From NCBI GenBank assembly GCA_028817775.1, contig JAPPOW010000230.1, forward strand, positions 1-57,221: DNA of 57,221 nucleotides, given 5' to 3'. A program made the translations under genes and the position numbers. The stretch's first letter is position 1, and each line of letters opens with the position of its first letter. Of this stretch, positions 1 through 57,221 are shown piece by piece. The DNA comes from Candidatus Melainabacteria bacterium (GTDB lineage Bacteria; Cyanobacteriota; Vampirovibrionia; LMEP-6097). The notes under the pieces are model-generated. The model saw only the letters and a program-made list of their open reading frames with translations, did not search any database and was not told where the DNA came from.

Positions 1-120
1 TAAACGATATCACTCATTTCAGGCATATTTTTTCTTTTTCTAACTTTGCCTCTAATTGCCATGGCAAGTTATTTTATCACGCGGGATATTGGGAAATGTA
101 AATATATTCTATAAGAATTG

Positions 121-157
121 GCTTCCCGGGTACCCCAATTTGGGGTACCCGGGAAGC
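121..157. repeat. Perfect 37-nt palindrome GCTTCCCGGGTACCCCA-ATT-TGGGGTACCCGGGAAGC (17-bp stem, 3-nt loop), 22 nt upstream of the likely rsmI start
   Basis: Read directly: 121-137 is the exact reverse complement of 141-157. No T-tract follows on either strand, so it is not a classical intrinsic terminator. Confidence 0.85.
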
Positions 158-178
158 CAAAAAGGCTATAATCTTGCG

Positions 179-862
179 GTGGCTTCTTTATATGTAATTG
201 CAACGCCAATTGGCAATCTTGAGGATATCAGCCTGCGGGCGCTGCGCATACTCAAAGAAGAGGTCAATATAATTTATTGTGAAGATACCCGGGTTACAGC
301 CAAATTGCTCAATTTCTACCAAATTGAGGGCAAAAAACTAATCAGTTTCAATAAGGACAACGAAAATAAGCGAATTAAAGAAATTAAACGGTGTTTAATT
401 AATTCTGAGGACGTGGCAATCTGTTCTGATGCTGGTACGCCATTGGTTTCTGACCCGGGACAAAGCTTAATCACTGCTTGTTTTGAAGATGAGTTTGAGC
501 TGGTACCACTGCCTGGAGCTTCAGCCCTAACTACTGCTTTGTCAGTCTGCCCTATCGACACTTCAAGATTTATATATGAAGGATTTTTGCCGCATAGCCC
601 GCAGAAGCGGCGCCGGGTCTTGCGGGACTTGCTTGGTTCTACTAGACCCATTGTAATTTTTGAAAGCCCACATCGAATTAAAAAATGTCTCGAGGATATT
701 AAAAATATTCTTGGTGAGAAAGAAGTATTTATTGCAAGAGAGCTTACTAAAAAATTTGAGCAACTCTATTATGGTTCGGTGGAGCAAGTACAAGCTCAAC
801 TTGAGGAGCAATTCCCAAAAGATGTTCAGGGTGAGTTTGTATTAGTAATTGGTACTACATAA
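179..862 (+). CDS. rsmI: 16S rRNA (cytidine1402-2'-O)-methyltransferase RsmI
   Basis: Translation carries LYVIATPIGNLEDISLRAL, CEDTR, SDAGTPLVSDPG, PGASA, EGFLP and FESPHR, typical of RsmI. The ORF-track start (TTG 56) reads through the 121-157 palindrome. In-frame GTG at 179 gives the canonical short N-terminus M-ASLYVIATPIGN. Confidence 0.9.
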   Translation: MASLYVIATPIGNLEDISLRALRILKEEVNIIYCEDTRVTAKLLNFYQIEGKKLISFNKDNENKRIKEIKRCLINSEDVAICSDAGTPLVSDPGQSLITACFEDEFELVPLPGASALTTALSVCPIDTSRFIYEGFLPHSPQKRRRVLRDLLGSTRPIVIFESPHRIKKCLEDIKNILGEKEVFIARELTKKFEQLYYGSVEQVQAQLEEQFPKDVQGEFVLVIGTT

Positions 863-886
863 ACCACCTGATATAATTTCTTAACA

Positions 887-1285
887 ATGATTCAAGGAAG
901 AAGAAGCTTGCAGCCTTTGAGCAAGCCTATTACTAGAGAGAGTCTCCGAAGCGACCCACAAACTGCGCGAGCAATGGACGAATCAGATCTCCGCTTGAAA
1001 GCCGGTGAGGGGAATCTTCGTATGGATGAAAATGGTGACTGGGTTGAAAACCGTGCTGATGATGGCACACCGGTACGTGTTCTCAAGCAGCGCTACGAAC
1101 AGAAAACAGGACCTCTCTCAGACCCTCCATTGATTGCTTACGTACCAAAAGCTTTAATCTTGGGGCTTGCATCAGTAGTTGGTCTTCCTTTGCTGGTGAA
1201 TGGCTGCGAGGAAGAAGCAGCTGAAACTACTGAACCCGTTAAGGCATTGCATCTAGCTGAAGCTACTACTGAACCTTCGAACTAA
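887..1285 (+). CDS. Hypothetical small protein with one predicted TM helix
   Basis: ORF only. Charged N-half, hydrophobic stretch ALILGLASVVGLPLLV, acidic tail. No family recognised. The 3' end overlaps the convergent 1266..2771 gene by 20 nt. Confidence 0.4.
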   Translation: MIQGRRSLQPLSKPITRESLRSDPQTARAMDESDLRLKAGEGNLRMDENGDWVENRADDGTPVRVLKQRYEQKTGPLSDPPLIAYVPKALILGLASVVGLPLLVNGCEEEAAETTEPVKALHLAEATTEPSN

Positions 1286-2771
1286 AGAAAGTTTTATTAG
1301 CTGCAGCAGAGTCATGAGTTTTGCAAATCATATCTAGGTATTTGCTAAGTTCTGAATTGACTTGGGGCTTCAAGTCTGGATTGCTTCGTCTGGACGGGGG
1401 CTCCCTGTCATCACCATGGATACTAAGTTTTGGCACCCCTGAATCCTCGCAATGACGGTAAGCTATATAGCGAGCGAGGATTTGCATTTGTTCTTTGGCA
1501 CTCAAAAGTAGTTGCTTACTAGCAACAGTGCGGTATTGCTCATAGACATATTTGAGAGTATTGATGACATCTCCCCGATTAGCGCGCTTCCAGCTTTGAT
1601 CTGATTCTAGATAGAGATCTTGACCAGGCTCAGTGGCAACTAAGAAATCAGCGTCATTGGCTTGATTGACGGAGTCAATTTTTTCAAAACTGAGATAGTT
1701 CCAAGGGATGGCAATATCTGGATGTAAGTGCCAGCCATTGCGTAGAACTTCGTGCATGCTATTACTACCATCATGTCTGCCACTGGCACTACTCTCAGTT
1801 GCCAAACCAGACCAAGAACCGCCCTCCAGATTTAATAATGCTTCAGGTACTGCATCGTAATCACCAAGTAGATTAAAGATCACTCTTACTGCTTGTCCTG
1901 GACTTGCCGTAAACTCAATAGTTTCTCTATTTTGAGGCTGATAATCCTGCTTATGAGCAATGCTATCAATTAATTTTTGGTCGATAGTTATTGATCCACC
2001 TTGGCTGATACTCTGGTAGTTAGTAGCTGCAGCTAGCACTATGACCCAGCGTTCGTCTATTTTGACTTTGTAAATTGGTGAGACTAGAGTATCAGTATAG
2101 TCTTCAACCAAGTTGACTTCTGAAACTAGTTCATTATTTTTGTTGACTTGATAAATCTTGCCCTTGTTAAAACTTGCAGGGCGTTGCTGGAATTTAATCA
2201 CATCCCAGCCACTAAATCTATTGCGTCGGGCAGCTTTGAATGCAGTCTCAGGCATTACGGCAATTGCTAGATTGTTTTTTTTGATACGGTGAGCTTTGAT
2301 ACAGTCACTAAACAAGCCAATATTGCAAAGTCCTTCAGTGAAATGAAAATGATCTACTGCCACATCTTTATACAAAGCCTGGTGTAAATACTTTGCTGCC
2401 ATTGCTTCGATATAGGCGATACTAAAGTCACCAAGAAACTTTTGCCCCGCAATAGCTTGGCTGAGCAAGAGCCCTGAAGGACTAGCTTTGCAGCCCTGTT
2501 GTAATTTGTAGTCCTGCTTGCTATCGCAAAGGAAACCAGCTTCAGCAATTTGATTATTAGTCAGTAAATTACCAAGTTTGAACTTAACAGCTTTACCCTG
2601 CACTAGGACTTCCTGCACCTTTGCAAGTAAAGTCCTAGTACCTGGAAAATTTAGATAGTCAAATTCATCTTCAACTTGAACTGTTGGAGATTTTGCAGGA
2701 GTTGAAGCATCGAACAGCGAAGCCTGCTGTAAAAATTCAATTTCTGAATTTTGTTTAGAATCTATGCTCAC
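1266..2771 (-). CDS. Unassigned 501-aa protein, last gene of the MNIO RiPP operon
   Basis: Long uninterrupted ORF with a GTG start 7 nt after the DUF2063 stop codon (TGA-aatcagg-GTG). No signal peptide or TM segment. No motif I can assign (contains HFHFTEG and GWHLHPD). Confidence 0.6.
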   Translation of the reverse strand: MSIDSKQNSEIEFLQQASLFDASTPAKSPTVQVEDEFDYLNFPGTRTLLAKVQEVLVQGKAVKFKLGNLLTNNQIAEAGFLCDSKQDYKLQQGCKASPSGLLLSQAIAGQKFLGDFSIAYIEAMAAKYLHQALYKDVAVDHFHFTEGLCNIGLFSDCIKAHRIKKNNLAIAVMPETAFKAARRNRFSGWDVIKFQQRPASFNKGKIYQVNKNNELVSEVNLVEDYTDTLVSPIYKVKIDERWVIVLAAATNYQSISQGGSITIDQKLIDSIAHKQDYQPQNRETIEFTASPGQAVRVIFNLLGDYDAVPEALLNLEGGSWSGLATESSASGRHDGSNSMHEVLRNGWHLHPDIAIPWNYLSFEKIDSVNQANDADFLVATEPGQDLYLESDQSWKRANRGDVINTLKYVYEQYRTVASKQLLLSAKEQMQILARYIAYRHCEDSGVPKLSIHGDDREPPSRRSNPDLKPQVNSELSKYLDMICKTHDSAAANKTFFSSKVQ

Positions 2772-2778
2772 CCTGATT

Positions 2779-3492
2779 TCAGTCTATCAGGATATTGGCC
2801 TCTTGCAAATCACCAATTAGCTTCTCTAGGGCCGAAAGCTCGATTTTTAGGCCAAAATGGGCACAAAAACTTTGATGAATTTCTTCTAATCCTTTGCCTG
2901 AGCCTATGGCCTCGATGACAAATAAGGTGGTATTGGACAGAACGAAGCTGCGGTTCTTGAGACTTTCATGATCACGATAGAAGAACACAATCTCGCTTTC
3001 TTCCTCAATATCAGTCTGGCGCAGACTTTCAATATCATCCTCTGTTGTTTTGAGATATTCAATGACTTGTGTTACAGGGTATGAGAACTTCTCAATTTTA
3101 TGAACCGGAGTTAATTTAGAACTTGCTGCTAGATCAGGACTATTGTGGATTAAAACCTCTGTCCACTCATAACGGGCTAGATCACTTAGGAAATTAGGAA
3201 AGTTCTCAGCAAGATCTTCTTCTGAAAGTAATTTATAGAAATCAGCAGCCAGTCTATTGTAGATTGCTGATTTGCTCGGGTAATTATTTTGATAGTGTCG
3301 CATCAAATCATCCCAATCTTCGCCAATAATCTTGCGGCTCAAGGGATAGATGTTCTGCATCAACGAACTAAGGCTACTGACTACCAGTGAGTAATAAACG
3401 CTCAGTTCGCTCTTGGTTTGTTCTGGCAGCTCAGTCGGCTGACCCAGCATAAATTTTTGAATCTCTTGTTGTAGTTGATAGACTTGGTTCAT
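2779..3492 (-). CDS. DUF2063-family partner protein of the MNIO enzyme (HvfC/BufC/MbnC-like role)
   Basis: N-terminal pattern LSVYYSLVVSSLSSLMQNIYPLSRKIIGEDWDDLMRHYQNNYPSKSAIYNRLAADFYKLL...LSDLARYEWTEV matches the DUF2063 signature (vYrnn..l..aL...yP....G..w..l...Y....PS...l...g..F..fL....dlA..Ew). Start taken at ATG 3492 (MNQVYQ), 5 nt after the MNIO stop. The ORF-track ATG at 3522 lies inside a family-A repeat. Confidence 0.75.
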   Translation of the reverse strand: MNQVYQLQQEIQKFMLGQPTELPEQTKSELSVYYSLVVSSLSSLMQNIYPLSRKIIGEDWDDLMRHYQNNYPSKSAIYNRLAADFYKLLSEEDLAENFPNFLSDLARYEWTEVLIHNSPDLAASSKLTPVHKIEKFSYPVTQVIEYLKTTEDDIESLRQTDIEEESEIVFFYRDHESLKNRSFVLSNTTLFVIEAIGSGKGLEEIHQSFCAHFGLKIELSALEKLIGDLQEANILID

Positions 3493-3497
3493 GATTT

Positions 3498-4409
3498 TTA
3501 TACCTGGATTGCCGCGTCGCATGCGCTCCTCGCAACGACGCCTTGTATTTGTTTTAATTCTTCGACTAATTCTTTAAGCTCAGGGAAATTAGAATCGCGC
3601 TCAAGCAAGATAGCATTGACTTCAGTTCTTGCAAGTAGTTGCCGCAAAATTTCATAAACTTCATCGATGATTCCTTCACCATGAGTATCTAGGATTTCAA
3701 TTTTGTGACCGGTGTGAGAGTGGTAACCATTGAGGTGACCAGCTATATGTACTTGCACAACCCGTTCTAGCATTAGTGAATCAAGAAACTCTACTGGCTG
3801 GTAATTGCCATGATTAGTGGCGTTGACATAGATATTATTGACGTCAAGCAACATACCACAATCTGCCTGCTCCAAAATTGAATTGATAAACTGAGCTTCA
3901 CTCATTTCTGCATCGATAATCGTTGAATAGAAACTTGGATTCTCAACTAAAAATGGAAGTTGGAATTCATCTTGTAAAAATTTAACGTTATCGGCAATGA
4001 TATCCACTGACTCCTGAATCATTGGCACTGGAATTAGGTTCTGTAAGTAGTATTCACCAACACGAGTGCAGGAAATATGGTCAGAGAACCAAGGTGCTTC
4101 GATTTGCTGGAATAGTTCTTTGCAGCCATCAATCAGGTAAGGATCAAAACAGGGCTTACCGGGAGTCTCGGGCGCTGTGCCTATACTAAGATTCACGCCA
4201 TGAGGAATCAATGCTACGCCACTATCAAGTACTTCTTGAAACTGCTGGGCTTTGCGTCCGCCTAAGTAGATATAGTTTTCTGGAACGATTTCTAACCATT
4301 CGATGAGACCGGTATTATTCTCACTGCTATAAAAATCTAAAGTTTCTTGAGTTAGAGCTCGGCGTAATCCTAATCCTAGACCTGCCTTGCTTAGTTTGTT
4401 TTTGTCCAT
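3498..4409 (-). CDS. DUF692 / MNIO (multinuclear non-heme iron oxidative) enzyme
   Basis: GLGLRR...IEWLEIVPENY...IPHGVNLSIG...WFSDHIS...LPFLVENPSFY...LLDVNNIYVNATNHG...VQVHIAGH is the TIM-barrel DUF692 pattern (MbnB/TglH/HvfB/BufB family). Start ATG 4409 has AGGA 8 nt upstream. The alternative ATG at 4418 sits inside a family-A repeat. Confidence 0.85.
   Translation of the reverse strand: MDKNKLSKAGLGLGLRRALTQETLDFYSSENNTGLIEWLEIVPENYIYLGGRKAQQFQEVLDSGVALIPHGVNLSIGTAPETPGKPCFDPYLIDGCKELFQQIEAPWFSDHISCTRVGEYYLQNLIPVPMIQESVDIIADNVKFLQDEFQLPFLVENPSFYSTIIDAEMSEAQFINSILEQADCGMLLDVNNIYVNATNHGNYQPVEFLDSLMLERVVQVHIAGHLNGYHSHTGHKIEILDTHGEGIIDEVYEILRQLLARTEVNAILLERDSNFPELKELVEELKQIQGVVARSACDAAIQV
3506..3539 (-). 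repeat. Family-A hairpin element, TTGC/GCAA stem variant (copy A10), forming the last ~12 codons of the MNIO gene
   Basis: Minus-strand read GTC-GTTGC-GAGGAGCGCATGCGACGCG-GCAAT-CC has the same architecture as the other family-A copies. It is translated as ...GVVARSACDAAIQ. Confidence 0.7.
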
Positions 4410-4413
4410 CACT

Positions 4414-4495
4414 GTCATCCTGAGCTGCGTAGCAGCGTCAGGATCCCATTATCGCACACAGGAGATCCTGACGTCACTTCGTTCCTCAGGATGAC
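4414..4495. repeat. Inverted dimer of family-A hairpin elements (A1 4414-4447 forward, A2 4461-4495 reverse)
   Basis: GTCATCCTGAGCTGCGTAGCAGCGTCAGGATCCC, a 13-nt spacer, then GGAGATCCTGACGTCACTTCGTTCCTCAGGATGAC. The same tail-to-tail dimer layout recurs at 52597-52693. Confidence 0.85.
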
Positions 4496-4497
4496 AT

Positions 4498-4524
4498 AAA
4501 AAAAGCCCCGGCAGAGCCAGGGCT
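4498..4524 (-). terminator. Intrinsic terminator/attenuator just downstream of the RiPP precursor gene
   Basis: Minus-strand read AGCCCTGGC-TCT-GCCGGGGCT followed by TTTTTTT. It lies between the precursor stop (4552) and the MNIO start. Confidence 0.65.
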
Positions 4525-4551
4525 TTATAATCAAATTAAGTAAGTCAATTA

Positions 4552-4809
4552 CTACTTAACGTGCTCTCCGCATTTGCCTTCGCCGCACTTGTGCTCACCA
4601 CATTCGTGTTCACCGCACTCATGCTCTCCGCATTTGCCTTCGCCACATTTGTGATCGCCACCACTAATAAGTAGTGAAGAAGAGCTAGTCTCACTAATAC
4701 TGAAAATTGTTTCAGCATTAACATCGATTTCTGGAGCAGTAATTGCACCAGCGTTTAATGCTGTAGCAAGGCCTAATGCTAATGCAGCAGCTTTAACTTT
4801 CTTTTTCAT
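4552..4809 (-). CDS. RiPP precursor: Sec signal peptide plus six (K/E)CGE(G/H) pentapeptide repeats (oxazolin/bufferin EGKCG-like class)
   Basis: ATG 4809 is preceded by AAGGAG. The 85-aa product is MKKKVKAAALALGLATALNAGA|ITAPE...SGGD-HKCGEGKCGEH-ECGEHECGE-HKCGEGKCGEH-VK. It sits immediately upstream of MNIO+DUF2063. The ORF-track start at 4866 adds an implausible CCC-containing extension. Confidence 0.85.
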   Translation of the reverse strand: MKKKVKAAALALGLATALNAGAITAPEIDVNAETIFSISETSSSSLLISGGDHKCGEGKCGEHECGEHECGEHKCGEGKCGEHVK

Positions 4810-4848
4810 CTGTTGTAATCTCCTTTGTTTGTCCGAACAACAGCAGAA

Positions 4849-4887
4849 ATTATATACTTTAATCAAGAAATGACACCTAATTTCTTG
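4849..4887. promoter_or_regulatory. Candidate promoter (-10 TATAAT on the minus strand at 4849-4854) overlapped by an 8-8-8 palindrome CAAGAAAT-N8-ATTTCTTG (4864-4887), in the divergent precursor/porin intergenic region
   Basis: Read directly. Position is appropriate for the precursor promoter and for an operator shared with the divergent gene at 4945. No experimental support. Confidence 0.3.
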
Positions 4888-4944
4888 GCATTAATTTGAC
4901 CAAGATAAAAGACAAGTCTTTTGCTATCGCAAGGGAATAAAACA

Positions 4945-6129
4945 GTGGTGGGCAAAAAGTTTTGTTTATTAATAGCTTTGCTTTGTTTGACTAGTCAAAC
5001 TGTAATGGCGATTCAATTTAAGGATGGAGATCTTGAAGCTGGCAAAGTCATTAATCTTTCTCAGCTTTTGGATAAATCAGAATTACATTTCGACACAATT
5101 TTTAGTAACGATTGGACCGGTGGCAGAGCGGGTGGCAACACCAACCCACATCGAGCATTTATTGATTATAGAGTCGAAGGACACTTGCCTCTCTATAATT
5201 TAGCTGGCAATCGAGGACGTTTGATCACTCGAGTACAAGGGCTGGGTTTCGTTGATGAGAATATAGATGATTTTGTTGAGGATCCCTTGCTTGATATTCC
5301 TGAATTGTTTTGGCAAAACGATAAACAACTTGGTGATAATGATTTGAGATTTGTCTTTGGTAAGTTTGCCAATAGAAGGTTCTTTAACAAGGATGAAATT
5401 AATCCTGATCCATTTGATATTGGGGAGATGCGTTTCTCTGGTGCTCTTGCTAATAGCTTAAATTTATTCAATTCAATCAATGAGTTCAGAGATTCTGATT
5501 TGCGCTTCTCTGGAAGTCGTCAAGCTAGTGGTTCTTATGGTTTCAATTTTGCAATCAAAAATCAAGCTGAGCAAGGTTTATTCAGCCGCTGGGGTTTCCA
5601 GCAAGCATTGGCTGTTAGTCAACTGGATGATTTCAAGTCTAACTTTTATGGAATTTCTGAACTTAATAAAGATTGGGGCAGGCAAAAACCAGGGCGCTTG
5701 AGTATGGGCTTGGTCTACGCTAATGATGCGGTATTTCGTTTGGCAAATAATGATGAGAATAGTTACTTGTTCTATTCTTCATTGGTACAAAAACTAACAG
5801 ATAGACTCAAGTTTTATTTCCGCTATGGTACTTTGTTTAGAAATTTAAATTCTGGTGCTAGTAACAATAATGAATATAGATTAGGTTTCTACTATAAGTG
5901 GACTGACAAAATTGCTACTCACAATTGGCTTGGTTACTTTGATAATGATGTAGCACTAGCTGAGGAGGATGAGCGCTTCCACTGGGTTAATGTGCTGACT
6001 TATAAATTCAATAAAAATTTCTTTGCTAATTTTGCTGCGGTCTTTAGGTTTAATCAAGGCAATTCAGCAGCTACTGGCGCTAGTGACAATAACTATACTC
6101 TGGCTACTCAGTTACGGGTCTTCATGTAA
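4945..6129 (+). CDS. Putative outer-membrane beta-barrel (porin-like) protein
   Basis: Signal peptide VGKKFCLLIALLCLTSQTVMA. Abundant alternating aromatic/polar segments (FYFRYGTLF, YRLGFYYKW, WVNVLTYKF). C-terminus YTLATQLRVFM resembles a beta-signal. Family (possibly OprB-like) not confirmed. Start is uncertain (TTG 4921, GTG 4945 or 4948). Confidence 0.5.
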   Translation: MVGKKFCLLIALLCLTSQTVMAIQFKDGDLEAGKVINLSQLLDKSELHFDTIFSNDWTGGRAGGNTNPHRAFIDYRVEGHLPLYNLAGNRGRLITRVQGLGFVDENIDDFVEDPLLDIPELFWQNDKQLGDNDLRFVFGKFANRRFFNKDEINPDPFDIGEMRFSGALANSLNLFNSINEFRDSDLRFSGSRQASGSYGFNFAIKNQAEQGLFSRWGFQQALAVSQLDDFKSNFYGISELNKDWGRQKPGRLSMGLVYANDAVFRLANNDENSYLFYSSLVQKLTDRLKFYFRYGTLFRNLNSGASNNNEYRLGFYYKWTDKIATHNWLGYFDNDVALAEEDERFHWVNVLTYKFNKNFFANFAAVFRFNQGNSAATGASDNNYTLATQLRVFM

Positions 6130-6137
6130 GAGTTAGG

Positions 6138-6178
6138 GAGGTCCTGACGTCACACCTTTGGTGTTCCTCAGGATGACA
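6138..6178 (-). repeat. Family-A hairpin element (A3) between the convergent porin-like gene and hisB
   Basis: Reverse read: GTCATCCTGAGGAACACCAAAGGTGTGACGTCAGGACCTCCC. Confidence 0.85.
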
Positions 6179-6183
6179 GGATT

Positions 6184-6771
6184 TTATATTATACCTTTGG
6201 TACTACGGATTTCATTAGCAATCCGAGCATCAACTGTCTTGGCTTTGTCAAAAGCCAATGCAAAAGCTTTGAAACTCGCTTCAATAATATGGTGTGAATT
6301 AGCGCCAGAGATTTTGTGGAAGTGAATCACCATACCGGTGTTGTTAACTAGTGCACGCCAGAACTCAATACAGAGCTCGGTCTCAAAAGTATTGATGCGC
6401 TCCTTATCAACTGGCACATCGTAAACCAAATAAGGTCTAGTACCAAGATCAATATCACAACTAACTAGTGCTTCGTCCATCACTACTCGGGCTGAAGCGT
6501 AGCGGCGGATACCCTTGCGTTCACCCAATGCTTCTTTGATAGCTTGTCCAATGACTATACCAGTATCTTCGACACTGTGATGGTCATCGATTTCATGATC
6601 GCCTTTGGTTTGGACACTTAAATCTATAAATGAATGCCTGCGGAATTGCTCAAGCATATGATCAAAAAATGGCACGCCAGTATTGATATCACCTTGGCCA
6701 GAGCCATCTAGGTTGATTTCAACAGAGACTGAGGTTTCTTTGCTGTCGCGGTTAATACTTGCTTTGCGCAT
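6184..6771 (-). CDS. hisB: Imidazoleglycerol-phosphate dehydratase
   Basis: RETKETxV-like start (RDSKETSVSVEINLDG), GVPFFDHMLEQ, DDHHSVEDTGIVIGQA, SGANSHHIIEASFKAFA: full-length IGPD pattern. Confidence 0.93.
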   Translation of the reverse strand: MRKASINRDSKETSVSVEINLDGSGQGDINTGVPFFDHMLEQFRRHSFIDLSVQTKGDHEIDDHHSVEDTGIVIGQAIKEALGERKGIRRYASARVVMDEALVSCDIDLGTRPYLVYDVPVDKERINTFETELCIEFWRALVNNTGMVIHFHKISGANSHHIIEASFKAFALAFDKAKTVDARIANEIRSTKGII

Positions 6772-6808
6772 AAGTTTATTATTCCCAGATGGAAAAGTAT
6801 AGCAATTT

Positions 6809-6841
6809 GGGGATCCTGACGCCTTACAGGCTCAGGATGAC
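6809..6841 (-). repeat. Family-A hairpin element (A4), short form
   Basis: Reverse read: GTCATCCTGAGCCTGTAAGGCGTCAGGATCCCC. Confidence 0.8.
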
Positions 6842-6846
6842 AAAGG

Positions 6847-8169
6847 CTACATTCCTAACATTTCTTCTATATACTGCAGTTCTTCTTCAGTATATCCAAG
6901 CAAGGCATCAATAATTTCATTGAGTTGTGAGTTTTTGTAATCAGTTTTGTTACGAACTTGTTTCTTGGCTTGTTCTAGCAAATCTTGAGTATCTAAGTAA
7001 AGTGCTTCTGCTTCTTCAAAATCAGCAAAGTCACCTTCATCAAGTTCTAGACCACCTTCACTAAAACGTTTGCAAGCAAGAACAATCTTTTGGTAAACAT
7101 CGACATCTTCATCGGTACCAATTTTCTTTTCTTTCTCGAAATAGCCAATGGCTTCATCCATATTGTTCTTGACTTTGACCCATGGATCATCCTCGAGTGA
7201 CTTAAGACTCTTGCGAACAATAAGCAAATAATCTGACTCTTGATCAGAGAGATTTAGTGCTTGTGAATTTTCCTTGGTGAGTTCTTCCTCTGGTTGAGCT
7301 GCCAAAGTTTCTACTGGAGCATCTTCTAGAGCTGGTGCTCCAGGGATTGGCTCCGCTTCGTGTTCTTCAACTTTGTGCTCGCTATGACTTTCTTCAGCAG
7401 CATGTTCTTCTTCAGCAACTGGCTTGAATTTCTCTTCTTCTAGTTCAACTACTGGTGCCTTGCCACCACCAAGAACTTGGTTGAGAAAGACAGTTACTTC
7501 ATCAGTAGTTTTGTGTTCTGTATGTTCAGCTTCCTCTGTGTGACTTGTTTCTTCATGATGAGTACTAATTTCATGTCCATGGGCTTCATGACTGGTGTGA
7601 ACTGTAGAACTCGTCACAGTTTCAGTGTGGATAGAACTTGCCCCATGAGCGGTATGAGTTTGTACTGGAGGCTGAGAAACTTTGTGCTCAGTTTTGACTT
7701 GAACTTGTGGCTCGCGTTTGTGCACTATTGGAGCAGGTGCTGGATGTACTGGCTCTGGCTTATGAACTTCTTCGTGCCTCGGTTCTTCTTTCTTGGGATG
7801 AGTTTCCAGGACTCGTGGTGCCCGGTCCTGATGATGAGCCTGTGCATGGTGAGTTGTTTCATGAGCTTCAGGAGCGTGATGATGTTCTTCTACCACTGCT
7901 GCTGGTGGTGTATCATGCACAGTCTCAGTTTTATGTTCTATTGATTCTGGAACAAGTACTGGCGCTGCTTCTACCGGAGCTTGCACTGCTTCTTGTGGAA
8001 TAAAAGGCTGCTTAGTCACTGGGGCAGCTTTGCGTTGCTGGTAGTTTGCATGACGAGCGCGGGCTCGCTGCAGTAATTCTTGCAATCTGGCGTTATCCTC
8101 ACCAAGAGCACTAACGCTAGCCGGAAACGCGAGCAAAGAAATTAGAGCTAAGCTGATCTTTTTGGACAT
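6847..8169 (-). CDS. Secreted His/Glu/Pro-rich low-complexity protein with an acidic helical C-terminal domain
   Basis: Signal peptide MSKKISLALISLLAFPASVSA. Long tracts such as HHHAPEAHETTHHAQAHHQDR and HTSHEAHGHEISTHHEETSHTEEAEHTEHK. No family recognised. Two plus-strand ORFs in the same interval are compositional mirrors. Confidence 0.6.
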   Translation of the reverse strand: MSKKISLALISLLAFPASVSALGEDNARLQELLQRARARHANYQQRKAAPVTKQPFIPQEAVQAPVEAAPVLVPESIEHKTETVHDTPPAAVVEEHHHAPEAHETTHHAQAHHQDRAPRVLETHPKKEEPRHEEVHKPEPVHPAPAPIVHKREPQVQVKTEHKVSQPPVQTHTAHGASSIHTETVTSSTVHTSHEAHGHEISTHHEETSHTEEAEHTEHKTTDEVTVFLNQVLGGGKAPVVELEEEKFKPVAEEEHAAEESHSEHKVEEHEAEPIPGAPALEDAPVETLAAQPEEELTKENSQALNLSDQESDYLLIVRKSLKSLEDDPWVKVKNNMDEAIGYFEKEKKIGTDEDVDVYQKIVLACKRFSEGGLELDEGDFADFEEAEALYLDTQDLLEQAKKQVRNKTDYKNSQLNEIIDALLGYTEEELQYIEEMLGM

Positions 8170-8220
8170 GAATATAAGGTCCTGCGATATTATTATGGCA
8201 AGACCTAAATATTATAAGCG

Positions 8221-9012
8221 ATGAATCTTCAAGCCAAAATCCAAGAATTAGTAGAAAGTCCAGAACGCTTTCTGGATCCGGCACATAATGAGTATTTACT
8301 TGCTAATAAGAGTTCGCCTGAGATTGCCGAATACCTCAAAAAAGACCAGCGGGTCATCCTGCCATTGGGTTCTACCGAGCAGCATGGTCCAGATGGAATC
8401 CTTGGGATAGATCATATTACTGCTACTGGAATTGCTTATGCTGTGGCCCAGCTCACCGGAGTTCTCTGCGCGCCGCCACTTAATTACGGAATGGCAATGC
8501 ACCATCTTGGCTTCCCTGGGACAATGGCACTACGTCCCACTACTTATATCAATCTCATTTGTGATTTGATTCATTCTTTAAAACGTCATGGTTTTAAGAA
8601 GGTGATTGTGATTAATGGTCACGGCGGCAACAAGGGACCCTTCATGAACGCGCTTGCTGAGCGCGAAGATGAGTTTGCAGAGATGGATTTTAGTTTTGTT
8701 AATTGGTGGGTGATGCCTGGTTTGCAAAAAAATATCATCGATAAATATTTTGCTGAGAAGGAAGGTTACCATGCAACACCAACAGAAATTTCTGTGACTA
8801 TGGCTTTGGTGCCAGAAGCTATGACTATGCCTGATTCATATACTTGTCCTCAAGCTCAGGTTGATAATGACAACTGCGCTTGGGTGATGCCTGGTAAGTT
8901 TAGAGAGTACTATCCTGATGGAGTGATGCGGGCTGATTACTCTGGGTCTACCCAGCAGATAGGTAAAGAAACGCTGGCTTATGCTTTGACTGAGATTTGT
9001 GAATTGATTTAA
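8221..9012 (+). CDS. Creatininase-family amidohydrolase
   Basis: ILPLGSTEQHGPDG..., GFPGT..., VINGHGGN: the creatinine amidohydrolase/MftE-type fold signature. Confidence 0.75.
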   Translation: MNLQAKIQELVESPERFLDPAHNEYLLANKSSPEIAEYLKKDQRVILPLGSTEQHGPDGILGIDHITATGIAYAVAQLTGVLCAPPLNYGMAMHHLGFPGTMALRPTTYINLICDLIHSLKRHGFKKVIVINGHGGNKGPFMNALAEREDEFAEMDFSFVNWWVMPGLQKNIIDKYFAEKEGYHATPTEISVTMALVPEAMTMPDSYTCPQAQVDNDNCAWVMPGKFREYYPDGVMRADYSGSTQQIGKETLAYALTEICELI

Positions 9013-10055
9013 GCCCAATAGGTTTCCACTGCAAAAATAAATTGCTCAATAAAGATTTGTTTGAGATAGCTAAGATTATTCTGCTCATAAAAAATTAGCA
9101 GAGCTTTTTTATATTCTGCTTCATCAATATTACGGTATGAAAGTGGGCAATAGTTATGAGCGAGCAGGATGGCATTGGTTAAAGTTCTGCTGGTTCTTTT
9201 GTTACCATCTTCGTAAGCTTGCAAGTAAGCAATGAGAGCCATGGTTGCAAGTGCTTTGCAGAAAATATTGTCAATTTGATTGATAGCCACACAGCTTGCT
9301 TCAAGTGCTTCTTGGATTTGAAATTGATTGTCAAGTGGTTTGTAGTTGGTGCCACCAATCCTTACTGGATTGGTTCGGATACCAGCTTTGACGTTAAGTT
9401 CTTTAGTCAGAATTTCATGTAGTACTGAGACTTTGCTGCTGCTGATTGTTTGGAAGAGTTCAGCTTGTTCTAAGATGTAATCGATTGCTGCCTTGTGGTT
9501 GAGTAGCATGATGGCTTCATCTTTGGTTTTGCCTGCTGCTGTTCTCTGGGTTTTGAGTAAGGTTTCAGTTTCAAGTAGTGTGTAGGTGTTGCCTTCAATT
9601 TTGGATGATTTCCAGGCAAAGTCTATGGTGAAGATTTCTAAGTTTTTTTTGATTAAAGTTTGACCGAGCAATTTTCTGTTTGCTTTGTATTGTTGATTTG
9701 CTTCTTGTAGCCTGGCTAATTCATCTTCAGTAAAAACTTTTTCTTGGGATTCAAGAACCTGCTCAATAATTTCTGGCTTGAAATTGCTGATAATTTTTCT
9801 TTCATTGAATTCTTTGTAGAAGTATTCTTGTGGATTAATTTCATGAATTAGTTGGTAAGCTTTGGAAAGTTTGTATTTGCTAGCGCGAGCTTTGCCAGTT
9901 GTGCTGACTAAGTTTTGTTTGCGCAGTTCTAGGAGATCTCTATTAAGACTGGCTCTAGAGATTTTAATTCCTTCTTCTTTGAGCGAGGCAAGGATTTCAT
10001 CGTGGCTTAGCTCTTTATTTTGAAGAATTTTGAGTATATTTAAGTATCTGCTCAT
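9009..10055 (-). CDS. Fic/DOC-family protein with N-terminal wHTH and a degenerate Fic motif
   Basis: EGNTYTLLETETLLK (Fic N-terminal element), then QAYEDGNKRTSR where the canonical motif is HxFx(D/E)GNGRxxR (catalytic His is Gln, second Gly is Lys). The N-terminal segment (LKILQNKELSHDEILASL...SRASLNRDLLEL) looks like a winged helix. Confidence 0.7.
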   Translation of the reverse strand: MSRYLNILKILQNKELSHDEILASLKEEGIKISRASLNRDLLELRKQNLVSTTGKARASKYKLSKAYQLIHEINPQEYFYKEFNERKIISNFKPEIIEQVLESQEKVFTEDELARLQEANQQYKANRKLLGQTLIKKNLEIFTIDFAWKSSKIEGNTYTLLETETLLKTQRTAAGKTKDEAIMLLNHKAAIDYILEQAELFQTISSSKVSVLHEILTKELNVKAGIRTNPVRIGGTNYKPLDNQFQIQEALEASCVAINQIDNIFCKALATMALIAYLQAYEDGNKRTSRTLTNAILLAHNYCPLSYRNIDEAEYKKALLIFYEQNNLSYLKQIFIEQFIFAVETYWA

Positions 10056-10207
10056 TTTTTGATTGTATCTGTCCCTATTATACCTTTGAGTGTCCTGATT
10101 TTAGCACTTTTGTGAGTAGATTCCTGGATTGGGCTTTTTGCGGACTAGATGATATGGATTAGCGTACTCTAATCTAAAATTTAGTAGATTGTGGCATAAT
10201 ATAGTTA

Positions 10208-11467
10208 GTGTACTCAAGAATAGAATACTCTAAAATATATCAATCTAAAGATCAGCCTGAGATTACGGTTCTATTGGGCCCTAGACAAGTTGGTAAGACT
10301 ACCCTGATTAAAGCTCTACAGGAAGAGCTCGGTGGTCTCTATTTTGACTTGGATATTCTGAGTAATTATGAACGAGTCAAGAGCTATGAAGATTTTTTGC
10401 AGACCCTTAAGCTTAATGGTTACCGAGAGGAGCAGCAAGAAAAATTCTATATCTTTCTTGATGAGTTTCAGCGTTACGCTGATCTGACCATGGTCTTCAA
10501 AAATATTTATGACCATCATCCTAATGTAAAAATTTTTGCAACAGGTTCATCTTCCTTCACTATCAAAAATCAGATACAAGAAAGTCTGGCAGGGCGCAAA
10601 AAAATCTTTCATCTTTACCCGCTTAATTTTGAAGAGTTTTTGATTTTTAAAGAACGTGATGATCTGTTAGAACAATTACGTAATCTTAGAACTATCACTC
10701 AAACAAGTAAGATGAATACTGAAATAGAACTTTATACTTTGCTAGAGGAGTTTATGATTTGGGGCGGTTACCCAGGGGTTGTGCTTGCTCCAAGCACAGA
10801 GGAGAAGAAAGAAAAATTACAAAGTATTTTTGATGCTTTCATCAAAAAAGATCTCGTTGACTATCTCAAAATCGAAAAATTTCTTGCAGCAAAGCGGCTC
10901 ATAGAAAGTATTGCAATTAATAATGGACAGATAGCCAATTACAATAACTTTGCTCAGTATGCTGATATCAACGCGGTGACAGTTAAGAACTATATTGAAT
11001 TATTGCGTGAGACTTTTATTATCATGGAGCTAAGACCTTTCTTTCGTAATAAAAATAAAGAAGTGAGCAAGGCGCCTAAATTATATTTCTTGGACAATGG
11101 TGCAAGGAATTTTTTTATTAACAATTTTAATCCATTACACTTGCGTCAAGATGCCTCATTTTTGTTTGAGGGATATTTTATTTCTGAATTTTATAAGACT
11201 TGTCTTGAGTGGGATCAAATCAAATATTAACGAGACAAAAATCAAGTCGAAGTTGATTTAGTTTATGACCTAGTCCATAAGCAAATTCCAATTGAAATTA
11301 AATATAAGGCAGAGTCAAAGTATGATGACTTTTCTGGTTTGCGCAGGTTTATTCAGGAGTATCATTCTAGTGAAGCTTATATGGTTAATCTTGGACAAAT
11401 AGGGGAGGCTCAACACAAGGGCTATGAGCAGATTAAGTACCTTAGTTGTTTAACAAATATCTTGTAA
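10208..11467 (+). pseudogene. AAA+ ATPase of the DUF4143 type, interrupted by an in-frame TAA at 11228-11230
   Basis: P-loop GPRQVGKTT and Walker B FLDEFQ. After ...DQIKY-TAA the same frame continues RDKNQVEVDLVY...IPIEIKY...* to 11467. This is the usual C-terminus of the family (yWR..g.EVDfv...IEVK). The stop sits where Trp is expected. Confidence 0.7.
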
Positions 11468-11495
11468 ATCTCAACAGTGGAGACGGCCCCATCAT

Positions 11496-12176
11496 CTAAT
11501 GTAATTTTGCAATATCAGTAATCATAGTTTCACTATCCTTATGATTACCTGAACTAATAATCGGATCTTTTTCTTTGTTCTTCTCGTGCCACCAGCCAAC
11601 AAATGCTTCAACTACCGCTGGATCAAATTGAGAACCAGAAAATCTGATAATTTCTTCAAGCCCTTCTTCTGGTGAACGCGCTGGCATATAGACGCGGTTG
11701 GTAGTCATGGCATCATAGGCATCAGCCACTGTAGTGATCTTAGCAATGAATGGAATCTCATCACCATCAAGTCCATGAGGGTAGCCCTTACCATCAATAC
11801 GTTCATGGTGGAATAAAATTGGTTCAAGACAACGCTTCAAAGTTGGTACTTGAGAAATTATATTGGCACCCAAAATGACATGGGTTTTCATAATGGTAAA
11901 TTCTTCAGCTGTCAGTGAGCTAGGCTTGAATAGTACGTCATCCTTGATACCAATCTTACCGATATCATGTAATAACGAGCCACCTTCCAGGTTAAATTGG
12001 TCTTCTTCACTCAGGTCAAAGCTTTTGCCTAAGTCCTTCGACATCTTATATACGCGGTAACTATGGCCACTGGTATATGGGTCCTTGGTTTCAAGGGCAT
12101 ATATCAACGCTTTGGCGATATTATAAAATTCTTCTCCGCTCATATGAGCCATTTCACCTACTATGTCGTCCATCAA
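11496..12176 (-). CDS. HD-GYP domain protein (putative cyclic-di-GMP phosphodiesterase)
   Basis: HSYRV, LLHDIGKIGI, HHERIDGKGYPHGL: HD and GYP motifs present. Stand-alone domain with no receiver. Confidence 0.85.
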   Translation of the reverse strand: MMDDIVGEMAHMSGEEFYNIAKALIYALETKDPYTSGHSYRVYKMSKDLGKSFDLSEEDQFNLEGGSLLHDIGKIGIKDDVLFKPSSLTAEEFTIMKTHVILGANIISQVPTLKRCLEPILFHHERIDGKGYPHGLDGDEIPFIAKITTVADAYDAMTTNRVYMPARSPEEGLEEIIRFSGSQFDPAVVEAFVGWWHEKNKEKDPIISSGNHKDSETMITDIAKLH

Positions 12177-12292
12177 CTATTTAATCATATTTTAGGCAGG
12201 ATTATTTAAGAAAGGATTATTCGTGGCGTTTTTTTACAACGTAAACCAAATTTTAAAATAAATAGGTAATACTGAGATATAATGTAGAAAAT

Positions 12293-14062
12293 ATGAGAAT
12301 TCTTCTTAACCTCATTCTTATTTTAAGCTTAGTGGCGCCAGTTCAGGCTTATTCTGTGCAGTCAGAAGTGACACGTCTGATCAATCAAGGCATCACTTAT
12401 CACAGCAATAGAAATTTTTTATTGGCGATTAAATCCTTCACGCGAGCGCTTGAACTTGACCCAGAAAATGAGCAGGTCAAACAAAATCTAAGTATCGCTC
12501 ATAACAACTACGGTAAGTATTTGGCTGAGCGTACTGATGGACGTGGTGCCGCACGTGAGTTTCGTAACGCAATTTATTACAATCAATTCAATGAGATTGC
12601 GCGTGACAATCTAAATTACAAACTCAAAGATCTTAATCAATCAAGTGATGATGTCAACAAACGAATTTTGCAAGCAAAGCAAGAACGCCTGCAGGAAAAT
12701 TTCCTAGCTGCAATTGCTGAGTTGCGTGAAGCAAACCGTATCCAGAAGACAGTTGAGGCTTACCTCGAGATTGGAACTAACTATCATTTGCTTTCACTCA
12801 AAACTCCTCAGGACAAAGAGTATGTGAGCCATGCAATTGATGCGTTTAACGCCGCGATTGCAATCAACTCTGATGATGCTCGTTGCTATGTCAAGCTTGG
12901 TGACGTCCATGTAGCGATTGGTAAAATCAATCAGGGTATTGATTACTACGAAACTGCAATCAAAAAAGATCCAGAGAATAAAGAAGCGCAAGCAGCTTTG
13001 GTCAATGGTTGGCTGGCTGCAATTCGCATTGCGCCGCACCTGGCTAATAACCATATTGGTTTAGGTACTGCTTATCAATTACGCGGTGACTTTATGCAAG
13101 CTGAACGTAGTTTCCGCCGGGCTTTGCAAATAGATCCTAACAATAGTCTTGCGCTTGGCGGACTTGAAACTTTGAAAGAAGATCGGATCAAGACTCAGGT
13201 TAATTTATTTTTTGATCGAGCGGTTGCATTGCAGCAAAAAGGACAGCTGGATGAAAGTCTCTCTCATTACATTAAGGCTCTGAATTTAGAACCAATGAAT
13301 CCTGATATTCACTACAATATTGGTACAGCATTTCAAGCCAAGGGTGATATGATGCGTGCCCGCAAAGCTTATGCCAAAACTTTTGAGCTGGCACCAGGAC
13401 ACCAGGAGGCTAAGCAGGCACTTGCAGCACTTGACGCTGAAGAGCAAGAGATGCAAGTTGCTGAAGCATTCAAGGCAGCTATTCAGTTGCAACAGGATGA
13501 AGATTATGAGGGTGCAATCCTAATCTATGAGCGCATTGCAGAAGATAGACCTGATGATGATAGTTTGTTTTACAACATGGCGGTCGCTTACCAAGCGATG
13601 AATCGTTTTGATGAGTCAATCGAGCACTACCGTAAGGCTTATGCGCTCAAACCAGATCAGGCATACTCAGAAGCAATTCGTTCAGTAGAAATTGCTCAGG
13701 CTAATTCTTTATTGGCAGATGCAATTAAATTACAATCTGAAGCTAAGAACAGTGCAGCGATTGATTTATACGAGCGAGTGGTGAAATTAGTACCGAGTAA
13801 TGCTAATGCTTGGTATAACTTGGGTACTGCATATCAAGCGGTAGCTCGTGACTCGAGTGCACTTAATGCTTACCAAAAAGCTTACACACTTGATGAGACT
13901 AATCAAACCGAAGCAGTTTTCTTTGCGGCTTTGATTCTTGAGGATAAGCGTCAGTTGATTGAGGCGATTGATCTTTATTCTAAATATTTAAGTATTGCTC
14001 CAAGCGGTGATTATGCTAGTGAGGCTAGAGAAAGACAAGACTATATCAAGAGTTTCTTATAG
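12293..14062 (+). CDS. Secreted tetratricopeptide-repeat (TPR) protein
   Basis: Signal peptide MRILLNLILILSLVAPVQA. More than 10 repeats of the A..Y..AL.L.P.N pattern. Confidence 0.8.
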   Translation: MRILLNLILILSLVAPVQAYSVQSEVTRLINQGITYHSNRNFLLAIKSFTRALELDPENEQVKQNLSIAHNNYGKYLAERTDGRGAAREFRNAIYYNQFNEIARDNLNYKLKDLNQSSDDVNKRILQAKQERLQENFLAAIAELREANRIQKTVEAYLEIGTNYHLLSLKTPQDKEYVSHAIDAFNAAIAINSDDARCYVKLGDVHVAIGKINQGIDYYETAIKKDPENKEAQAALVNGWLAAIRIAPHLANNHIGLGTAYQLRGDFMQAERSFRRALQIDPNNSLALGGLETLKEDRIKTQVNLFFDRAVALQQKGQLDESLSHYIKALNLEPMNPDIHYNIGTAFQAKGDMMRARKAYAKTFELAPGHQEAKQALAALDAEEQEMQVAEAFKAAIQLQQDEDYEGAILIYERIAEDRPDDDSLFYNMAVAYQAMNRFDESIEHYRKAYALKPDQAYSEAIRSVEIAQANSLLADAIKLQSEAKNSAAIDLYERVVKLVPSNANAWYNLGTAYQAVARDSSALNAYQKAYTLDETNQTEAVFFAALILEDKRQLIEAIDLYSKYLSIAPSGDYASEARERQDYIKSFL

Positions 14063-14905
14063 ATCAGCGATTGTGTTTCTTAATAATACTAAGGCTTGGC
14101 TAGGGTTCTTTTCTTCACTGCGACCGGGTTGTGGCTTGGTCTCGTGAATGGTGTAAGTCCACTTGTCGTCTGGTTGATCTGCTAGGTAGATTTCTGCATT
14201 GATTGTTTTTCTCCCTTCTTCACCACGTTCAAGAGTATTTTTGAGGAGATCTATAATTAGAGTGCCTGGAGTTCTGGTGCCAGAACTCATCTCTAGCCTG
14301 ATAGTATTTGCTTTTGCTTGGACTAGTTTTGCAGTGCCTTTACCCATAGTTATAACTGTATTGAGTAGTCTTGGGTGAGAGTCTCGTTTTGTTTTAAAGG
14401 AAAGCCCCCTGACTCCAAAAGAGAGATCAGATTTTTTTTCTAGGCTTTCACCTCCTAAGCGTAGTAAATTATCGAGTATACTCGTTACCTGTGTGGTGAA
14501 GGCTGAGGAGGAGCTTGGTTTGGAGTTTTGACTAACCATGCATTGAAGATCGAGAGCTTTCCAGCGACCCAAATCTTTCTTGCCTTGAATCCTGATTACT
14601 CCATTGCAGCCCGGTCTTGCATGCAAGGCTTGGACGGTATATTCGCCTTTATCTGTTTTGACTTCAAAGCTAGTCTGTTTACGATTTTGGACTCGGTCGG
14701 TAATTTCTGCTTCTGGTTTATTCAGTTCCTGAACTTCTTGTGTTTGGCTTTCTCTTCGAGCTGCTGGGTAAGAGCCTAAGCTATAGCTTAAAAGGCCGTT
14801 GTAAACGTAAAATATTGGGCTGATATGTGCTCTTGAGCTAGGCATGCTATTAAATAAGACCATTAAGATTATACCAGAGACTAAGGGCCTAGTAGATTTT
14901 TGCAA
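14057..14905 (-). CDS. Hypothetical protein with an N-terminal signal/anchor
   Basis: ORF with TTG start and hydrophobic N-terminus (PLVSGIILMVLF). No family recognised. Overlaps the TPR gene end by 6 nt (convergent). Confidence 0.45.
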   Translation of the reverse strand: MQKSTRPLVSGIILMVLFNSMPSSRAHISPIFYVYNGLLSYSLGSYPAARRESQTQEVQELNKPEAEITDRVQNRKQTSFEVKTDKGEYTVQALHARPGCNGVIRIQGKKDLGRWKALDLQCMVSQNSKPSSSSAFTTQVTSILDNLLRLGGESLEKKSDLSFGVRGLSFKTKRDSHPRLLNTVITMGKGTAKLVQAKANTIRLEMSSGTRTPGTLIIDLLKNTLERGEEGRKTINAEIYLADQPDDKWTYTIHETKPQPGRSEEKNPSQALVLLRNTIADL

Positions 14906-14978
14906 GAGTGAATTTCTTAAGAAAAAGCATTGTAAAGCATGGTAAAGCTTGGCTTATGATAGTATTTCCTCCTGGTAT

Positions 14979-15054
14979 GGGCCCGTAGCTTAGTTGGTAG
15001 AGCGCGTCGTTTGCACCGACGAGGTCGAAAGTTCGAATCTTTTCGGGTCCACCA
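14979..15054 (+). tRNA. tRNA-Ala (anticodon UGC), CCA encoded
   Basis: Manual cloverleaf: acceptor GGGCCCG/CGGGTCC with the G3:U70 alanine identity pair, D-arm GCTT-AGTTGGTA-GAGC, anticodon arm CGTCG-TTTGCAC-CGACG, T-arm GAAAG-TTCGAAT-CTTTT, discriminator A, then CCA. 76 nt. Confidence 0.93.
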
Positions 15055-15069
15055 CTTTAAAAACAGAAA

Positions 15070-15096
15070 AGCACTCCCGTGTGGGGTGCTTTTTTT
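15070..15096. terminator. Bidirectional intrinsic terminator after tRNA-Ala and after the convergent 15097..15672 gene
   Basis: AGCACTCC-CGTGT-GGGGTGCT followed by TTTTTTT on the plus strand. On the minus strand the complement is followed by TTTTCTGTTTTT. Confidence 0.7.
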
Positions 15097-15672
15097 CTAC
15101 TTAGTACAATGTCTAAAATACTCTTCAAATTGACTACTAACCTTACCTAGATATTGGAATTTCTCAAAGTGAGGTTTTTTCTTGTAGACAAAGAGACCAT
15201 CATCAGTTCTAACTACTAAATATTTTTCAGTTGCTCTGTTTGCTACTTTTTGACTTAGATAGCCATCTTCATCTAGTTTAAATTTTGAGATTCTTGCTGC
15301 TGTGTTTGCATCTAATTTTTTTCTTGTATTTATATCTCCTAATTTAGTTCGAGTCGGTCTGAATTCAATATAGCTTTCGCTAGCAGCTTTAGGCTTTGTT
15401 TTTGCGGCACTTGGCTTACTGATGCTGGTAGCTTGTTTGCGCTTAGCAGTTTTTCTTTGACTAGTTTTTTTCTTAGTAGCTTTTTTCTTTTTGGCTCCAT
15501 TCTGTTTTCTGTTTACGGCAGCTGCAGCATCATCTTGCCTGGCTTCTTCACTGTGCTCCAGCATCTGTATCCTTTCTTGTGTAAGGTCGCCGCCTTTGGC
15601 TTGAACCTCAGCATCGCTGACGCCATGCCCCATGGGAGCTCTGTAACTGAATTGAGTAAGTTCTCTAGACAT
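15097..15672 (-). CDS. Hypothetical protein with a Lys-rich histone-H1-like central tract
   Basis: ORF. Contains KKKKATKKKTSQRKTAKRKQATSISKPSAAKTKPKAA. Start set at ATG 15672 (MSRELTQ) rather than TTG 15690. Confidence 0.5.
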   Translation of the reverse strand: MSRELTQFSYRAPMGHGVSDAEVQAKGGDLTQERIQMLEHSEEARQDDAAAAVNRKQNGAKKKKATKKKTSQRKTAKRKQATSISKPSAAKTKPKAASESYIEFRPTRTKLGDINTRKKLDANTAARISKFKLDEDGYLSQKVANRATEKYLVVRTDDGLFVYKKKPHFEKFQYLGKVSSQFEEYFRHCTK

Positions 15673-15837
15673 AAGCGGATATTGTAACAAGATAATAATT
15701 ATATTTCAAGCCCAAATCTGCAATTTTAGCTAGAGATGCCTCAAAAGGGGGCTAAAACACAGTATTTTGTTGATGAGATTGAAGCTGGTGCTAGCATACT
15801 GAATGAACAATTAGCAGAGCTAACTAGTGATTAATTT

Positions 15838-16437
15838 ATGTATAAAGCCATTGATATAGCTATTATCCCAGAACAATCAATTTTGAATTTGGCTTGTCAA
15901 ATCAACGCTAGTTTTGAAGATAGAAGGATAGACCTTAATTTAGTTAATGCTGTGCCCCATTTAACTCTTTCTATGGGGGTGATTGCTCAAGCTAATGAGC
16001 AGGTATTAGTTGACGGCTTGAAAGTTCTTGCAGAGAAGTATCAGGGCTTAGAACTTGAGTTAAGTCATGTATTCAATGCTGGCTTCAAAACTGATTCTGC
16101 TGAAGGCTTGGGAATTGCTGCTTCAGAGGACCTAATGAATTTACACAATGACTCTGTTGAATTAATGCAAGCATACATAGAAGGCTATTATGAGGCTGAT
16201 ATTTTTGCTGACTATGAGCAGGGTTTGGGTGAATCTTGCATGAACTGGCTTAAAAGATTTCAGGTTGAATGCACTGGCAAGAACTTTGATCCGCATATCA
16301 CTTTAGGTTTTGGTTCAGTACCAGAGCAAAAGCCATGTAAATTCAAAGCCGGACTATTGGCTCTCTATCAGTTGGGGAATTACTGCACTTGTAATAGCTT
16401 AATTGCTGAATTTAATTTGCACAAAAGTCAAAATTAA
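15838..16437 (+). CDS. 2H-phosphoesterase superfamily protein (LigT/cyclic phosphodiesterase-like)
   Basis: Two HxTx motifs in the expected halves: VPHLTLSMG and DPHITLGFG. Confidence 0.65.
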   Translation: MYKAIDIAIIPEQSILNLACQINASFEDRRIDLNLVNAVPHLTLSMGVIAQANEQVLVDGLKVLAEKYQGLELELSHVFNAGFKTDSAEGLGIAASEDLMNLHNDSVELMQAYIEGYYEADIFADYEQGLGESCMNWLKRFQVECTGKNFDPHITLGFGSVPEQKPCKFKAGLLALYQLGNYCTCNSLIAEFNLHKSQN

Positions 16438-16460
16438 TATAGTCTGAACTTAGAACAAAT

Positions 16461-17045
16461 ATGAGCTTTAGGAATATAGGCAATGTCGCTATCCTAGGTT
16501 TGGCTGCTCTTGCAGCAGGCGATAGCCCTGAGCAGGTCCCGCAGCCAGCAAGGCAAGATCAAGTAGTTGTCTCTGAAGAGAGAATTTTAGAACTACTTGT
16601 CAAGGCTCAGGCAATTATAGATAGAAGGATAGAACAGAAGCCAATTCAAACTGATGATCTATTGCTTGTTTTTGGACAGCTTTATCAACGTGGTTGTAGG
16701 GATACAGAAGATTTATGCCAGGCTTATTCAATTGCAGAGGAGCTCATATCAGAATTCAATAAGCTAGATAAACAAGAACAAGTCGAGCTCTTGCGTTTTG
16801 TAAATATGAACTTGGATTCTGATCGGCTTTATAGTGAAGAAAAACAATATTTGCAGGAGCACATTTTAGCTTTGATAAATGAGCTAGATCATGGAACAAA
16901 ACTTGAGTTAGATGATTTTATGTTTCTTGCTAGTTTAAGACCCAAAGCTTCAAGCCCGCTTTTGGCAGCTCTACAGGTTTATTTTGGACCAAGCCCAATC
17001 TTGAATAGAAGATTTTTGTTAGCAAGCTTGCATGCTGCAAACTAG
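16461..17045 (+). CDS. Hypothetical protein
   Basis: ORF only. Possible signal peptide (NVAILGLAALAAG). No family recognised. Confidence 0.45.
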   Translation: MSFRNIGNVAILGLAALAAGDSPEQVPQPARQDQVVVSEERILELLVKAQAIIDRRIEQKPIQTDDLLLVFGQLYQRGCRDTEDLCQAYSIAEELISEFNKLDKQEQVELLRFVNMNLDSDRLYSEEKQYLQEHILALINELDHGTKLELDDFMFLASLRPKASSPLLAALQVYFGPSPILNRRFLLASLHAAN

Positions 17046-17189
17046 GTACTGTTCACAAAGTTTGAGAATAAGGCTTGCGAGTATGAAAAAGTATTTAAAT
17101 TAAAGATTTTACTTCGTACACCCGAAGTTTGCTTGTAGCAAATGAGGGCGAGCGTAACGCAGTTATCGGGCTTTGTGAACAGTACCTAG
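17042..17189 (+). repeat. Family-B structured repeat (copy B1, 148 bp) with perfect 19-bp outer inverted repeats
   Basis: CTAGGTACTGTTCACAAAG ... CTTTGTGAACAGTACCTAG enclose the core AAGGCTTGCGAG...CCCGAAGTT-TGCTtgtAGCA-AATGAGGGCGAGCGTAACGCAGTTATCGGG, which is shared with five other loci. Confidence 0.85.
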
Positions 17190-18599
17190 TTATTTAAGAG
17201 AAACTGTTTTGATATAGTCACCAACCAGTTCTCTATTCCAATAGGCACCCGTTTCTTTGCGCTCTTGAGGACTAGTGAAAGTGTAGAGATAGTATTTAGC
17301 TCTAATAAATTTAGGAGCTTGCTCTGGGAAGGGATTATATTTGAGTAGTTTGAGAACATCCTGATTAGCCTGCAGTAATTTTTCTATTAGTGGGATAAAC
17401 CAATGACTTTGCTGTTCTCTGCCAAATGCAGCAAACCACATCAACCAATCAAGTCTCAGGTGATAAGGCGCGTACTGAGCAGGCATTGCTTTGGGGTCTC
17501 CTGGTTTGCCCTTGAACTGGTATTCTTGCCAAGTTTTTTGATCATTACTTCCTTCAATGACAATCTCAAAACGTTTTTTGGTAACTGAACCAAAAGCACC
17601 ATAAGTGTTGACAAGATGCAGCGGATCAAAACTAGCGTTCATTTTTTGTCCTGGTGAAATCATGTTCATGATTGGTTTATAGCTAAGTACTAAGATTAGC
17701 AGCGAAATAATTAAACTAGTCATTTGATAACTAGTTGGGCTTATAAGGCTGGCTGGAATTTCAATTGGAATTAATCTACGCAAGAAATTATTAGAGAGCC
17801 CAGAGACTGCAAGTAAAATAGCTGACCAATTTAACCAAGAAAAATTTCCACTAAGTACTAGCCAGGATTGGGAGCCAATGATTAAGCTAGCTGCAATTGT
17901 TGGTAGCGGCTGTGGCAGAAATAAGCCCCAGGGTACTATCAATTGAAAGAAATGATTACCAGCAACTTCGCAGCGGTGTATCCAAGTTGGTAGGTTGTGA
18001 AAGTGCCAGGAGAGTGGGTTTGGCATCGGTTGGGTTTCATGGTGATAATCTAGGCAAGTGAGATCTCGCCAGCATTCGTCGCCGCGCATTTTGATTAAGC
18101 CAGCACCAAATTCTAATTTGAATAAAATCAATCTCAGTAAGAATATAATTACTATAGGCACTAGAGTTTTGCTGGAACCAAGAAAGATAGCAAGAAAACC
18201 AATCTCAAGTAATAATGATTCCCAACCAAAACCATAGAAAGTTTGTCCAACATTCATTATTGAAAGATAGAGTAGCCAGGGGATAAACCAGATCAGGGCT
18301 GAGCCCCACCAGGGCAATTTGTCTGCTAGACCTAAGACAAGGGCAATTGAAACAATGAGTCCAATCCAGCTGATTAGGGCAAAGAAGCTATCGGAATAAT
18401 GGAAGTGAAAAATACTAGGAGCTTGCCAAAATTTGACATAAGTCAAAAATCTAGGTACCGGTAGTAGTCCATTGCTGCCAATCAAGCCCTTGAATTGATT
18501 GATTGTAACCAAAAATCCAATAGAGTAGATTAGTGCAAGTCCTCTCTGGATGACTAATCTAGCTAGGTAAAATTCTTCTGTGAATAACCAGGCTGGCAT
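17190..18599 (-). CDS. Lipase-maturation-factor (LMF1)-family polytopic membrane protein
   Basis: Many TM helices. FYGFGWESLLLEIGFLAIF resembles the LMF signature W(D/E)xLLLExGFLA. Conserved C-terminal soluble part (YHLRLDWLMWF). Confidence 0.6.
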   Translation of the reverse strand: MPAWLFTEEFYLARLVIQRGLALIYSIGFLVTINQFKGLIGSNGLLPVPRFLTYVKFWQAPSIFHFHYSDSFFALISWIGLIVSIALVLGLADKLPWWGSALIWFIPWLLYLSIMNVGQTFYGFGWESLLLEIGFLAIFLGSSKTLVPIVIIFLLRLILFKLEFGAGLIKMRGDECWRDLTCLDYHHETQPMPNPLSWHFHNLPTWIHRCEVAGNHFFQLIVPWGLFLPQPLPTIAASLIIGSQSWLVLSGNFSWLNWSAILLAVSGLSNNFLRRLIPIEIPASLISPTSYQMTSLIISLLILVLSYKPIMNMISPGQKMNASFDPLHLVNTYGAFGSVTKKRFEIVIEGSNDQKTWQEYQFKGKPGDPKAMPAQYAPYHLRLDWLMWFAAFGREQQSHWFIPLIEKLLQANQDVLKLLKYNPFPEQAPKFIRAKYYLYTFTSPQERKETGAYWNRELVGDYIKTVSLK

Positions 18600-18617
18600 A
18601 CTTTATAATTATAGACC

Positions 18618-19568
18618 TTGTCTCAGCATTACTACAGCCTCAAAGATTACCTTGCCAAGCGCTTTGGCGGCAGAGTGCAGCGTGTCACTTTAGAAGGTGG
18701 ATTTACTTGTCCCAATATTGATGGTTCTAAATCTGTAGGAGGTTGTACTTTCTGTACTGATGATGGCTCATCATCGGGCGCGCAGAATGCAGCGCATACT
18801 ATTAGGCAACAAATGAAAGAAGGGATAGTTAAGCAGTCCAAACGTTTTGATTGTGAGCAATTCATTGCTTACTTTCAGTCCTTCACTAATACTTATGCTG
18901 ACGTGGATTATTTGAGGACACTCTATGATCAAGCGGTGGATCATCCACAAGTCAAGGTGCTTGCAATTGGTACTAGACCAGATTGTGTGCCTGAAGAAGT
19001 GATTGATTTATTTGAGGAGTACACCGCAAGAGGTCTTGAACTTTGGGTAGATATTGGTGTGCAGACTAGTCACAACTCTACATTAGAAAAAATCAATCGT
19101 GCACATAGTTGGGAAGATTTTACCGATGCCGCCCAGAGACTTGCTCGCCGTAATAATCCATTACTAAGAATTTGTACTCATGTGATTATTGGTTTACCTG
19201 GTGAGACCCCAGAAATGATTATAGAGACTGCTGATAAACTAGCAGCTAGTCCAATCCATGATATTAAAATTCATCAGCTCTGTGTTTTCAAGGGCACACC
19301 GATGGAGATTGATTACCTCAATGGTGAATTAGAAATTTATAAAACTGCAGAGGATTATATTCCAATCTTGGCTGAATTTATTTCTCGCTTGCGCCCTGAT
19401 ATTGCCATCCAGAGAGTGATGGGAGAGGGCAAAGTAGGTGAGATGGTAGTACCAGCCTGGGCTGACCACGGCATGAAGAACAAGTTTCTTGATAAGTTTT
19501 ATAACTACCTAGAAGAAAATCAAATTCAACAAGGTTCTAACCTAAAAAGCCACCAGGTATATTCGTAA
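18618..19568 (+). CDS. Radical SAM protein, TIGR01212/YhcC-like family
   Basis: GGFTCPNIDGSKSVGGCTFC is the atypical cluster motif of this family. N-terminus Y..L.DYL..RFGGRVQRV and the downstream TIM-barrel pattern fit. TTG start. Confidence 0.75.
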   Translation: MSQHYYSLKDYLAKRFGGRVQRVTLEGGFTCPNIDGSKSVGGCTFCTDDGSSSGAQNAAHTIRQQMKEGIVKQSKRFDCEQFIAYFQSFTNTYADVDYLRTLYDQAVDHPQVKVLAIGTRPDCVPEEVIDLFEEYTARGLELWVDIGVQTSHNSTLEKINRAHSWEDFTDAAQRLARRNNPLLRICTHVIIGLPGETPEMIIETADKLAASPIHDIKIHQLCVFKGTPMEIDYLNGELEIYKTAEDYIPILAEFISRLRPDIAIQRVMGEGKVGEMVVPAWADHGMKNKFLDKFYNYLEENQIQQGSNLKSHQVYS

Positions 19569-20307
19569 CAATATCTGGGAATTGGAAATGATACTGCTCT
19601 TCAAATTTCTTGAGCAAAGGCTCTAGCCTCGGGTAATTTGGTTTACCATCACCTTTGTAACCCGCTATAAGAATGGCATGTAGTAGTTTGATAGGGTGCT
19701 TGATCCTCTCAAAAATATCTTGGTCTAAACTATAATCAACGGAGGTGGCGAACTCCAATAGAGCAGCCTCTTCTGCAAAGCGGTCATCTCCTAGACTTGA
19801 TTCTTGTTCAATAGCATCTAAGACTTTGTCTGCAGCGATCCTGCGACCAGTGAGTAGAGCATAGATTTGTGCAAGGAAATGCTGTTGCATGTCATCTTCT
19901 TCTATATCATGTGGTTGGAATCTATCGAGTAATTGACGTAGCAGTGGAGCTTTGGTCTCAAAGCTTTGAAAGCTAGTCTTGATTAGTTTGATATCGTCTG
20001 GTGATTGGCGAGCAATAAATGCTCCAATGTCCTTATTGTCCTGCTGCAAGCCAGAGAGCTTGGGCGAGGTGAACTGGGTTAACAGGGCTCGCGCTCGTTT
20101 GAGACATTGTCTGGAATCAATACTTGTGAGAATGTCCTCATAACGATCTAGTTGAGCTTTGTGCAAATCTGCCAAGTCTGAACGTTCTAGCTTTGGTTCG
20201 ATCAGGTCGCGCCGTCTCTCCTCCGGTATTAAATGGTGGACTTCGCGTTGCCATTCCTCTAGGGCAGCCAGTCTGTTAACGAGTTTTGTTAAAACGTGGG
20301 TATTCAA
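19537..20307 (-). CDS. Hypothetical protein
   Basis: ORF only. Helical and charged, no signal peptide. No family recognised. Overlaps the convergent radical SAM gene end by 32 nt. Confidence 0.45.
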   Translation of the reverse strand: MNTHVLTKLVNRLAALEEWQREVHHLIPEERRRDLIEPKLERSDLADLHKAQLDRYEDILTSIDSRQCLKRARALLTQFTSPKLSGLQQDNKDIGAFIARQSPDDIKLIKTSFQSFETKAPLLRQLLDRFQPHDIEEDDMQQHFLAQIYALLTGRRIAADKVLDAIEQESSLGDDRFAEEAALLEFATSVDYSLDQDIFERIKHPIKLLHAILIAGYKGDGKPNYPRLEPLLKKFEEQYHFQFPDIVTNIPGGFLG

Positions 20308-20373
20308 TCTCTTAACTCCTTTGTTAATAATAAGTGAAAGCTTAAGCGATTATAGAGGGGCTGAAAATAAAAG

Positions 20374-21360
20374 TCAAGCTGATTTTGGACCAGACCACAT
20401 TTTTTTGCGGCTGCTGATCTCAATCATCTGATCAATAGTGTCTTTGGCGGGTTCTAGCATTGTATCTGGAATTGTGATCTCAGTGAATTCTTGATCGAGA
20501 GCTTGGTAGAGGTTCTCCAATGAATGGTATTTCATATTTGGACAAAGTGGTAGCGGGAATACAGTAAGGATCTCCTTGTCGCGGAAATCAGCTTGCATGC
20601 GGGCAACCAAACCTTGCTCAGAGAGAATGATAAATTTCTTACCAGCAGATTCTTCAACGAATTTATATATCTGAGAAGTGCTGCCGACAAAATCAGCTCG
20701 GCGCCAAACTTCTGGATCACACTCAGGGTGAGCAATAATGATTGCTTCTGGATGTACTATGCGCTGACGATCAACTTCCTCTGCTGTAATCTGCCAGTGG
20801 GTTGGACAGAAGCCATCGTAGATATGAATTTTTTTCTCAGGTACTTTGTATTGAACCCAAGCGCCGAGACCCTTGTCTGGGACAAAGATTACTTCTTCAC
20901 TATCTAGCGAACGTACTATGTCGACTGCGTTAGTTGAAGTGCAGCAGATATCAGACTCTGCCTTGATTGCAGCAGAGCTATTGACATAGCAAACTACTGG
21001 CGCGCCTGGATGTTCAGCTTTGAATTTGCGCAGGTCTTCAATGTTGATCATGTCTGCCATGGGGCAGCCAGATTGGATATCTGGTAGTAGAACTTTTTTC
21101 TCTGGGCTAAGTAGTTTGGCAGTTTCTGCCATAAAGTGCACACCACAGAAGACGATAATATCAGCGTCAGTTTCCTGAGCTTGTTTTGAGAGCATCAACG
21201 AGTCTCCCACGAAGTCTGCTACTCGCTGGACTTCTAGTCTTTGGTAAATATGGGTTAGTATGACGGCGTTTTTGGTCTTGGCTAGATCTTTGATTTTGGC
21301 AAAGAGCTCAAGTTTTTCGGCGGTTCTGTCTACAACCGATTGTGCCATTAAGGTTGACAT
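20374..21360 (-). CDS. nadA: Quinolinate synthase
   Basis: ILTHIYQ, DFVGDSL, FCGVHFMAETAK, SGCPMADM, VCYVNSSA, CCTSTNA, FVPDKGLG, HPEC, ILSEQGL: full NadA pattern. Confidence 0.93.
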   Translation of the reverse strand: MSTLMAQSVVDRTAEKLELFAKIKDLAKTKNAVILTHIYQRLEVQRVADFVGDSLMLSKQAQETDADIIVFCGVHFMAETAKLLSPEKKVLLPDIQSGCPMADMINIEDLRKFKAEHPGAPVVCYVNSSAAIKAESDICCTSTNAVDIVRSLDSEEVIFVPDKGLGAWVQYKVPEKKIHIYDGFCPTHWQITAEEVDRQRIVHPEAIIIAHPECDPEVWRRADFVGSTSQIYKFVEESAGKKFIILSEQGLVARMQADFRDKEILTVFPLPLCPNMKYHSLENLYQALDQEFTEITIPDTMLEPAKDTIDQMIEISSRKKMWSGPKSA

Positions 21361-21380
21361 GACGGATTATTATAGCAATT

Positions 21381-21477
21381 TTAGCCACCCATGCCTTAAC
21401 CTTTACCATTTTTCAGGATAATTGCATAGTTTGGAATTATCTCAAAAAGTGGTAAAGGTTAAGGCATGGGTGGCTAA
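21381..21477. repeat. 97-bp palindromic element (28-bp perfect outer stem plus inner hairpin), 20 bp upstream of nadA
   Basis: TTAGCCACCCATGCCTTAACCTTTACCA (21381-21408) is the exact reverse complement of 21450-21477. The loop holds an inner hairpin (GATAATT...AATTATC). Single copy in this window. Confidence 0.8.
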
Positions 21478-21549
21478 ACGTTAAGTAAATATATAATCGA
21501 GGCCTGGCAAGAGGCTCTTTGCTAGAATTATCTCCCTCGAGGTCAAATT

Positions 21550-21732
21550 ATGGCAGTACCAAAGAAAAATCATTCGCACCAAAGACAGCACAAAAGAAGA
21601 GCTAATTGGAAAGGCAAATTAGTAGAAGTAACTAATTGTTCTAATTGTGGTGCCCTCAAAAGACCTCACCACGTTTGCGGCGAGTGTGGATTTTATAACG
21701 GTCGCAAATTCAAAGACACTGACGCAGAATAG
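21550..21732 (+). CDS. rpmF: 50S ribosomal protein L32
   Basis: MAVPKKNHSHQRQHKRRANWK...CSNCGALKRPHHVCGECGFYNGR: typical L32 with a zinc-ribbon Cys pair. Confidence 0.93.
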   Translation: MAVPKKNHSHQRQHKRRANWKGKLVEVTNCSNCGALKRPHHVCGECGFYNGRKFKDTDAE

Positions 21733-21841
21733 CTCTAAAATAACCCAATAGCTTTGTTCTGTGAGTCCTCATTGGCTTCAGCCAACTTCGGACACGCCCT
21801 TTGGGCTTCACATGCCTCGCTCTTGGGCATTTTAGAACTAT
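21728..21841 (-). repeat. Family-B structured repeat (B2, reverse orientation) directly after rpmF
   Basis: Reverse complement reads ...CAAGAGCGAGGCATGTGAAGCCCAAAGGGCGTGTCCGAAGTTGGCTGAAGCCAATGAGGACTCACAGAACAAAGCTATTGGG. Copy-specific outer stem AATAGCTCTAAAAT / ATTTTAGAACTATT (1 mismatch). Confidence 0.8.
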
Positions 21842-21860
21842 TCTATAATCACAACAGTCA

Positions 21861-22778
21861 GTGCTCCGCTATATCTCTCTAAAATTAATATCAATTTGTT
21901 TGACCTTGTTTCTCTTGGTCTCTGCTAGTTTTTTTATGCTGCGCACTTTGCCTGGTAGCCCCTTTGAAGAAGGTAAGCGACTCTCACCAGAAATAATTCT
22001 CAAACTAGAAAAAAAATATGGGCTCGATAAGCCATTATTAGAGCAGTACCAATCCTATATTACTGGCTTAGTTAGGCGTGGCGATCTTGGTCCTAGCCTC
22101 AAGTATCCCAACCGTGATGTCGGTGATATTCTAGCTGACGCAATTCCAGTTTCATTAGGTTTGGGTTTGATTGCTTTGATACTGGCTCTGGTTTTGGGAA
22201 TGACTTTGGGCATCACTGCAGCACTCAAGCCAGATCACTGGCTCTCCAATTTTGCTTATTTGTTTTCAAGTCTGGGGATGTCGATTCCTGGATTTGTCTT
22301 TGCAGCAATTTTGATTAGTATCTTTGCACTCAAACTTAAATTACTGCCAGTTGCTTTACTTGAAGGACCTGAGTATTTCATTTTGCCTGCTTGCACCCTT
22401 GCTATTGCGCCAAGCTCTTATATCGCACGAATCACTCGCTCCTCAATGCTTGAAACTCTTGGGCGCGAGCATATCAAAACCGCTCTAGCCAAGGGGCTTA
22501 GTTACTACGATATTGTTTTGAAACATGGTTTGTGGAATGCATTGCTGCCGATAATTACAGTGCTTGGTCCAATTGCTGCAATTTTGGTTACCGGTTCATT
22601 TGTAGTTGAGTATATATTTGCCCTGCCTGGCATGGGTAAGTATTTTGTCACAGCATTTACTAACCGGGATTATTTTTTAGTTTCTGGGGTGATAATAGTA
22701 TTTGCTGTGATCTTACTGCTGATCAATACTTTGGTAGATTTAGTTATTAAAATTATTGATCCGAAATCGTCATCCTGA
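21861..22778 (+). CDS. ABC transporter permease, oligopeptide/dipeptide (OppB/DppB) type
   Basis: N-terminus MLRYISLKL...LPGSPFE, six TM segments and an EAA-like loop (SSMLETLGREHIKTALAKGLS). GTG start. The stop codon TGA lies inside a family-A repeat. Confidence 0.85.
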   Translation: MLRYISLKLISICLTLFLLVSASFFMLRTLPGSPFEEGKRLSPEIILKLEKKYGLDKPLLEQYQSYITGLVRRGDLGPSLKYPNRDVGDILADAIPVSLGLGLIALILALVLGMTLGITAALKPDHWLSNFAYLFSSLGMSIPGFVFAAILISIFALKLKLLPVALLEGPEYFILPACTLAIAPSSYIARITRSSMLETLGREHIKTALAKGLSYYDIVLKHGLWNALLPIITVLGPIAAILVTGSFVVEYIFALPGMGKYFVTAFTNRDYFLVSGVIIVFAVILLLINTLVDLVIKIIDPKSSS

Positions 22779-22820
22779 TCCTGGCGCGTTCGCTCAGGAC
22801 AGGCTTCCTCTGGATGACAG
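22769..22820 (+). repeat. Family-A-related hairpin (A5), extended/degenerate
   Basis: CGTCATCCTGA-TCCTGGCGCGTTCGC-TCAGGAC, then ...TCTGGATGAC pairs back to GTCATCC(T/A)GA. Confidence 0.6.
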
Positions 22821-22824
22821 TGGG

Positions 22825-23355
22825 TTACCTTCTACGAAGAAAACTTGAAGAACCGAGTGAGCCACCACGACGGTTACCTGTTGCACTATTAGAACCTAGA
22901 CCACTATTACGTCTGCTGGCACCAAAGAAGCTTCTTGAGCCAAGTGCACCATTGCGTCCACCTCTTCTGGCACTAGTTGAACCTAAACTGCCATTGCGTC
23001 CGCCTCTTCTTGCGCTACTTGAACCCAAGCCAGCATTGCGTCTTGAAAGTCCAGAGGAGCCAAGACTATTACGGCTATCATTACGATGAGTTAAGTTGGT
23101 GAGACTGTTACGAGTGTCGTTGCGATGAGTCAGGGTGGTGAGACTATTGCGTGTATCGTTGCGGTGTGTGAGTGTAGTTAAACTGTTACGAGTATCATTT
23201 TTAGATCTGATTCTACTGAGATTATTGCGCAATGCGCCTGCTCTATTGGAGAGACTTGATCTGCGAGAGCCAGAAGCGTAGCTATTACGGCTGCGTCCAC
23301 GACTACTAGAGCCGATGCCTTCATTATTGCTTCCACGTATTCCTCTTGCGACCAT
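22825..23355 (-). CDS. Arg/Ser/Gly/Asn-rich repetitive (RGG-like) hypothetical protein
   Basis: 176-aa ORF with NDTRNSLTTLTHR x3 and GSLGSTSARRGGRNG x2. No clear SD. The mirror plus-strand ORF is also open, so coding status is uncertain. Confidence 0.4.
   Translation of the reverse strand: MVARGIRGSNNEGIGSSSRGRSRNSYASGSRRSSLSNRAGALRNNLSRIRSKNDTRNSLTTLTHRNDTRNSLTTLTHRNDTRNSLTNLTHRNDSRNSLGSSGLSRRNAGLGSSSARRGGRNGSLGSTSARRGGRNGALGSRSFFGASRRNSGLGSNSATGNRRGGSLGSSSFLRRR
22949..23195. repeat. Two adjacent imperfect tandem-repeat arrays (42 bp x2-3 at 22949-23050; 39 bp x3 at 23079-23195) inside the RGG-like ORF
   Basis: Read directly. Units CCATTGCGTCC(A/G)CCTCTTCT... and CGTTGCG(A/G)TG(A/T)GT...GAGACT(A/G)TT(G/A)CG(T/A)GT(A/G)T. 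Confidence 0.75.
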
Positions 23356-23401
23356 TAATTGAATTGAAACATGGCTAAGTTAAGACTAGGTAAAGAAACT
23401 T

Positions 23402-23520
23402 AGATTTATTACGAAAGACACAAGAGCAAGGCTTGCGAGCCCCGAAGGGGTTTAGTCGAAGTTTATTTACATAAATGAGACCTCGCGTAACGCAGCTATT
23501 GGGTTTTTCGTGATGAATCT
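23402..23520 (+). repeat. Family-B structured repeat (B3)
   Basis: ...CAAGAGCAAGGCTTGCGAGCCCCGAAGGGGTTTAGTCGAAGTTTATTTACATAAATGAGACCTCGCGTAACGCAGCTATTGGG... with imperfect outer stem AGATTTATTACGAAAGA / TTTTTCGTGATGAATCT. Confidence 0.8.
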
Positions 23521-23537
23521 TGTTATATAATTAGCTT

Positions 23538-23978
23538 ATGAACCCCAAATTTGCCCCAAAAGTCATGGCTTATTTACTCATTTTGCGCTGGACTTTATCG
23601 CTTATTTTCTTTGTTATGGGGGCACCAAAACTCTTCGATGCTAATTTTGGGGCAAGTGCAGATATTTACTTCGCTAGTTTGCGTGACGATATCATTCTTT
23701 CGCCTTATACCGGCTTCTTTAATAAGGTAGTGATTCCTAATGCTTTCATCTTTGCAAGTTTAGTGAAGTATGCAGAGCTTGCAATCGCTGGAGCCTTTTT
23801 TATTGGATTCCCTATGCGCTTAGCTGTTTTTGCAGCGACTTTCTTGCATATCAATTATATTTGCATTGCTAGTTTCCCGAGCTTACTTTATTTGAATGTT
23901 CTAATGATAGTTTGTGAATGGGTTTGCCTTGCTGCAGTGGAAGCGTCAGTGAATAATACTACTCCAGTTGCCAAATGA
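23538..23978 (+). CDS. DoxX-like small integral membrane protein
   Basis: Four hydrophobic segments. LRWTLSLIFFVMGAPKL and YAELAIAGAFFIGFPMRLA resemble the DoxX pattern. The stop overlaps the next gene's ATG (ATGA). Confidence 0.4.
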   Translation: MNPKFAPKVMAYLLILRWTLSLIFFVMGAPKLFDANFGASADIYFASLRDDIILSPYTGFFNKVVIPNAFIFASLVKYAELAIAGAFFIGFPMRLAVFAATFLHINYICIASFPSLLYLNVLMIVCEWVCLAAVEASVNNTTPVAK

Positions 23979-25696
23979 GGTTCTTTAGTCTTTTAGTCTT
24001 GCTCTGTGCATTGAGTGCTTGCTCAAGCCCCAAGCTAGATGCTTCGAAACCTGGTGGGGTATTGCGTCGTACCCATCTTGGTTCTGATCCCAAAACTTTA
24101 AACCCTTGGATTTCTGCTGATGCTGCAAGTTCAAGGTTTGCTTCTCTGCTTTATTTAGGTTTGGTGAGAACTGATCCAGATACTGATGAAGTAATGCCTT
24201 ATATGGCTGAGAGCTTTGAGCTTCGCAAGGGTGGTAAGTTGATTTTGGTCAAAATGCGTGAAGATCTAGAGTGGACTGATGGTGAACCAATTGATGCAGA
24301 AGATGTTGAGTATACCTGGAATACTTTGATCCGGGATGAAGTTGCACAAAGTTCGACCAAGGATATTCTTACTGTTGATGGTGAGTTTCCGCAAGTAACT
24401 TTGCTTGATAAATTTAATTTGCGTTTTGAAACCAAAGAAGTTTTTGCGCCGTTTTTGCGGAGTTTGAGTACTGCAATTGCACCAAAGCATGATGTAGAGC
24501 GCTTCTTAACAGAGAGTGGAGCCAAGACTCTGGAGGAGAAACAAAAAGCCTTCAATTCATATTTGAGTATCCAAACTAAGCCAGATGAGATTGTTAGTTC
24601 AGGACCATTTAAGCTCGATAAAATTATTCGTGGTGAGCGGATTGAAGTCAAACGCAATCCTAAGTTCTTTATTTTTGATGAGCAAGGACAGCGTCTACCT
24701 TATCTCGACAAGATAGTTTATTCCTATGTGCGTGATAGTACCGCCGATACTTTTAAGTTTCTAGCTGACGAAGCTTATATTCTAAGTGTCACTGCTCAAA
24801 ACAGTGCTTTGATTAAAACTCTAGAAGAGAAATATGATTTCTCTTTGCATGATGCTGGTCCCACTACTGGTACTAACTTTATTTGGTTCAATATGAGCAA
24901 GCATGTGCCTGAACCAAAATATTCTTGGTTTAATGATGAAAATTTCCGTAAGGCAATTTCTTATGCTATTGACCGGGAGAATATCGTTAACAACGTCTTT
25001 CAAGGTCTAGGAGCGCCTTTGTTCACTGCTGAATCTCTCAAGTCCCCATTTTTAAATGAAGAACTTGCTGATGGTCACCCGCGTGATATGGCTAAAGCCA
25101 AAAAATTATTAGAGGCTTCTGGTTTTAGTTTTCATACTAATAAAGATAGTGATGAACTTGAGTTGCATGATAAGCATGGCAACCGAGTTGAATTTAATTT
25201 ATTCACCAATGCTGGTAATCAAGAACGAGAATTTATTTCAGTTATCGTTATTAGCAATTTGCGTGAGCTTGGTATGAAAGTAAATTTCAAACTCTTGGAG
25301 TTTAATAATTTTGTTTCTCGTTTGATGTCGGGTAAGGATTATGAAGCTGGCATTATTGGGCTGACCGGTGGCAATGAACCAAATAGCGGCGCAAATGTTT
25401 GGCGCAGCGACGGGCGCTTGCATATGTTTGATGTTAAAGCCGGACAAGAGGGAGCTGTCACTCGTGATTGGGAGCGAGAACTCGATTCTTTATTTAGTAA
25501 GGCTGTGCAGACTATGGATTTTAAGGAGCGTAAGGTCTTCTATGATAGATTTCAGGAGATAATTTATGAGCACAATCCGATGATTTATATCGCCTCTCCA
25601 AAGCAATTAAGTGCTATCAAGCATAAGATTGCTGGTATCCGAAAGACCAAATATGGCGGTATGATGCCATATTTATATAAAGTGTATATCAAATAA
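23975..25696 (+). CDS. ABC transporter substrate-binding lipoprotein, family 5 (OppA/DppA-like)
   Basis: Lipobox LLCALSAC|S. Size and pattern (LDPW..., LVRTDPDT.EV.P.MAES, W.DGEP..A.DV.YTW) typical of SBP_bac_5. Confidence 0.8.
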   Translation: MRFFSLLVLLCALSACSSPKLDASKPGGVLRRTHLGSDPKTLNPWISADAASSRFASLLYLGLVRTDPDTDEVMPYMAESFELRKGGKLILVKMREDLEWTDGEPIDAEDVEYTWNTLIRDEVAQSSTKDILTVDGEFPQVTLLDKFNLRFETKEVFAPFLRSLSTAIAPKHDVERFLTESGAKTLEEKQKAFNSYLSIQTKPDEIVSSGPFKLDKIIRGERIEVKRNPKFFIFDEQGQRLPYLDKIVYSYVRDSTADTFKFLADEAYILSVTAQNSALIKTLEEKYDFSLHDAGPTTGTNFIWFNMSKHVPEPKYSWFNDENFRKAISYAIDRENIVNNVFQGLGAPLFTAESLKSPFLNEELADGHPRDMAKAKKLLEASGFSFHTNKDSDELELHDKHGNRVEFNLFTNAGNQEREFISVIVISNLRELGMKVNFKLLEFNNFVSRLMSGKDYEAGIIGLTGGNEPNSGANVWRSDGRLHMFDVKAGQEGAVTRDWERELDSLFSKAVQTMDFKERKVFYDRFQEIIYEHNPMIYIASPKQLSAIKHKIAGIRKTKYGGMMPYLYKVYIK

Positions 25697-25729
25697 CAAG
25701 GTAATATCACCTAAATGTGCTAAAATGTA

Positions 25730-26497
25730 TTGACGAATATGGTCTTAGGATTCAACTTCAGTGCTGGCGAAGCAGTACGAAGCGCGGTTGATGCATTTCG
25801 TAATGAGGCCCTGGCAAAAATACCCGGATATAGTTCGATGGCTACTCTCTACCGTCGGGTTAAAGCACGGCAGGGTATGGAAGGACCTAAACATGCTGGC
25901 AATACTGTAGATGAGAGTGAGTTTAATAGTGCTAGAAGAAAAATTGAATCGGAGATTGGGGGTAGCCTCAATCCATTTAAGTGGATGTGGAATGCAGTGC
26001 AAACTGTCATTGGTAATACCAAGAGTGAGCGTATTGCAACAGCAGTTAGGAATTTTGAATCTTATTCGCACCAGTATGAGGCTTATAAATTTGCACACAA
26101 GGCACAAAAATTCTTACTGACGGAATTAGAACGGCGGGTCAGCAATATTGAAAGCTATGGATCTAAATTTGTTGGTACCAAGAATAAACATGTTGCCAGT
26201 GATCCGGTGCTTAGTTCACTCAAATCAGCAATTAAATCTTGGCTGGAACCGTTCAATCGAATTGCCCATGGTGAAGTGAAGGAGGTTGGCAAGCTCACTG
26301 AGTCTGATCTCAAGTTCTTGATGAATATTCGCGATCGAATTCGTTATAGCTCCAAAGCTAGATACCTAGAGGATTTGTTGCCTGAATATGAAACTACAAT
26401 TCAAGCAGCAAGACAATCAGTTTATAGTACTAAACCAGCTCTTAATCAAGGACAACGCCAAGTTGGGGAGCACTTAGCTAAACAAATGGGGGTCTAA
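25730..26497 (+). CDS. Hypothetical protein
   Basis: ORF only. Start uncertain (TTG 25730 or ATG 25739). Helical, no signal peptide. Confidence 0.45.
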   Translation: MTNMVLGFNFSAGEAVRSAVDAFRNEALAKIPGYSSMATLYRRVKARQGMEGPKHAGNTVDESEFNSARRKIESEIGGSLNPFKWMWNAVQTVIGNTKSERIATAVRNFESYSHQYEAYKFAHKAQKFLLTELERRVSNIESYGSKFVGTKNKHVASDPVLSSLKSAIKSWLEPFNRIAHGEVKEVGKLTESDLKFLMNIRDRIRYSSKARYLEDLLPEYETTIQAARQSVYSTKPALNQGQRQVGEHLAKQMGV

Positions 26498-26859
26498 CAG
26501 CTTTTGTCTAAGAGCTTAGTAAGCTCACGCTCAAGCTCTTGATAGCTTAGCTGAGTCTCAGCAGTCAAAGATTTCTTAGGACCAATCACTACTAAGCCAT
26601 GAGCTTTAAGAGCTTCACCATGCTCTAATCTGTAGAGACGATAGATCTCACGTAATTGCCTACGTAGACGATTACGCTTTACTGCTGACTTGGAATAATT
26701 CTTGGAGATGGCAAAACCTACATAAGGTAGCTTGTCTTGATGAGTTTCTCTAGTTTTAGTGAAATTGAGTTTAAGATTAGCAGAATATAAGGACTTGCCC
26801 TTTTGGTAAGCCTGCTTAAAAAGACCAGAGTATTTTAGTCTTTCATCTCGTCCTAACAT
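26494..26859 (-). CDS. rnpA: Ribonuclease P protein component
   Basis: MLGRDERLKYSGLFKQ...FAISKNYSKSAVKRNRLRRQLREIYR: RnpA RNR motif. Located downstream of rpmH. The ORF-track N-terminal extension runs toward repeat B4. Confidence 0.88.
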   Translation of the reverse strand: MLGRDERLKYSGLFKQAYQKGKSLYSANLKLNFTKTRETHQDKLPYVGFAISKNYSKSAVKRNRLRRQLREIYRLYRLEHGEALKAHGLVVIGPKKSLTAETQLSYQELERELTKLLDKSC

Positions 26860-26872
26860 AATGATAATTATA

Positions 26873-27000
26873 ACCTTTCTGTAGGGCACAAGAACGAGGC
26901 ATGCGAGCTAAGAAAACAGCAGGTTTTCTTAGTTTACCCGAAGTTTATTTCCATAAATGAGGGCGAGCATAACAAAGTTATTGGGCTCTACAGAAAGGTT
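26873..27000 (+). repeat. Family-B structured repeat (B4) filling the rpmH-rnpA intergenic space
   Basis: AACCTTTCTGTAGGGC...CAAGAACGAGGCATGCGAGCTAAGAAAACAGCAGGTTTTCTTAGTTTACCCGAAGTTTATTTCCATAAATGAGGGCGAGCATAACAAAGTTATTGGG...GCTCTACAGAAAGGTT. Confidence 0.8.
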
Positions 27001-27133
27001 ATAGGCTGATTTTTTTGCGTCCGCGTGCACGTCTGCGTGCAAGAACTTTACGGCCGCCAGGGCTGGCCATTCTGGCACGAAAACCACTGGTTCTTTTGCG
27101 TTTTCTTTGCGATCCACGTAAAGTCATTTTCAT
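26999..27133 (-). CDS. rpmH: 50S ribosomal protein L34
   Basis: [44 protein letters not shown]: canonical L34. Start at ATG 27133, not the ORF-track 27181. Confidence 0.93.
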
Positions 27134-27166
27134 AGCGTCAGAAATTGTAGCATAATAGCTATTGTG

Positions 27167-28597
27167 ATGGCTCGTGCCCAAAATCAGTTTAATTTAAATC
27201 CAGCCCAGGCAACAATGCTCAGTTTTACAGTTTTGTGCTTAATTGGCGCTGTTTTGTTGGCTTTGCCTATTGCTAACGCCGACGGGCAGTGGCGGGACTG
27301 GGTTTCTGCCCTCTTTATGTCCACTAGTTCAGTCTGTGTCACTGGGCTCTCCGTGACCCAATTGGGCAGCGATTTCACAATTTGGGGACAATTAATAATC
27401 CTCATTTTAATTCAAATAGGTGGTCTCAGCTATATGACCATTACTACCATCCTTATCTATATGACCGGTAAGCGTCTCTCATATAGTGATTCCAAAATTT
27501 TTGACATGTCCAACAATAGTGATACTCGAATCGACTTTGCTGGTTTTGTGATCAAGATTGGTCTACTGACATTTACTATTGAAGCTTTGGGGGTGCTGGC
27601 ACTATTGCCTAACTCGCTAGAAGTGACTGGTTTTAATCCGACTGATCTTTCTAGCTTTGCACTCGGTTTGTTTGACGCAGTTTTCCATTCGGTCTCAGCA
27701 TTTTGTAACGCTGGACTCAGTCTCTACCAGAATAGTCTTGAAGGTTTTCGTGATAATTACTGGGTGCTGTGGGTATTTTCTTTCTTACCGATTCTTGGTG
27801 GACTTGGTTATACCGTGCTCAATGAATTGTTTACTTGGTATCAAGCCTGGGCAGCTGATAAATCAACTAAGTTTAGACCAAGCTTGCATACCCGGGTATC
27901 ACTTTGGTTGACTGGTTCACTGCTTGTGCTTGGAGTATTGATTCAATTGGCTTTGATCTACGCCCAGAATCCAGAACATATCATTATCATCAATAATGGT
28001 GAGCAGATCGTTAGTCAATATCAACCGCAAAGTCAGCTTGATGCTTGGTGGGTATCTTTTTTCCAGTCTTGTGCAGCTCGTTCTTCTGGTTTCAATTCAA
28101 TTCCACTGCGTGAGCTCGGTGATCCTTCTTTGATGCTCTTGATCATTTGGATGTTTATTGGTGCTTGTCCTGGTGGTACTGGTGGTGGTATTAAGGTCAC
28201 TACTTTAGCTGTAGTGGGTGCAGTGATGTGGTCTGGACTCAAGGGTGATGAGACCAAAATCTTCAACCGTTCAATCAAGCCGCTCTACCAAAAACGAGCA
28301 TTGATTGTATTTATTTCCACTGGGGTGATGATTCTCTTCTTTAGTTGGTTGATTAATATTTTTGAAAGTGGTGGTAGCATGCGCTATATTGATCAATTGT
28401 TTGAAGTGGTTTCCGGTTTCACTACTGTAGGGCTCTCTACTGGCATCACAGCTGAATTGAGCTCGCCTTCTTTATTAGTACTTTGTCTCTGCATGCTTAT
28501 TGGAAGACCGGGTCCACTACTATTCTTAATGGCGCTAATCACCGAGGATATCTACACCAAACCTAAATATCCTGAGGAAGGTATACTTATTGGATAA
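27167..28597 (+). CDS. TrkH/KtrB-family potassium transporter membrane subunit
   Basis: Four pore-loop-like segments ([36 protein letters not shown]) plus GGGIKVTT. Start ATG 27167 (GTG 27164 also possible). Confidence 0.88.
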
Positions 28598-29725
28598 ATG
28601 AAAAAAGACGAGAAGCTCACTGAAATAATGTTCAAGTCGCTAGCCAAGGACCCCGGGCTTGCTAGCCGTGAGGAGTGGGACAAAGCTGGTGATTGGGCAG
28701 TGGAGATGCGCTTCTTTCCTCATGCGCTGAGCTGTTACCAGATGGCTGCTGAAATTAAGAAAGATGAACCAATTCTCGTCAAAATTAATGACACTGTCGA
28801 CAAGATTACTAATGTACTTGAGTTTGTACCAGAACGGCTTAAAGCTCCACTGGAAGAAATTCGTTTGAGTAATCCACTTGATCCAAGTAAGTGGTTAGCT
28901 ATTTCTAATTCATTACTTAAAGAAGCGACTGAAGCAATGAATAAGGGCAGTCAGCCAGCAGAGGATTTGATGGAAGCTTCTCAATTTGCACTCGCCTTTG
29001 GCGCCTACTGTGCAGTGCGCTCAGGTAATGATATTGAACCAATTAATGGCTTACTGAGAGATTTGATTTTACCGGTAGATTTAAATTCATGGCAGAGTCC
29101 TAAGCTTGATCTTAAGTCAATTGATAAGGATCAAATTAGAGTAGTAGCACTTGGTGACAATGTGACTCTGGGTCTTAATAGTGACTGGGGTATTAATTTC
29201 CAGGAGACTTATCACTATCTTTGGTCACAAGCCAGCGGCAAGCAGGTTTCTTTAGCCAACAATGCCATCTCTGGAGCTGGTTTGCTTGACTTGGCTCTCT
29301 ATCTTGGTAGAGACGCGATTTATTTCAAGCCTGATATCGCTTTGATTAATTTTGGTATCAATGATGTTTGGTTGGGTCCTGATATTGTTCATGCTTATGA
29401 GGTTTTGCTTGAGCTTTGCGTCAAACTACTAGAGCGCAACGGTATTAAGCCAGTGATCATTACCCCAATCCCGCATATCGCCTCAGCTTGTCCTGAAGAG
29501 CAAAGACCAAATGATATTGATGTAGTTGATCTCGATACCCGTAATTTTGCTGATGCTTGCATCAGGGTCGCAGCCCGTACTGGTACAGTATTAGCCAATG
29601 CCTATAATAAATTCCCGCAGGATGAGACTCAGCGTAAAGAATATCTCGAGAATGGTTTCAATCAACCGAATCTTGCTGGGCAGCAATTAATCAAAGCAGC
29701 TCTCGATGAGGTCACTATAGCTTGA
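28598..29725 (+). CDS. Two-domain protein: helical N-terminal domain plus SGNH/GDSL-fold domain lacking the catalytic triad
   Basis: Block I reads ALGDNVT (Ser to Asn). Block II NNAISGAG and block III FGINDVW are intact. Block V reads ENGFNQPNLAGQQLI where DGxHPNxxGhxxiA is expected (Asp and His both Asn). The ATG directly abuts the ktrB-like stop (TAA-ATG). Confidence 0.65.
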   Translation: MKKDEKLTEIMFKSLAKDPGLASREEWDKAGDWAVEMRFFPHALSCYQMAAEIKKDEPILVKINDTVDKITNVLEFVPERLKAPLEEIRLSNPLDPSKWLAISNSLLKEATEAMNKGSQPAEDLMEASQFALAFGAYCAVRSGNDIEPINGLLRDLILPVDLNSWQSPKLDLKSIDKDQIRVVALGDNVTLGLNSDWGINFQETYHYLWSQASGKQVSLANNAISGAGLLDLALYLGRDAIYFKPDIALINFGINDVWLGPDIVHAYEVLLELCVKLLERNGIKPVIITPIPHIASACPEEQRPNDIDVVDLDTRNFADACIRVAARTGTVLANAYNKFPQDETQRKEYLENGFNQPNLAGQQLIKAALDEVTIA

Positions 29726-31074
29726 AAACTAAAGTAATTGCAATGGCTCATGGACCTTACGCTATTGCTAAGGAAGATGGGGTGATATTTATTGAGAATG
29801 CTTGTCCTGGAGATGAGCTTGAGTTAGAAATCTATGATCAGCGAAAGGATTTTGCTTATGCCCATATTATTGAGTTGCTCGAAGCTAGTGAGCTGCGCGC
29901 GCCTGAGCCACCATGTAAGATTCATAAGATCTGCGGCTCTTGTCAGTGGCAACATATTCAATATGATGAACAATTAAAATTCAAGCAGCAAAATTTAACT
30001 GATTTGATTCCGGGCGTTGAGACTCCAGCAATTGTTGGCATGGATGAACCTTGGAATTTCCGTAACAAAATTACTTACCCAGTCGAAGTGGTTGGCAAAA
30101 CTGGACGGGTCAAAGCAGGATATTTCAAGCGTAATAGTAATGAACTAATTAATGTCAAACACTGTCCTATACAGTATTCTATCTTTGATGAGATTATGGA
30201 TGCGCTTAAAGAACAAATGTCTACTCGAGGCTATCCTGATAAACTAATTCGCCATATTATGCTGCGCTCTAATATTGATCAGAGTGAGATCTTGCTCTGT
30301 GTGGTGCTTAGAGAGTCAATGCTTGATAAAGAATTTCGCAATAAGCTTCGGGTTGATCTAAACAAGATTCAAGAAAAATTTCCACAGATTGTTACGACTA
30401 GTATTAATTACAATGATCTTTCTACCAATGTAATTCTTGGACAGAAGACTGAAGTGCATAATGGTCCAGGATATATCACCGAGACTTTTGGCGGTATCAA
30501 ATTAGAAATCTCGACTACTAGTTTTTTTCAGGTTAATACCAAGCAGTTTCTCAAAATTGTTGAGCAAATCAAGTCTGCCATCCTGAGGACCCTGAGCGAA
30601 GAGAAGGGGACGTCAGGATCCCATAAACTTTTGGATCTCTATTGTGGTATTGGTACTATCTCGCTGAGTCTAGCTAAGGCAATCCCTGAGCTTGATATCA
30701 CTGGTATTGAACTGGTTGAGTCAGCGGTTGAAAATGCAAAAAAGAATGCTGAAATTAACCAAATTTCCACTGCAAAGTTTATTCATGGCAAGGTAGAAGA
30801 CCTTGCTTCCCCAGAGCCCTCAGCTCAGAGCCCTCAGCCCTATGACATTGTCATAGTGAATCCGCCACGAAAAGGCTGTACTAATAAAGTACTTAATGAT
30901 TTGGGGCAATTAAAATTTAAGCAGTTAATTTATGTGAGCTGTAATCCTAGTACTCTAGCCCGTGATGCTAAGCATTTAGAGCAGTTTGGTTTTAAAATTC
31001 AATCCTTGCAGGGCTTTGATATGTTTCCGCATTCGTTTCACTTTGAAACACTTGCCGTTTTGACGCGTGAGTAG
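29722..31074 (+). CDS. rlmD: 23S rRNA (uracil-5-)-methyltransferase, RumA/RlmD type (TRAM + 4Fe-4S + SAM MTase)
   Basis: CKIHKICGSCQWQH Cys cluster, FFQVN, LDLYCGIGTISL, VNPPRKG, YVSCNPSTLARD, FDMFPHSFHFE. Contains an in-frame family-A repeat at 30577-30622. Confidence 0.85.
   Translation: MKTKVIAMAHGPYAIAKEDGVIFIENACPGDELELEIYDQRKDFAYAHIIELLEASELRAPEPPCKIHKICGSCQWQHIQYDEQLKFKQQNLTDLIPGVETPAIVGMDEPWNFRNKITYPVEVVGKTGRVKAGYFKRNSNELINVKHCPIQYSIFDEIMDALKEQMSTRGYPDKLIRHIMLRSNIDQSEILLCVVLRESMLDKEFRNKLRVDLNKIQEKFPQIVTTSINYNDLSTNVILGQKTEVHNGPGYITETFGGIKLEISTTSFFQVNTKQFLKIVEQIKSAILRTLSEEKGTSGSHKLLDLYCGIGTISLSLAKAIPELDITGIELVESAVENAKKNAEINQISTAKFIHGKVEDLASPEPSAQSPQPYDIVIVNPPRKGCTNKVLNDLGQLKFKQLIYVSCNPSTLARDAKHLEQFGFKIQSLQGFDMFPHSFHFETLAVLTRE
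30577..30622 (+). repeat. Family-A hairpin element (A6) translated in-frame inside the rlmD-like gene
   Basis: GCCATCCTGAGGACCCTGAGCGAAGAGAAGGGGACGTCAGGATCCC, encoding AILRTLSEEKGTSGS just upstream of the SAM-binding LDLYCGIG motif. Confidence 0.75.
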
Positions 31075-32048
31075 ACTTCAAAGCTGAATTCACTAGTATC
31101 TGAACGTTTGAAGTAACCTGCTGAAGCTACCATCGCAGCATTGTCAGTGCAGTACTTCAGTGACGGTACCACTAACTCAAAGCCTTCCCCGCCAAACTTG
31201 TCGTGGAAGATTGCCCTTACTGCGCTATTGGCTGAAACCCCGCCAGCAAGTACGATCTTGGTAATCCCAGTCTCCTCACTGGCTGCTAAAGTCTTACGGT
31301 AAAATGTTTGCGCAACTGTTTGCTGGAAAGATTTAGCGATCACTACTTTGTCTCTCTCCCAAACTTCATCACCAATTTTTTCTTTGACCCTAAGCACCGC
31401 TGTCTTGAGTCCAGAGAAACTAAAGTTGAGAGATTTTGGCATTGCTACCGGGAATTTATACTCTGCTGGCACTTCAGCTTCACAAGAACTGGCTAATTTA
31501 TCTAAGTGTGGTCCACCGGGATAAGGCAAGCCCATCAATCTTGCTACCTTATCAAAGGCTTCTCCAGCAGCATCATCTACTGTCTCAGCCAAAATATTCA
31601 TCTTAGTATATGACTGCATCTCAATGATTTGAGTATGACCACCACTAGCTAGCATACAAAGTAAGGGCGGTTCTAAATCAGAATCAATAAAGTTAGCGCA
31701 GACATGACCATGTAAATGATTTACTTCAATCAAATCTTTGCCGTAAATCCATGCAAGAACCTTGGCAAAATTAGCGCCAACCATTAATGATCCCACTAGT
31801 CCAGGCCCTGAGCTGACTGCAATAGCATCGATATCTTCAATTTGATAATCACAATCCTTAAACAACTCAGCCATCAAATCATTAATAGCTTCAAGGTGTA
31901 AACGAGAAGCAAGCTCTGGGATCACACCACCCCAATCTTTGTGTTTGGCAATCTGACTCAATACTTTATTAGCGTGAACCTTGCGCCCATCCTCAACAAT
32001 TGCTAAAGCTGTTTCGTCGCAGCTGGTTTCCACTCCCAATACAAGCAT
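31038..32048 (-). CDS. tsaD: tRNA N6-adenosine threonylcarbamoyltransferase
   Basis: MLVLGVETSCDETALAIV, GVIPELASRLH, SGPGLVGSL, HLHGH, SGGHTQ, LAGGVSAN: full TsaD/Kae1 pattern. The 3' end overlaps the convergent rlmD-like gene by 37 nt. Confidence 0.93.
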   Translation of the reverse strand: MLVLGVETSCDETALAIVEDGRKVHANKVLSQIAKHKDWGGVIPELASRLHLEAINDLMAELFKDCDYQIEDIDAIAVSSGPGLVGSLMVGANFAKVLAWIYGKDLIEVNHLHGHVCANFIDSDLEPPLLCMLASGGHTQIIEMQSYTKMNILAETVDDAAGEAFDKVARLMGLPYPGGPHLDKLASSCEAEVPAEYKFPVAMPKSLNFSFSGLKTAVLRVKEKIGDEVWERDKVVIAKSFQQTVAQTFYRKTLAASEETGITKIVLAGGVSANSAVRAIFHDKFGGEGFELVVPSLKYCTDNAAMVASAGYFKRSDTSEFSFEVYSRVKTASVSK

Positions 32049-32372
32049 CTATTGCACCTCTAAAGTTATGTAATCTTGCAAAGCTTCATACTTAGCTTCA
32101 CCAATTCCAGGAACACGTTTGAGCTCCTCAATACTATTAAATCTGCCGTTATTCTTGCGATCATCAATGATACGCTGAGCCAAAGCTGGCCCAATCCCGG
32201 GTAAATTATCAAACTCACGCCAATTAGCTAGATTGAGATTGATTTTATATACCTTAAGCTCATCAGTCTTAGTCTCAATGGCATAATGCTCGAATTTATA
32301 ATCACGACTAAAGTAAATGCCGACAGCAAAGAAAATACTGAACGCTAAGATTACTAAAGAAATCTTTTTCAT
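32049..32372 (-). CDS. comEA: ComEA-like helix-hairpin-helix DNA-binding protein
   Basis: N-terminal TM anchor (MKKISLVILAFSIFFAV), then INLNLANWREFDNLPGIGPALAQRIIDDR...FNSIEELKRVPGIGEAKYEAL. Start ATG 32372 overlaps the upstream stop (ATGA). Confidence 0.8.
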   Translation of the reverse strand: MKKISLVILAFSIFFAVGIYFSRDYKFEHYAIETKTDELKVYKINLNLANWREFDNLPGIGPALAQRIIDDRKNNGRFNSIEELKRVPGIGEAKYEALQDYITLEVQ

Positions 32373-33331
32373 GCTGGACTCAGAGTCCCAACCGACATCA
32401 TTTTTTGGCATTGTTCTAAATATCTAACGATTTGAGAACCGTTGCTACCATCACTAGTAGGTACTGCTTTGTTCTCAATACAATCTAAGAAATGCTTACA
32501 CTCAAGACGAAGTGGCTCATCATTGGCATAGACTGGTTTCTCAACAGTCAGAGAACCATCAGCATTACGGCTATATAACTCCAACTTATTTTCCTTGAAT
32601 ACATCATTCAAAACAGCAGTCTTCTTACTACCATTTACCGTAAGCAAAGCTTGTTTCTGTGGATCTAACCAACTGTTGTGAATATGACCACCAATATTAT
32701 TCGGGAATACCAAATCTACGTGAACTACATCCACGACAGCATCATTTGCACTTGCCCAAGCACGTACCGATAAAATATCCTCTGGTTCTGCAGAAAGTAA
32801 ATAGGCCATCATTGATAAATCGTGAGGAGCTAAATCCCACATAACGTTTGAATCACGTCTGTGATTAGGGTTAAAGTTACGACGGTCAGAATTGATATAG
32901 TTGATCTCACCAAGCTCACCAGATTCAATTAAAGTCTTGAGCTTGTTAACAGCTGGATGATACAAAAGTAAATGACCAACCATCAAAACCAAATCGTTTT
33001 CCTGAGCAATACTGTGTAACTCCTCAGCTTCATTAAAGTTCTGAGCCAATGGCTTCTCAACGTAAACATTCTTGCCAGCAAGTAATGCTTGATGAGCTAA
33101 CTGATAATGAGTGCTCGATGGAGTTGCAATTACTAAACCATCAAAATCTTTGCTCAATAAGTCATTAAAATTATCAATACATTCAACTTGGGGATGATTT
33201 CTTTGGATAAACTCTATAGTCTCAGGATTGCGGTCGCATGCATACGCCAAGACTCCTAGTTCGCTAAAATTTCGAACAAGGTTTTTACCCCAGTGGCCGC
33301 AACCTACAATAGCTATTTGCACAGCACCCAT
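32369..33331 (-). CDS. Gfo/Idh/MocA-family NAD(P)-dependent oxidoreductase
   Basis: IAIVGCGHWGKN Rossmann start and EKPLA motif. Start ATG 33331 (MGAVQIAIVG). The ORF-track extension (..AVANEDS..) is simply read-through of repeat B5. Confidence 0.8.
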   Translation of the reverse strand: MGAVQIAIVGCGHWGKNLVRNFSELGVLAYACDRNPETIEFIQRNHPQVECIDNFNDLLSKDFDGLVIATPSSTHYQLAHQALLAGKNVYVEKPLAQNFNEAEELHSIAQENDLVLMVGHLLLYHPAVNKLKTLIESGELGEINYINSDRRNFNPNHRRDSNVMWDLAPHDLSMMAYLLSAEPEDILSVRAWASANDAVVDVVHVDLVFPNNIGGHIHNSWLDPQKQALLTVNGSKKTAVLNDVFKENKLELYSRNADGSLTVEKPVYANDEPLRLECKHFLDCIENKAVPTSDGSNGSQIVRYLEQCQKMMSVGTLSPA

Positions 33332-33335
33332 AATA

Positions 33336-33467
33336 GCAAATTGGCTTACTTTATAAGGTTCAATAGCTTTGTTATTTGAGTCCTCATTGGCTACAGCCAA
33401 CTTCGGACCCGCCCATTCTGGGCTTCAAATGCCTCGCTCTTGAACCTTTTAAAGCAAGCCGAATTGC
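33336..33467 (-). repeat. Family-B structured repeat (B5, reverse orientation), 5 bp upstream of the oxidoreductase start
   Basis: Reverse complement contains CAAGAGCGAGGCATTTGAAGCCCAGAATGGGCGGGTCCGAAGTTGGCTGTAGCCAATGAGGACTCAAATAACAAAGCTATTG. About 26-bp imperfect outer stem. Confidence 0.8.
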
Positions 33468-33494
33468 CCATAACTAAGGGCTAACAGGTTATGA

Positions 33495-34259
33495 CTATTT
33501 TATTGCAAAGCCAATCTTGTTACTTCTTTGGCTGCCATCACGTACTAAATACAAGCTGTAATTGCCTTTGGCAAACTTCTTGTCGGTCACGAATTTAAGC
33601 TTAGTACCTTCTTTAGGGTCAGTGCTGAACTTGGCAATCTCAAGTTCTTTGCTTTTCTTAGCTTCGCTAGATTTGTAGAAAACCTTAATGGCATCTCTAT
33701 CTTTACCAAGCTTAGCAACTGTGATTTCGAACTCGTCACCCGCTTTGATTTCAATTGGCTCCTTCGGCTCAAAAATCTCTGGTTTGAAAATTTGTGCAGC
33801 AGAGATATAAAAATCTTCTATTTTGGAGTTGGCGTTGTAGTGCAGTCGTCCCTCAAGCTTGTTAGCAACCTCACTGGAGCTAATCAAACCGTCAAACTCA
33901 AAATTCTCTGACAAGCTGGTGTATACGTTCTGATCCTTGTGAAAGAGTACATTCCAGGAATCAACGCTATTACCATCGGTACGCCAGAAAAATCTTTGGC
34001 TATTATCACGCAAAGCCAGTACGCCGATACCATCTGTAAGTTCTGCTTCTTTGGGAAGGAAAGTAATTTTGACCTTGAAAGCCGCGGCTTCGCCATTATC
34101 TCCTTCAGGTAAGATAGTTTTGGCAGTACCAATATAATCACCTGGAGGAAAGTCTACGGTTTCACTTTCAATCCCAAATATTTTTCTAATATTGACACAG
34201 CTAGTAAGGCTAAAGGAAATTGCTGTTGCTATTATCAAAGTTTTGATTGATGACTTCAT
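33495..34259 (-). CDS. Hypothetical lipoprotein
   Basis: Lipobox ISFSLTSC|V. Beta-rich sequence. No family recognised. Confidence 0.55.
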   Translation of the reverse strand: MKSSIKTLIIATAISFSLTSCVNIRKIFGIESETVDFPPGDYIGTAKTILPEGDNGEAAAFKVKITFLPKEAELTDGIGVLALRDNSQRFFWRTDGNSVDSWNVLFHKDQNVYTSLSENFEFDGLISSSEVANKLEGRLHYNANSKIEDFYISAAQIFKPEIFEPKEPIEIKAGDEFEITVAKLGKDRDAIKVFYKSSEAKKSKELEIAKFSTDPKEGTKLKFVTDKKFAKGNYSLYLVRDGSQRSNKIGFAIK

Positions 34260-34292
34260 TACTTGTTTATTATAAACTAAGACTTACGCCTG

Positions 34293-35207
34293 ATGAAATT
34301 GATCAAGCCAGCTCTAATAGCTTTTTCTAGCATTGTTTTGCTAGGTTCTATCTATTTTTTCTTTATTGGTGACCGCTATTCATCGGTTGAGCCTCTGGAG
34401 AAAATCTACAGTAGCGATAGACCTCAATTAGAAGAGGAGTTAAATATTTTGATCTTGGGTGCTGATTCTTTAGTACCGGGGAAGCTTGAGGGCTGGAACG
34501 GTCGTTCCGATGTAATTGTTCTACTGAACTTCAATCCGCGAACTAAACAAGTCTCAATTTTGAGTATCCCGCGTGACACTCATATTGAACTCAAAAAATA
34601 TCCTGATATTCATAGAATCAATTCTGCTAATCAGTTTGGTGGTTATAAGCTCAGTAAACGAGCAGTACGGCGTTTGCTTGACAAGGTCAAAATTGACCAC
34701 GTAATTGTCTTTAGTATGAAATCAACTATCGAATTATTGGAGACTTTGGGCCCCCTCAAAATTTTTGTGCCTGTTGATATGAAGTATCGGGACAAGAGTG
34801 CAGGCTTAGATATTGATATCAAAGCGGGGTTGCAGGAGCTTGAAGGTAAGGAATTAATGAATTTTTTGCGTTTCCGTAATCTCAACAAGGGTGATATTGG
34901 ACGGATTGAGCGCCAGCATATATTCTTTAGGGCTGCGCTCAAAAAGCTGTCACAGCCTGAAATGATCTTTAGATTACCAGGGATTTTACTCAAAGCGGGA
35001 CGCACTTTCACCACTGATATGAGCTTCCGAGAGCTTTTTGAGCTTGGAACTTTGCTAAGATCTTTATTACCGGGTTCTGAACAAGAGCAGGATAATGTCT
35101 GGGATTTTCAGAGTTATATAGTACCGGGTGATTTTGGGGAAGATGGATCCTGGGTTCCTAATCATTCCAAAATCAAAGTAATGATGCAAGAAATAAGAAG
35201 GAAATGA
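34293..35207 (+). CDS. LytR-CpsA-Psr (LCP) family protein
   Basis: N-terminal TM, LNILILGADS, GRSDVIVLLNFNP...VSILSIPRDT: the LCP signature. Confidence 0.85.
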   Translation: MKLIKPALIAFSSIVLLGSIYFFFIGDRYSSVEPLEKIYSSDRPQLEEELNILILGADSLVPGKLEGWNGRSDVIVLLNFNPRTKQVSILSIPRDTHIELKKYPDIHRINSANQFGGYKLSKRAVRRLLDKVKIDHVIVFSMKSTIELLETLGPLKIFVPVDMKYRDKSAGLDIDIKAGLQELEGKELMNFLRFRNLNKGDIGRIERQHIFFRAALKKLSQPEMIFRLPGILLKAGRTFTTDMSFRELFELGTLLRSLLPGSEQEQDNVWDFQSYIVPGDFGEDGSWVPNHSKIKVMMQEIRRK

Positions 35208-36577
35208 AATTACTGGACAAAAGTCGCGCACGCAAGTTAGGAATTTTTAGTTTTTGGCAAGGTAACCACCGTGATCGTCTGGCTTTATTTGGGATCATTG
35301 CTGGGATTTGGTTGGTGATCCGCTTGATTGAGGAGTTCATGCCTAATAAATACTTGGAGGCTCTTCCTGGTGATGTCTCATTAACTTTGCTCGCTTTGAT
35401 TGTTTTAGTTATGACTGCTCACGCAGTTTTTATTTTTGTAGCACAGTATCATCGCCGCCGTAACCCACGCGAGCTCAATGGCGATTATCAACCGAGTGTT
35501 GATATTTTTATTTCTGCACATAATGAGGAGGCCGTAATTGGAGCTACTCTAGATCGTTTGTTGCAATTGAGCTATCCCAATTTGAAAATCTATATCATTA
35601 ATGATCGTAGTCAAGACCGTACTCAAGAAATCATTGAAGCTTGTGCTGCACAAGCAGCTGGCAAGATAGTTGTAATCAACCGACCTGATGATGCATTCCC
35701 GGGTAAAGCTGCAGCATTGAATGATGCACTTGAAATTTCTGACGGTGAAGTGATCTTGGTGCTTGATGCAGACGCTCGTATTGAGGATAGTTTTATTGCA
35801 AGTATAGTGAGCTGCTTAGATGATCCACTGGTTGCTGCGGTGCAGGCACAGAAAGTAATTGCTAACCCTGAGGCAAATTTATTGGCGCGCCAGCAATTGC
35901 ATGAATATGCGATGGACACTTATTTACAGATGGGGCGTGATAGTATTCGCGGCTCGGTTGAATTGCGCGGCAATGGTCAGTTAATTAAACGTGAAGCGCT
36001 TGAAGATGTCGGTGGTTGGAACGAAGAAACAATTACTGATGATCTTGATCTTTCCACTTGCCTGCACGTCAAAGGTTGGGATATTAGATTTAGTCCTGAG
36101 AATAAAGTTTATGAGGAAGCAGTTACCACTATGGATGGTTTTATCAAGCAGCGCCGGCGTTGGGCTGAGGGTAGTATGCGCCGTTACCTCAATTATTTCT
36201 TGCAGCTTTTGAAACCAGGTAATTTAACTTTGAATCAAATCTTTGATACTTTCTTCTTCCTTGGTGAGTTTAGTATTCCGCTTTGGTTGTCACTCGATAT
36301 TGTCTATGAAGTGATTAGGATTGCTAGCGGTCGTGAGACCTACCTGACTACCTTGATGTATTTGAGTATGTCTTTGACGGTTATCATCGGCGTGTCTATG
36401 TTCAATGGTCTACGGATTTATAAACAACAGGGTTTCTTTGAGGCTTTGGGCAATACTATAGTTGGTGCTAGCTATATTGTTAGTACCTGGACCATGATTA
36501 TCATGATGACTTATCGCAAGATCTTGTTTAGTCGTAGTGTTGGAACTTGGGCTCGTAGTCCCAAAGGGTCTTCTTAG
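35204..36577 (+). CDS. Family-2 glycosyltransferase, processive membrane-embedded type (PgaC/cellulose-synthase-like)
   Basis: PSVDIFISAHNEE, INDRSQD, VLDADA, TDDLDLS, QRRRWAEG (the Q(R/Q)xRW motif), flanked by TM helices. Start overlaps the LCP stop (ATGA). Confidence 0.85.
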   Translation: MKLLDKSRARKLGIFSFWQGNHRDRLALFGIIAGIWLVIRLIEEFMPNKYLEALPGDVSLTLLALIVLVMTAHAVFIFVAQYHRRRNPRELNGDYQPSVDIFISAHNEEAVIGATLDRLLQLSYPNLKIYIINDRSQDRTQEIIEACAAQAAGKIVVINRPDDAFPGKAAALNDALEISDGEVILVLDADARIEDSFIASIVSCLDDPLVAAVQAQKVIANPEANLLARQQLHEYAMDTYLQMGRDSIRGSVELRGNGQLIKREALEDVGGWNEETITDDLDLSTCLHVKGWDIRFSPENKVYEEAVTTMDGFIKQRRRWAEGSMRRYLNYFLQLLKPGNLTLNQIFDTFFFLGEFSIPLWLSLDIVYEVIRIASGRETYLTTLMYLSMSLTVIIGVSMFNGLRIYKQQGFFEALGNTIVGASYIVSTWTMIIMMTYRKILFSRSVGTWARSPKGSS

Positions 36578-37566
36578 TCAGCTTCTGGTGCAGCCAGATC
36601 CAAAAGACTACGTACATCGTCTTTATTGTCTAAATTTGTTTCAATGAAACTATTGATTGCTCCGTTGAGTTTGCTTGGATCAATTGTAAGTAAGTCCTGA
36701 GCGATAGTTCTATATTCACTAATAGTTTCTAGAGCACGCTCTTTGACTAGTGTTAACTTGGCAGTTAATTTGCTAAGGAAATCAGTATATTCTTTAGCTT
36801 TATTCATTATTTCTAGGCCTTGTTGGAAATGTTGACCATGCTCAGTTAATTGAGCCACAAAGGTTTCAAGTCTAGCTCCTAGCTCCTCTGGTTTTTTGTT
36901 TGGTTGAATCCCATTAATATCCGCTCTTAGTGCACTGATTCCTTCTGTTACTTTTGTTTGGAAGGCTTCTAGGCTGTGAGGCGGAAGTGCAGTTTTTAGG
37001 CTTATTACCTGATCAACAAAGCTAAGTAGTGTTCTAAAGCTTCGTGGTAATGTACCTGGATCGATAGTTTCTTGCCAAGATTTTTGCACTAGCTCTTCGC
37101 TTTCACCAACAAGTATTCTTTGCCAAAATGGTTTAGCTTTCTCAAATCTTGGGCGGGTAATTTCAGCTGAATCCTTTTCATCAACAAAGAATGGCGCAAA
37201 GTACAGTGCGGGTCTGGCTCTAAGTAGCTCAATATCTCCATCCGCACAATCTCCAATTTGTGTGGTGATTGAATATGGAGCTGCAGACCTATCCTTGGAG
37301 CTGGCTTCAGACAGACGGTCTTTGAAGTAGCGGAAGGCAAGGTCTTCATCAACAGAATCATGGGCAAGGTTAATCATTACATCCTGAAAATTTGCTAACC
37401 TTGCAAGCCTGATCCTGCGAGCTTCAAGTGATACAGGCTTAGAGCCCTCGACGTACGACGTCCTGATTTCCATATTTTCATTAAGTTCGTCATGACCGTG
37501 CACTTGCTCCATTACAGCGGCAAAGTCTGGTCCTAATAAATTTAAGCTTGCTAAATTTAGGCTCAT
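36574..37566 (-). CDS. Hypothetical protein
   Basis: 330-aa ORF, helical, no signal peptide. No family recognised. Confidence 0.5.
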   Translation of the reverse strand: MSLNLASLNLLGPDFAAVMEQVHGHDELNENMEIRTSYVEGSKPVSLEARRIRLARLANFQDVMINLAHDSVDEDLAFRYFKDRLSEASSKDRSAAPYSITTQIGDCADGDIELLRARPALYFAPFFVDEKDSAEITRPRFEKAKPFWQRILVGESEELVQKSWQETIDPGTLPRSFRTLLSFVDQVISLKTALPPHSLEAFQTKVTEGISALRADINGIQPNKKPEELGARLETFVAQLTEHGQHFQQGLEIMNKAKEYTDFLSKLTAKLTLVKERALETISEYRTIAQDLLTIDPSKLNGAINSFIETNLDNKDDVRSLLDLAAPEAD

Positions 37567-37662
37567 GCGGACTAATTGTATTATATTGGGCCCTCGATTG
37601 TCAATCTTATCTTGTGATGTGTTGATTAGGCTTTATCGAGCTGATTAGGTTACCATGTTGTT

Positions 37663-39759
37663 ATGACCAATCCACTCTTGAATTATCAGGAATTTGTGCC
37701 CTATGAGCAAATCAAAGCTGAACATATAGTGCCAGCAGTTAAGCAGGCAATTGAGCAATCTCAAGCTGAATTGGAGCAGATACTTGCTAAGCAGGATTTG
37801 AATTTTGCTGGAGCCATGCAGTCATTTATCGAGATGGAGAAAATTCTTGAGCGAGTTTGGAATCCAGTCGAGAATTTGCTTAGTTTGATGGGGCAGGATG
37901 ATATTCGTGATGCAGCCAATGAAGCACGCCCACTAGTAGTTGAGTTCTATAACAACTACTCGCTTGATCCAAGGGTATATAAATTAGTCAAAGATTATTC
38001 GCAGACTGATGAAGCCAAAGCTTTGACCGGTGAGCGCAAGCGTCACCTCGAAACAACTCTATTGGATTTTAGACTCTCCGGTGCTGAGCTTGAAGGTAAG
38101 GATAAAGAAGAGTTCAAAGAACTTAATCTTAAACTCTCTGAGCTCTCTCAAAAATTTTCAGACAATGCTACTGATTCCAAGTTTGAACTGGTGATCGCGG
38201 ACTCTAGTGATTTAGCAGGTTTGCCTGATGATATTCTTGCTGGCGCTAAACGCAAAGCTGATGAGATGCGCGAGCAAGGAGCAGAGATTGCAGCAGATGC
38301 TTGGCTCTTCAATCTTGATTATCCATCTTATGGACCCTTTATGAAGTTCGCTGACAGTGGTGCATTGCGCAAACAGCTTTATTTAGCATACTTAGCCAAA
38401 GCAACTACTAATGCTAATCGTGGTCTGCTCGGCGAGAAAGACGATTCACTTGATAATGAACCATTGATCGCTCAAATTTTTGCAGCCAAGTTGCGCAAAA
38501 CTAAATTGCTAGGTTTTAAGAACTATGCTGAGCTGAGTTTGGAAACTAAAATGGCACCAAGTCCTGAGGAGGTGACAGAATTCTTACAAAGACTAGCTTC
38601 TAAGTCTAAAGCCTTGGCTCAAAGTGAGTATCAAGATCTAGTAGCCTACCAAAAAGAGATTGGCTACCATAATACAGAAAATAACCCAGAGAAAATCTAT
38701 CCATGGGATCGCGACTATCTCTCTGAGAAATTACGCAAGGCTAAGTTTGACTTCGATACTAATTTAACTAAGCCATATTTTGAGCTTCGTAACACCATCG
38801 ATGGCATGTTCAATATCGCTAGAACCCTTTTTTCAATTGAGCTTGAGCAGGTTAATAATATTGAAGCTTGGCATGATGATGTTGAAGTTTATCAATTGAA
38901 GAATAAAGATGGTTCTTTGATTGGTAGTTTCTATATGGATCTCTACCCGCGTGATATCAAACGCCAGGGTGCTTGGGTGATGCCATTGGTGGCAGCTTCT
39001 ACTGATATCAATGCTCAGCGTATCAAGCCACAATGCACTTTGGTTTGTAATCTCACTAAACCACATGAAGGCGAGCCAAGCTTGCTGACTCATATGGAAG
39101 TAGTAACTTTATTTCATGAATTTGGTCATGCTCTGCACCACTTGTTCTCGACTGTTGAGCTAGAGCCGCTTTCTGGAACCAATGTGGAGTGGGACTTTGT
39201 TGAATTGCCGTCACAACTCAATGAAAATTTTGCTTGGGAGCGTGAGTCGCTTGAGACCTTTGCCAAGCATCATGAGACTGGTGAAGCCATTCCTCAAGAC
39301 CTGCTTGATAAGATGCTTGCAGCAAGGACTTTCAATGAGGGACTAGCCTGTATTAGACAGCTAGAGTTTGGTTTGTTTGATCTAGCTATTCATATGCGTG
39401 AGAGCGCTGAAGATAGCCGCTCGCCAAATGATATTTTCAAAGAGATAGTAGATAAGTATGGTTTGTTTGAAGTTTGGCAAGGAACTAACTTCCCTTGTTC
39501 TTTCTCACATATTTTTGCAGGCGGCTATGCTGCTGGTTACTATAGCTATAAATGGGCTGAAGTACTTGAGGCTGATGCTTTCTCTCGTTTCCAAAAGGAA
39601 GGGGTGCTCAACTCTAGTCTAGGACAAGAATATAGAGAGAAGATTTTAGAGCGCGGGGATGCTGAGCCGCCGATGGAATTATTCAAAGATTTTATGGGAC
39701 GTGAACCGAAAGAAGATGCTTTGCTTGAAAGAATGGGTTTGGAGGTAACTAATGTCTAA
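37663..39759 (+). CDS. M3-family zinc metallopeptidase (oligopeptidase A / dipeptidyl carboxypeptidase-like)
   Basis: HEFGHALHH zinc motif, downstream E in VELPSQ, about 700 aa. Overall M3A pattern. Confidence 0.88.
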   Translation: MTNPLLNYQEFVPYEQIKAEHIVPAVKQAIEQSQAELEQILAKQDLNFAGAMQSFIEMEKILERVWNPVENLLSLMGQDDIRDAANEARPLVVEFYNNYSLDPRVYKLVKDYSQTDEAKALTGERKRHLETTLLDFRLSGAELEGKDKEEFKELNLKLSELSQKFSDNATDSKFELVIADSSDLAGLPDDILAGAKRKADEMREQGAEIAADAWLFNLDYPSYGPFMKFADSGALRKQLYLAYLAKATTNANRGLLGEKDDSLDNEPLIAQIFAAKLRKTKLLGFKNYAELSLETKMAPSPEEVTEFLQRLASKSKALAQSEYQDLVAYQKEIGYHNTENNPEKIYPWDRDYLSEKLRKAKFDFDTNLTKPYFELRNTIDGMFNIARTLFSIELEQVNNIEAWHDDVEVYQLKNKDGSLIGSFYMDLYPRDIKRQGAWVMPLVAASTDINAQRIKPQCTLVCNLTKPHEGEPSLLTHMEVVTLFHEFGHALHHLFSTVELEPLSGTNVEWDFVELPSQLNENFAWERESLETFAKHHETGEAIPQDLLDKMLAARTFNEGLACIRQLEFGLFDLAIHMRESAEDSRSPNDIFKEIVDKYGLFEVWQGTNFPCSFSHIFAGGYAAGYYSYKWAEVLEADAFSRFQKEGVLNSSLGQEYREKILERGDAEPPMELFKDFMGREPKEDALLERMGLEVTNV

Positions 39760-41143
39760 ATTAACAGTTGAGGTGATTACAGGGGAGCCCTATGGCTTTA
39801 ATGAAGATCCCGGACTTAATGAGCGTAAGCCTGCTTTGACTCAATACTTGCCTAAGGAGCGCAAGCTCAAATTATTTCTTGGTCCGAAATCCAAGCTTAG
39901 TCTGAGCAAGATCCGTCAACGAGTTTCTGATGTTGATTGGAAACATGTTTCAGAGACTGAAGTAGAGATTGATACTGATAGTCTTGATGCTGCTCAAGCT
40001 GAAGCCCTCTATGAAATGATTGCTCTTAAAAGTTTTGTCTTTGATAAGTACAAAACTTCAGCGGCTGAACGCCACGTCCAGGTCAAGCGTTTAGCCTTCA
40101 AGAAAAAGAAACCAGAAGGCTTCAATTCTCGTTTACGTGATGAAATTATTACTGGAGTTAAATTCTGCCGCGATATAGTTTCTAGTAATGCTGATACTAT
40201 CAATCCTGGTCAGATGCAACGCTTTGCTGAAGAGATTGCTAAGAACTCAAAGAATGTTAAGTGCAAAACTATCAATGTTACTCAAGCTCAGAAAAAGGGC
40301 ATGGGTGCACTACTGGCTGTAGGTGCTGAATCACTAAAAAATTCACCAGTTGATTTTCATCCTCGTCTAGTGCAGCTAGATTTCACTGGTGCTAAGGCTG
40401 CCAAGTCTAAAGAAGTTAAGCATATAGTTCTAGTGGGTAAGGGGATTACTTTTGATACTGGTGGACTTTGCCTCAAGCCAACTCAATACATGCTTGATAT
40501 GAAGTCTGATATGGCTGGCTCAGCGACAGTGCTCTCAGTGATGAAAGTGCTTGCTAAGATTGCTGGCAAGGTTGGAAGCAATATCAAGGTCACTGGTATC
40601 ATGGCATTGACCGAGAATGGTTTTGGAGCAAGTAGCTACAAACCTGGTGATGTACTTAAAGCAATGAACGGTAAAACTATCCAGGTGGTGGATACTGATG
40701 CGGAAGGTAGATTGGCTCTTGCTGACGCTTTGAGTTATGCTTCAAGTCTCAAGCCGGATATCATTATTGACCTGGCTACTCTGACTGGTTCAATCGTTGC
40801 TACTTTAGGAGAGGTGGCTGCTGGTGCTATGGGTGACGAGGATTTGTTTACTGAAGTCAATAAAGCATTTGAACGTGAAGGTGAAAAAATCTGGCGCATG
40901 CCACTTTATGATTACTACAAAGATTCACTCAAATCAGAGATCGCTGATATCAAACACTGTAATACGAGACCAGATGCGCTTTGCGCTGGAATTTTCCTCA
41001 AAGAATTTGTCGATGAGAATATTGATTGGTTGCATCTCGATATTGCTGGTTTAGGTTTTATTGAAAATGATGGGCTCTGGGCTTACAAGGGTGCAACTGG
41101 TTTTGCAGTAAAAGGTTTAGTTAAGTACATTCTTTCCCAGTAA
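39752..41143 (+). CDS. pepA: Leucyl aminopeptidase (M17)
   Basis: VGKGITFDTGGLCLKP, DMKSDMAG, VVDTDAEGRLALAD, DLATLTG: M17 signatures. Start overlaps the M3 gene end by 8 nt. Confidence 0.9.
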   Translation: MSKLTVEVITGEPYGFNEDPGLNERKPALTQYLPKERKLKLFLGPKSKLSLSKIRQRVSDVDWKHVSETEVEIDTDSLDAAQAEALYEMIALKSFVFDKYKTSAAERHVQVKRLAFKKKKPEGFNSRLRDEIITGVKFCRDIVSSNADTINPGQMQRFAEEIAKNSKNVKCKTINVTQAQKKGMGALLAVGAESLKNSPVDFHPRLVQLDFTGAKAAKSKEVKHIVLVGKGITFDTGGLCLKPTQYMLDMKSDMAGSATVLSVMKVLAKIAGKVGSNIKVTGIMALTENGFGASSYKPGDVLKAMNGKTIQVVDTDAEGRLALADALSYASSLKPDIIIDLATLTGSIVATLGEVAAGAMGDEDLFTEVNKAFEREGEKIWRMPLYDYYKDSLKSEIADIKHCNTRPDALCAGIFLKEFVDENIDWLHLDIAGLGFIENDGLWAYKGATGFAVKGLVKYILSQ

Positions 41144-41198
41144 AAGTTAATACGTAAAGTATCTTGTCGAGGGGCATTATGTTTGTTAAAATTTCCTT

Positions 41199-41975
41199 AT
41201 GATACAAATTGTAGATGGGCCTTTGCTCGCTGTTCACAAGCGGGCACGCAGGCAGGTTGTGGCGCAGACAGGTCAACGAAAGCAACTAGCTGAGCAAGCA
41301 CGGACTGCGACTGAATACGATCAGTTGCCAGCTCAATATTTAAGTTTGATTCACGCAGCAGGAGTAGAAGATCCGAGGGGCGGCCCCAATGAGCAAGATA
41401 GGGAAGCACTGGGATTAACTATGGATGCTCTTACTAGCTACGCAAAAATTTTGGAGACAAAAGATAGAGAAGCCAAACGACTAGCAGACAGACAAGAGTT
41501 CGATCAGATAGAGCAAGAGAAAGCTATCCTGGTTAAGCAGCTCTTGCCTGATGTGATTAGTTTTTTGGAGAGCGAAGCTACCAAGGCAGAATTAAGCGAG
41601 CGCTTTGGCAAGAAGGCTTTTAGATATGACTTTATTAATGAGGATCTGCAAGTTGGGCCGCAATTTAGGCAGCAGGCTAGAGCCCGTAATTGTTTTGCCA
41701 ACTATGATAATGGCAAGGTTTATAGTTTTAGTCTTGGTCCAGATATAGTGCCAGAAATTAATCAAGATCCTGCATTGGCTGAGCAGATAGCAAGATGTTT
41801 CAATTTTAAGCATCGTGGAATATCTTTCTTGTCTGATGAACTCTATAGAGATCCTGATTTGAGTGAGCTTAAGGATGTTCTAGAAGCTAGGCTGCAAGTA
41901 AAAACTGGTTCCTTGCGAAGAACTTGGAATAACTTAGTCGGTGCTAGCCAGGCTCCAGCTGTTTCAAGCAGCTAA
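41199..41975 (+). CDS. Hypothetical protein
   Basis: 258-aa ORF. The first ~70 codons are locally GC-richer and open on both strands. No family recognised. Confidence 0.45.
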   Translation: MIQIVDGPLLAVHKRARRQVVAQTGQRKQLAEQARTATEYDQLPAQYLSLIHAAGVEDPRGGPNEQDREALGLTMDALTSYAKILETKDREAKRLADRQEFDQIEQEKAILVKQLLPDVISFLESEATKAELSERFGKKAFRYDFINEDLQVGPQFRQQARARNCFANYDNGKVYSFSLGPDIVPEINQDPALAEQIARCFNFKHRGISFLSDELYRDPDLSELKDVLEARLQVKTGSLRRTWNNLVGASQAPAVSSS

Positions 41976-42020
41976 TCGCTAGACTTTGATTAAGCCTTTT
42001 GAGATGCTATTATTGCTTGA

Positions 42021-43295
42021 ATGCAAACCAAAGAACTAGCAAAATATTTTGGTGAATATGGCGGGCAATTCGTGCCAGAGACCTTGATGCCAGCTTTGGC
42101 TGAGCTTGAGATTTGCTACCTTGAAGCAATTGAAGATCAAGACTTCAAGGACCAACTTAATTACTATTTGCAAAACTATGTTGGTAGACCATCACCGCTT
42201 TATTACGCTGAATCTTTGACTAAACACTATGGCGGTGGCAGGATCTATCTCAAACGTGAGGATCTTAATCACACTGGCGCCCACAAAATTAATAACGCTA
42301 TTGGACAAGCTCTATTAGCCAAACGACTTGGCAAAAAATTAATCGTGGCAGAGACAGGAGCCGGACAGCATGGAGTCGCTACAGCTACAGCTTGTGCCTT
42401 GCTTGATTTAGAGTGCAAAGTATTTATGGGAGCCGAGGACATCAAGCGTCAAGCACCAAATGTCTATCGTATGGAACTACTGGGAGCCCAAGTGGTGCCA
42501 GTAGAATCAGGTTCACGTACACTTAAGGATGCGACATCAGAAGCGATTCGTTACTGGGTGACTAATGTAGTTTCCACTCACTATATTATTGGCAGTACTG
42601 TCGGTCCTCATCCTTATCCAACTTTAGTTAGAGACTTTCAAAGAATTATTGGAGACGAGGTCAAGCAGCAATTCTGGGAAGCTTATAGTCTGAGCTCAGG
42701 GCTTCATATGCAAGGCTTGCGAGCCCAAAGGGCTTGTCCGAAGTTGGCTGTAGCCAATGAGGACTCGCATAACGCAGCAGATGGAGCTATGAGCCCAGAC
42801 TATATTATTGCTTGTGTTGGTGGTGGCTCAAACGCTATGGGAATTTTCTATCCCTACCTTGAAGAAGCCCGCAAGCAAGAAACTAAATTGATTGCAATTG
42901 AAGCGGCTGGTGAAGGACTTGATGGCAAGCACGCAGCTTCAATCTCTAAAGGTAAGCCAGGAGTCTTGCACGGCTCCAAGAGTTACTTGCTGCAAGATGA
43001 GTTTGGGCAAATTCAAGAAGCTCACAGTATCTCTGCTGGGCTTGATTACCCGGGTATTGGTCCTGAGCATAGCTTTCTTAATGATGAAGGTTTAGTTGAT
43101 TACCAATCAATTACAGATAAAGAAGCGCTTGCTGCATTTAAATTACTTTGCAGGCTTGAAGGAATTATTCCAGCGCTAGAAAGTTCACATGCACTTGCTT
43201 ACTTGGAGAAACTTAAAACTAATCCAGATCAAACTATTGTGCTAAATCTCTCTGGTCGTGGTGATAAAGATCTCCAGCAAATATCAAACTGCTAG
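42021..43295 (+). CDS. trpB: Tryptophan synthase beta chain carrying a ~34-codon in-frame family-B repeat insertion
   Basis: [65 protein letters not shown]. The segment between IIG and [11 protein letters not shown] is 47 aa, versus about 15 aa in E. coli TrpB as recalled from memory. Confidence 0.92.
42694..42794 (+). repeat. Family-B structured repeat (B6) embedded in-frame in trpB
   Basis: GCTCAGGGCTTCATATGC-AAGGCTTGCGAGCCCAAAGGGCTTGTCCGAAGTTGGCTGTAGCCAATGAGGACTCGCATAACGCAG-CAGATGGAGCTATGAGC, translated ...[34 protein letters not shown]. Confidence 0.8.
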
Positions 43296-43300
43296 GAGCA

Positions 43301-43921
43301 CTATGATTCTGATGCTGCTCGTTCGGCAAGTCGCCGCTTAGTGGCTTCAACCACAGCTTTACTTATGGCTCTATTCTCTCTCATTAATAATTTCCAGTCT
43401 TGTTCACTTAAATATTGTTCGAAACAATCTGCTATTGAATAAGCAAGCTTGTAATCTTGGTGTTTCAAACCTAGACCAGGCTTGCGGAAGGACTTACCTT
43501 CTTCATCAATAAAGCTAATAGTAAATTCTTTATCTGTATTTTTGGTTGGTCTGAGTCGGTGCGTGCAGTGGATTAAGATTTTCTCGGGTTTTCTACTCAG
43601 TCCTAAGTCTGCAATTTGCTCGTCTGATAAACCAAGGTAAATAACTGCTCTGATTTTTTTATCATTATTATCAACATTTACTAGCTTGCAGCTCTCAACA
43701 TTAGCAGGAGCGTTTAATACAATCTCTCTAATATGGTTGAGCAGTCTTAAAGTTTTCTGCCTTCTTTCTTGAGCTTTGGCTGTTGCTGCCAATGCCTTGG
43801 CACGAGAACCCGTGCCATCGTTCTTGGTTACTGGCTGAGCGAGTTCAACAAAATCAAATTTTCTAGCTCGATTTTTACCGAGACCTCTACCAGTAGGTCT
43901 GCCAACATGTACTACCTTCAA
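43301..43921 (-). CDS. Hypothetical basic protein
   Basis: 206-aa ORF. No family recognised. Confidence 0.5.
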   Translation of the reverse strand: MKVVHVGRPTGRGLGKNRARKFDFVELAQPVTKNDGTGSRAKALAATAKAQERRQKTLRLLNHIREIVLNAPANVESCKLVNVDNNDKKIRAVIYLGLSDEQIADLGLSRKPEKILIHCTHRLRPTKNTDKEFTISFIDEEGKSFRKPGLGLKHQDYKLAYSIADCFEQYLSEQDWKLLMRENRAISKAVVEATKRRLAERAASES

Positions 43922-44065
43922 AGATTAAGCTCCATATTTCAACCGGGATGGGTGTTATTGTAACATGGGGCTGTGCTAGTTTATAGCTAGGAGACCAATG
44001 CTGCAGAATTGTTGATGATCAATACAGGTTGCACTATGGTTTATTATTAAGCTACCATTGGGTTT

Positions 44066-44773
44066 ATGTTAATCAATCAAGATTCTAGTACCTGGACAGC
44101 CATGCAGGCTGGTAGAAGGAAAAGAAAGTCACATCGCAAGCCTGGCTTTAATCCACCTAAGCCATTAGTGATGCCAAGAAGTGCCAGAGAAGCTGATTTA
44201 GTAGCAGCTTCAAAGCCAGTTGCTAAAACTCAAAAAGCTAGTGCTCCAGCTTTGAAACCTGACCCTGAAGATATTTTTTACTTTGGTTATCCAGCTCACT
44301 TTATTTACGAGAACTTAACTACTTGGGATTTAACAGAAGTAGGTGCCGAAAATATTAATAGATTGGGCTTTGAGAAACCACATGCCTTTTTTGACTCTTT
44401 GGGGGCAGTTTTGCGAAGGTCTGAGCAACCACCTTTGATAATTTATAGTGCATTTGGGGATCATAATGTTGCAAGTTTCCAACGAAACTTTGATGGTCCT
44501 TTTGGCTTGTCCCTGCCAGATAGTCTTTCAAGTGCCTACTCAACAAGTGGCTTTCTTGAGCTTTTGAACGAATTTTGTGAGAGAGAAAATATTCCAGAAG
44601 CACAGAGACCTTTTGTTTATATCATGGACTATTATGATGGGGCACTTGGTAAGGATAAAGAAATGAAAGCAGCTTATCCTAGAACTTTAGATATTGAAAA
44701 TACTGGTGATACAGAGATTTTTGGACATGCCAAAGATGCGGTCTTAAGTTATAGAGCGGCAATCAAACAATAA
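44066..44773 (+). CDS. Hypothetical protein
   Basis: 235-aa ORF with a basic N-terminus (RRKRKSHRKPG). No family recognised. Confidence 0.5.
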   Translation: MLINQDSSTWTAMQAGRRKRKSHRKPGFNPPKPLVMPRSAREADLVAASKPVAKTQKASAPALKPDPEDIFYFGYPAHFIYENLTTWDLTEVGAENINRLGFEKPHAFFDSLGAVLRRSEQPPLIIYSAFGDHNVASFQRNFDGPFGLSLPDSLSSAYSTSGFLELLNEFCERENIPEAQRPFVYIMDYYDGALGKDKEMKAAYPRTLDIENTGDTEIFGHAKDAVLSYRAAIKQ

Positions 44774-44798
44774 AAAGAGCGGTCATTGACCGCTCTTT
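44774..44798. terminator. Bidirectional intrinsic terminator hairpin between convergent genes
   Basis: AAAGAGCGGTC-ATT-GACCGCTCTTT: perfect 11-bp stem whose A/T-rich ends give a U-tract on either strand. Confidence 0.7.
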
Positions 44799-44852
44799 AT
44801 CCCACTTAGGTTAAGCTTAGAGTAATACTCCACAAGAATCCCCTCATTAAGC

Positions 44853-46352
44853 TTATCCTAGGTTAATTAATGTCTGAAGGACGTCATCAGATCTCTGAAC
44901 TGTTGTTGCATTGAACTGAAGACCTCTTTGGAAGGCAATCAATTCAGCGAACTCATCAGCGATGTTAACGTTTGATGACTCAAGTGCACCAGAAACAATC
45001 TGAGTAGCATTGATTGATCTTGCGTTTCTGTTAAACGGACCATCAATTACAGATGTAGCCGCTAGACCAGAGTTAGCAGTTTGTTGGAATCTATTTGCAC
45101 CAATAGACTTAAGACCATCCGGGTTAATGAAGTTACTCATTAGTAATCTAGCAATCTTGAGTTCCTCTGATCCAGGACCAATGATTGAGATAGTACCATT
45201 GGAAGAGATTGTGAAACTATTAGTTTCTCTCTCTAATGCTGAATCTTGGTCATACAAGAAATTAGGAATCTTGATTGATGAATATAAATCAGAAACATCT
45301 GCAACTTTCATATGTTCAAAGTCATCATTACCAACAGTAATATTAGAGCCAACTTGGGTTGTTGCTGCTGCACCTGAGAAAACCATTGTGTCACTAGTCT
45401 GAGTAGTAGAATCGTACTCAATATTAGCGAATGCATCTTCAAGTGAGTCAACACCAGGTTCTAATCTGATTCTCATTTGCAACTTGTCATCTGAACCATT
45501 GGTCATTTCAAATGAAAGTACACCATCTAGAATTGAAGCATTAGTATCAATTGCTGCAGTGAACAAGTCATCTGAAGTACCACCATTGGCATCATCGAAA
45601 GTAAAGAGTAATTTGTTGTCGTCTCGTCTAGAGATTGTCAAATCACCTGGAGTACCAGTTGTCACACCAGTGTTCTCATCGATTAAACCACCACGGATAC
45701 TAAGTTCTTGAAGTACTCCAGCAGTAAATGCAGGGGTAGAACCAGTAACGTTGGTAACAGTTGGAGTAGGAAGAGCTAAGTTAGGTGCACTCAAACCATT
45801 GTTTGGATACATGGTTGGGCTACCAGCCGGACCAATTGTTTGGTCTGTGTGGAAAGTGATTGCACTATAACCACTGATAGATTTTACTTTCTCTGTTGCA
45901 TGGTCATAGAGAGTTGCTGCCATAACTTTGGCACCATCTGCTGTAACCAAGTTTCCATCAGCGTCTAGAAGGAAGTGACCATCACGAGTATACTCTGGGT
46001 TGAGGATCTCGTTGGTTCCATCTGGAGTTGATGCCGAGATTACAAAGAAACCGTTTCCTGAAATTGCAAGGTCAGTTACGTTTCCTGTTTGTTTTAGTGA
46101 ACCTTGTGAGAATACCGAGTTGATATCACTCAAAGTTAAACCTGTACCAATTTGGCCTGGGTTCTTACCACCTTTAATGATAGATGGCGCTGAAGCATTT
46201 GATAGTGTACTGCTAACTGCTTCTGAAAAGTGTACTCTGGAGCCTTTGAAGCCGGTCGTGTTGACGTTGGCGATATTGTTTGCAATGACTGAGATCGCAT
46301 TCTGTTGCGTACTCAGGGCCCCTGCTCCTGTAAATAACGATGGGATTGGCAT
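44853..46352 (-). CDS. flgE: Flagellar hook protein FlgE
   Basis: N-terminus SLFTGAGALSTQQNAISVIANNIANVNTTGFKGSRVHF and C-terminus GALESSNVNIADEFAELIAFQRGLQFNATTVQRSDDVLQTLINL match flagellar axial-protein termini, closest in style to Bacillus-type FlgE. 499 aa. AGGAG RBS. Confidence 0.85.
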   Translation of the reverse strand: MPIPSLFTGAGALSTQQNAISVIANNIANVNTTGFKGSRVHFSEAVSSTLSNASAPSIIKGGKNPGQIGTGLTLSDINSVFSQGSLKQTGNVTDLAISGNGFFVISASTPDGTNEILNPEYTRDGHFLLDADGNLVTADGAKVMAATLYDHATEKVKSISGYSAITFHTDQTIGPAGSPTMYPNNGLSAPNLALPTPTVTNVTGSTPAFTAGVLQELSIRGGLIDENTGVTTGTPGDLTISRRDDNKLLFTFDDANGGTSDDLFTAAIDTNASILDGVLSFEMTNGSDDKLQMRIRLEPGVDSLEDAFANIEYDSTTQTSDTMVFSGAAATTQVGSNITVGNDDFEHMKVADVSDLYSSIKIPNFLYDQDSALERETNSFTISSNGTISIIGPGSEELKIARLLMSNFINPDGLKSIGANRFQQTANSGLAATSVIDGPFNRNARSINATQIVSGALESSNVNIADEFAELIAFQRGLQFNATTVQRSDDVLQTLINLG

Positions 46353-46364
46353 TTATTTTCTCCT

Positions 46365-47138
46365 TTATCTACCCAATGCTAATGTGGCTTCCAGTAATTC
46401 ATTAGCTGTTTGAGTAACCCTAGATACCGACTGGAATGATCTTTGGTATGCGATCAAGTCAACCATGTTGGCACTTAGGTCTGCGTTCGACGCCTCTAAT
46501 GCTCCAGACACAACTTGGGTTGCAGCAGTACCTGAACCCAACTCTTCTGCCGAGGAGTATTGAGGTGTTCCTGAATTGAGTGTTTCTCGATATTGGCTGT
46601 TGCCAATTGGTTCAAGCGCTTGATCATTTGCAAAACTCGCGAGTTGCAATTGAGCCAAGACTTGGAATGAGTCATCTCCCGATTCAAGAATTCTTATTTC
46701 ACCAGCCTGGGTGACTTCCATTGATTCGGTGGTGACAGGTAGTAGGATCTTAGATCCGCCTGAAGACAGTACGTAGTTGCCGTTTGCATCTACTAGTGCT
46801 CTCTCACCATCGAAGCTGAAATGACCTGATCTTGTGTAGATCACGTCACCAGTGGTGCTTTGTAAAGTAAAGAAACCTTTGCCTGTTAGTGCAAGGTCGG
46901 TAATTTGATTTGATGTTTTCAAGCTACCTTGGTTAAAGTTTGGTCTGATTGCTGCCACTGCAGCACCAGCGTATTGAGGATACTGACCGCTGCCTCTGCC
47001 TACTACACTTGAGAACTGTACTTTTTTCTCTTTGTAAGCGGTGGTATTAGTGTTAGCGATATTGTGTGCAACTACATCAATGGCAGATTGCATGCCTTTC
47101 ATTGTTGATGCGGATGATTTTAGTGCGCTAATTGACAT
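46365..47138 (-). CDS. Flagellar basal-body rod / hook-basal-body protein (FlgF/FlgG family)
   Basis: N-terminus MQSAIDVVAHNIANTNTTAYKEKKVQF and C-terminus GALEASNADLSANMVDLIAYQRSFQSVSRVTQTANELL. 257 aa. AAGGAG RBS. Confidence 0.8.
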   Translation of the reverse strand: MSISALKSSASTMKGMQSAIDVVAHNIANTNTTAYKEKKVQFSSVVGRGSGQYPQYAGAAVAAIRPNFNQGSLKTSNQITDLALTGKGFFTLQSTTGDVIYTRSGHFSFDGERALVDANGNYVLSSGGSKILLPVTTESMEVTQAGEIRILESGDDSFQVLAQLQLASFANDQALEPIGNSQYRETLNSGTPQYSSAEELGSGTAATQVVSGALEASNADLSANMVDLIAYQRSFQSVSRVTQTANELLEATLALGR

Positions 47139-47291
47139 AGTATCTCCTTAAGCTTTTTCGCTTAGTGTCATTATCTGCAAATAAGTCTTTTTTTGAACTT
47201 AGGCCTTTGGGGTATTTAGCTTCAATTAGATGGCCTAATTTCTTGATAAATACCGGATTTTAGTCCTCCGGCCTATAGTTTGTAGTTGATT

Positions 47292-49205
47292 CTAGTTAAT
47301 TTGGAGGGGAATACGTGCCAAAATTGCCCCGCAACCTAGAGCTAGAAGCCAGGAGCTGAGCCAGATTGCCATCGCAGATTTGAAGTTTTGTTCTTTGATC
47401 ATGACGGCCACAGTAGCGATACATGGCACGAATAAAGTAAGCACCGTGCAGGCTGTAACCAGCTGGCTGGCGCTCATTGGGATATCCATCAAACCAAAGG
47501 CACCAAAATCTCGGCGTACCATACCCAAAATAAAGCTAATTGCTACTTCTTTAGGTAGCAAGAGTACCTGGCTGATAACAGGTTCACTTATTTCTACTAT
47601 CCAGCTTAGTAGCCCAGTAACTTGCAGGAAACTCACTACGGCAGCAGCTATGAAGAAGGCTGGAGTAGCCTCGTCAAGAAATATCTTTGATCTAACTATA
47701 GTTTTGGAGAAAATATTGCTCAGCCTTGGAATTCTCAGTGGTGGAATATCAGAGATAAACTGCCCACAATCACCTGGCAAGACTTTATTTAAGATGCTAC
47801 CGGTTGCAATGAAGACAATAGTGAGAGTACCAGCCCAAATGAGCCATGGAGTGATGCCACCAATATTAGAGAGTAAGCCTTGAATTACTCCTAATTGAGC
47901 CGAGCAGGGGATGGTTAAACCAAGCAATGCCATGGTGATTAGTTTTTCTTTTTTGTTATTGAGCAGGCGGGTGGTTACTGTTGCCATGGTGACACAGCCG
48001 CCACCAAGAATAAGTGGGATGATAGCTCTACCATTCATGCCTAATTTAGAAAGAATGCCATCTACTAGTACAGCTAGGCGCGGTAGGTAGCCGCTATCTT
48101 CAAGCATGGCTAACCCAAAGTAGAAACCTAAAACTAGTGGCATCAATAAACCATATAAGTAAGTGATTGTTAAAGTAAGTAGACCGTAGTCACCAGCAAG
48201 CATTGTGCCAATAGCAGCACTAGGATTGTCAAAGAGTAAATTGCCACTTGGCTCTTTAATGACAGGCAAGATTTGGCTTACTAGTTTGGTAATTAATGGA
48301 TTAAAGTGAGCATTGAAGACTGAGTTTTCGAGAAGATCAACCACTGTGCCAGCTACAAAAATTCCAAGAAACTGAAACAAGAAAGTATAGAGAATAACGA
48401 TTGCTGCAATTGAACCAATAACTGGGTTGAGTAGTAATTTACCGATCAGGGTACGTTTAGAAAATTTGCTTTGACTAACTACTTTAGCGACTAAATCATT
48501 AACTTGCTCACGGCGGATTTGATAAATATCTTCGCGGGCTTTATCACTTGAGTTTTCAGCAGCAAGCAGAGCTTCAAATCTAGTTGGCATCTCATCGTAG
48601 TATTGAGTAATTTGAGCGTCTATCTCTGCTGAGATCGTGCCTACTTTAAACTGTGCTAGTTTTGCTTTTTTGTTTTGTACTGCGTTGAGGAGAGCTTGTT
48701 TTAATTCAGCTAAACCTTCGCCATCAATAGCAACCGCTTCAATAATGTCTAAACCTAGTTCTTGAGAGAGTTTCTTTGTATCAATCTCAACTTTACGGAT
48801 GCGCGCCTCATCGCACTGATTGAGAACAATTAGCATTGGTTTACCCAGGTCAGCTAATTGCTTGGTCAAGAAGAGATCCCGGCTGAGGCTGATACTTGAG
48901 ACTACATTGATAATAAGGTTGGCTGAATCTAAGCAGTCGCGGGTGGCAATTTCTTCATCATTGAGAGTGGAGATACCATAGACTCCTGGGCTATCAACTA
49001 ATTTAAGTTTGTAATCCTCAAGTCCAAAATCTCTAGCTTCAGTATCACTGACACTAAGATCAGCAGAACTAATTTCAATAGTGGTACCAGGATAGTTGCT
49101 GACATCAACATAGACACCAGTAAGGTAATTAAAGATGACAGACTTACCCACATTGGGGTTACCGACTAGAGCTATATTGATGGTTTTAGTTTTTAGCTCT
49201 GGCAT
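47292..49205 (-). CDS. feoB: Ferrous iron transporter B
   Basis: N-terminal G-domain IALVGNPNVGKSVIFNYLTG, DSPGVY, NQCD, followed by a polytopic membrane domain. Confidence 0.92.
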   Translation of the reverse strand: MPELKTKTINIALVGNPNVGKSVIFNYLTGVYVDVSNYPGTTIEISSADLSVSDTEARDFGLEDYKLKLVDSPGVYGISTLNDEEIATRDCLDSANLIINVVSSISLSRDLFLTKQLADLGKPMLIVLNQCDEARIRKVEIDTKKLSQELGLDIIEAVAIDGEGLAELKQALLNAVQNKKAKLAQFKVGTISAEIDAQITQYYDEMPTRFEALLAAENSSDKAREDIYQIRREQVNDLVAKVVSQSKFSKRTLIGKLLLNPVIGSIAAIVILYTFLFQFLGIFVAGTVVDLLENSVFNAHFNPLITKLVSQILPVIKEPSGNLLFDNPSAAIGTMLAGDYGLLTLTITYLYGLLMPLVLGFYFGLAMLEDSGYLPRLAVLVDGILSKLGMNGRAIIPLILGGGCVTMATVTTRLLNNKKEKLITMALLGLTIPCSAQLGVIQGLLSNIGGITPWLIWAGTLTIVFIATGSILNKVLPGDCGQFISDIPPLRIPRLSNIFSKTIVRSKIFLDEATPAFFIAAAVVSFLQVTGLLSWIVEISEPVISQVLLLPKEVAISFILGMVRRDFGAFGLMDIPMSASQLVTACTVLTLFVPCIATVAVMIKEQNFKSAMAIWLSSWLLALGCGAILARIPLQIN

Positions 49206-49414
49206 ATCTCCACCTTGATTTGCGCTGCTTGTTTATCCCCGATGGCTATTTCTTGTAGATCTTTGAGCAAGACTACTGGTCCAGCTGGGATTTTGGATGC
49301 GCAGCAAACCTGATCACCTTCACAAATCCCTATCCTTATAAGTTTTGCTTTGAGTTCACTTGGTAATTTGAGGATTTTGAGGCATTGGCCTGTTTTGGCT
49401 TGGTTTAACAACAT
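49193..49414 (-). CDS. feoA: FeoA-family ferrous iron transport protein A
   Basis: 73 aa, SH3-like FeoA pattern (LRIGICEGDQV...GPVVL...IAIGDKQAAQIKV). Overlaps the feoB start by 13 nt. Confidence 0.85.
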   Translation of the reverse strand: MLLNQAKTGQCLKILKLPSELKAKLIRIGICEGDQVCCASKIPAGPVVLLKDLQEIAIGDKQAAQIKVEICQS

Positions 49415-49418
49415 TTAT

Positions 49419-49435
49419 ATGAGAATTGTTCTCAT
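49419..49435. promoter_or_regulatory. Fur-box-like palindrome ATGAGAA-TTG-TTCTCAT, 5 bp upstream of feoA
   Basis: Perfect 7-3-7 inverted repeat. Read as TGAGAAT-T-GTTCTCA it matches the 7-1-7 Fur consensus TGATAAT-N-ATTATCA at 11 of 14 positions. Context is upstream of the iron-uptake operon. Confidence 0.5.
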
Positions 49436-49855
49436 TAAATATAGCACTTCCCCTTATCTTAGAGCATGGTTTAAATAATTCTTGCTTATCTTTAGTTTTG
49501 TAATTCAGCTGAGACATATAGTTGCTCTATTAGAAAAGTTTCTCCGAATATCAGACAAATTGCTTCCCATTCGGCGCAGCTGCTATCACAAAGTTATTGT
49601 TGTTTTGCTTTGCAAAACGAAAAGGCAACGTGAATCCGATATGAGAAGCAATTGTCTGAATTCTCCAAAACTTTTCTTAGACCCCAGCAGATTCTCTTTT
49701 CGCGAGTCTCAAGAAGCGGGCACAAAACAATTTCTCGGAGAAAACATTTGCAGGAAAATCAATACTAGCAAGATCGAAGATCTTGCCCATTTTCCGAAAC
49801 CGTTTTTCCGAAAATTCGTTTTGTGCTAAGCTTCGGACTGTTTCGCGATATGGTC

Positions 49856-49892
49856 GGAAGATCCTGACGTCGCAAAGCTCCTCAGGATGACC
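49856..49892 (-). repeat. Family-A hairpin element (A7)
   Basis: Reverse read: GGTCATCCTGAGGAGCTTTGCGACGTCAGGATCTTCC. Confidence 0.85.
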
Positions 49893-49981
49893 ATCAAAAT
49901 AAGCAAGAATTATCTAGGTTTTTAGCTGAAAACTAGATTTAATTAAAGCTTTATATAATTCGTCAAGACAAGCAAGCTAGA

Positions 49982-50656
49982 ATGATGGCAATGGAAAAGC
50001 GCAGCGCGGCTCGTGAGTTAGCATTTCTTGCTTTGTTCCAACTCCCGCAGAAATCTGAAAACATAAATATCGACAAACTCTCAAAAATGGACCTTGACGC
50101 CATTTGTTTGTCAGCGATTCGCACCTTGGCTGATCACAGCAAGGACAATATCAAGTCTGCTGAAGCTTTCTTTATTAAAGCTGAGCGTGCCGTGATGGAA
50201 CACCAAGTTAATCACGAGGCTAATGAAGCACTAGATGAAGCGACTCGTTCAGTTGAACTACCGCAGACTGAAGATTTTATAGAACATTTGAATAATTGTT
50301 ACCAAGCAATTGCGCTGATGCGTGAGGGCTTGCAGCTGCCTGAAGTTTATTGGCACTACCATGATGAAGCTACCAAAGAATTTGCACTTGATTTGATTTT
50401 TAAATATGTCAACAATCGTGAGGAAGTTGCAAGCTTGATCAAAGATGTCTCTAAATCATGGAAGGCAGAGCGTATCCAGAAGACTGAGCGTAAATTAATT
50501 GAACTTGGTATTACTGAGCTTGTGGCTTCTGATTTAGCTCACTCAGTAGTGGTTTCCGAAACTATTAAACTAGCTAATAAATATTCAACTGAAGAAGGTA
50601 TCAAATTTATCAATGGTATCTTGGCTGATGTGATTAAGATTCTTCAGGATCACTAG
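49982..50656 (+). CDS. nusB: Transcription antitermination factor NusB (long form)
   Basis: N-terminus RSAARELAFLALFQL and C-terminus ERIQKTERKLIELGITEL...VVVSETIKLANKYSTEEGIKFINGILADV are NusB hallmarks. About 80 extra residues lie between them. Confidence 0.75.
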   Translation: MMAMEKRSAARELAFLALFQLPQKSENINIDKLSKMDLDAICLSAIRTLADHSKDNIKSAEAFFIKAERAVMEHQVNHEANEALDEATRSVELPQTEDFIEHLNNCYQAIALMREGLQLPEVYWHYHDEATKEFALDLIFKYVNNREEVASLIKDVSKSWKAERIQKTERKLIELGITELVASDLAHSVVVSETIKLANKYSTEEGIKFINGILADVIKILQDH

Positions 50657-51920
50657 TTGTTTCTGGTTCTGGTGGTGGAGGTTCTGGCTCTGCTTTACTG
50701 ACTTGAGCTTCAGTGTTCTGAGGAGAGTCTTCTGCAACTTGAGTTTCTTGATCTGAGTTTGCTGCTCCATCACTGCTTAGAGCCCTAGCTGCTTCAGCTA
50801 AAGCGTCCCCAGCTGCAACTAGTGATGGAGGTAATACAGCTTGAGCTATTTCTCTACCCGTCATATTTCTTTCTTCACCAGTTTTGGGGTCAGTTACAGT
50901 TGTTACTTCATCGACAACTTCTACTAATTCTTCCAAAGTTTCTTGTGCAGCTTCTACGGTATCTTCAAATTTAGTTTCAGCTGCTTCAATTTTTCGTTCT
51001 TCTTCCGTTTGGGCTTCAATTTCATCTACATGGTGTTCAAATGTTTCAACTTCGTGGGCTGTACCGTCACCTGATAGGTGATAAACAGTGTTACCATCTT
51101 CATCCATGCCATCTTCTACGTTAAAACCAGCTTTAATTGCTTTATCAATAATTGCAGTTAATTTTGCTGGATCATCAATACCTGTAAGAGTTATATCAAG
51201 ATGTTTAGAGTCGCCACTACCATGATGTCTATATTTTACGTGACCATCAGGAGTTCGTTTTAATGCATGCTCGATTTCTTGAAATAATGCTTCTCTTGGT
51301 GATAGACTTGGTTTGCTTGTGCCACCAGTAATAGGTCCCTTGGAGTAACCACCACCTGAGCTATTGTCATGGTTTGAATTATTACCATTCCACCAATTGT
51401 AGAAATTTTGTCCCCAACTATTGTTGTTCGCAGGAGGTAGGCTGCCACCTGCACCACCCCAAGCATCGTCAATGCCCTGATGGTTATAAGAATTGAAAGA
51501 TTCGTTGAGGCGTCCTTGTTGAAGTGCGTTGAGTTCACTTTGTGGATTAAGGGCACTTGCCATTGTACCTTCAAGTAGCGCACTATTTTCTGGTCGCATC
51601 AAATCAGCTCTACCATTTACTGGACTTGCATCTTTAAATACACCACTAAGACTCGAGCTTAGATTAGCATTGGTTTGAGAATCTGAATTACTGGTGCTAG
51701 TTGCAAAATTTTCTTGCTTGCCTTGGCTAGTGCCAATATCAACTTGTGAGAATGGGAAATTAGGATCAGCATCTGAGCTGTCGCTAGAACCAGCTTGCGC
51801 TTGCGGTCCACTGACTTGGCTAATAGCAGACTTGGTGGTTTTATTGCCACCACTAACTTGGTTTATGCGGCCCGAGCCTGCACCCTGAATGCCTTGCAAA
51901 ATTTTTGCTGAATTAGCCAT
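50634..51920 (-). CDS. Hypothetical protein: S/G/N/Q-rich N-half, small folded middle, highly acidic C-terminus
   Basis: 428-aa ORF with no signal peptide and low-complexity ends. Overlaps the convergent nusB end by 23 nt. Confidence 0.5.
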   Translation of the reverse strand: MANSAKILQGIQGAGSGRINQVSGGNKTTKSAISQVSGPQAQAGSSDSSDADPNFPFSQVDIGTSQGKQENFATSTSNSDSQTNANLSSSLSGVFKDASPVNGRADLMRPENSALLEGTMASALNPQSELNALQQGRLNESFNSYNHQGIDDAWGGAGGSLPPANNNSWGQNFYNWWNGNNSNHDNSSGGGYSKGPITGGTSKPSLSPREALFQEIEHALKRTPDGHVKYRHHGSGDSKHLDITLTGIDDPAKLTAIIDKAIKAGFNVEDGMDEDGNTVYHLSGDGTAHEVETFEHHVDEIEAQTEEERKIEAAETKFEDTVEAAQETLEELVEVVDEVTTVTDPKTGEERNMTGREIAQAVLPPSLVAAGDALAEAARALSSDGAANSDQETQVAEDSPQNTEAQVSKAEPEPPPPEPETTSDPEES

Positions 51921-51973
51921 TTTGGAATCTCTAATTCAATGTATATAAACTGGTTTAAGGTAGGGTTATGGAT

Positions 51974-52531
51974 CTAGATTTCTACACCGTCTAACTGAGC
52001 TTTGAAGATAAGTTGAAGCCTTTCTATTAAGAACTTGTCACCATGAGCACTTGCGCTGCCATCTGCTCTGAGCCAAACTAGGGCTTCATTGTTGTGAGCA
52101 GTGACAAACCTAAATAAAGTCCCGCCGGTTTGCCTTTCTTCTTGCATCAAAGTATCGCCATTGTCGTAGTACCACGTTGAAATTTTGTCCCCATTCAACG
52201 TGGTTTCGACTGTCTTTTCTAGCTTTTTCTCTGCATCAAGTAAGTACATTACTTCAGAACCATCGTACTTAAATTCATGCATTGCTGGAAGTCCCTTGGA
52301 ATCCTCTGATAGATGGAAGATTTTGCCGCCGTCCATAGTATGTTCAACTGCAACCTCCACTCCTTCTGTATCATGAGTAAAAATTATTTGATTGCCATCC
52401 TCAGTCCTTGAGAATGCAAGCTCCTGCCCCTCTCCATCAGTGATTTTGCTTATATTATTGATTTCTCTTGCAAATACAAACTTTGCCTCAATCTTCTCTT
52501 TGATAAGCACTCTTGTGTTGGTTTCTTTCAT
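51974..52531 (-). CDS. Hypothetical protein, paralog of 53519..54082
   Basis: 185 aa. Aligns end to end with the 187-aa product of 53519..54082 (shared DGEGQ.L.FS.T..GN.II.T.D.EG..VA.EH..DG.K.FH...DSKGLPAMHEFK.DG.E..YL.D..K.LEK.VE...NGDK..TW...). Confidence 0.6.
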   Translation of the reverse strand: MKETNTRVLIKEKIEAKFVFAREINNISKITDGEGQELAFSRTEDGNQIIFTHDTEGVEVAVEHTMDGGKIFHLSEDSKGLPAMHEFKYDGSEVMYLLDAEKKLEKTVETTLNGDKISTWYYDNGDTLMQEERQTGGTLFRFVTAHNNEALVWLRADGSASAHGDKFLIERLQLIFKAQLDGVEI

Positions 52532-52596
52532 AGTAACTATATAAAGTTTGGCTGGAGCGCCATTGATTGCAAATTACTTAATCGGTTCTTAACGTT

Positions 52597-52693
52597 GTCA
52601 TCCTGAGGAACGCCGTAGGCGTGACGTCAGGACCCCATTGTTACCAAGCTGATTGGGGAGATCCTGACGTCGCCTGCTGCTCCTCAGGATGAC
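52597..52693. repeat. Inverted dimer of family-A hairpin elements (A8 52597-52636 forward, A9 52655-52693 reverse)
   Basis: GTCATCCTGAGGAACGCCGTAGGCGTGACGTCAGGACCCC, an 18-nt spacer, then GGGGAGATCCTGACGTCGCCTGCTGCTCCTCAGGATGAC. Confidence 0.88.
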
Positions 52694-52705
52694 AGCCATG
52701 CTAAA

Positions 52706-53443
52706 ATGAAAACCCTCATGAGTGAAAAACACATCTATATTGATCTAGAAACCACTGGCTTGAACGCCAACCAGGACCGGATTTGCCAGATTGGGGTGAT
52801 ACTTGATGATGGCAGGGAAATTAGTAGTTTGGTCAATCCTGAGATGAATATTCCAAAGCAAGTTAGTGACTTGCATGGCATCACCAATGAAAGGGTTGTT
52901 GACGCACCAAAGTTTGTCGATTTGGCGGCTCAATTAGTTGAGGAGCTTGAAGCAGCACAAGTATTTGTGGCTTACAACTATGCCTTTGATTTTCAATTCT
53001 TACAAAACGAATTGTTTAGAACAGTGCAGTATGAATTGCGTGAGGATAGTTTCGTATTTCTCGATCCTTATAAGATTTTCAAGACCATGTTTCCGCATAA
53101 TTTGAGCAATGCTTATAAGTTCTATACTGGTAAAGAATTGGATGGTGCTCATGATGCAATCAATGATATCCGCGCAACCAAAGAAATTCTGGCTGCACAG
53201 CAAAATCAATACGCTGAACTATTTGCGCGCGGGCTTAAAACTGTCGAGCAGAAAACTATCGGTGATACTTCTATCCTAGGCAAGTGGTTTAGAACCGAGA
53301 ATTCTGATGTTTGTTTTCGTCAGGGTAAACACCGGGGTGAGACAGTGGCCAAGGTCCACCGAGACTACCTTAAGTGGATATACTCATTAGAAGATATCAG
53401 CATGTCTGAGCGTAGATTTATCTCCAAATTCATTAACGCCTAG
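52706..53443 (+). CDS. DEDDh 3'-5' exonuclease (DnaQ/ExoX-like) with an ExoX-type C-terminal domain
   Basis: Exo I YIDLETTGL, Exo II VAYNYAFDFQFL, Exo III HDAINDIRATKEIL. The C-terminal FRQGKHRGETVAKVHRDYLKWIY resembles the small domain found after ExoX-like nucleases. Confidence 0.8.
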   Translation: MKTLMSEKHIYIDLETTGLNANQDRICQIGVILDDGREISSLVNPEMNIPKQVSDLHGITNERVVDAPKFVDLAAQLVEELEAAQVFVAYNYAFDFQFLQNELFRTVQYELREDSFVFLDPYKIFKTMFPHNLSNAYKFYTGKELDGAHDAINDIRATKEILAAQQNQYAELFARGLKTVEQKTIGDTSILGKWFRTENSDVCFRQGKHRGETVAKVHRDYLKWIYSLEDISMSERRFISKFINA

Positions 53444-53518
53444 GGGAAACCCCTGGCAAAATTAAGGCCGATATTTGTCAAATTACTGAGCTTTTGGTCC
53501 TTATATTAAAGGACGGAC

Positions 53519-54082
53519 TTGAATTACGATGAGGTAATTTATTTAATGGCGCAAGCAGATACTATTGAATCGAGATTTATTTTTAAGCAGAAGACGGCTT
53601 CTGCACTCAATTTTATTTCTGACGGTGAAGGGCAGACCTTAGGTTTCTCCAAAACTGACGAGGGTAACAATATCATTTATACCAAAGATCTTGAAGGTAT
53701 TGATGTGGCGATTGAGCACTATCCTGATGGCACCAAAGTTTTTCATATGGAGAAGGATAGCAAGGGTTTGCCAGCGATGCATGAATTCAAACCAGATGGT
53801 ACCGAGTATATTTATTTATTTGACTCTAAAAAACGTCTTGAAAAAATGGTTGAGATGAAAACCAATGGTGATAAGGTTACAACTTGGTTCTCAGTTCGAG
53901 GTGAAAGTATTAGACAAGAGCAAAGGCAACAAGGTGGTATCCTGTTTTCAATGGAATCCAAGGGTAATAAGGCTACGGTTTGGTTGCGCATTGATGGTTC
54001 GATAGAAAGCAGTGGCTATCCGCAATTGATTGCTCATCTTAAAATGGTCTTTTCGAAGTTTTTAGATGGATTGGAACTTTAA
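53519..54082 (+). CDS. Hypothetical protein, paralog of 51974..52531
   Basis: 187 aa. See the paralog entry. TTG start. Confidence 0.6.
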   Translation: MNYDEVIYLMAQADTIESRFIFKQKTASALNFISDGEGQTLGFSKTDEGNNIIYTKDLEGIDVAIEHYPDGTKVFHMEKDSKGLPAMHEFKPDGTEYIYLFDSKKRLEKMVEMKTNGDKVTTWFSVRGESIRQEQRQQGGILFSMESKGNKATVWLRIDGSIESSGYPQLIAHLKMVFSKFLDGLEL

Positions 54083-54089
54083 TTTTAGA

Positions 54090-54218
54090 TAGCATATGGT
54101 CGTTTCACTCCCTGCGTATGGCACTTCGTGCCTGCAAATTCTGCGCTGCAAATAGCAGGCGAAGCCATACGCAGGAGCTTTAGCTCCATATGCAGGGAGT
54201 GAAACGACCATATGCTAT
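54090..54218. repeat. 129-bp composite palindrome (27-bp perfect outer stem plus nested inner stems) between convergent genes
   Basis: ATAGCATATGGTCGTTTCACTCCCTGC (54090-54116) is the exact reverse complement of 54192-54218. Inner pairs GTATGGC/GCCATAC and TGCCTGC/GCAGGC. The bioF stop codon lies in the right arm. Confidence 0.85.
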
Positions 54219-55348
54219 TTACGAAGTAACCCCGCAACCCTCTCAATATCCCCAGCTTCATGAATAGAATTAATACAAATCCTTAAACGAGGATTAGGCA
54301 CTGTTGGTGGTCTAATTGCCACAACTAGGTAACCCGCTTCTTCTAACTCTTTGGCTTTAGCTTGAGCAGCTTCAGTGCTTGGCATATGAATTGCAAATAT
54401 CGGAGTGCCTTCGTTTGAGTAGTTGATCAATGCATTGGATTGCCACGTAGAGCTACGCTCTCCTCGCAATGACGTTTCAAACAACTCAATATTTTTTTGT
54501 AATTGATCACGCAATTCTTTACCTGCTGAAATTTCTTGCAAATGTTTAAGTGCAATTTGAGCTTGCAATGGAGGGTTTGCTGTTGAATAAATAAATGTTC
54601 GTGATTTGTTCTTGAGAAATTCAATTAATTCCTTGGAGCCAGCTATATAACCGCCTTCGAGCCCACCAGCTTTGGAGAGAGTACCCATTTGCACCACTAT
54701 ATTGTCCTTGGTGATCTTGCCAGCTTCAACTAATTCTTCAACCAAGCCAGCCCCATGGGAGCCAAGTACTCCAGTGCCATGAGCTTCATCGATATAGATG
54801 GAGGCATTGTTGGCTTGAGCAATTTCATTAATTTCGGGAAGTTTAGCTTTGTCACCATCCATACTGAAGACTGATTCAGTAACGATGAGTGATTTCTTGC
54901 CTTTGCTGCGGTGTTCTTGAATTAATTCTGCTAGATGTTTTGTGTTGTTGTGCTTATAGAAATATTTTTTAGCGCCGCTGAGTCTGATGCCATCTAAGAT
55001 ACAAGCATGGACATATTCATCAGCAAAAACAATATCGCGTGAGTTAAGAATTACAGAAAGTGTGCCGAGGTTAGCCATATAGCCGCAGTTGAAAATTAAG
55101 GCTGCTTCAGCCCCCTTCCACTGAGCGATAAAGTTTTCTAATTCTATGTGTTCATTGAATGTGCCACTAGTGATGCGTGAAGCACTAGCTCCGCGACGTG
55201 AAGCTGTCAGTGATAAGTCTCTGCGAGCTAAGCCTAAGTAATCATTAGAGCTAAAACTAATTAGATTAGAATCATAAACTTGTGCTTGGCGGTATAGATT
55301 TTTCTCACGCGCCTTGTTTAACTCTTCACTAAAGAACTCATTAAACAT
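54215..55348 (-). CDS. bioF: 8-amino-7-oxononanoate synthase-like PLP-dependent acyltransferase (BioF/Kbl family)
   Basis: [47 protein letters not shown] (PLP lysine). Start ATG 55348 overlaps the ubiX stop (ATGTTTAA). The ORF-track extension to 55516 runs into ubiX. Confidence 0.8.
54437..54473 (-). repeat. Family-A hairpin element, TTGC/GCAA variant (A11), in-frame inside bioF
   Basis: Minus read GTC-ATTGC-GAGGAGAGCGTAGCTCTACGTG-GCAAT-CC, translated [12 protein letters not shown]. Confidence 0.75.
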
Positions 55349-56216
55349 TGGCGTAACTTGGTGACTGCCGAGCTTGATCCCAGCGGTTGAAGTTCTCGTT
55401 TTCAATTCCAAAAACATCAAGCGCTTTGCCGCAAACAAATTTGACCATATCATCAATGCTTTGTGGTTTTTTGTAGAAGCCTGGACTTGCTGGTAGGACG
55501 ATTGCTCCCATCTCACTAAGCTTAAGCATATTAGTCAGGTGAATTGAACTAAGCGGGGTTTCACGTGCCATCAAAACTAGCTTACGACGCTCTTTGAGAC
55601 AAACATCAGCCGCTCTTGCAATCAAGTTATTAGAAGTGCCTGCTGCAATATTAGCGATACTGCCCATGCTACAAGGTGCAATGATCATACCTTGACTTTT
55701 GTAAGAACCTGAAGCGATTGAAGCCGTGATATCATCTGCTGCCCATAAAGTTAGCTCATGGCTGGTAGCTGATGCTTGATGGCTACTTTGGCTATAGCTT
55801 GGACTAGTTGTAGTTGGAGTAGCTTCGTTGAGGTCGTATGACAAACCTTGCTTGTATTTATTTTTTAATTCACGCTTACGTTTGAGTTCTAATTTTTTTT
55901 CTTCTATTTTTGAGGAGATACTTGTTTGTCTTGGACTAGGGTTTGGACTTGGAGTCCCAAAACTGGATTGCTTCGTCACTAGCGTTCCTCGCAATGACGA
56001 CCCGGTGCCAACATAATTTAAGATTTGTGACTTGCGCTGCTCCAGTTCGCCGTAGAGTTCTAGTCCGAGTTCGTGTTTAGCTACTTTGGTGGCGTTCTCT
56101 GAGAGTACTAGGTCTATCTTTTGCCCTTGTTGGAGCAAAAACTTGAGCAAGGCAAATCCATAAGGAGCTCCGCTGGCTCCGGTGATGGCTAAGGTGATGG
56201 GTTTACTTTGAGTCAT
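55341..56216 (-). CDS. ubiX: Flavin prenyltransferase UbiX with a ~85-aa low-complexity insertion
   Basis: [14 protein letters not shown] at the N-terminus. From [33 protein letters not shown]...[20 protein letters not shown]...[13 protein letters not shown] onward it is colinear with E. coli UbiX as recalled from memory. Residues ~70-153 have no counterpart. Confidence 0.88.
55965..55998 (-). repeat. Family-A hairpin element, TTGC/GCAA variant (A12), in-frame at the start of the UbiX insertion
   Basis: Minus read GTC-ATTGC-GAGGAACGCTAGTGACGAA-GCAAT-CC, translated [11 protein letters not shown]. Same reading frame as the bioF copy. Confidence 0.75.
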
Positions 56217-56276
56217 GGTAAGAAAATAGATGCTGGGTATAATGGCTTAGTATCAAGTTTAACAGACCCACAAAAG

Positions 56277-57050
56277 ATGCACAAAATTAACAACGATGAC
56301 CTGGGCAAAATAGGTGCGATCACTCTGATCGGTCTGGTGGCCCTTACAATGTTTATCTTTTGGCTTAAAGGTCATAAGATACATAATTACGATAGCTTTA
56401 GTTTTTATTTCCGTAATGTCAATGGTCTTGAGGAAGGTGCAGCGTTGCGCTGGAATGGTCTCAAGATTGGGGTGGTTGAAAGTACTGAAGCGGTTGAAGA
56501 AAGTTTTGATCAGGATCCATTTCCGGCACAAGCTTTGATTGATCTTGGTAAGCGTCATCTTGCTAAGGCTGAAGACTTACTCAAAAGTGGTCGTATTGAA
56601 GATTTGGTGGTGGCTCGTGAGGAAATCAATAAAGCTCAACTAGAAATCACTTTGGGTAAAGCTAGTAATTTGCAAACTGAAATTACAGCTGGTGAGTTTG
56701 TGCAAGTTAATGTAGTTGTCACCACACCTAATGTACCGATTGGTCCACTCAATCAGGTAACCATTGTGCCATCTGGTTTGATTGGTGAGCAGTACGTTGA
56801 TATCACCACCATTCAAATTGATGAAAGTTACAAGCGTCGCTTTGATTGTTCGATTCCTCGTTTTGTAGTTCTCGAACCGGTACGCCTTGATAGTTTGATT
56901 CGCGCTAATGTTGAATCTGCTGAAGCGATTACTCATTTGTCTAATCGTCTCAATGCCCTCTTTGGTGAAGAGGATGCTGAGAACGTCAAAGGTCTGATCA
57001 AGAATCTAGAGAACTTGACTAAGAACTTTAAGATTTGGAAGTTGTTCTAA
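56277..57050 (+). CDS. MlaD/Mce-domain protein
   Basis: N-terminal TM (IGAITLIGLVALTMFIFWL), then YDSFSFYFRNVNGLEEGAALRWNGLKIGVVES, typical of MlaD. Start ATG 56277. The ORF-track TTG 56208 would overlap the divergent ubiX start. Confidence 0.75.
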   Translation: MHKINNDDLGKIGAITLIGLVALTMFIFWLKGHKIHNYDSFSFYFRNVNGLEEGAALRWNGLKIGVVESTEAVEESFDQDPFPAQALIDLGKRHLAKAEDLLKSGRIEDLVVAREEINKAQLEITLGKASNLQTEITAGEFVQVNVVVTTPNVPIGPLNQVTIVPSGLIGEQYVDITTIQIDESYKRRFDCSIPRFVVLEPVRLDSLIRANVESAEAITHLSNRLNALFGEEDAENVKGLIKNLENLTKNFKIWKLF

Positions 57051-57220
57051 ACTGCTTCTTTGCTAAATACATTGAAGTATTGAGTACAGAAATCTTCAAA
57101 GCCCATCCCTGAAGATTCAACAATTATTCTTGCTTGATTAAGTATTGTTGTCCATGCACCATGGTCTAGAATTTTTTGTAGAGTCTTTGGGCTAGAGCCA
57201 AGACGTTGGCTTAGGGTACT
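57047..57220 (-). CDS. 3' end of a gene running off the window (57 C-terminal residues)
   Basis: Own translation of the minus strand: ...STLSQRLGSSPKTLQKILDHGAWTTILNQARIIVESSGMGFEDFCTQYFNVFSKEAV*. Open to the window edge and below the ORF-track length cut-off. The first part looks HTH-like. Confidence 0.35.
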   Translation of the reverse strand, partial: STLSQRLGSSPKTLQKILDHGAWTTILNQARIIVESSGMGFEDFCTQYFNVFSKEAV

Positions 57221-57221
57221 A

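Follow-up and report, generated by a model that had tools for sequence, protein, structure and literature searches.

What kind of element is the short hairpin repeat, here called Family A, that is scattered over the window, a 57-kb stretch of DNA forming the whole contig of a Candidatus Melainabacteria MAG, and which protein might recognise it? The preliminary description had listed 12 copies, and the element was found at all 12 of these positions, while a further copy, at 1378-1456 (-), raises the count to 13. This last copy, with the sequence CGTCATTGCGAGGA-[52 nt]-GACGAAGCAATCCAG, was a weak match to the covariance model (E = 0.14) and owes its identification to reading of the sequence. A covariance model built from 11 copies recovered its own copies, as expected by construction. 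A strict scan for the architecture GTC[AG]T-XXX-GA...rc(XXX)-AT returned nine matches in the window, against a mean of 0.58 and a maximum of three in 200 dinucleotide-preserving shuffles, and a chance origin of Family A is therefore rejected.

The anatomy of the repeat comprises an unpaired (C/T)GTC tag, an outer stem of 5-7 bp and a C placed right after the stem. Two subfamilies were distinguished: A1 (TGTC-ATCCTGA...TCAGGAT-C; eight copies and one degenerate copy), with an outer stem of 7 bp, and A2 (CGTC-ATTGC-GAGGA...GACGNN-GCAAT-CCAG; four copies), with one of 5 bp. The stem always begins with A-T and T-A, the AT...AT ends being present in all 13 copies and the first pair being A.C in two A1 copies. 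The tag is CGTC in A2 and mostly TGTC in A1, with a single GGTC and a single TGCC, so that GTC is kept in 12 of the 13 copies (GCC once), and the post-stem C is found in every one; the tail of A2 is CCAG or CCAA, that of A1 C(C/T)C. Long-form copies have a conserved internal loop (5' GAGGA, 3' GACG) between the outer stem and a freely variable mini-hairpin, in which GNA triloops of the d(GCGAAGC) type are frequent. The constancy of GAGG and ACG that had been described earlier holds for most copies but not for the short-form copies at 4414 and 6809, from which these motifs are missing, and the inner mini-hairpin, said to stay paired throughout, does so with 4 bp or more in roughly half the copies, the rest having 2 bp (AC-GAA-GT, GC-TTT-GC) or none.

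Four of the A1 copies form two tail-to-tail dimers, which bear out the earlier description. In the gap between hvfA and hvfB, the left half is a short-form copy, 4414-4447 (+), without GGA/GAC and with the inner hairpin GCTGC-GTA-GCAGC (-10.5 kcal/mol, z = -5.1), and the right half, beyond a 13-nt spacer, is a long-form copy, 4461-4495 (-), with the mini-hairpin AC-GAA-GT and a score of 48.8 bits. The second dimer joins the long-form copies 52597-52636 (+), with the inner hairpin ACGCC-GTA-GGCGT, and 52655-52693 (-) across an 18-nt spacer, and its right half ends 12 nt 5' of the start codon of a DEDD 3'-5' exonuclease; folded as single-stranded DNA, the region 52593-52697 reaches -36.1 kcal/mol (z = -9.2). 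Folding of isolated hairpins is weak for several copies (z between -1 and -2). The long-form copy at 6138-6178 (-) lies between the convergent stops of ORF 4921-6129 (+) and hisB (6184-6771, -), the short-form copy at 6809-6841 (-), with the inner hairpin GCCT-GTA-AGGC, between ORF 6847-8169 (-) and hisB, and the long-form copy at 49856-49892 (-) upstream of a nusB-like gene. A degenerate copy at 22769-22820, located between a convergent ABC permease gene and ORF 22825-23355 (-), was recognised by model search (E about 1, both strands) together with its sequence ends, GTCATCC...GGATGAC, and is probably a collapsed dimer. The A1 copies are very alike and score 44-49 bits in the covariance-model search. 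The tag strand is the C-rich strand in seven of the eight single copies (eight of nine when the degenerate one is included).

Five of the 13 copies, among them all A2 copies, lie inside genes, in frame and in the sense orientation. The copy at 1378-1456 (-), built as CGTC-ATTGC-GAGGA-[52-nt insert]-GACGAA-GCAAT-CCAG, is contained in ORF 1266-2771 (-) and yields the peptide RHCED...RRSNPD, while that at 3506-3539 (-), CGTCGTTGCGAGGAGCGCATGCGACGCGGCAATCC, provides the final 13 codons (GVVARSACDAAIQV*) of an MbnB/DUF692-like gene (3498-4409, -) and also overlaps the start of a DUF2063 gene. The remaining A2 copies, at 54437-54473 (-) and 55965-55998 (-), each encode 12 residues, of an AONS/KBL-like aminotransferase gene (54215-55516, -) and of ubiX (55341-56216, -), respectively. 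The single A1 copy of this group, 30577-30622 (+), a long form with the tag GCC, lies in an RlmD-like 23S rRNA methyltransferase gene (29722-31074, +) and encodes AILRTLSEEKGTSGS, immediately ahead of the SAM-binding motif.

Comparison with a related syntenic species, at 75-85% nucleotide identity, revealed that copies of Family A have been gained or lost between relatives. The relative lacks the dimer (52594-52689), the copy at 49856 and 33 nt at 54437, that is, copies are missing at all three comparable sites, and it holds no Family A copy within 4.7 kb. At 49856-49892 an empty site is present (L215, L217); the 52597/52655 dimer is wholly missing in L215-L220 and shrunk to 42 nt in L214; and at 54437-54473 the orthologous gene is shorter by those 33 nt (11 codons). 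The single clean empty site reads GGCTGTCAC/GCAAGA/GTTAAG. Other contigs (L121-L126, L213, L221-L223) share 99.9-100% identity with the window and represent the same strain, and are for this reason uninformative on polymorphism.

The outer stem retains its pairing while its sequence changes. As first described, the switch from ATCCT/AGGAT to ATTGC/GCAAT amounts to three compensated pairs. With a free YSY/RSR triplet pattern, 129 of 136 matches were Watson-Crick complementary (one in eight expected by chance), in five stem types, and among distinct elements anchored on the 5' half and GAC[GC] alone, 29 of 37 carried rc(X)+AT (chance about 0.4%). The covariation score was 0.221, compared with 0.093 in shuffles, none of 500 of which reached it, and with at most 0.106 in slid controls; stem pairs 3-5 contain no unpaired cell in the alignment. 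The preliminary description is upheld in seeing Family A as dispersed hairpin repeats whose stems change in a truly compensatory way and whose inverted dimers resemble those of REP/BIME elements.

The ATTGC/GCAAT stem, which had been set apart as a variant group, is indeed present as such, but it is in no way local: it is the commonest form across bacteria, and about 18 bacterial phyla contain A2 nearly unchanged to the letter, within unrelated gene neighbourhoods. Of 132 cross-phylum copies, 70 have C and 51 have T at position -1; ...ATC is followed by C or T and then by A or C. A1 in its exact form (GAGGA...GACGTCAGGAT) was encountered in this organism only, with none beside ssn genes, and its pattern had no match in viral contigs. 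A literature search with short words (8-10 nt) from the repeat yielded nothing beyond primer noise, and BLASTP clustering of the ORFs around 120 pattern-picked copies only repeat read-through ORFs or common superfamilies.

Judged by the sequence of their ends, the copies belong to the class of CGTC-tagged REPs, a superfamily whose members include dRS3 of Neisseria and RPE-4 and RPE-6 of Rickettsia (Di Nocera et al., PMC3733652). Both have an unpaired CGTC/TGTC tag, a stem starting with A-T and T-A and a CCA-like tail, and both display high copy numbers, inverted dimers, in-frame translated gene copies and no linked transposase. The published repeats, however, consist of a simple 8-9 bp stem with a 4-5 nt loop, whereas in Family A the outer stem of 5-7 bp leads into the conserved GAGGA/GACG loop and on to a second, variable hairpin, 7 to more than 50 nt long. 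CGTC repeats have been listed for five phyla, none of them a cyanobacterial lineage, and peptides such as SLRG...QS, typical of this class, are missing from the table of intragenic REPs (PMC3733652). The Rickettsia palindromic elements are alike in that a small palindromic repeat lies in frame in housekeeping genes whose reading frames remain open; unlike the two-storey Family A, RPE-4 and RPE-6 form a simple CGTC hairpin. The insertion of such Rickettsia elements in protein-coding genes was reportedly described by Ogata and co-workers in 2000. RPE-1, of about 100-150 bp, is unrelated in sequence to Family A.

The same ends characterize the sites, termed NTS or Ssn-related motifs (SRMs), of the GIY-YIG single-stranded DNA nuclease family Ssn (Chenal et al., 2025, PMC11893778). 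In the Neisseria enzyme the post-stem C weighs most for binding and GTC for cleavage, with the cut placed a few nucleotides upstream (PMC11893778); the tag GTC and post-stem C of Family A thus correspond both to the cleavage and binding positions of Ssn and to the defining features of the CGTC-tagged REPs (PMC3733652). NTS/SRM elements and Family A share the ends CGTCAT...ATCCAG, the same nuclease family, hundreds of dispersed copies and the hairpin-ssn-hairpin cassette (here in other organisms), whose gene in the SRM system encodes a single-domain, cd10448-type GIY-YIG protein, and differ in that the Family A stem is broken by an internal loop and its loop is replaced by a variable hairpin. 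Copies inside genes represent 2% of Neisseria NTS, compared with five of 13 in the window.

In other organisms the GAGGA/GACG architecture is tightly tied to ssn genes. Among 120 loci chosen by DNA pattern only, the element directly adjoins an ssn gene in L040 (Oscillospiraceae), where inverted GTCATTGCGAGGA... copies enclose a GIY-YIG gene (PF01541, E = 1e-16), in L049 (Planctomycetota) and in L116 (Patescibacteria); a crude GIY-YIG regular expression found two such genes in this set and an Ssn profile three to four. Such flanking elements are present at 77 of 80 metagenomic ssn loci. The 176 kb surveyed around these 80 loci contain 236 strict elements, compared with 1.5 in shuffles, and the closest element lies at a median of 37 nt upstream and 45 nt downstream of the gene. 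The GAGGA form was counted 44 times in the survey of these 80 loci, and a covariance model derived from the window copies alone detected 43 elements beside the same genes (E < 0.01). The ssn genes of Planktothrix, Anabaena, Scytonema and Kalymmatonema have arrays of GTCAT-xxx-GA...xxx-AT-C elements alongside. Assignment of the proteins to the Ssn family is based on PF01541, their size (~95 aa), 49% identity to the NTS-flanked Neisseria SsnA-locus protein and the catalytic residues Y6, Y17 and E64, all of which are kept; the activity of the clade tied to the Family A architecture (Cyanobacteriota, Chloroflexota, Bacillota) is predicted by homology, unlike that of the characterised Neisseria enzyme.

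The 57-kb contig itself carries no ssn gene, the best match to an Ssn profile that recovered all positive controls having E = 0.87, and a protein search that started from the Ssn whose flanking elements most resemble A1 returned Chloroflexi-type proteins only, with top matches in Anaerolineae and none from Melainabacteria. For the Melainabacteria organism we therefore infer the link to Ssn, which is the likely partner of Family A rather than a RAYT/IS200-type transposase; such a nuclease would exist in this organism and act on the copies, and their spread may have been driven by Ssn or by another enzyme.

The published SRM expression, HGTCWYN(0-2)YYVSBRHN(0-5)WNVSBRGN(0-2)RNCYNB, had no match on either strand of the window, matching none of the 13 copies and none of 12 copies taken with their flanks; it gave a single, probably spurious, match in the 176 kb at the 80 ssn loci and nine in a 3.3-kb Neisseria control. 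Since it matches none of these elements, the two-storey hairpin is a new structural form, previously uncatalogued, of the known CGTC-tagged REP/Ssn-site hairpins, and Family A is probably a lineage-specific Melainabacteria expansion of these pan-bacterial small DNA hairpins. The hairpin would form when the tag-bearing strand becomes single-stranded, as may happen in replication, repair or DNA uptake, and would then be bound by a ~95 aa Ssn-family GIY-YIG nuclease encoded elsewhere in the genome, in a hairpin-ssn-hairpin cassette. Single copies and inverted dimers would be related to the cassette ends but non-autonomous, having spread both between genes and, in frame, within them.

Single-stranded DNA is the more likely acting form, because the characterised Ssn binds single-stranded DNA and neither RNA nor double-stranded DNA (PMC11893778), with an added effect at the RNA level being possible. 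That the copies act mainly as transcribed RNA hairpins, under selection for the RNA fold and serving as 3'-end stabilisers, partial terminators or translational modulators, is unlikely. Several of them do lie a few nucleotides past stop codons or between cistrons (hvfA/hvfB, hisB), one dimer stops just short of a start codon (12 nt), the five in-gene copies are all sense-oriented, RNA folds match the DNA folds in stability, and many REPs are transcribed, as argued by the 2013 survey (PMC3733652). Yet the hairpins are followed by CC(C/A)... instead of a T-run, an absence for which an intrinsic terminator is also rejected, and no Rfam family was matched at gathering score, the only hit of Rfam 15 in the window being a tRNA (14979-15051). 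The strongest conservation, moreover, resides in the unpaired tag and post-stem C, the recognition positions of a nuclease that does not bind RNA, and the element is kept across about 18 phyla despite its unrelated gene surroundings. Copies come and go between close relatives, which implies that they are dispensable at each locus; individual loci may still show a side-effect at the RNA level.

The preliminary description had looked instead to a RAYT, an IS200/IS605-type Y1 HUH enzyme encoded elsewhere in the genome, as the agent moving these elements. The likeness to REP/BIME elements and to REPINs with their RAYTs (Nunvar, 2010; Bertels & Rainey, 2011, PMC3116915) is real, and includes short tagged hairpins, inverted doublets that fold into long hairpins, dispersed non-autonomous copies in intergenic DNA close to gene ends and a single-copy partner gene flanked by repeats, and RAYT subclasses are known in Cyanobacteria (PMC6006769). 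The proposal is nonetheless unsupported, and a RAYT partner very improbable: the tag is (C/T)GTC instead of GT[AG]G (GTAG in REPINs); CGTC-tagged REPs are unlinked to RAYTs, Di Nocera et al. having found CGTC repeats on the flanks of neither a RAYT nor any other transposase gene (PMC3733652); the flanked gene encodes a GIY-YIG Ssn rather than an HUH Y1 enzyme, both in the 77 metagenomic loci and in three phyla among the pattern-picked ones; a Y1 transposase is missing among the about 55 ORFs of the window; and the cross-phylum near-identity of A2 contrasts with the species-specific REPs that co-evolve with RAYTs.

A rival view, that the copies are inert leftovers of an element now extinct and are recognised by no protein in this genome, is most improbable. 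The lack of an ssn gene on the contig, the confinement of A2 to genes, the 52-nt insert of one copy, the decay of another and the suggestion that CGTC families may be heading to extinction (Di Nocera et al., PMC3733652) would fit such a state, but the close similarity of the A1 copies (44-49 bits) and their absence from a relative of ~80% identity at three of three comparable sites indicate recent activity, and stem compensation is still intact. Fragments of a larger IS, an outcome that the preliminary description had allowed for, are rejected, as the flanks are unrelated beyond about 2 nt and the about 55 ORFs contain no transposase by comparison with Pfam.

Within the preferred reading of Family A as an expansion of CGTC-tagged, Ssn-related hairpins, we raise one tentative extension. 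The activity demonstrated for Ssn is cutting rather than transposition. The hairpin-ssn-hairpin cassette might nevertheless be an autonomous single-strand DNA transposon driven by its GIY-YIG nuclease, which could move between phyla, possibly on phages, with the two-storey hairpins being its cognate ends and MITE-like offspring. If true, this would be a transposase class so far undemonstrated in bacteria, and would explain both the near-identity of the 32-nt CGTCATTGCGAGGAGCGAAGCGACGAAGCAATCCAG in roughly 18 phyla and the in-frame settling in essential genes.

Ssn nucleases were not described until 2025, and the expression used to catalogue their sites is fitted to the simple hairpin of the Neisseria type. 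An extensive, highly conserved Ssn clade (cyanobacteria, Chloroflexi, Firmicutes, candidate phyla) is here predicted to use a different, interrupted hairpin, which that expression misses, so that genome surveys of SRMs undercount such sites. The GAGGA/GACG loop and the replaceable inner hairpin provide hypotheses on recognition by this clade, which bear on programmable single-stranded DNA cutters. The empty and filled sites, together with the in-frame inserts in ubiX, rlmD and the AONS-like gene, offer material on how CGTC repeats spread, a question since 2013. Recognition of these elements also helps annotation: it prevents the calling of spurious small ORFs and accounts for odd inserts and C-terminal tails in real proteins. 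The residues encoded by in-gene copies are missing from solved homologues, and in UbiX the 12 copy-encoded residues open a 75-residue insert that is missing from the solved UbiX structures.

Family A elements were read in the sequence at every coordinate that the preliminary description of the window (one entire MAG contig, 57,221 nt, G+C 41.2%; GenBank proteins MDD9899206-MDD9899260) had listed for them, and they fall into two subfamilies. A1, TGTC-ATCCTGA-(GGA)-hairpin-(GAC)G-TCAGGAT-C(Y)C, is found at 4414(+), 4461(-), 6138(-), 6809(-), 30577(+), 49856(-), 52597(+) and 52655(-) and in a degenerate copy, with a short form without GGA/GAC at 4414 and 6809; A2, CGTC-ATTGC-GAGGA-hairpin-GACGNN-GCAAT-CCAG, is found at 1378(-), 3506(-), 54437(-) and 55965(-). 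A covariance model of 11 copies, with the outer stem as its sole structure, re-found its source copies, as its construction implies. When filters were off, it matched the degenerate locus 22769-22820 on both strands and pointed to a 13th copy at 1378-1456(-), weakly scored (E = 0.14) and identified by reading its sequence, CGTCATTGCGAGGA-[52 nt]-GACGAAGCAATCCAG. A strict scan for GTC[AG]T-XXX-GA...rc(XXX)-AT gave nine matches in the window, compared with a mean of 0.58 and a maximum of 3 in 200 dinucleotide-preserving shuffles. The inner loop is GTA or GAA in five of 12 window copies. Two dimers are indeed tail-to-tail, with tags outward and tails inward; the predicted ssDNA fold of that at 52597(+)/52655(-) has an energy of -36.1 kcal/mol (z = -9.2), while the fold z of single copies ranges from -5.4 to about -1.

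CGTC-tagged REPs are defined by an unpaired CGTC/TGTC tag, a stem of 8-9 bp starting A-T, T-A, a loop of 4-5 nt and a CCA tail; they occur mostly as inverted dimers, with some copies within genes, lack an associated transposase and include Neisseria dRS3 and Rickettsia RPE-4 and RPE-6 (Di Nocera et al., 2013; PMC3733652). The Neisseria version, NTS (CGTCATTCCCGCGMAVGCGGGAATCYRG), is bound solely as ssDNA, and not as RNA or duplex DNA, by the 94-residue single-domain GIY-YIG nuclease SsnA, which cleaves a few nucleotides upstream of it; the C right after the palindrome is most important for binding and the GTC just before the palindrome for cutting, the repeats typically bracket ssnA genes, and the Neisseria Ssn system reduces transformation by NTS-bearing DNA (Chenal et al., 2025; PMC11893778). 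The same authors extended the concept to NTS-like repeats in general, which they named Ssn-related motifs (SRM) and described by a degenerate search expression, and a literature search found no later papers on Ssn/NTS. Family A shares with the CGTC-REP/SRM class the tag, the AT stem start, the C after the stem and, in A2, the CCAG tail, but after a stem of 5-7 bp it continues with the conserved internal loop GAGGA/GACG and then with a second hairpin, which is variable. The published SRM expression, which detects the NTS and has nine matches in a 3.3-kb control from Neisseria, had no match in the window and matched none of 12 Family A copies. Its ends and its associations place Family A in the CGTC-REP/SRM class, of which it is a structural variant outside the published definitions; the variant is widespread and goes with an Ssn clade that is very conserved.

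The conserved internal GACG of A2, both in the window copies and at the loci chosen by an A2-like DNA pattern (L001-L120), exactly complements the CGTC tag, and in copies 3506 and 55965 the predicted fold pairs the tag with GACG instead of forming the outer stem. Such pairing might conceal the cleavage determinant in an alternative conformation. Classical NTS-type hairpins (TGTCATTCCCGCGAAAGCGGGAATCCAG) lie within a few kilobases of ATTGC-GAGGA elements in the same genomes (L005, L007, L021, L066 and others); several hairpin classes therefore coexist per genome, which poses the question of whether one Ssn or several are present in each.

Scanning one genome per species with GTCATYSYGAGGAN{6,30}ACGNNRSRATC, both triplets being free to mismatch, retrieved at least 120 loci, those listed including Alpha-, Gamma- and Deltaproteobacteria, Chloroflexota, Bacteroidota, Bacillota, Patescibacteria, Zixibacteria, Nitrospirota, Planctomycetota, Armatimonadota, Ignavibacteriota, Fusobacteriota, Verrucomicrobiota, Gemmatimonadota and others. 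The ATTGC/GCAAT stem, correctly described at first but assigned to a variant group, represents the pan-bacterial form. Among the matches listed, the triplets are Watson-Crick complementary in 129 of 136 (chance, 1 in 8), namely TGC/GCA in 114, CGC/GCG in six, TCT/AGA in four, TCC/GGA in three and CCT/AGG in two, and the most frequent element sequence, GTCATTGCGAGGAGCGAAGCGACGAAGCAATC, is identical in unrelated taxa. In the listed cross-phylum copies, flank conservation ends at most 2 nt from the element, base -1 is C (70) or T (51), and ...ATC is followed by C or T and then by A or C; many listed copies have an inverted partner, usually short-form, ~20 nt downstream. At least four contiguous pairs occur in 37% of the 91 distinct inner segments, compared with 8.6% of shuffles, and the most frequent segments are GCGAAGC, GCGCAGC and GCGTAGC, which are DNA mini-hairpins of the d(GCGNAGC) GNA-triloop type.

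The covariation of Family A is genuine. In an alignment of model-found elements from ssn loci, the three variable stem pairs vary only with compensation (U-A/C-G 31/11, C-G/G-C 38/4 and U-A/C-G 38/4) and no cell is unpaired; the covariation score is 0.221, compared with 0.093 for shuffled alignments (0/500 reach 0.221) and at most 0.106 for slid controls. In a test that assumed no pairing and was anchored solely on the 5' half and GAC[GC], the exact complement was present in 29 of 37 distinct elements. Together with the complementary triplets, these results bear out the compensatory stem changes first noted in the window.

It is with this very architecture that ssn genes are associated. In an Oscillospiraceae locus (L040), inverted GTCATTGCGAGGA...GGCAATCTCCCGGTAC copies flank a GIY-YIG gene (PF01541, E = 1e-16). 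The closest plasmid homologue (66% identity) is from Planktothrix agardhii, where the gene is flanked by GTCATTCTGA.../GTCATCCTGAATGTAGCGAAGCG... dimers, and a Neisseria gonorrhoeae record contains an NTS-flanked 94-residue SsnA-locus protein with 48% identity. An Ssn profile run over the 120 loci chosen by DNA pattern alone found an ssn gene directly next to the element at loci of three phyla, namely L040, L049 (Planctomycetota) and L116 (Patescibacteria). A protein-database search limited to 8,000 candidates gave at least 7,995 Ssn relatives, the named ones from many cyanobacteria; in the Nostocales Anabaena, Scytonema and Kalymmatonema, ssn adjoins arrays that hold as many as 16 ATGCT/AGCAT- and ATTCT/AGAAT-type elements. 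Elements are present at 77 of 80 metagenomic loci (176 kb) encoding relatives of the Scytonema protein, with 236 strict elements compared with 1.5 in shuffles; they occur on both sides within 400 nt at 55 loci, the nearest at a median of 37 nt upstream and 45 nt downstream of ssn. The GAGGA form accounts for 44 of these elements (e.g. TGTCATTCTGAGGAGCGAAGCGACGAAGAATC), and the window-copy model detects 43 (E < 0.01). The element-flanked proteins share 49% identity with the Neisseria protein (E = 3e-29), invariantly contain Y6, Y17 and E64, the residues mutated by Chenal et al. (2025; PMC11893778), and on the basis of sequence belong to the Ssn family.

At the Scytonema (L130, 1517-3085) and Kalymmatonema (L131, 2356-3236) loci, ssn is followed by an array of 13-16 elements, alternately of the ATGCT and ATTCT types, that repeat every 58-108 nt or so. 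Ssn homologues among the protein-database matches listed are mostly on contigs shorter than 2 kb, probably because assemblies break at element arrays. Ssn relatives are also encoded on 32 predicted viral contigs (IMG/VR; including L224-L226, L238, L253 and L254), several with a complete hairpin-ssn-hairpin cassette and two (L253 and L254) with GAGGA-containing elements; these contigs are a possible vehicle for inter-phylum spread, and some may be bacterial DNA.

The partner of Family A is likely to be a GIY-YIG ssDNA nuclease and not a RAYT. The RAYT suggested in the preliminary description is disfavoured by the finding of no transposase of any kind among about 55 window ORFs scanned and by the ssn-flanking position of the architecture at those 77 metagenomic loci. 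The 57,221-nt contig contains no ssn gene (Ssn profile, best E = 0.87; all controls found), the exact A1 form was observed in this organism alone, and a protein-database search for its own Ssn found none; therefore, it is from homology of architecture that we infer a link between the 13 window copies and an Ssn of this genome.

Family A copies are gained or lost between relatives. Window 49894-55300 has syntenic counterparts, 75-85% identical in nucleotide sequence, on contigs from a related species (L215-L220; Logan runs SRR299361xx). The dimer site of these contigs spans 7 nt, compared with the 96-nt dimer of the window, and reads GGCTGTCAC-GCAAGA-GTTAAG when empty; they also lack the 49856 copy and 33 nt (11 codons) at the A2 copy in the AONS-like aminotransferase gene (54215-55516(-)), with no Family A copy in the 4.7 kb compared. 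In L214, a third relative with about 84% identity, the dimer site holds a palindromic version collapsed to 42 nt, and the inserts are kept in close strains (at least 90% protein identity).

Translation runs in frame and in the sense orientation through five of the 13 copies. Copy 55965 encodes 12 residues of ubiX; a 75-residue insert (window 55776-55998, residues 73-146) starts exactly with this A2 element and continues as low-complexity Ser/Pro/Lys-rich sequence, and solved UbiX proteins have no counterpart of it. Copy 54437 encodes 12 residues of the AONS/KBL-like gene (nine extra residues relative to 8s1y), copy 30577 encodes AILRTLSEEKGTSGS before the SAM motif of an rlmD-like gene, copy 3506 the last 13 codons of an MbnB/DUF692-like gene and copy 1378 RHCED...RRSNPD in ORF 1266-2771. 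Each of the four A2 copies lies within a gene and most A1 copies lie between genes, which fits a scenario in which A2 would be older in this genome and A1 a recent burst.

GC skew is positive on the + strand over the entire contig, and the tag strand is on the - strand in seven of eight single copies (eight of nine with the degenerate copy). Family A may be depleted from the strand exposed as lagging-strand template, in a small sample confounded with gene orientation. An hvfA-hvfB-hvfC-type RiPP metallophore cluster occupies 2779-4866(-), its precursor (4552-4866; NF050188, NF050137) containing a Cys-rich repeat with a 15-nt period and being followed by the MbnB/DUF692 (3498-4409) and DUF2063 (2779-3522) genes; a Family A dimer separates the precursor from the modifying enzyme, and the MbnB/DUF692 and DUF2063 genes meet in an A2 copy. 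Another family of intergenic repeats, about 55-90 nt long, unrelated to Family A and present in both orientations (core ...AAATGAGGNCNCGCRTAACGCAGYTATYGGG.../...CCTCATTGGCTNCAGCCAACTTCGGAC...), is located at 17140-17197, 21746-21834, 23450-23530, 26932-27012, 33361-33451 and 42722-42785. Inverted repeats occur at 21380-21478 (47-nt repeat, 5-nt spacer, upstream of rpmF), 54086-54221 (arms of 36 nt separated by 64 nt, downstream of the AONS-like gene) and 118-160 (perfect 21-nt palindrome in a tetrapyrrole methylase ORF). FlgE/F/G-family flagellar rod/hook genes at 44853-47138(-) are consistent with a non-photosynthetic, motile Melainabacteria lineage.
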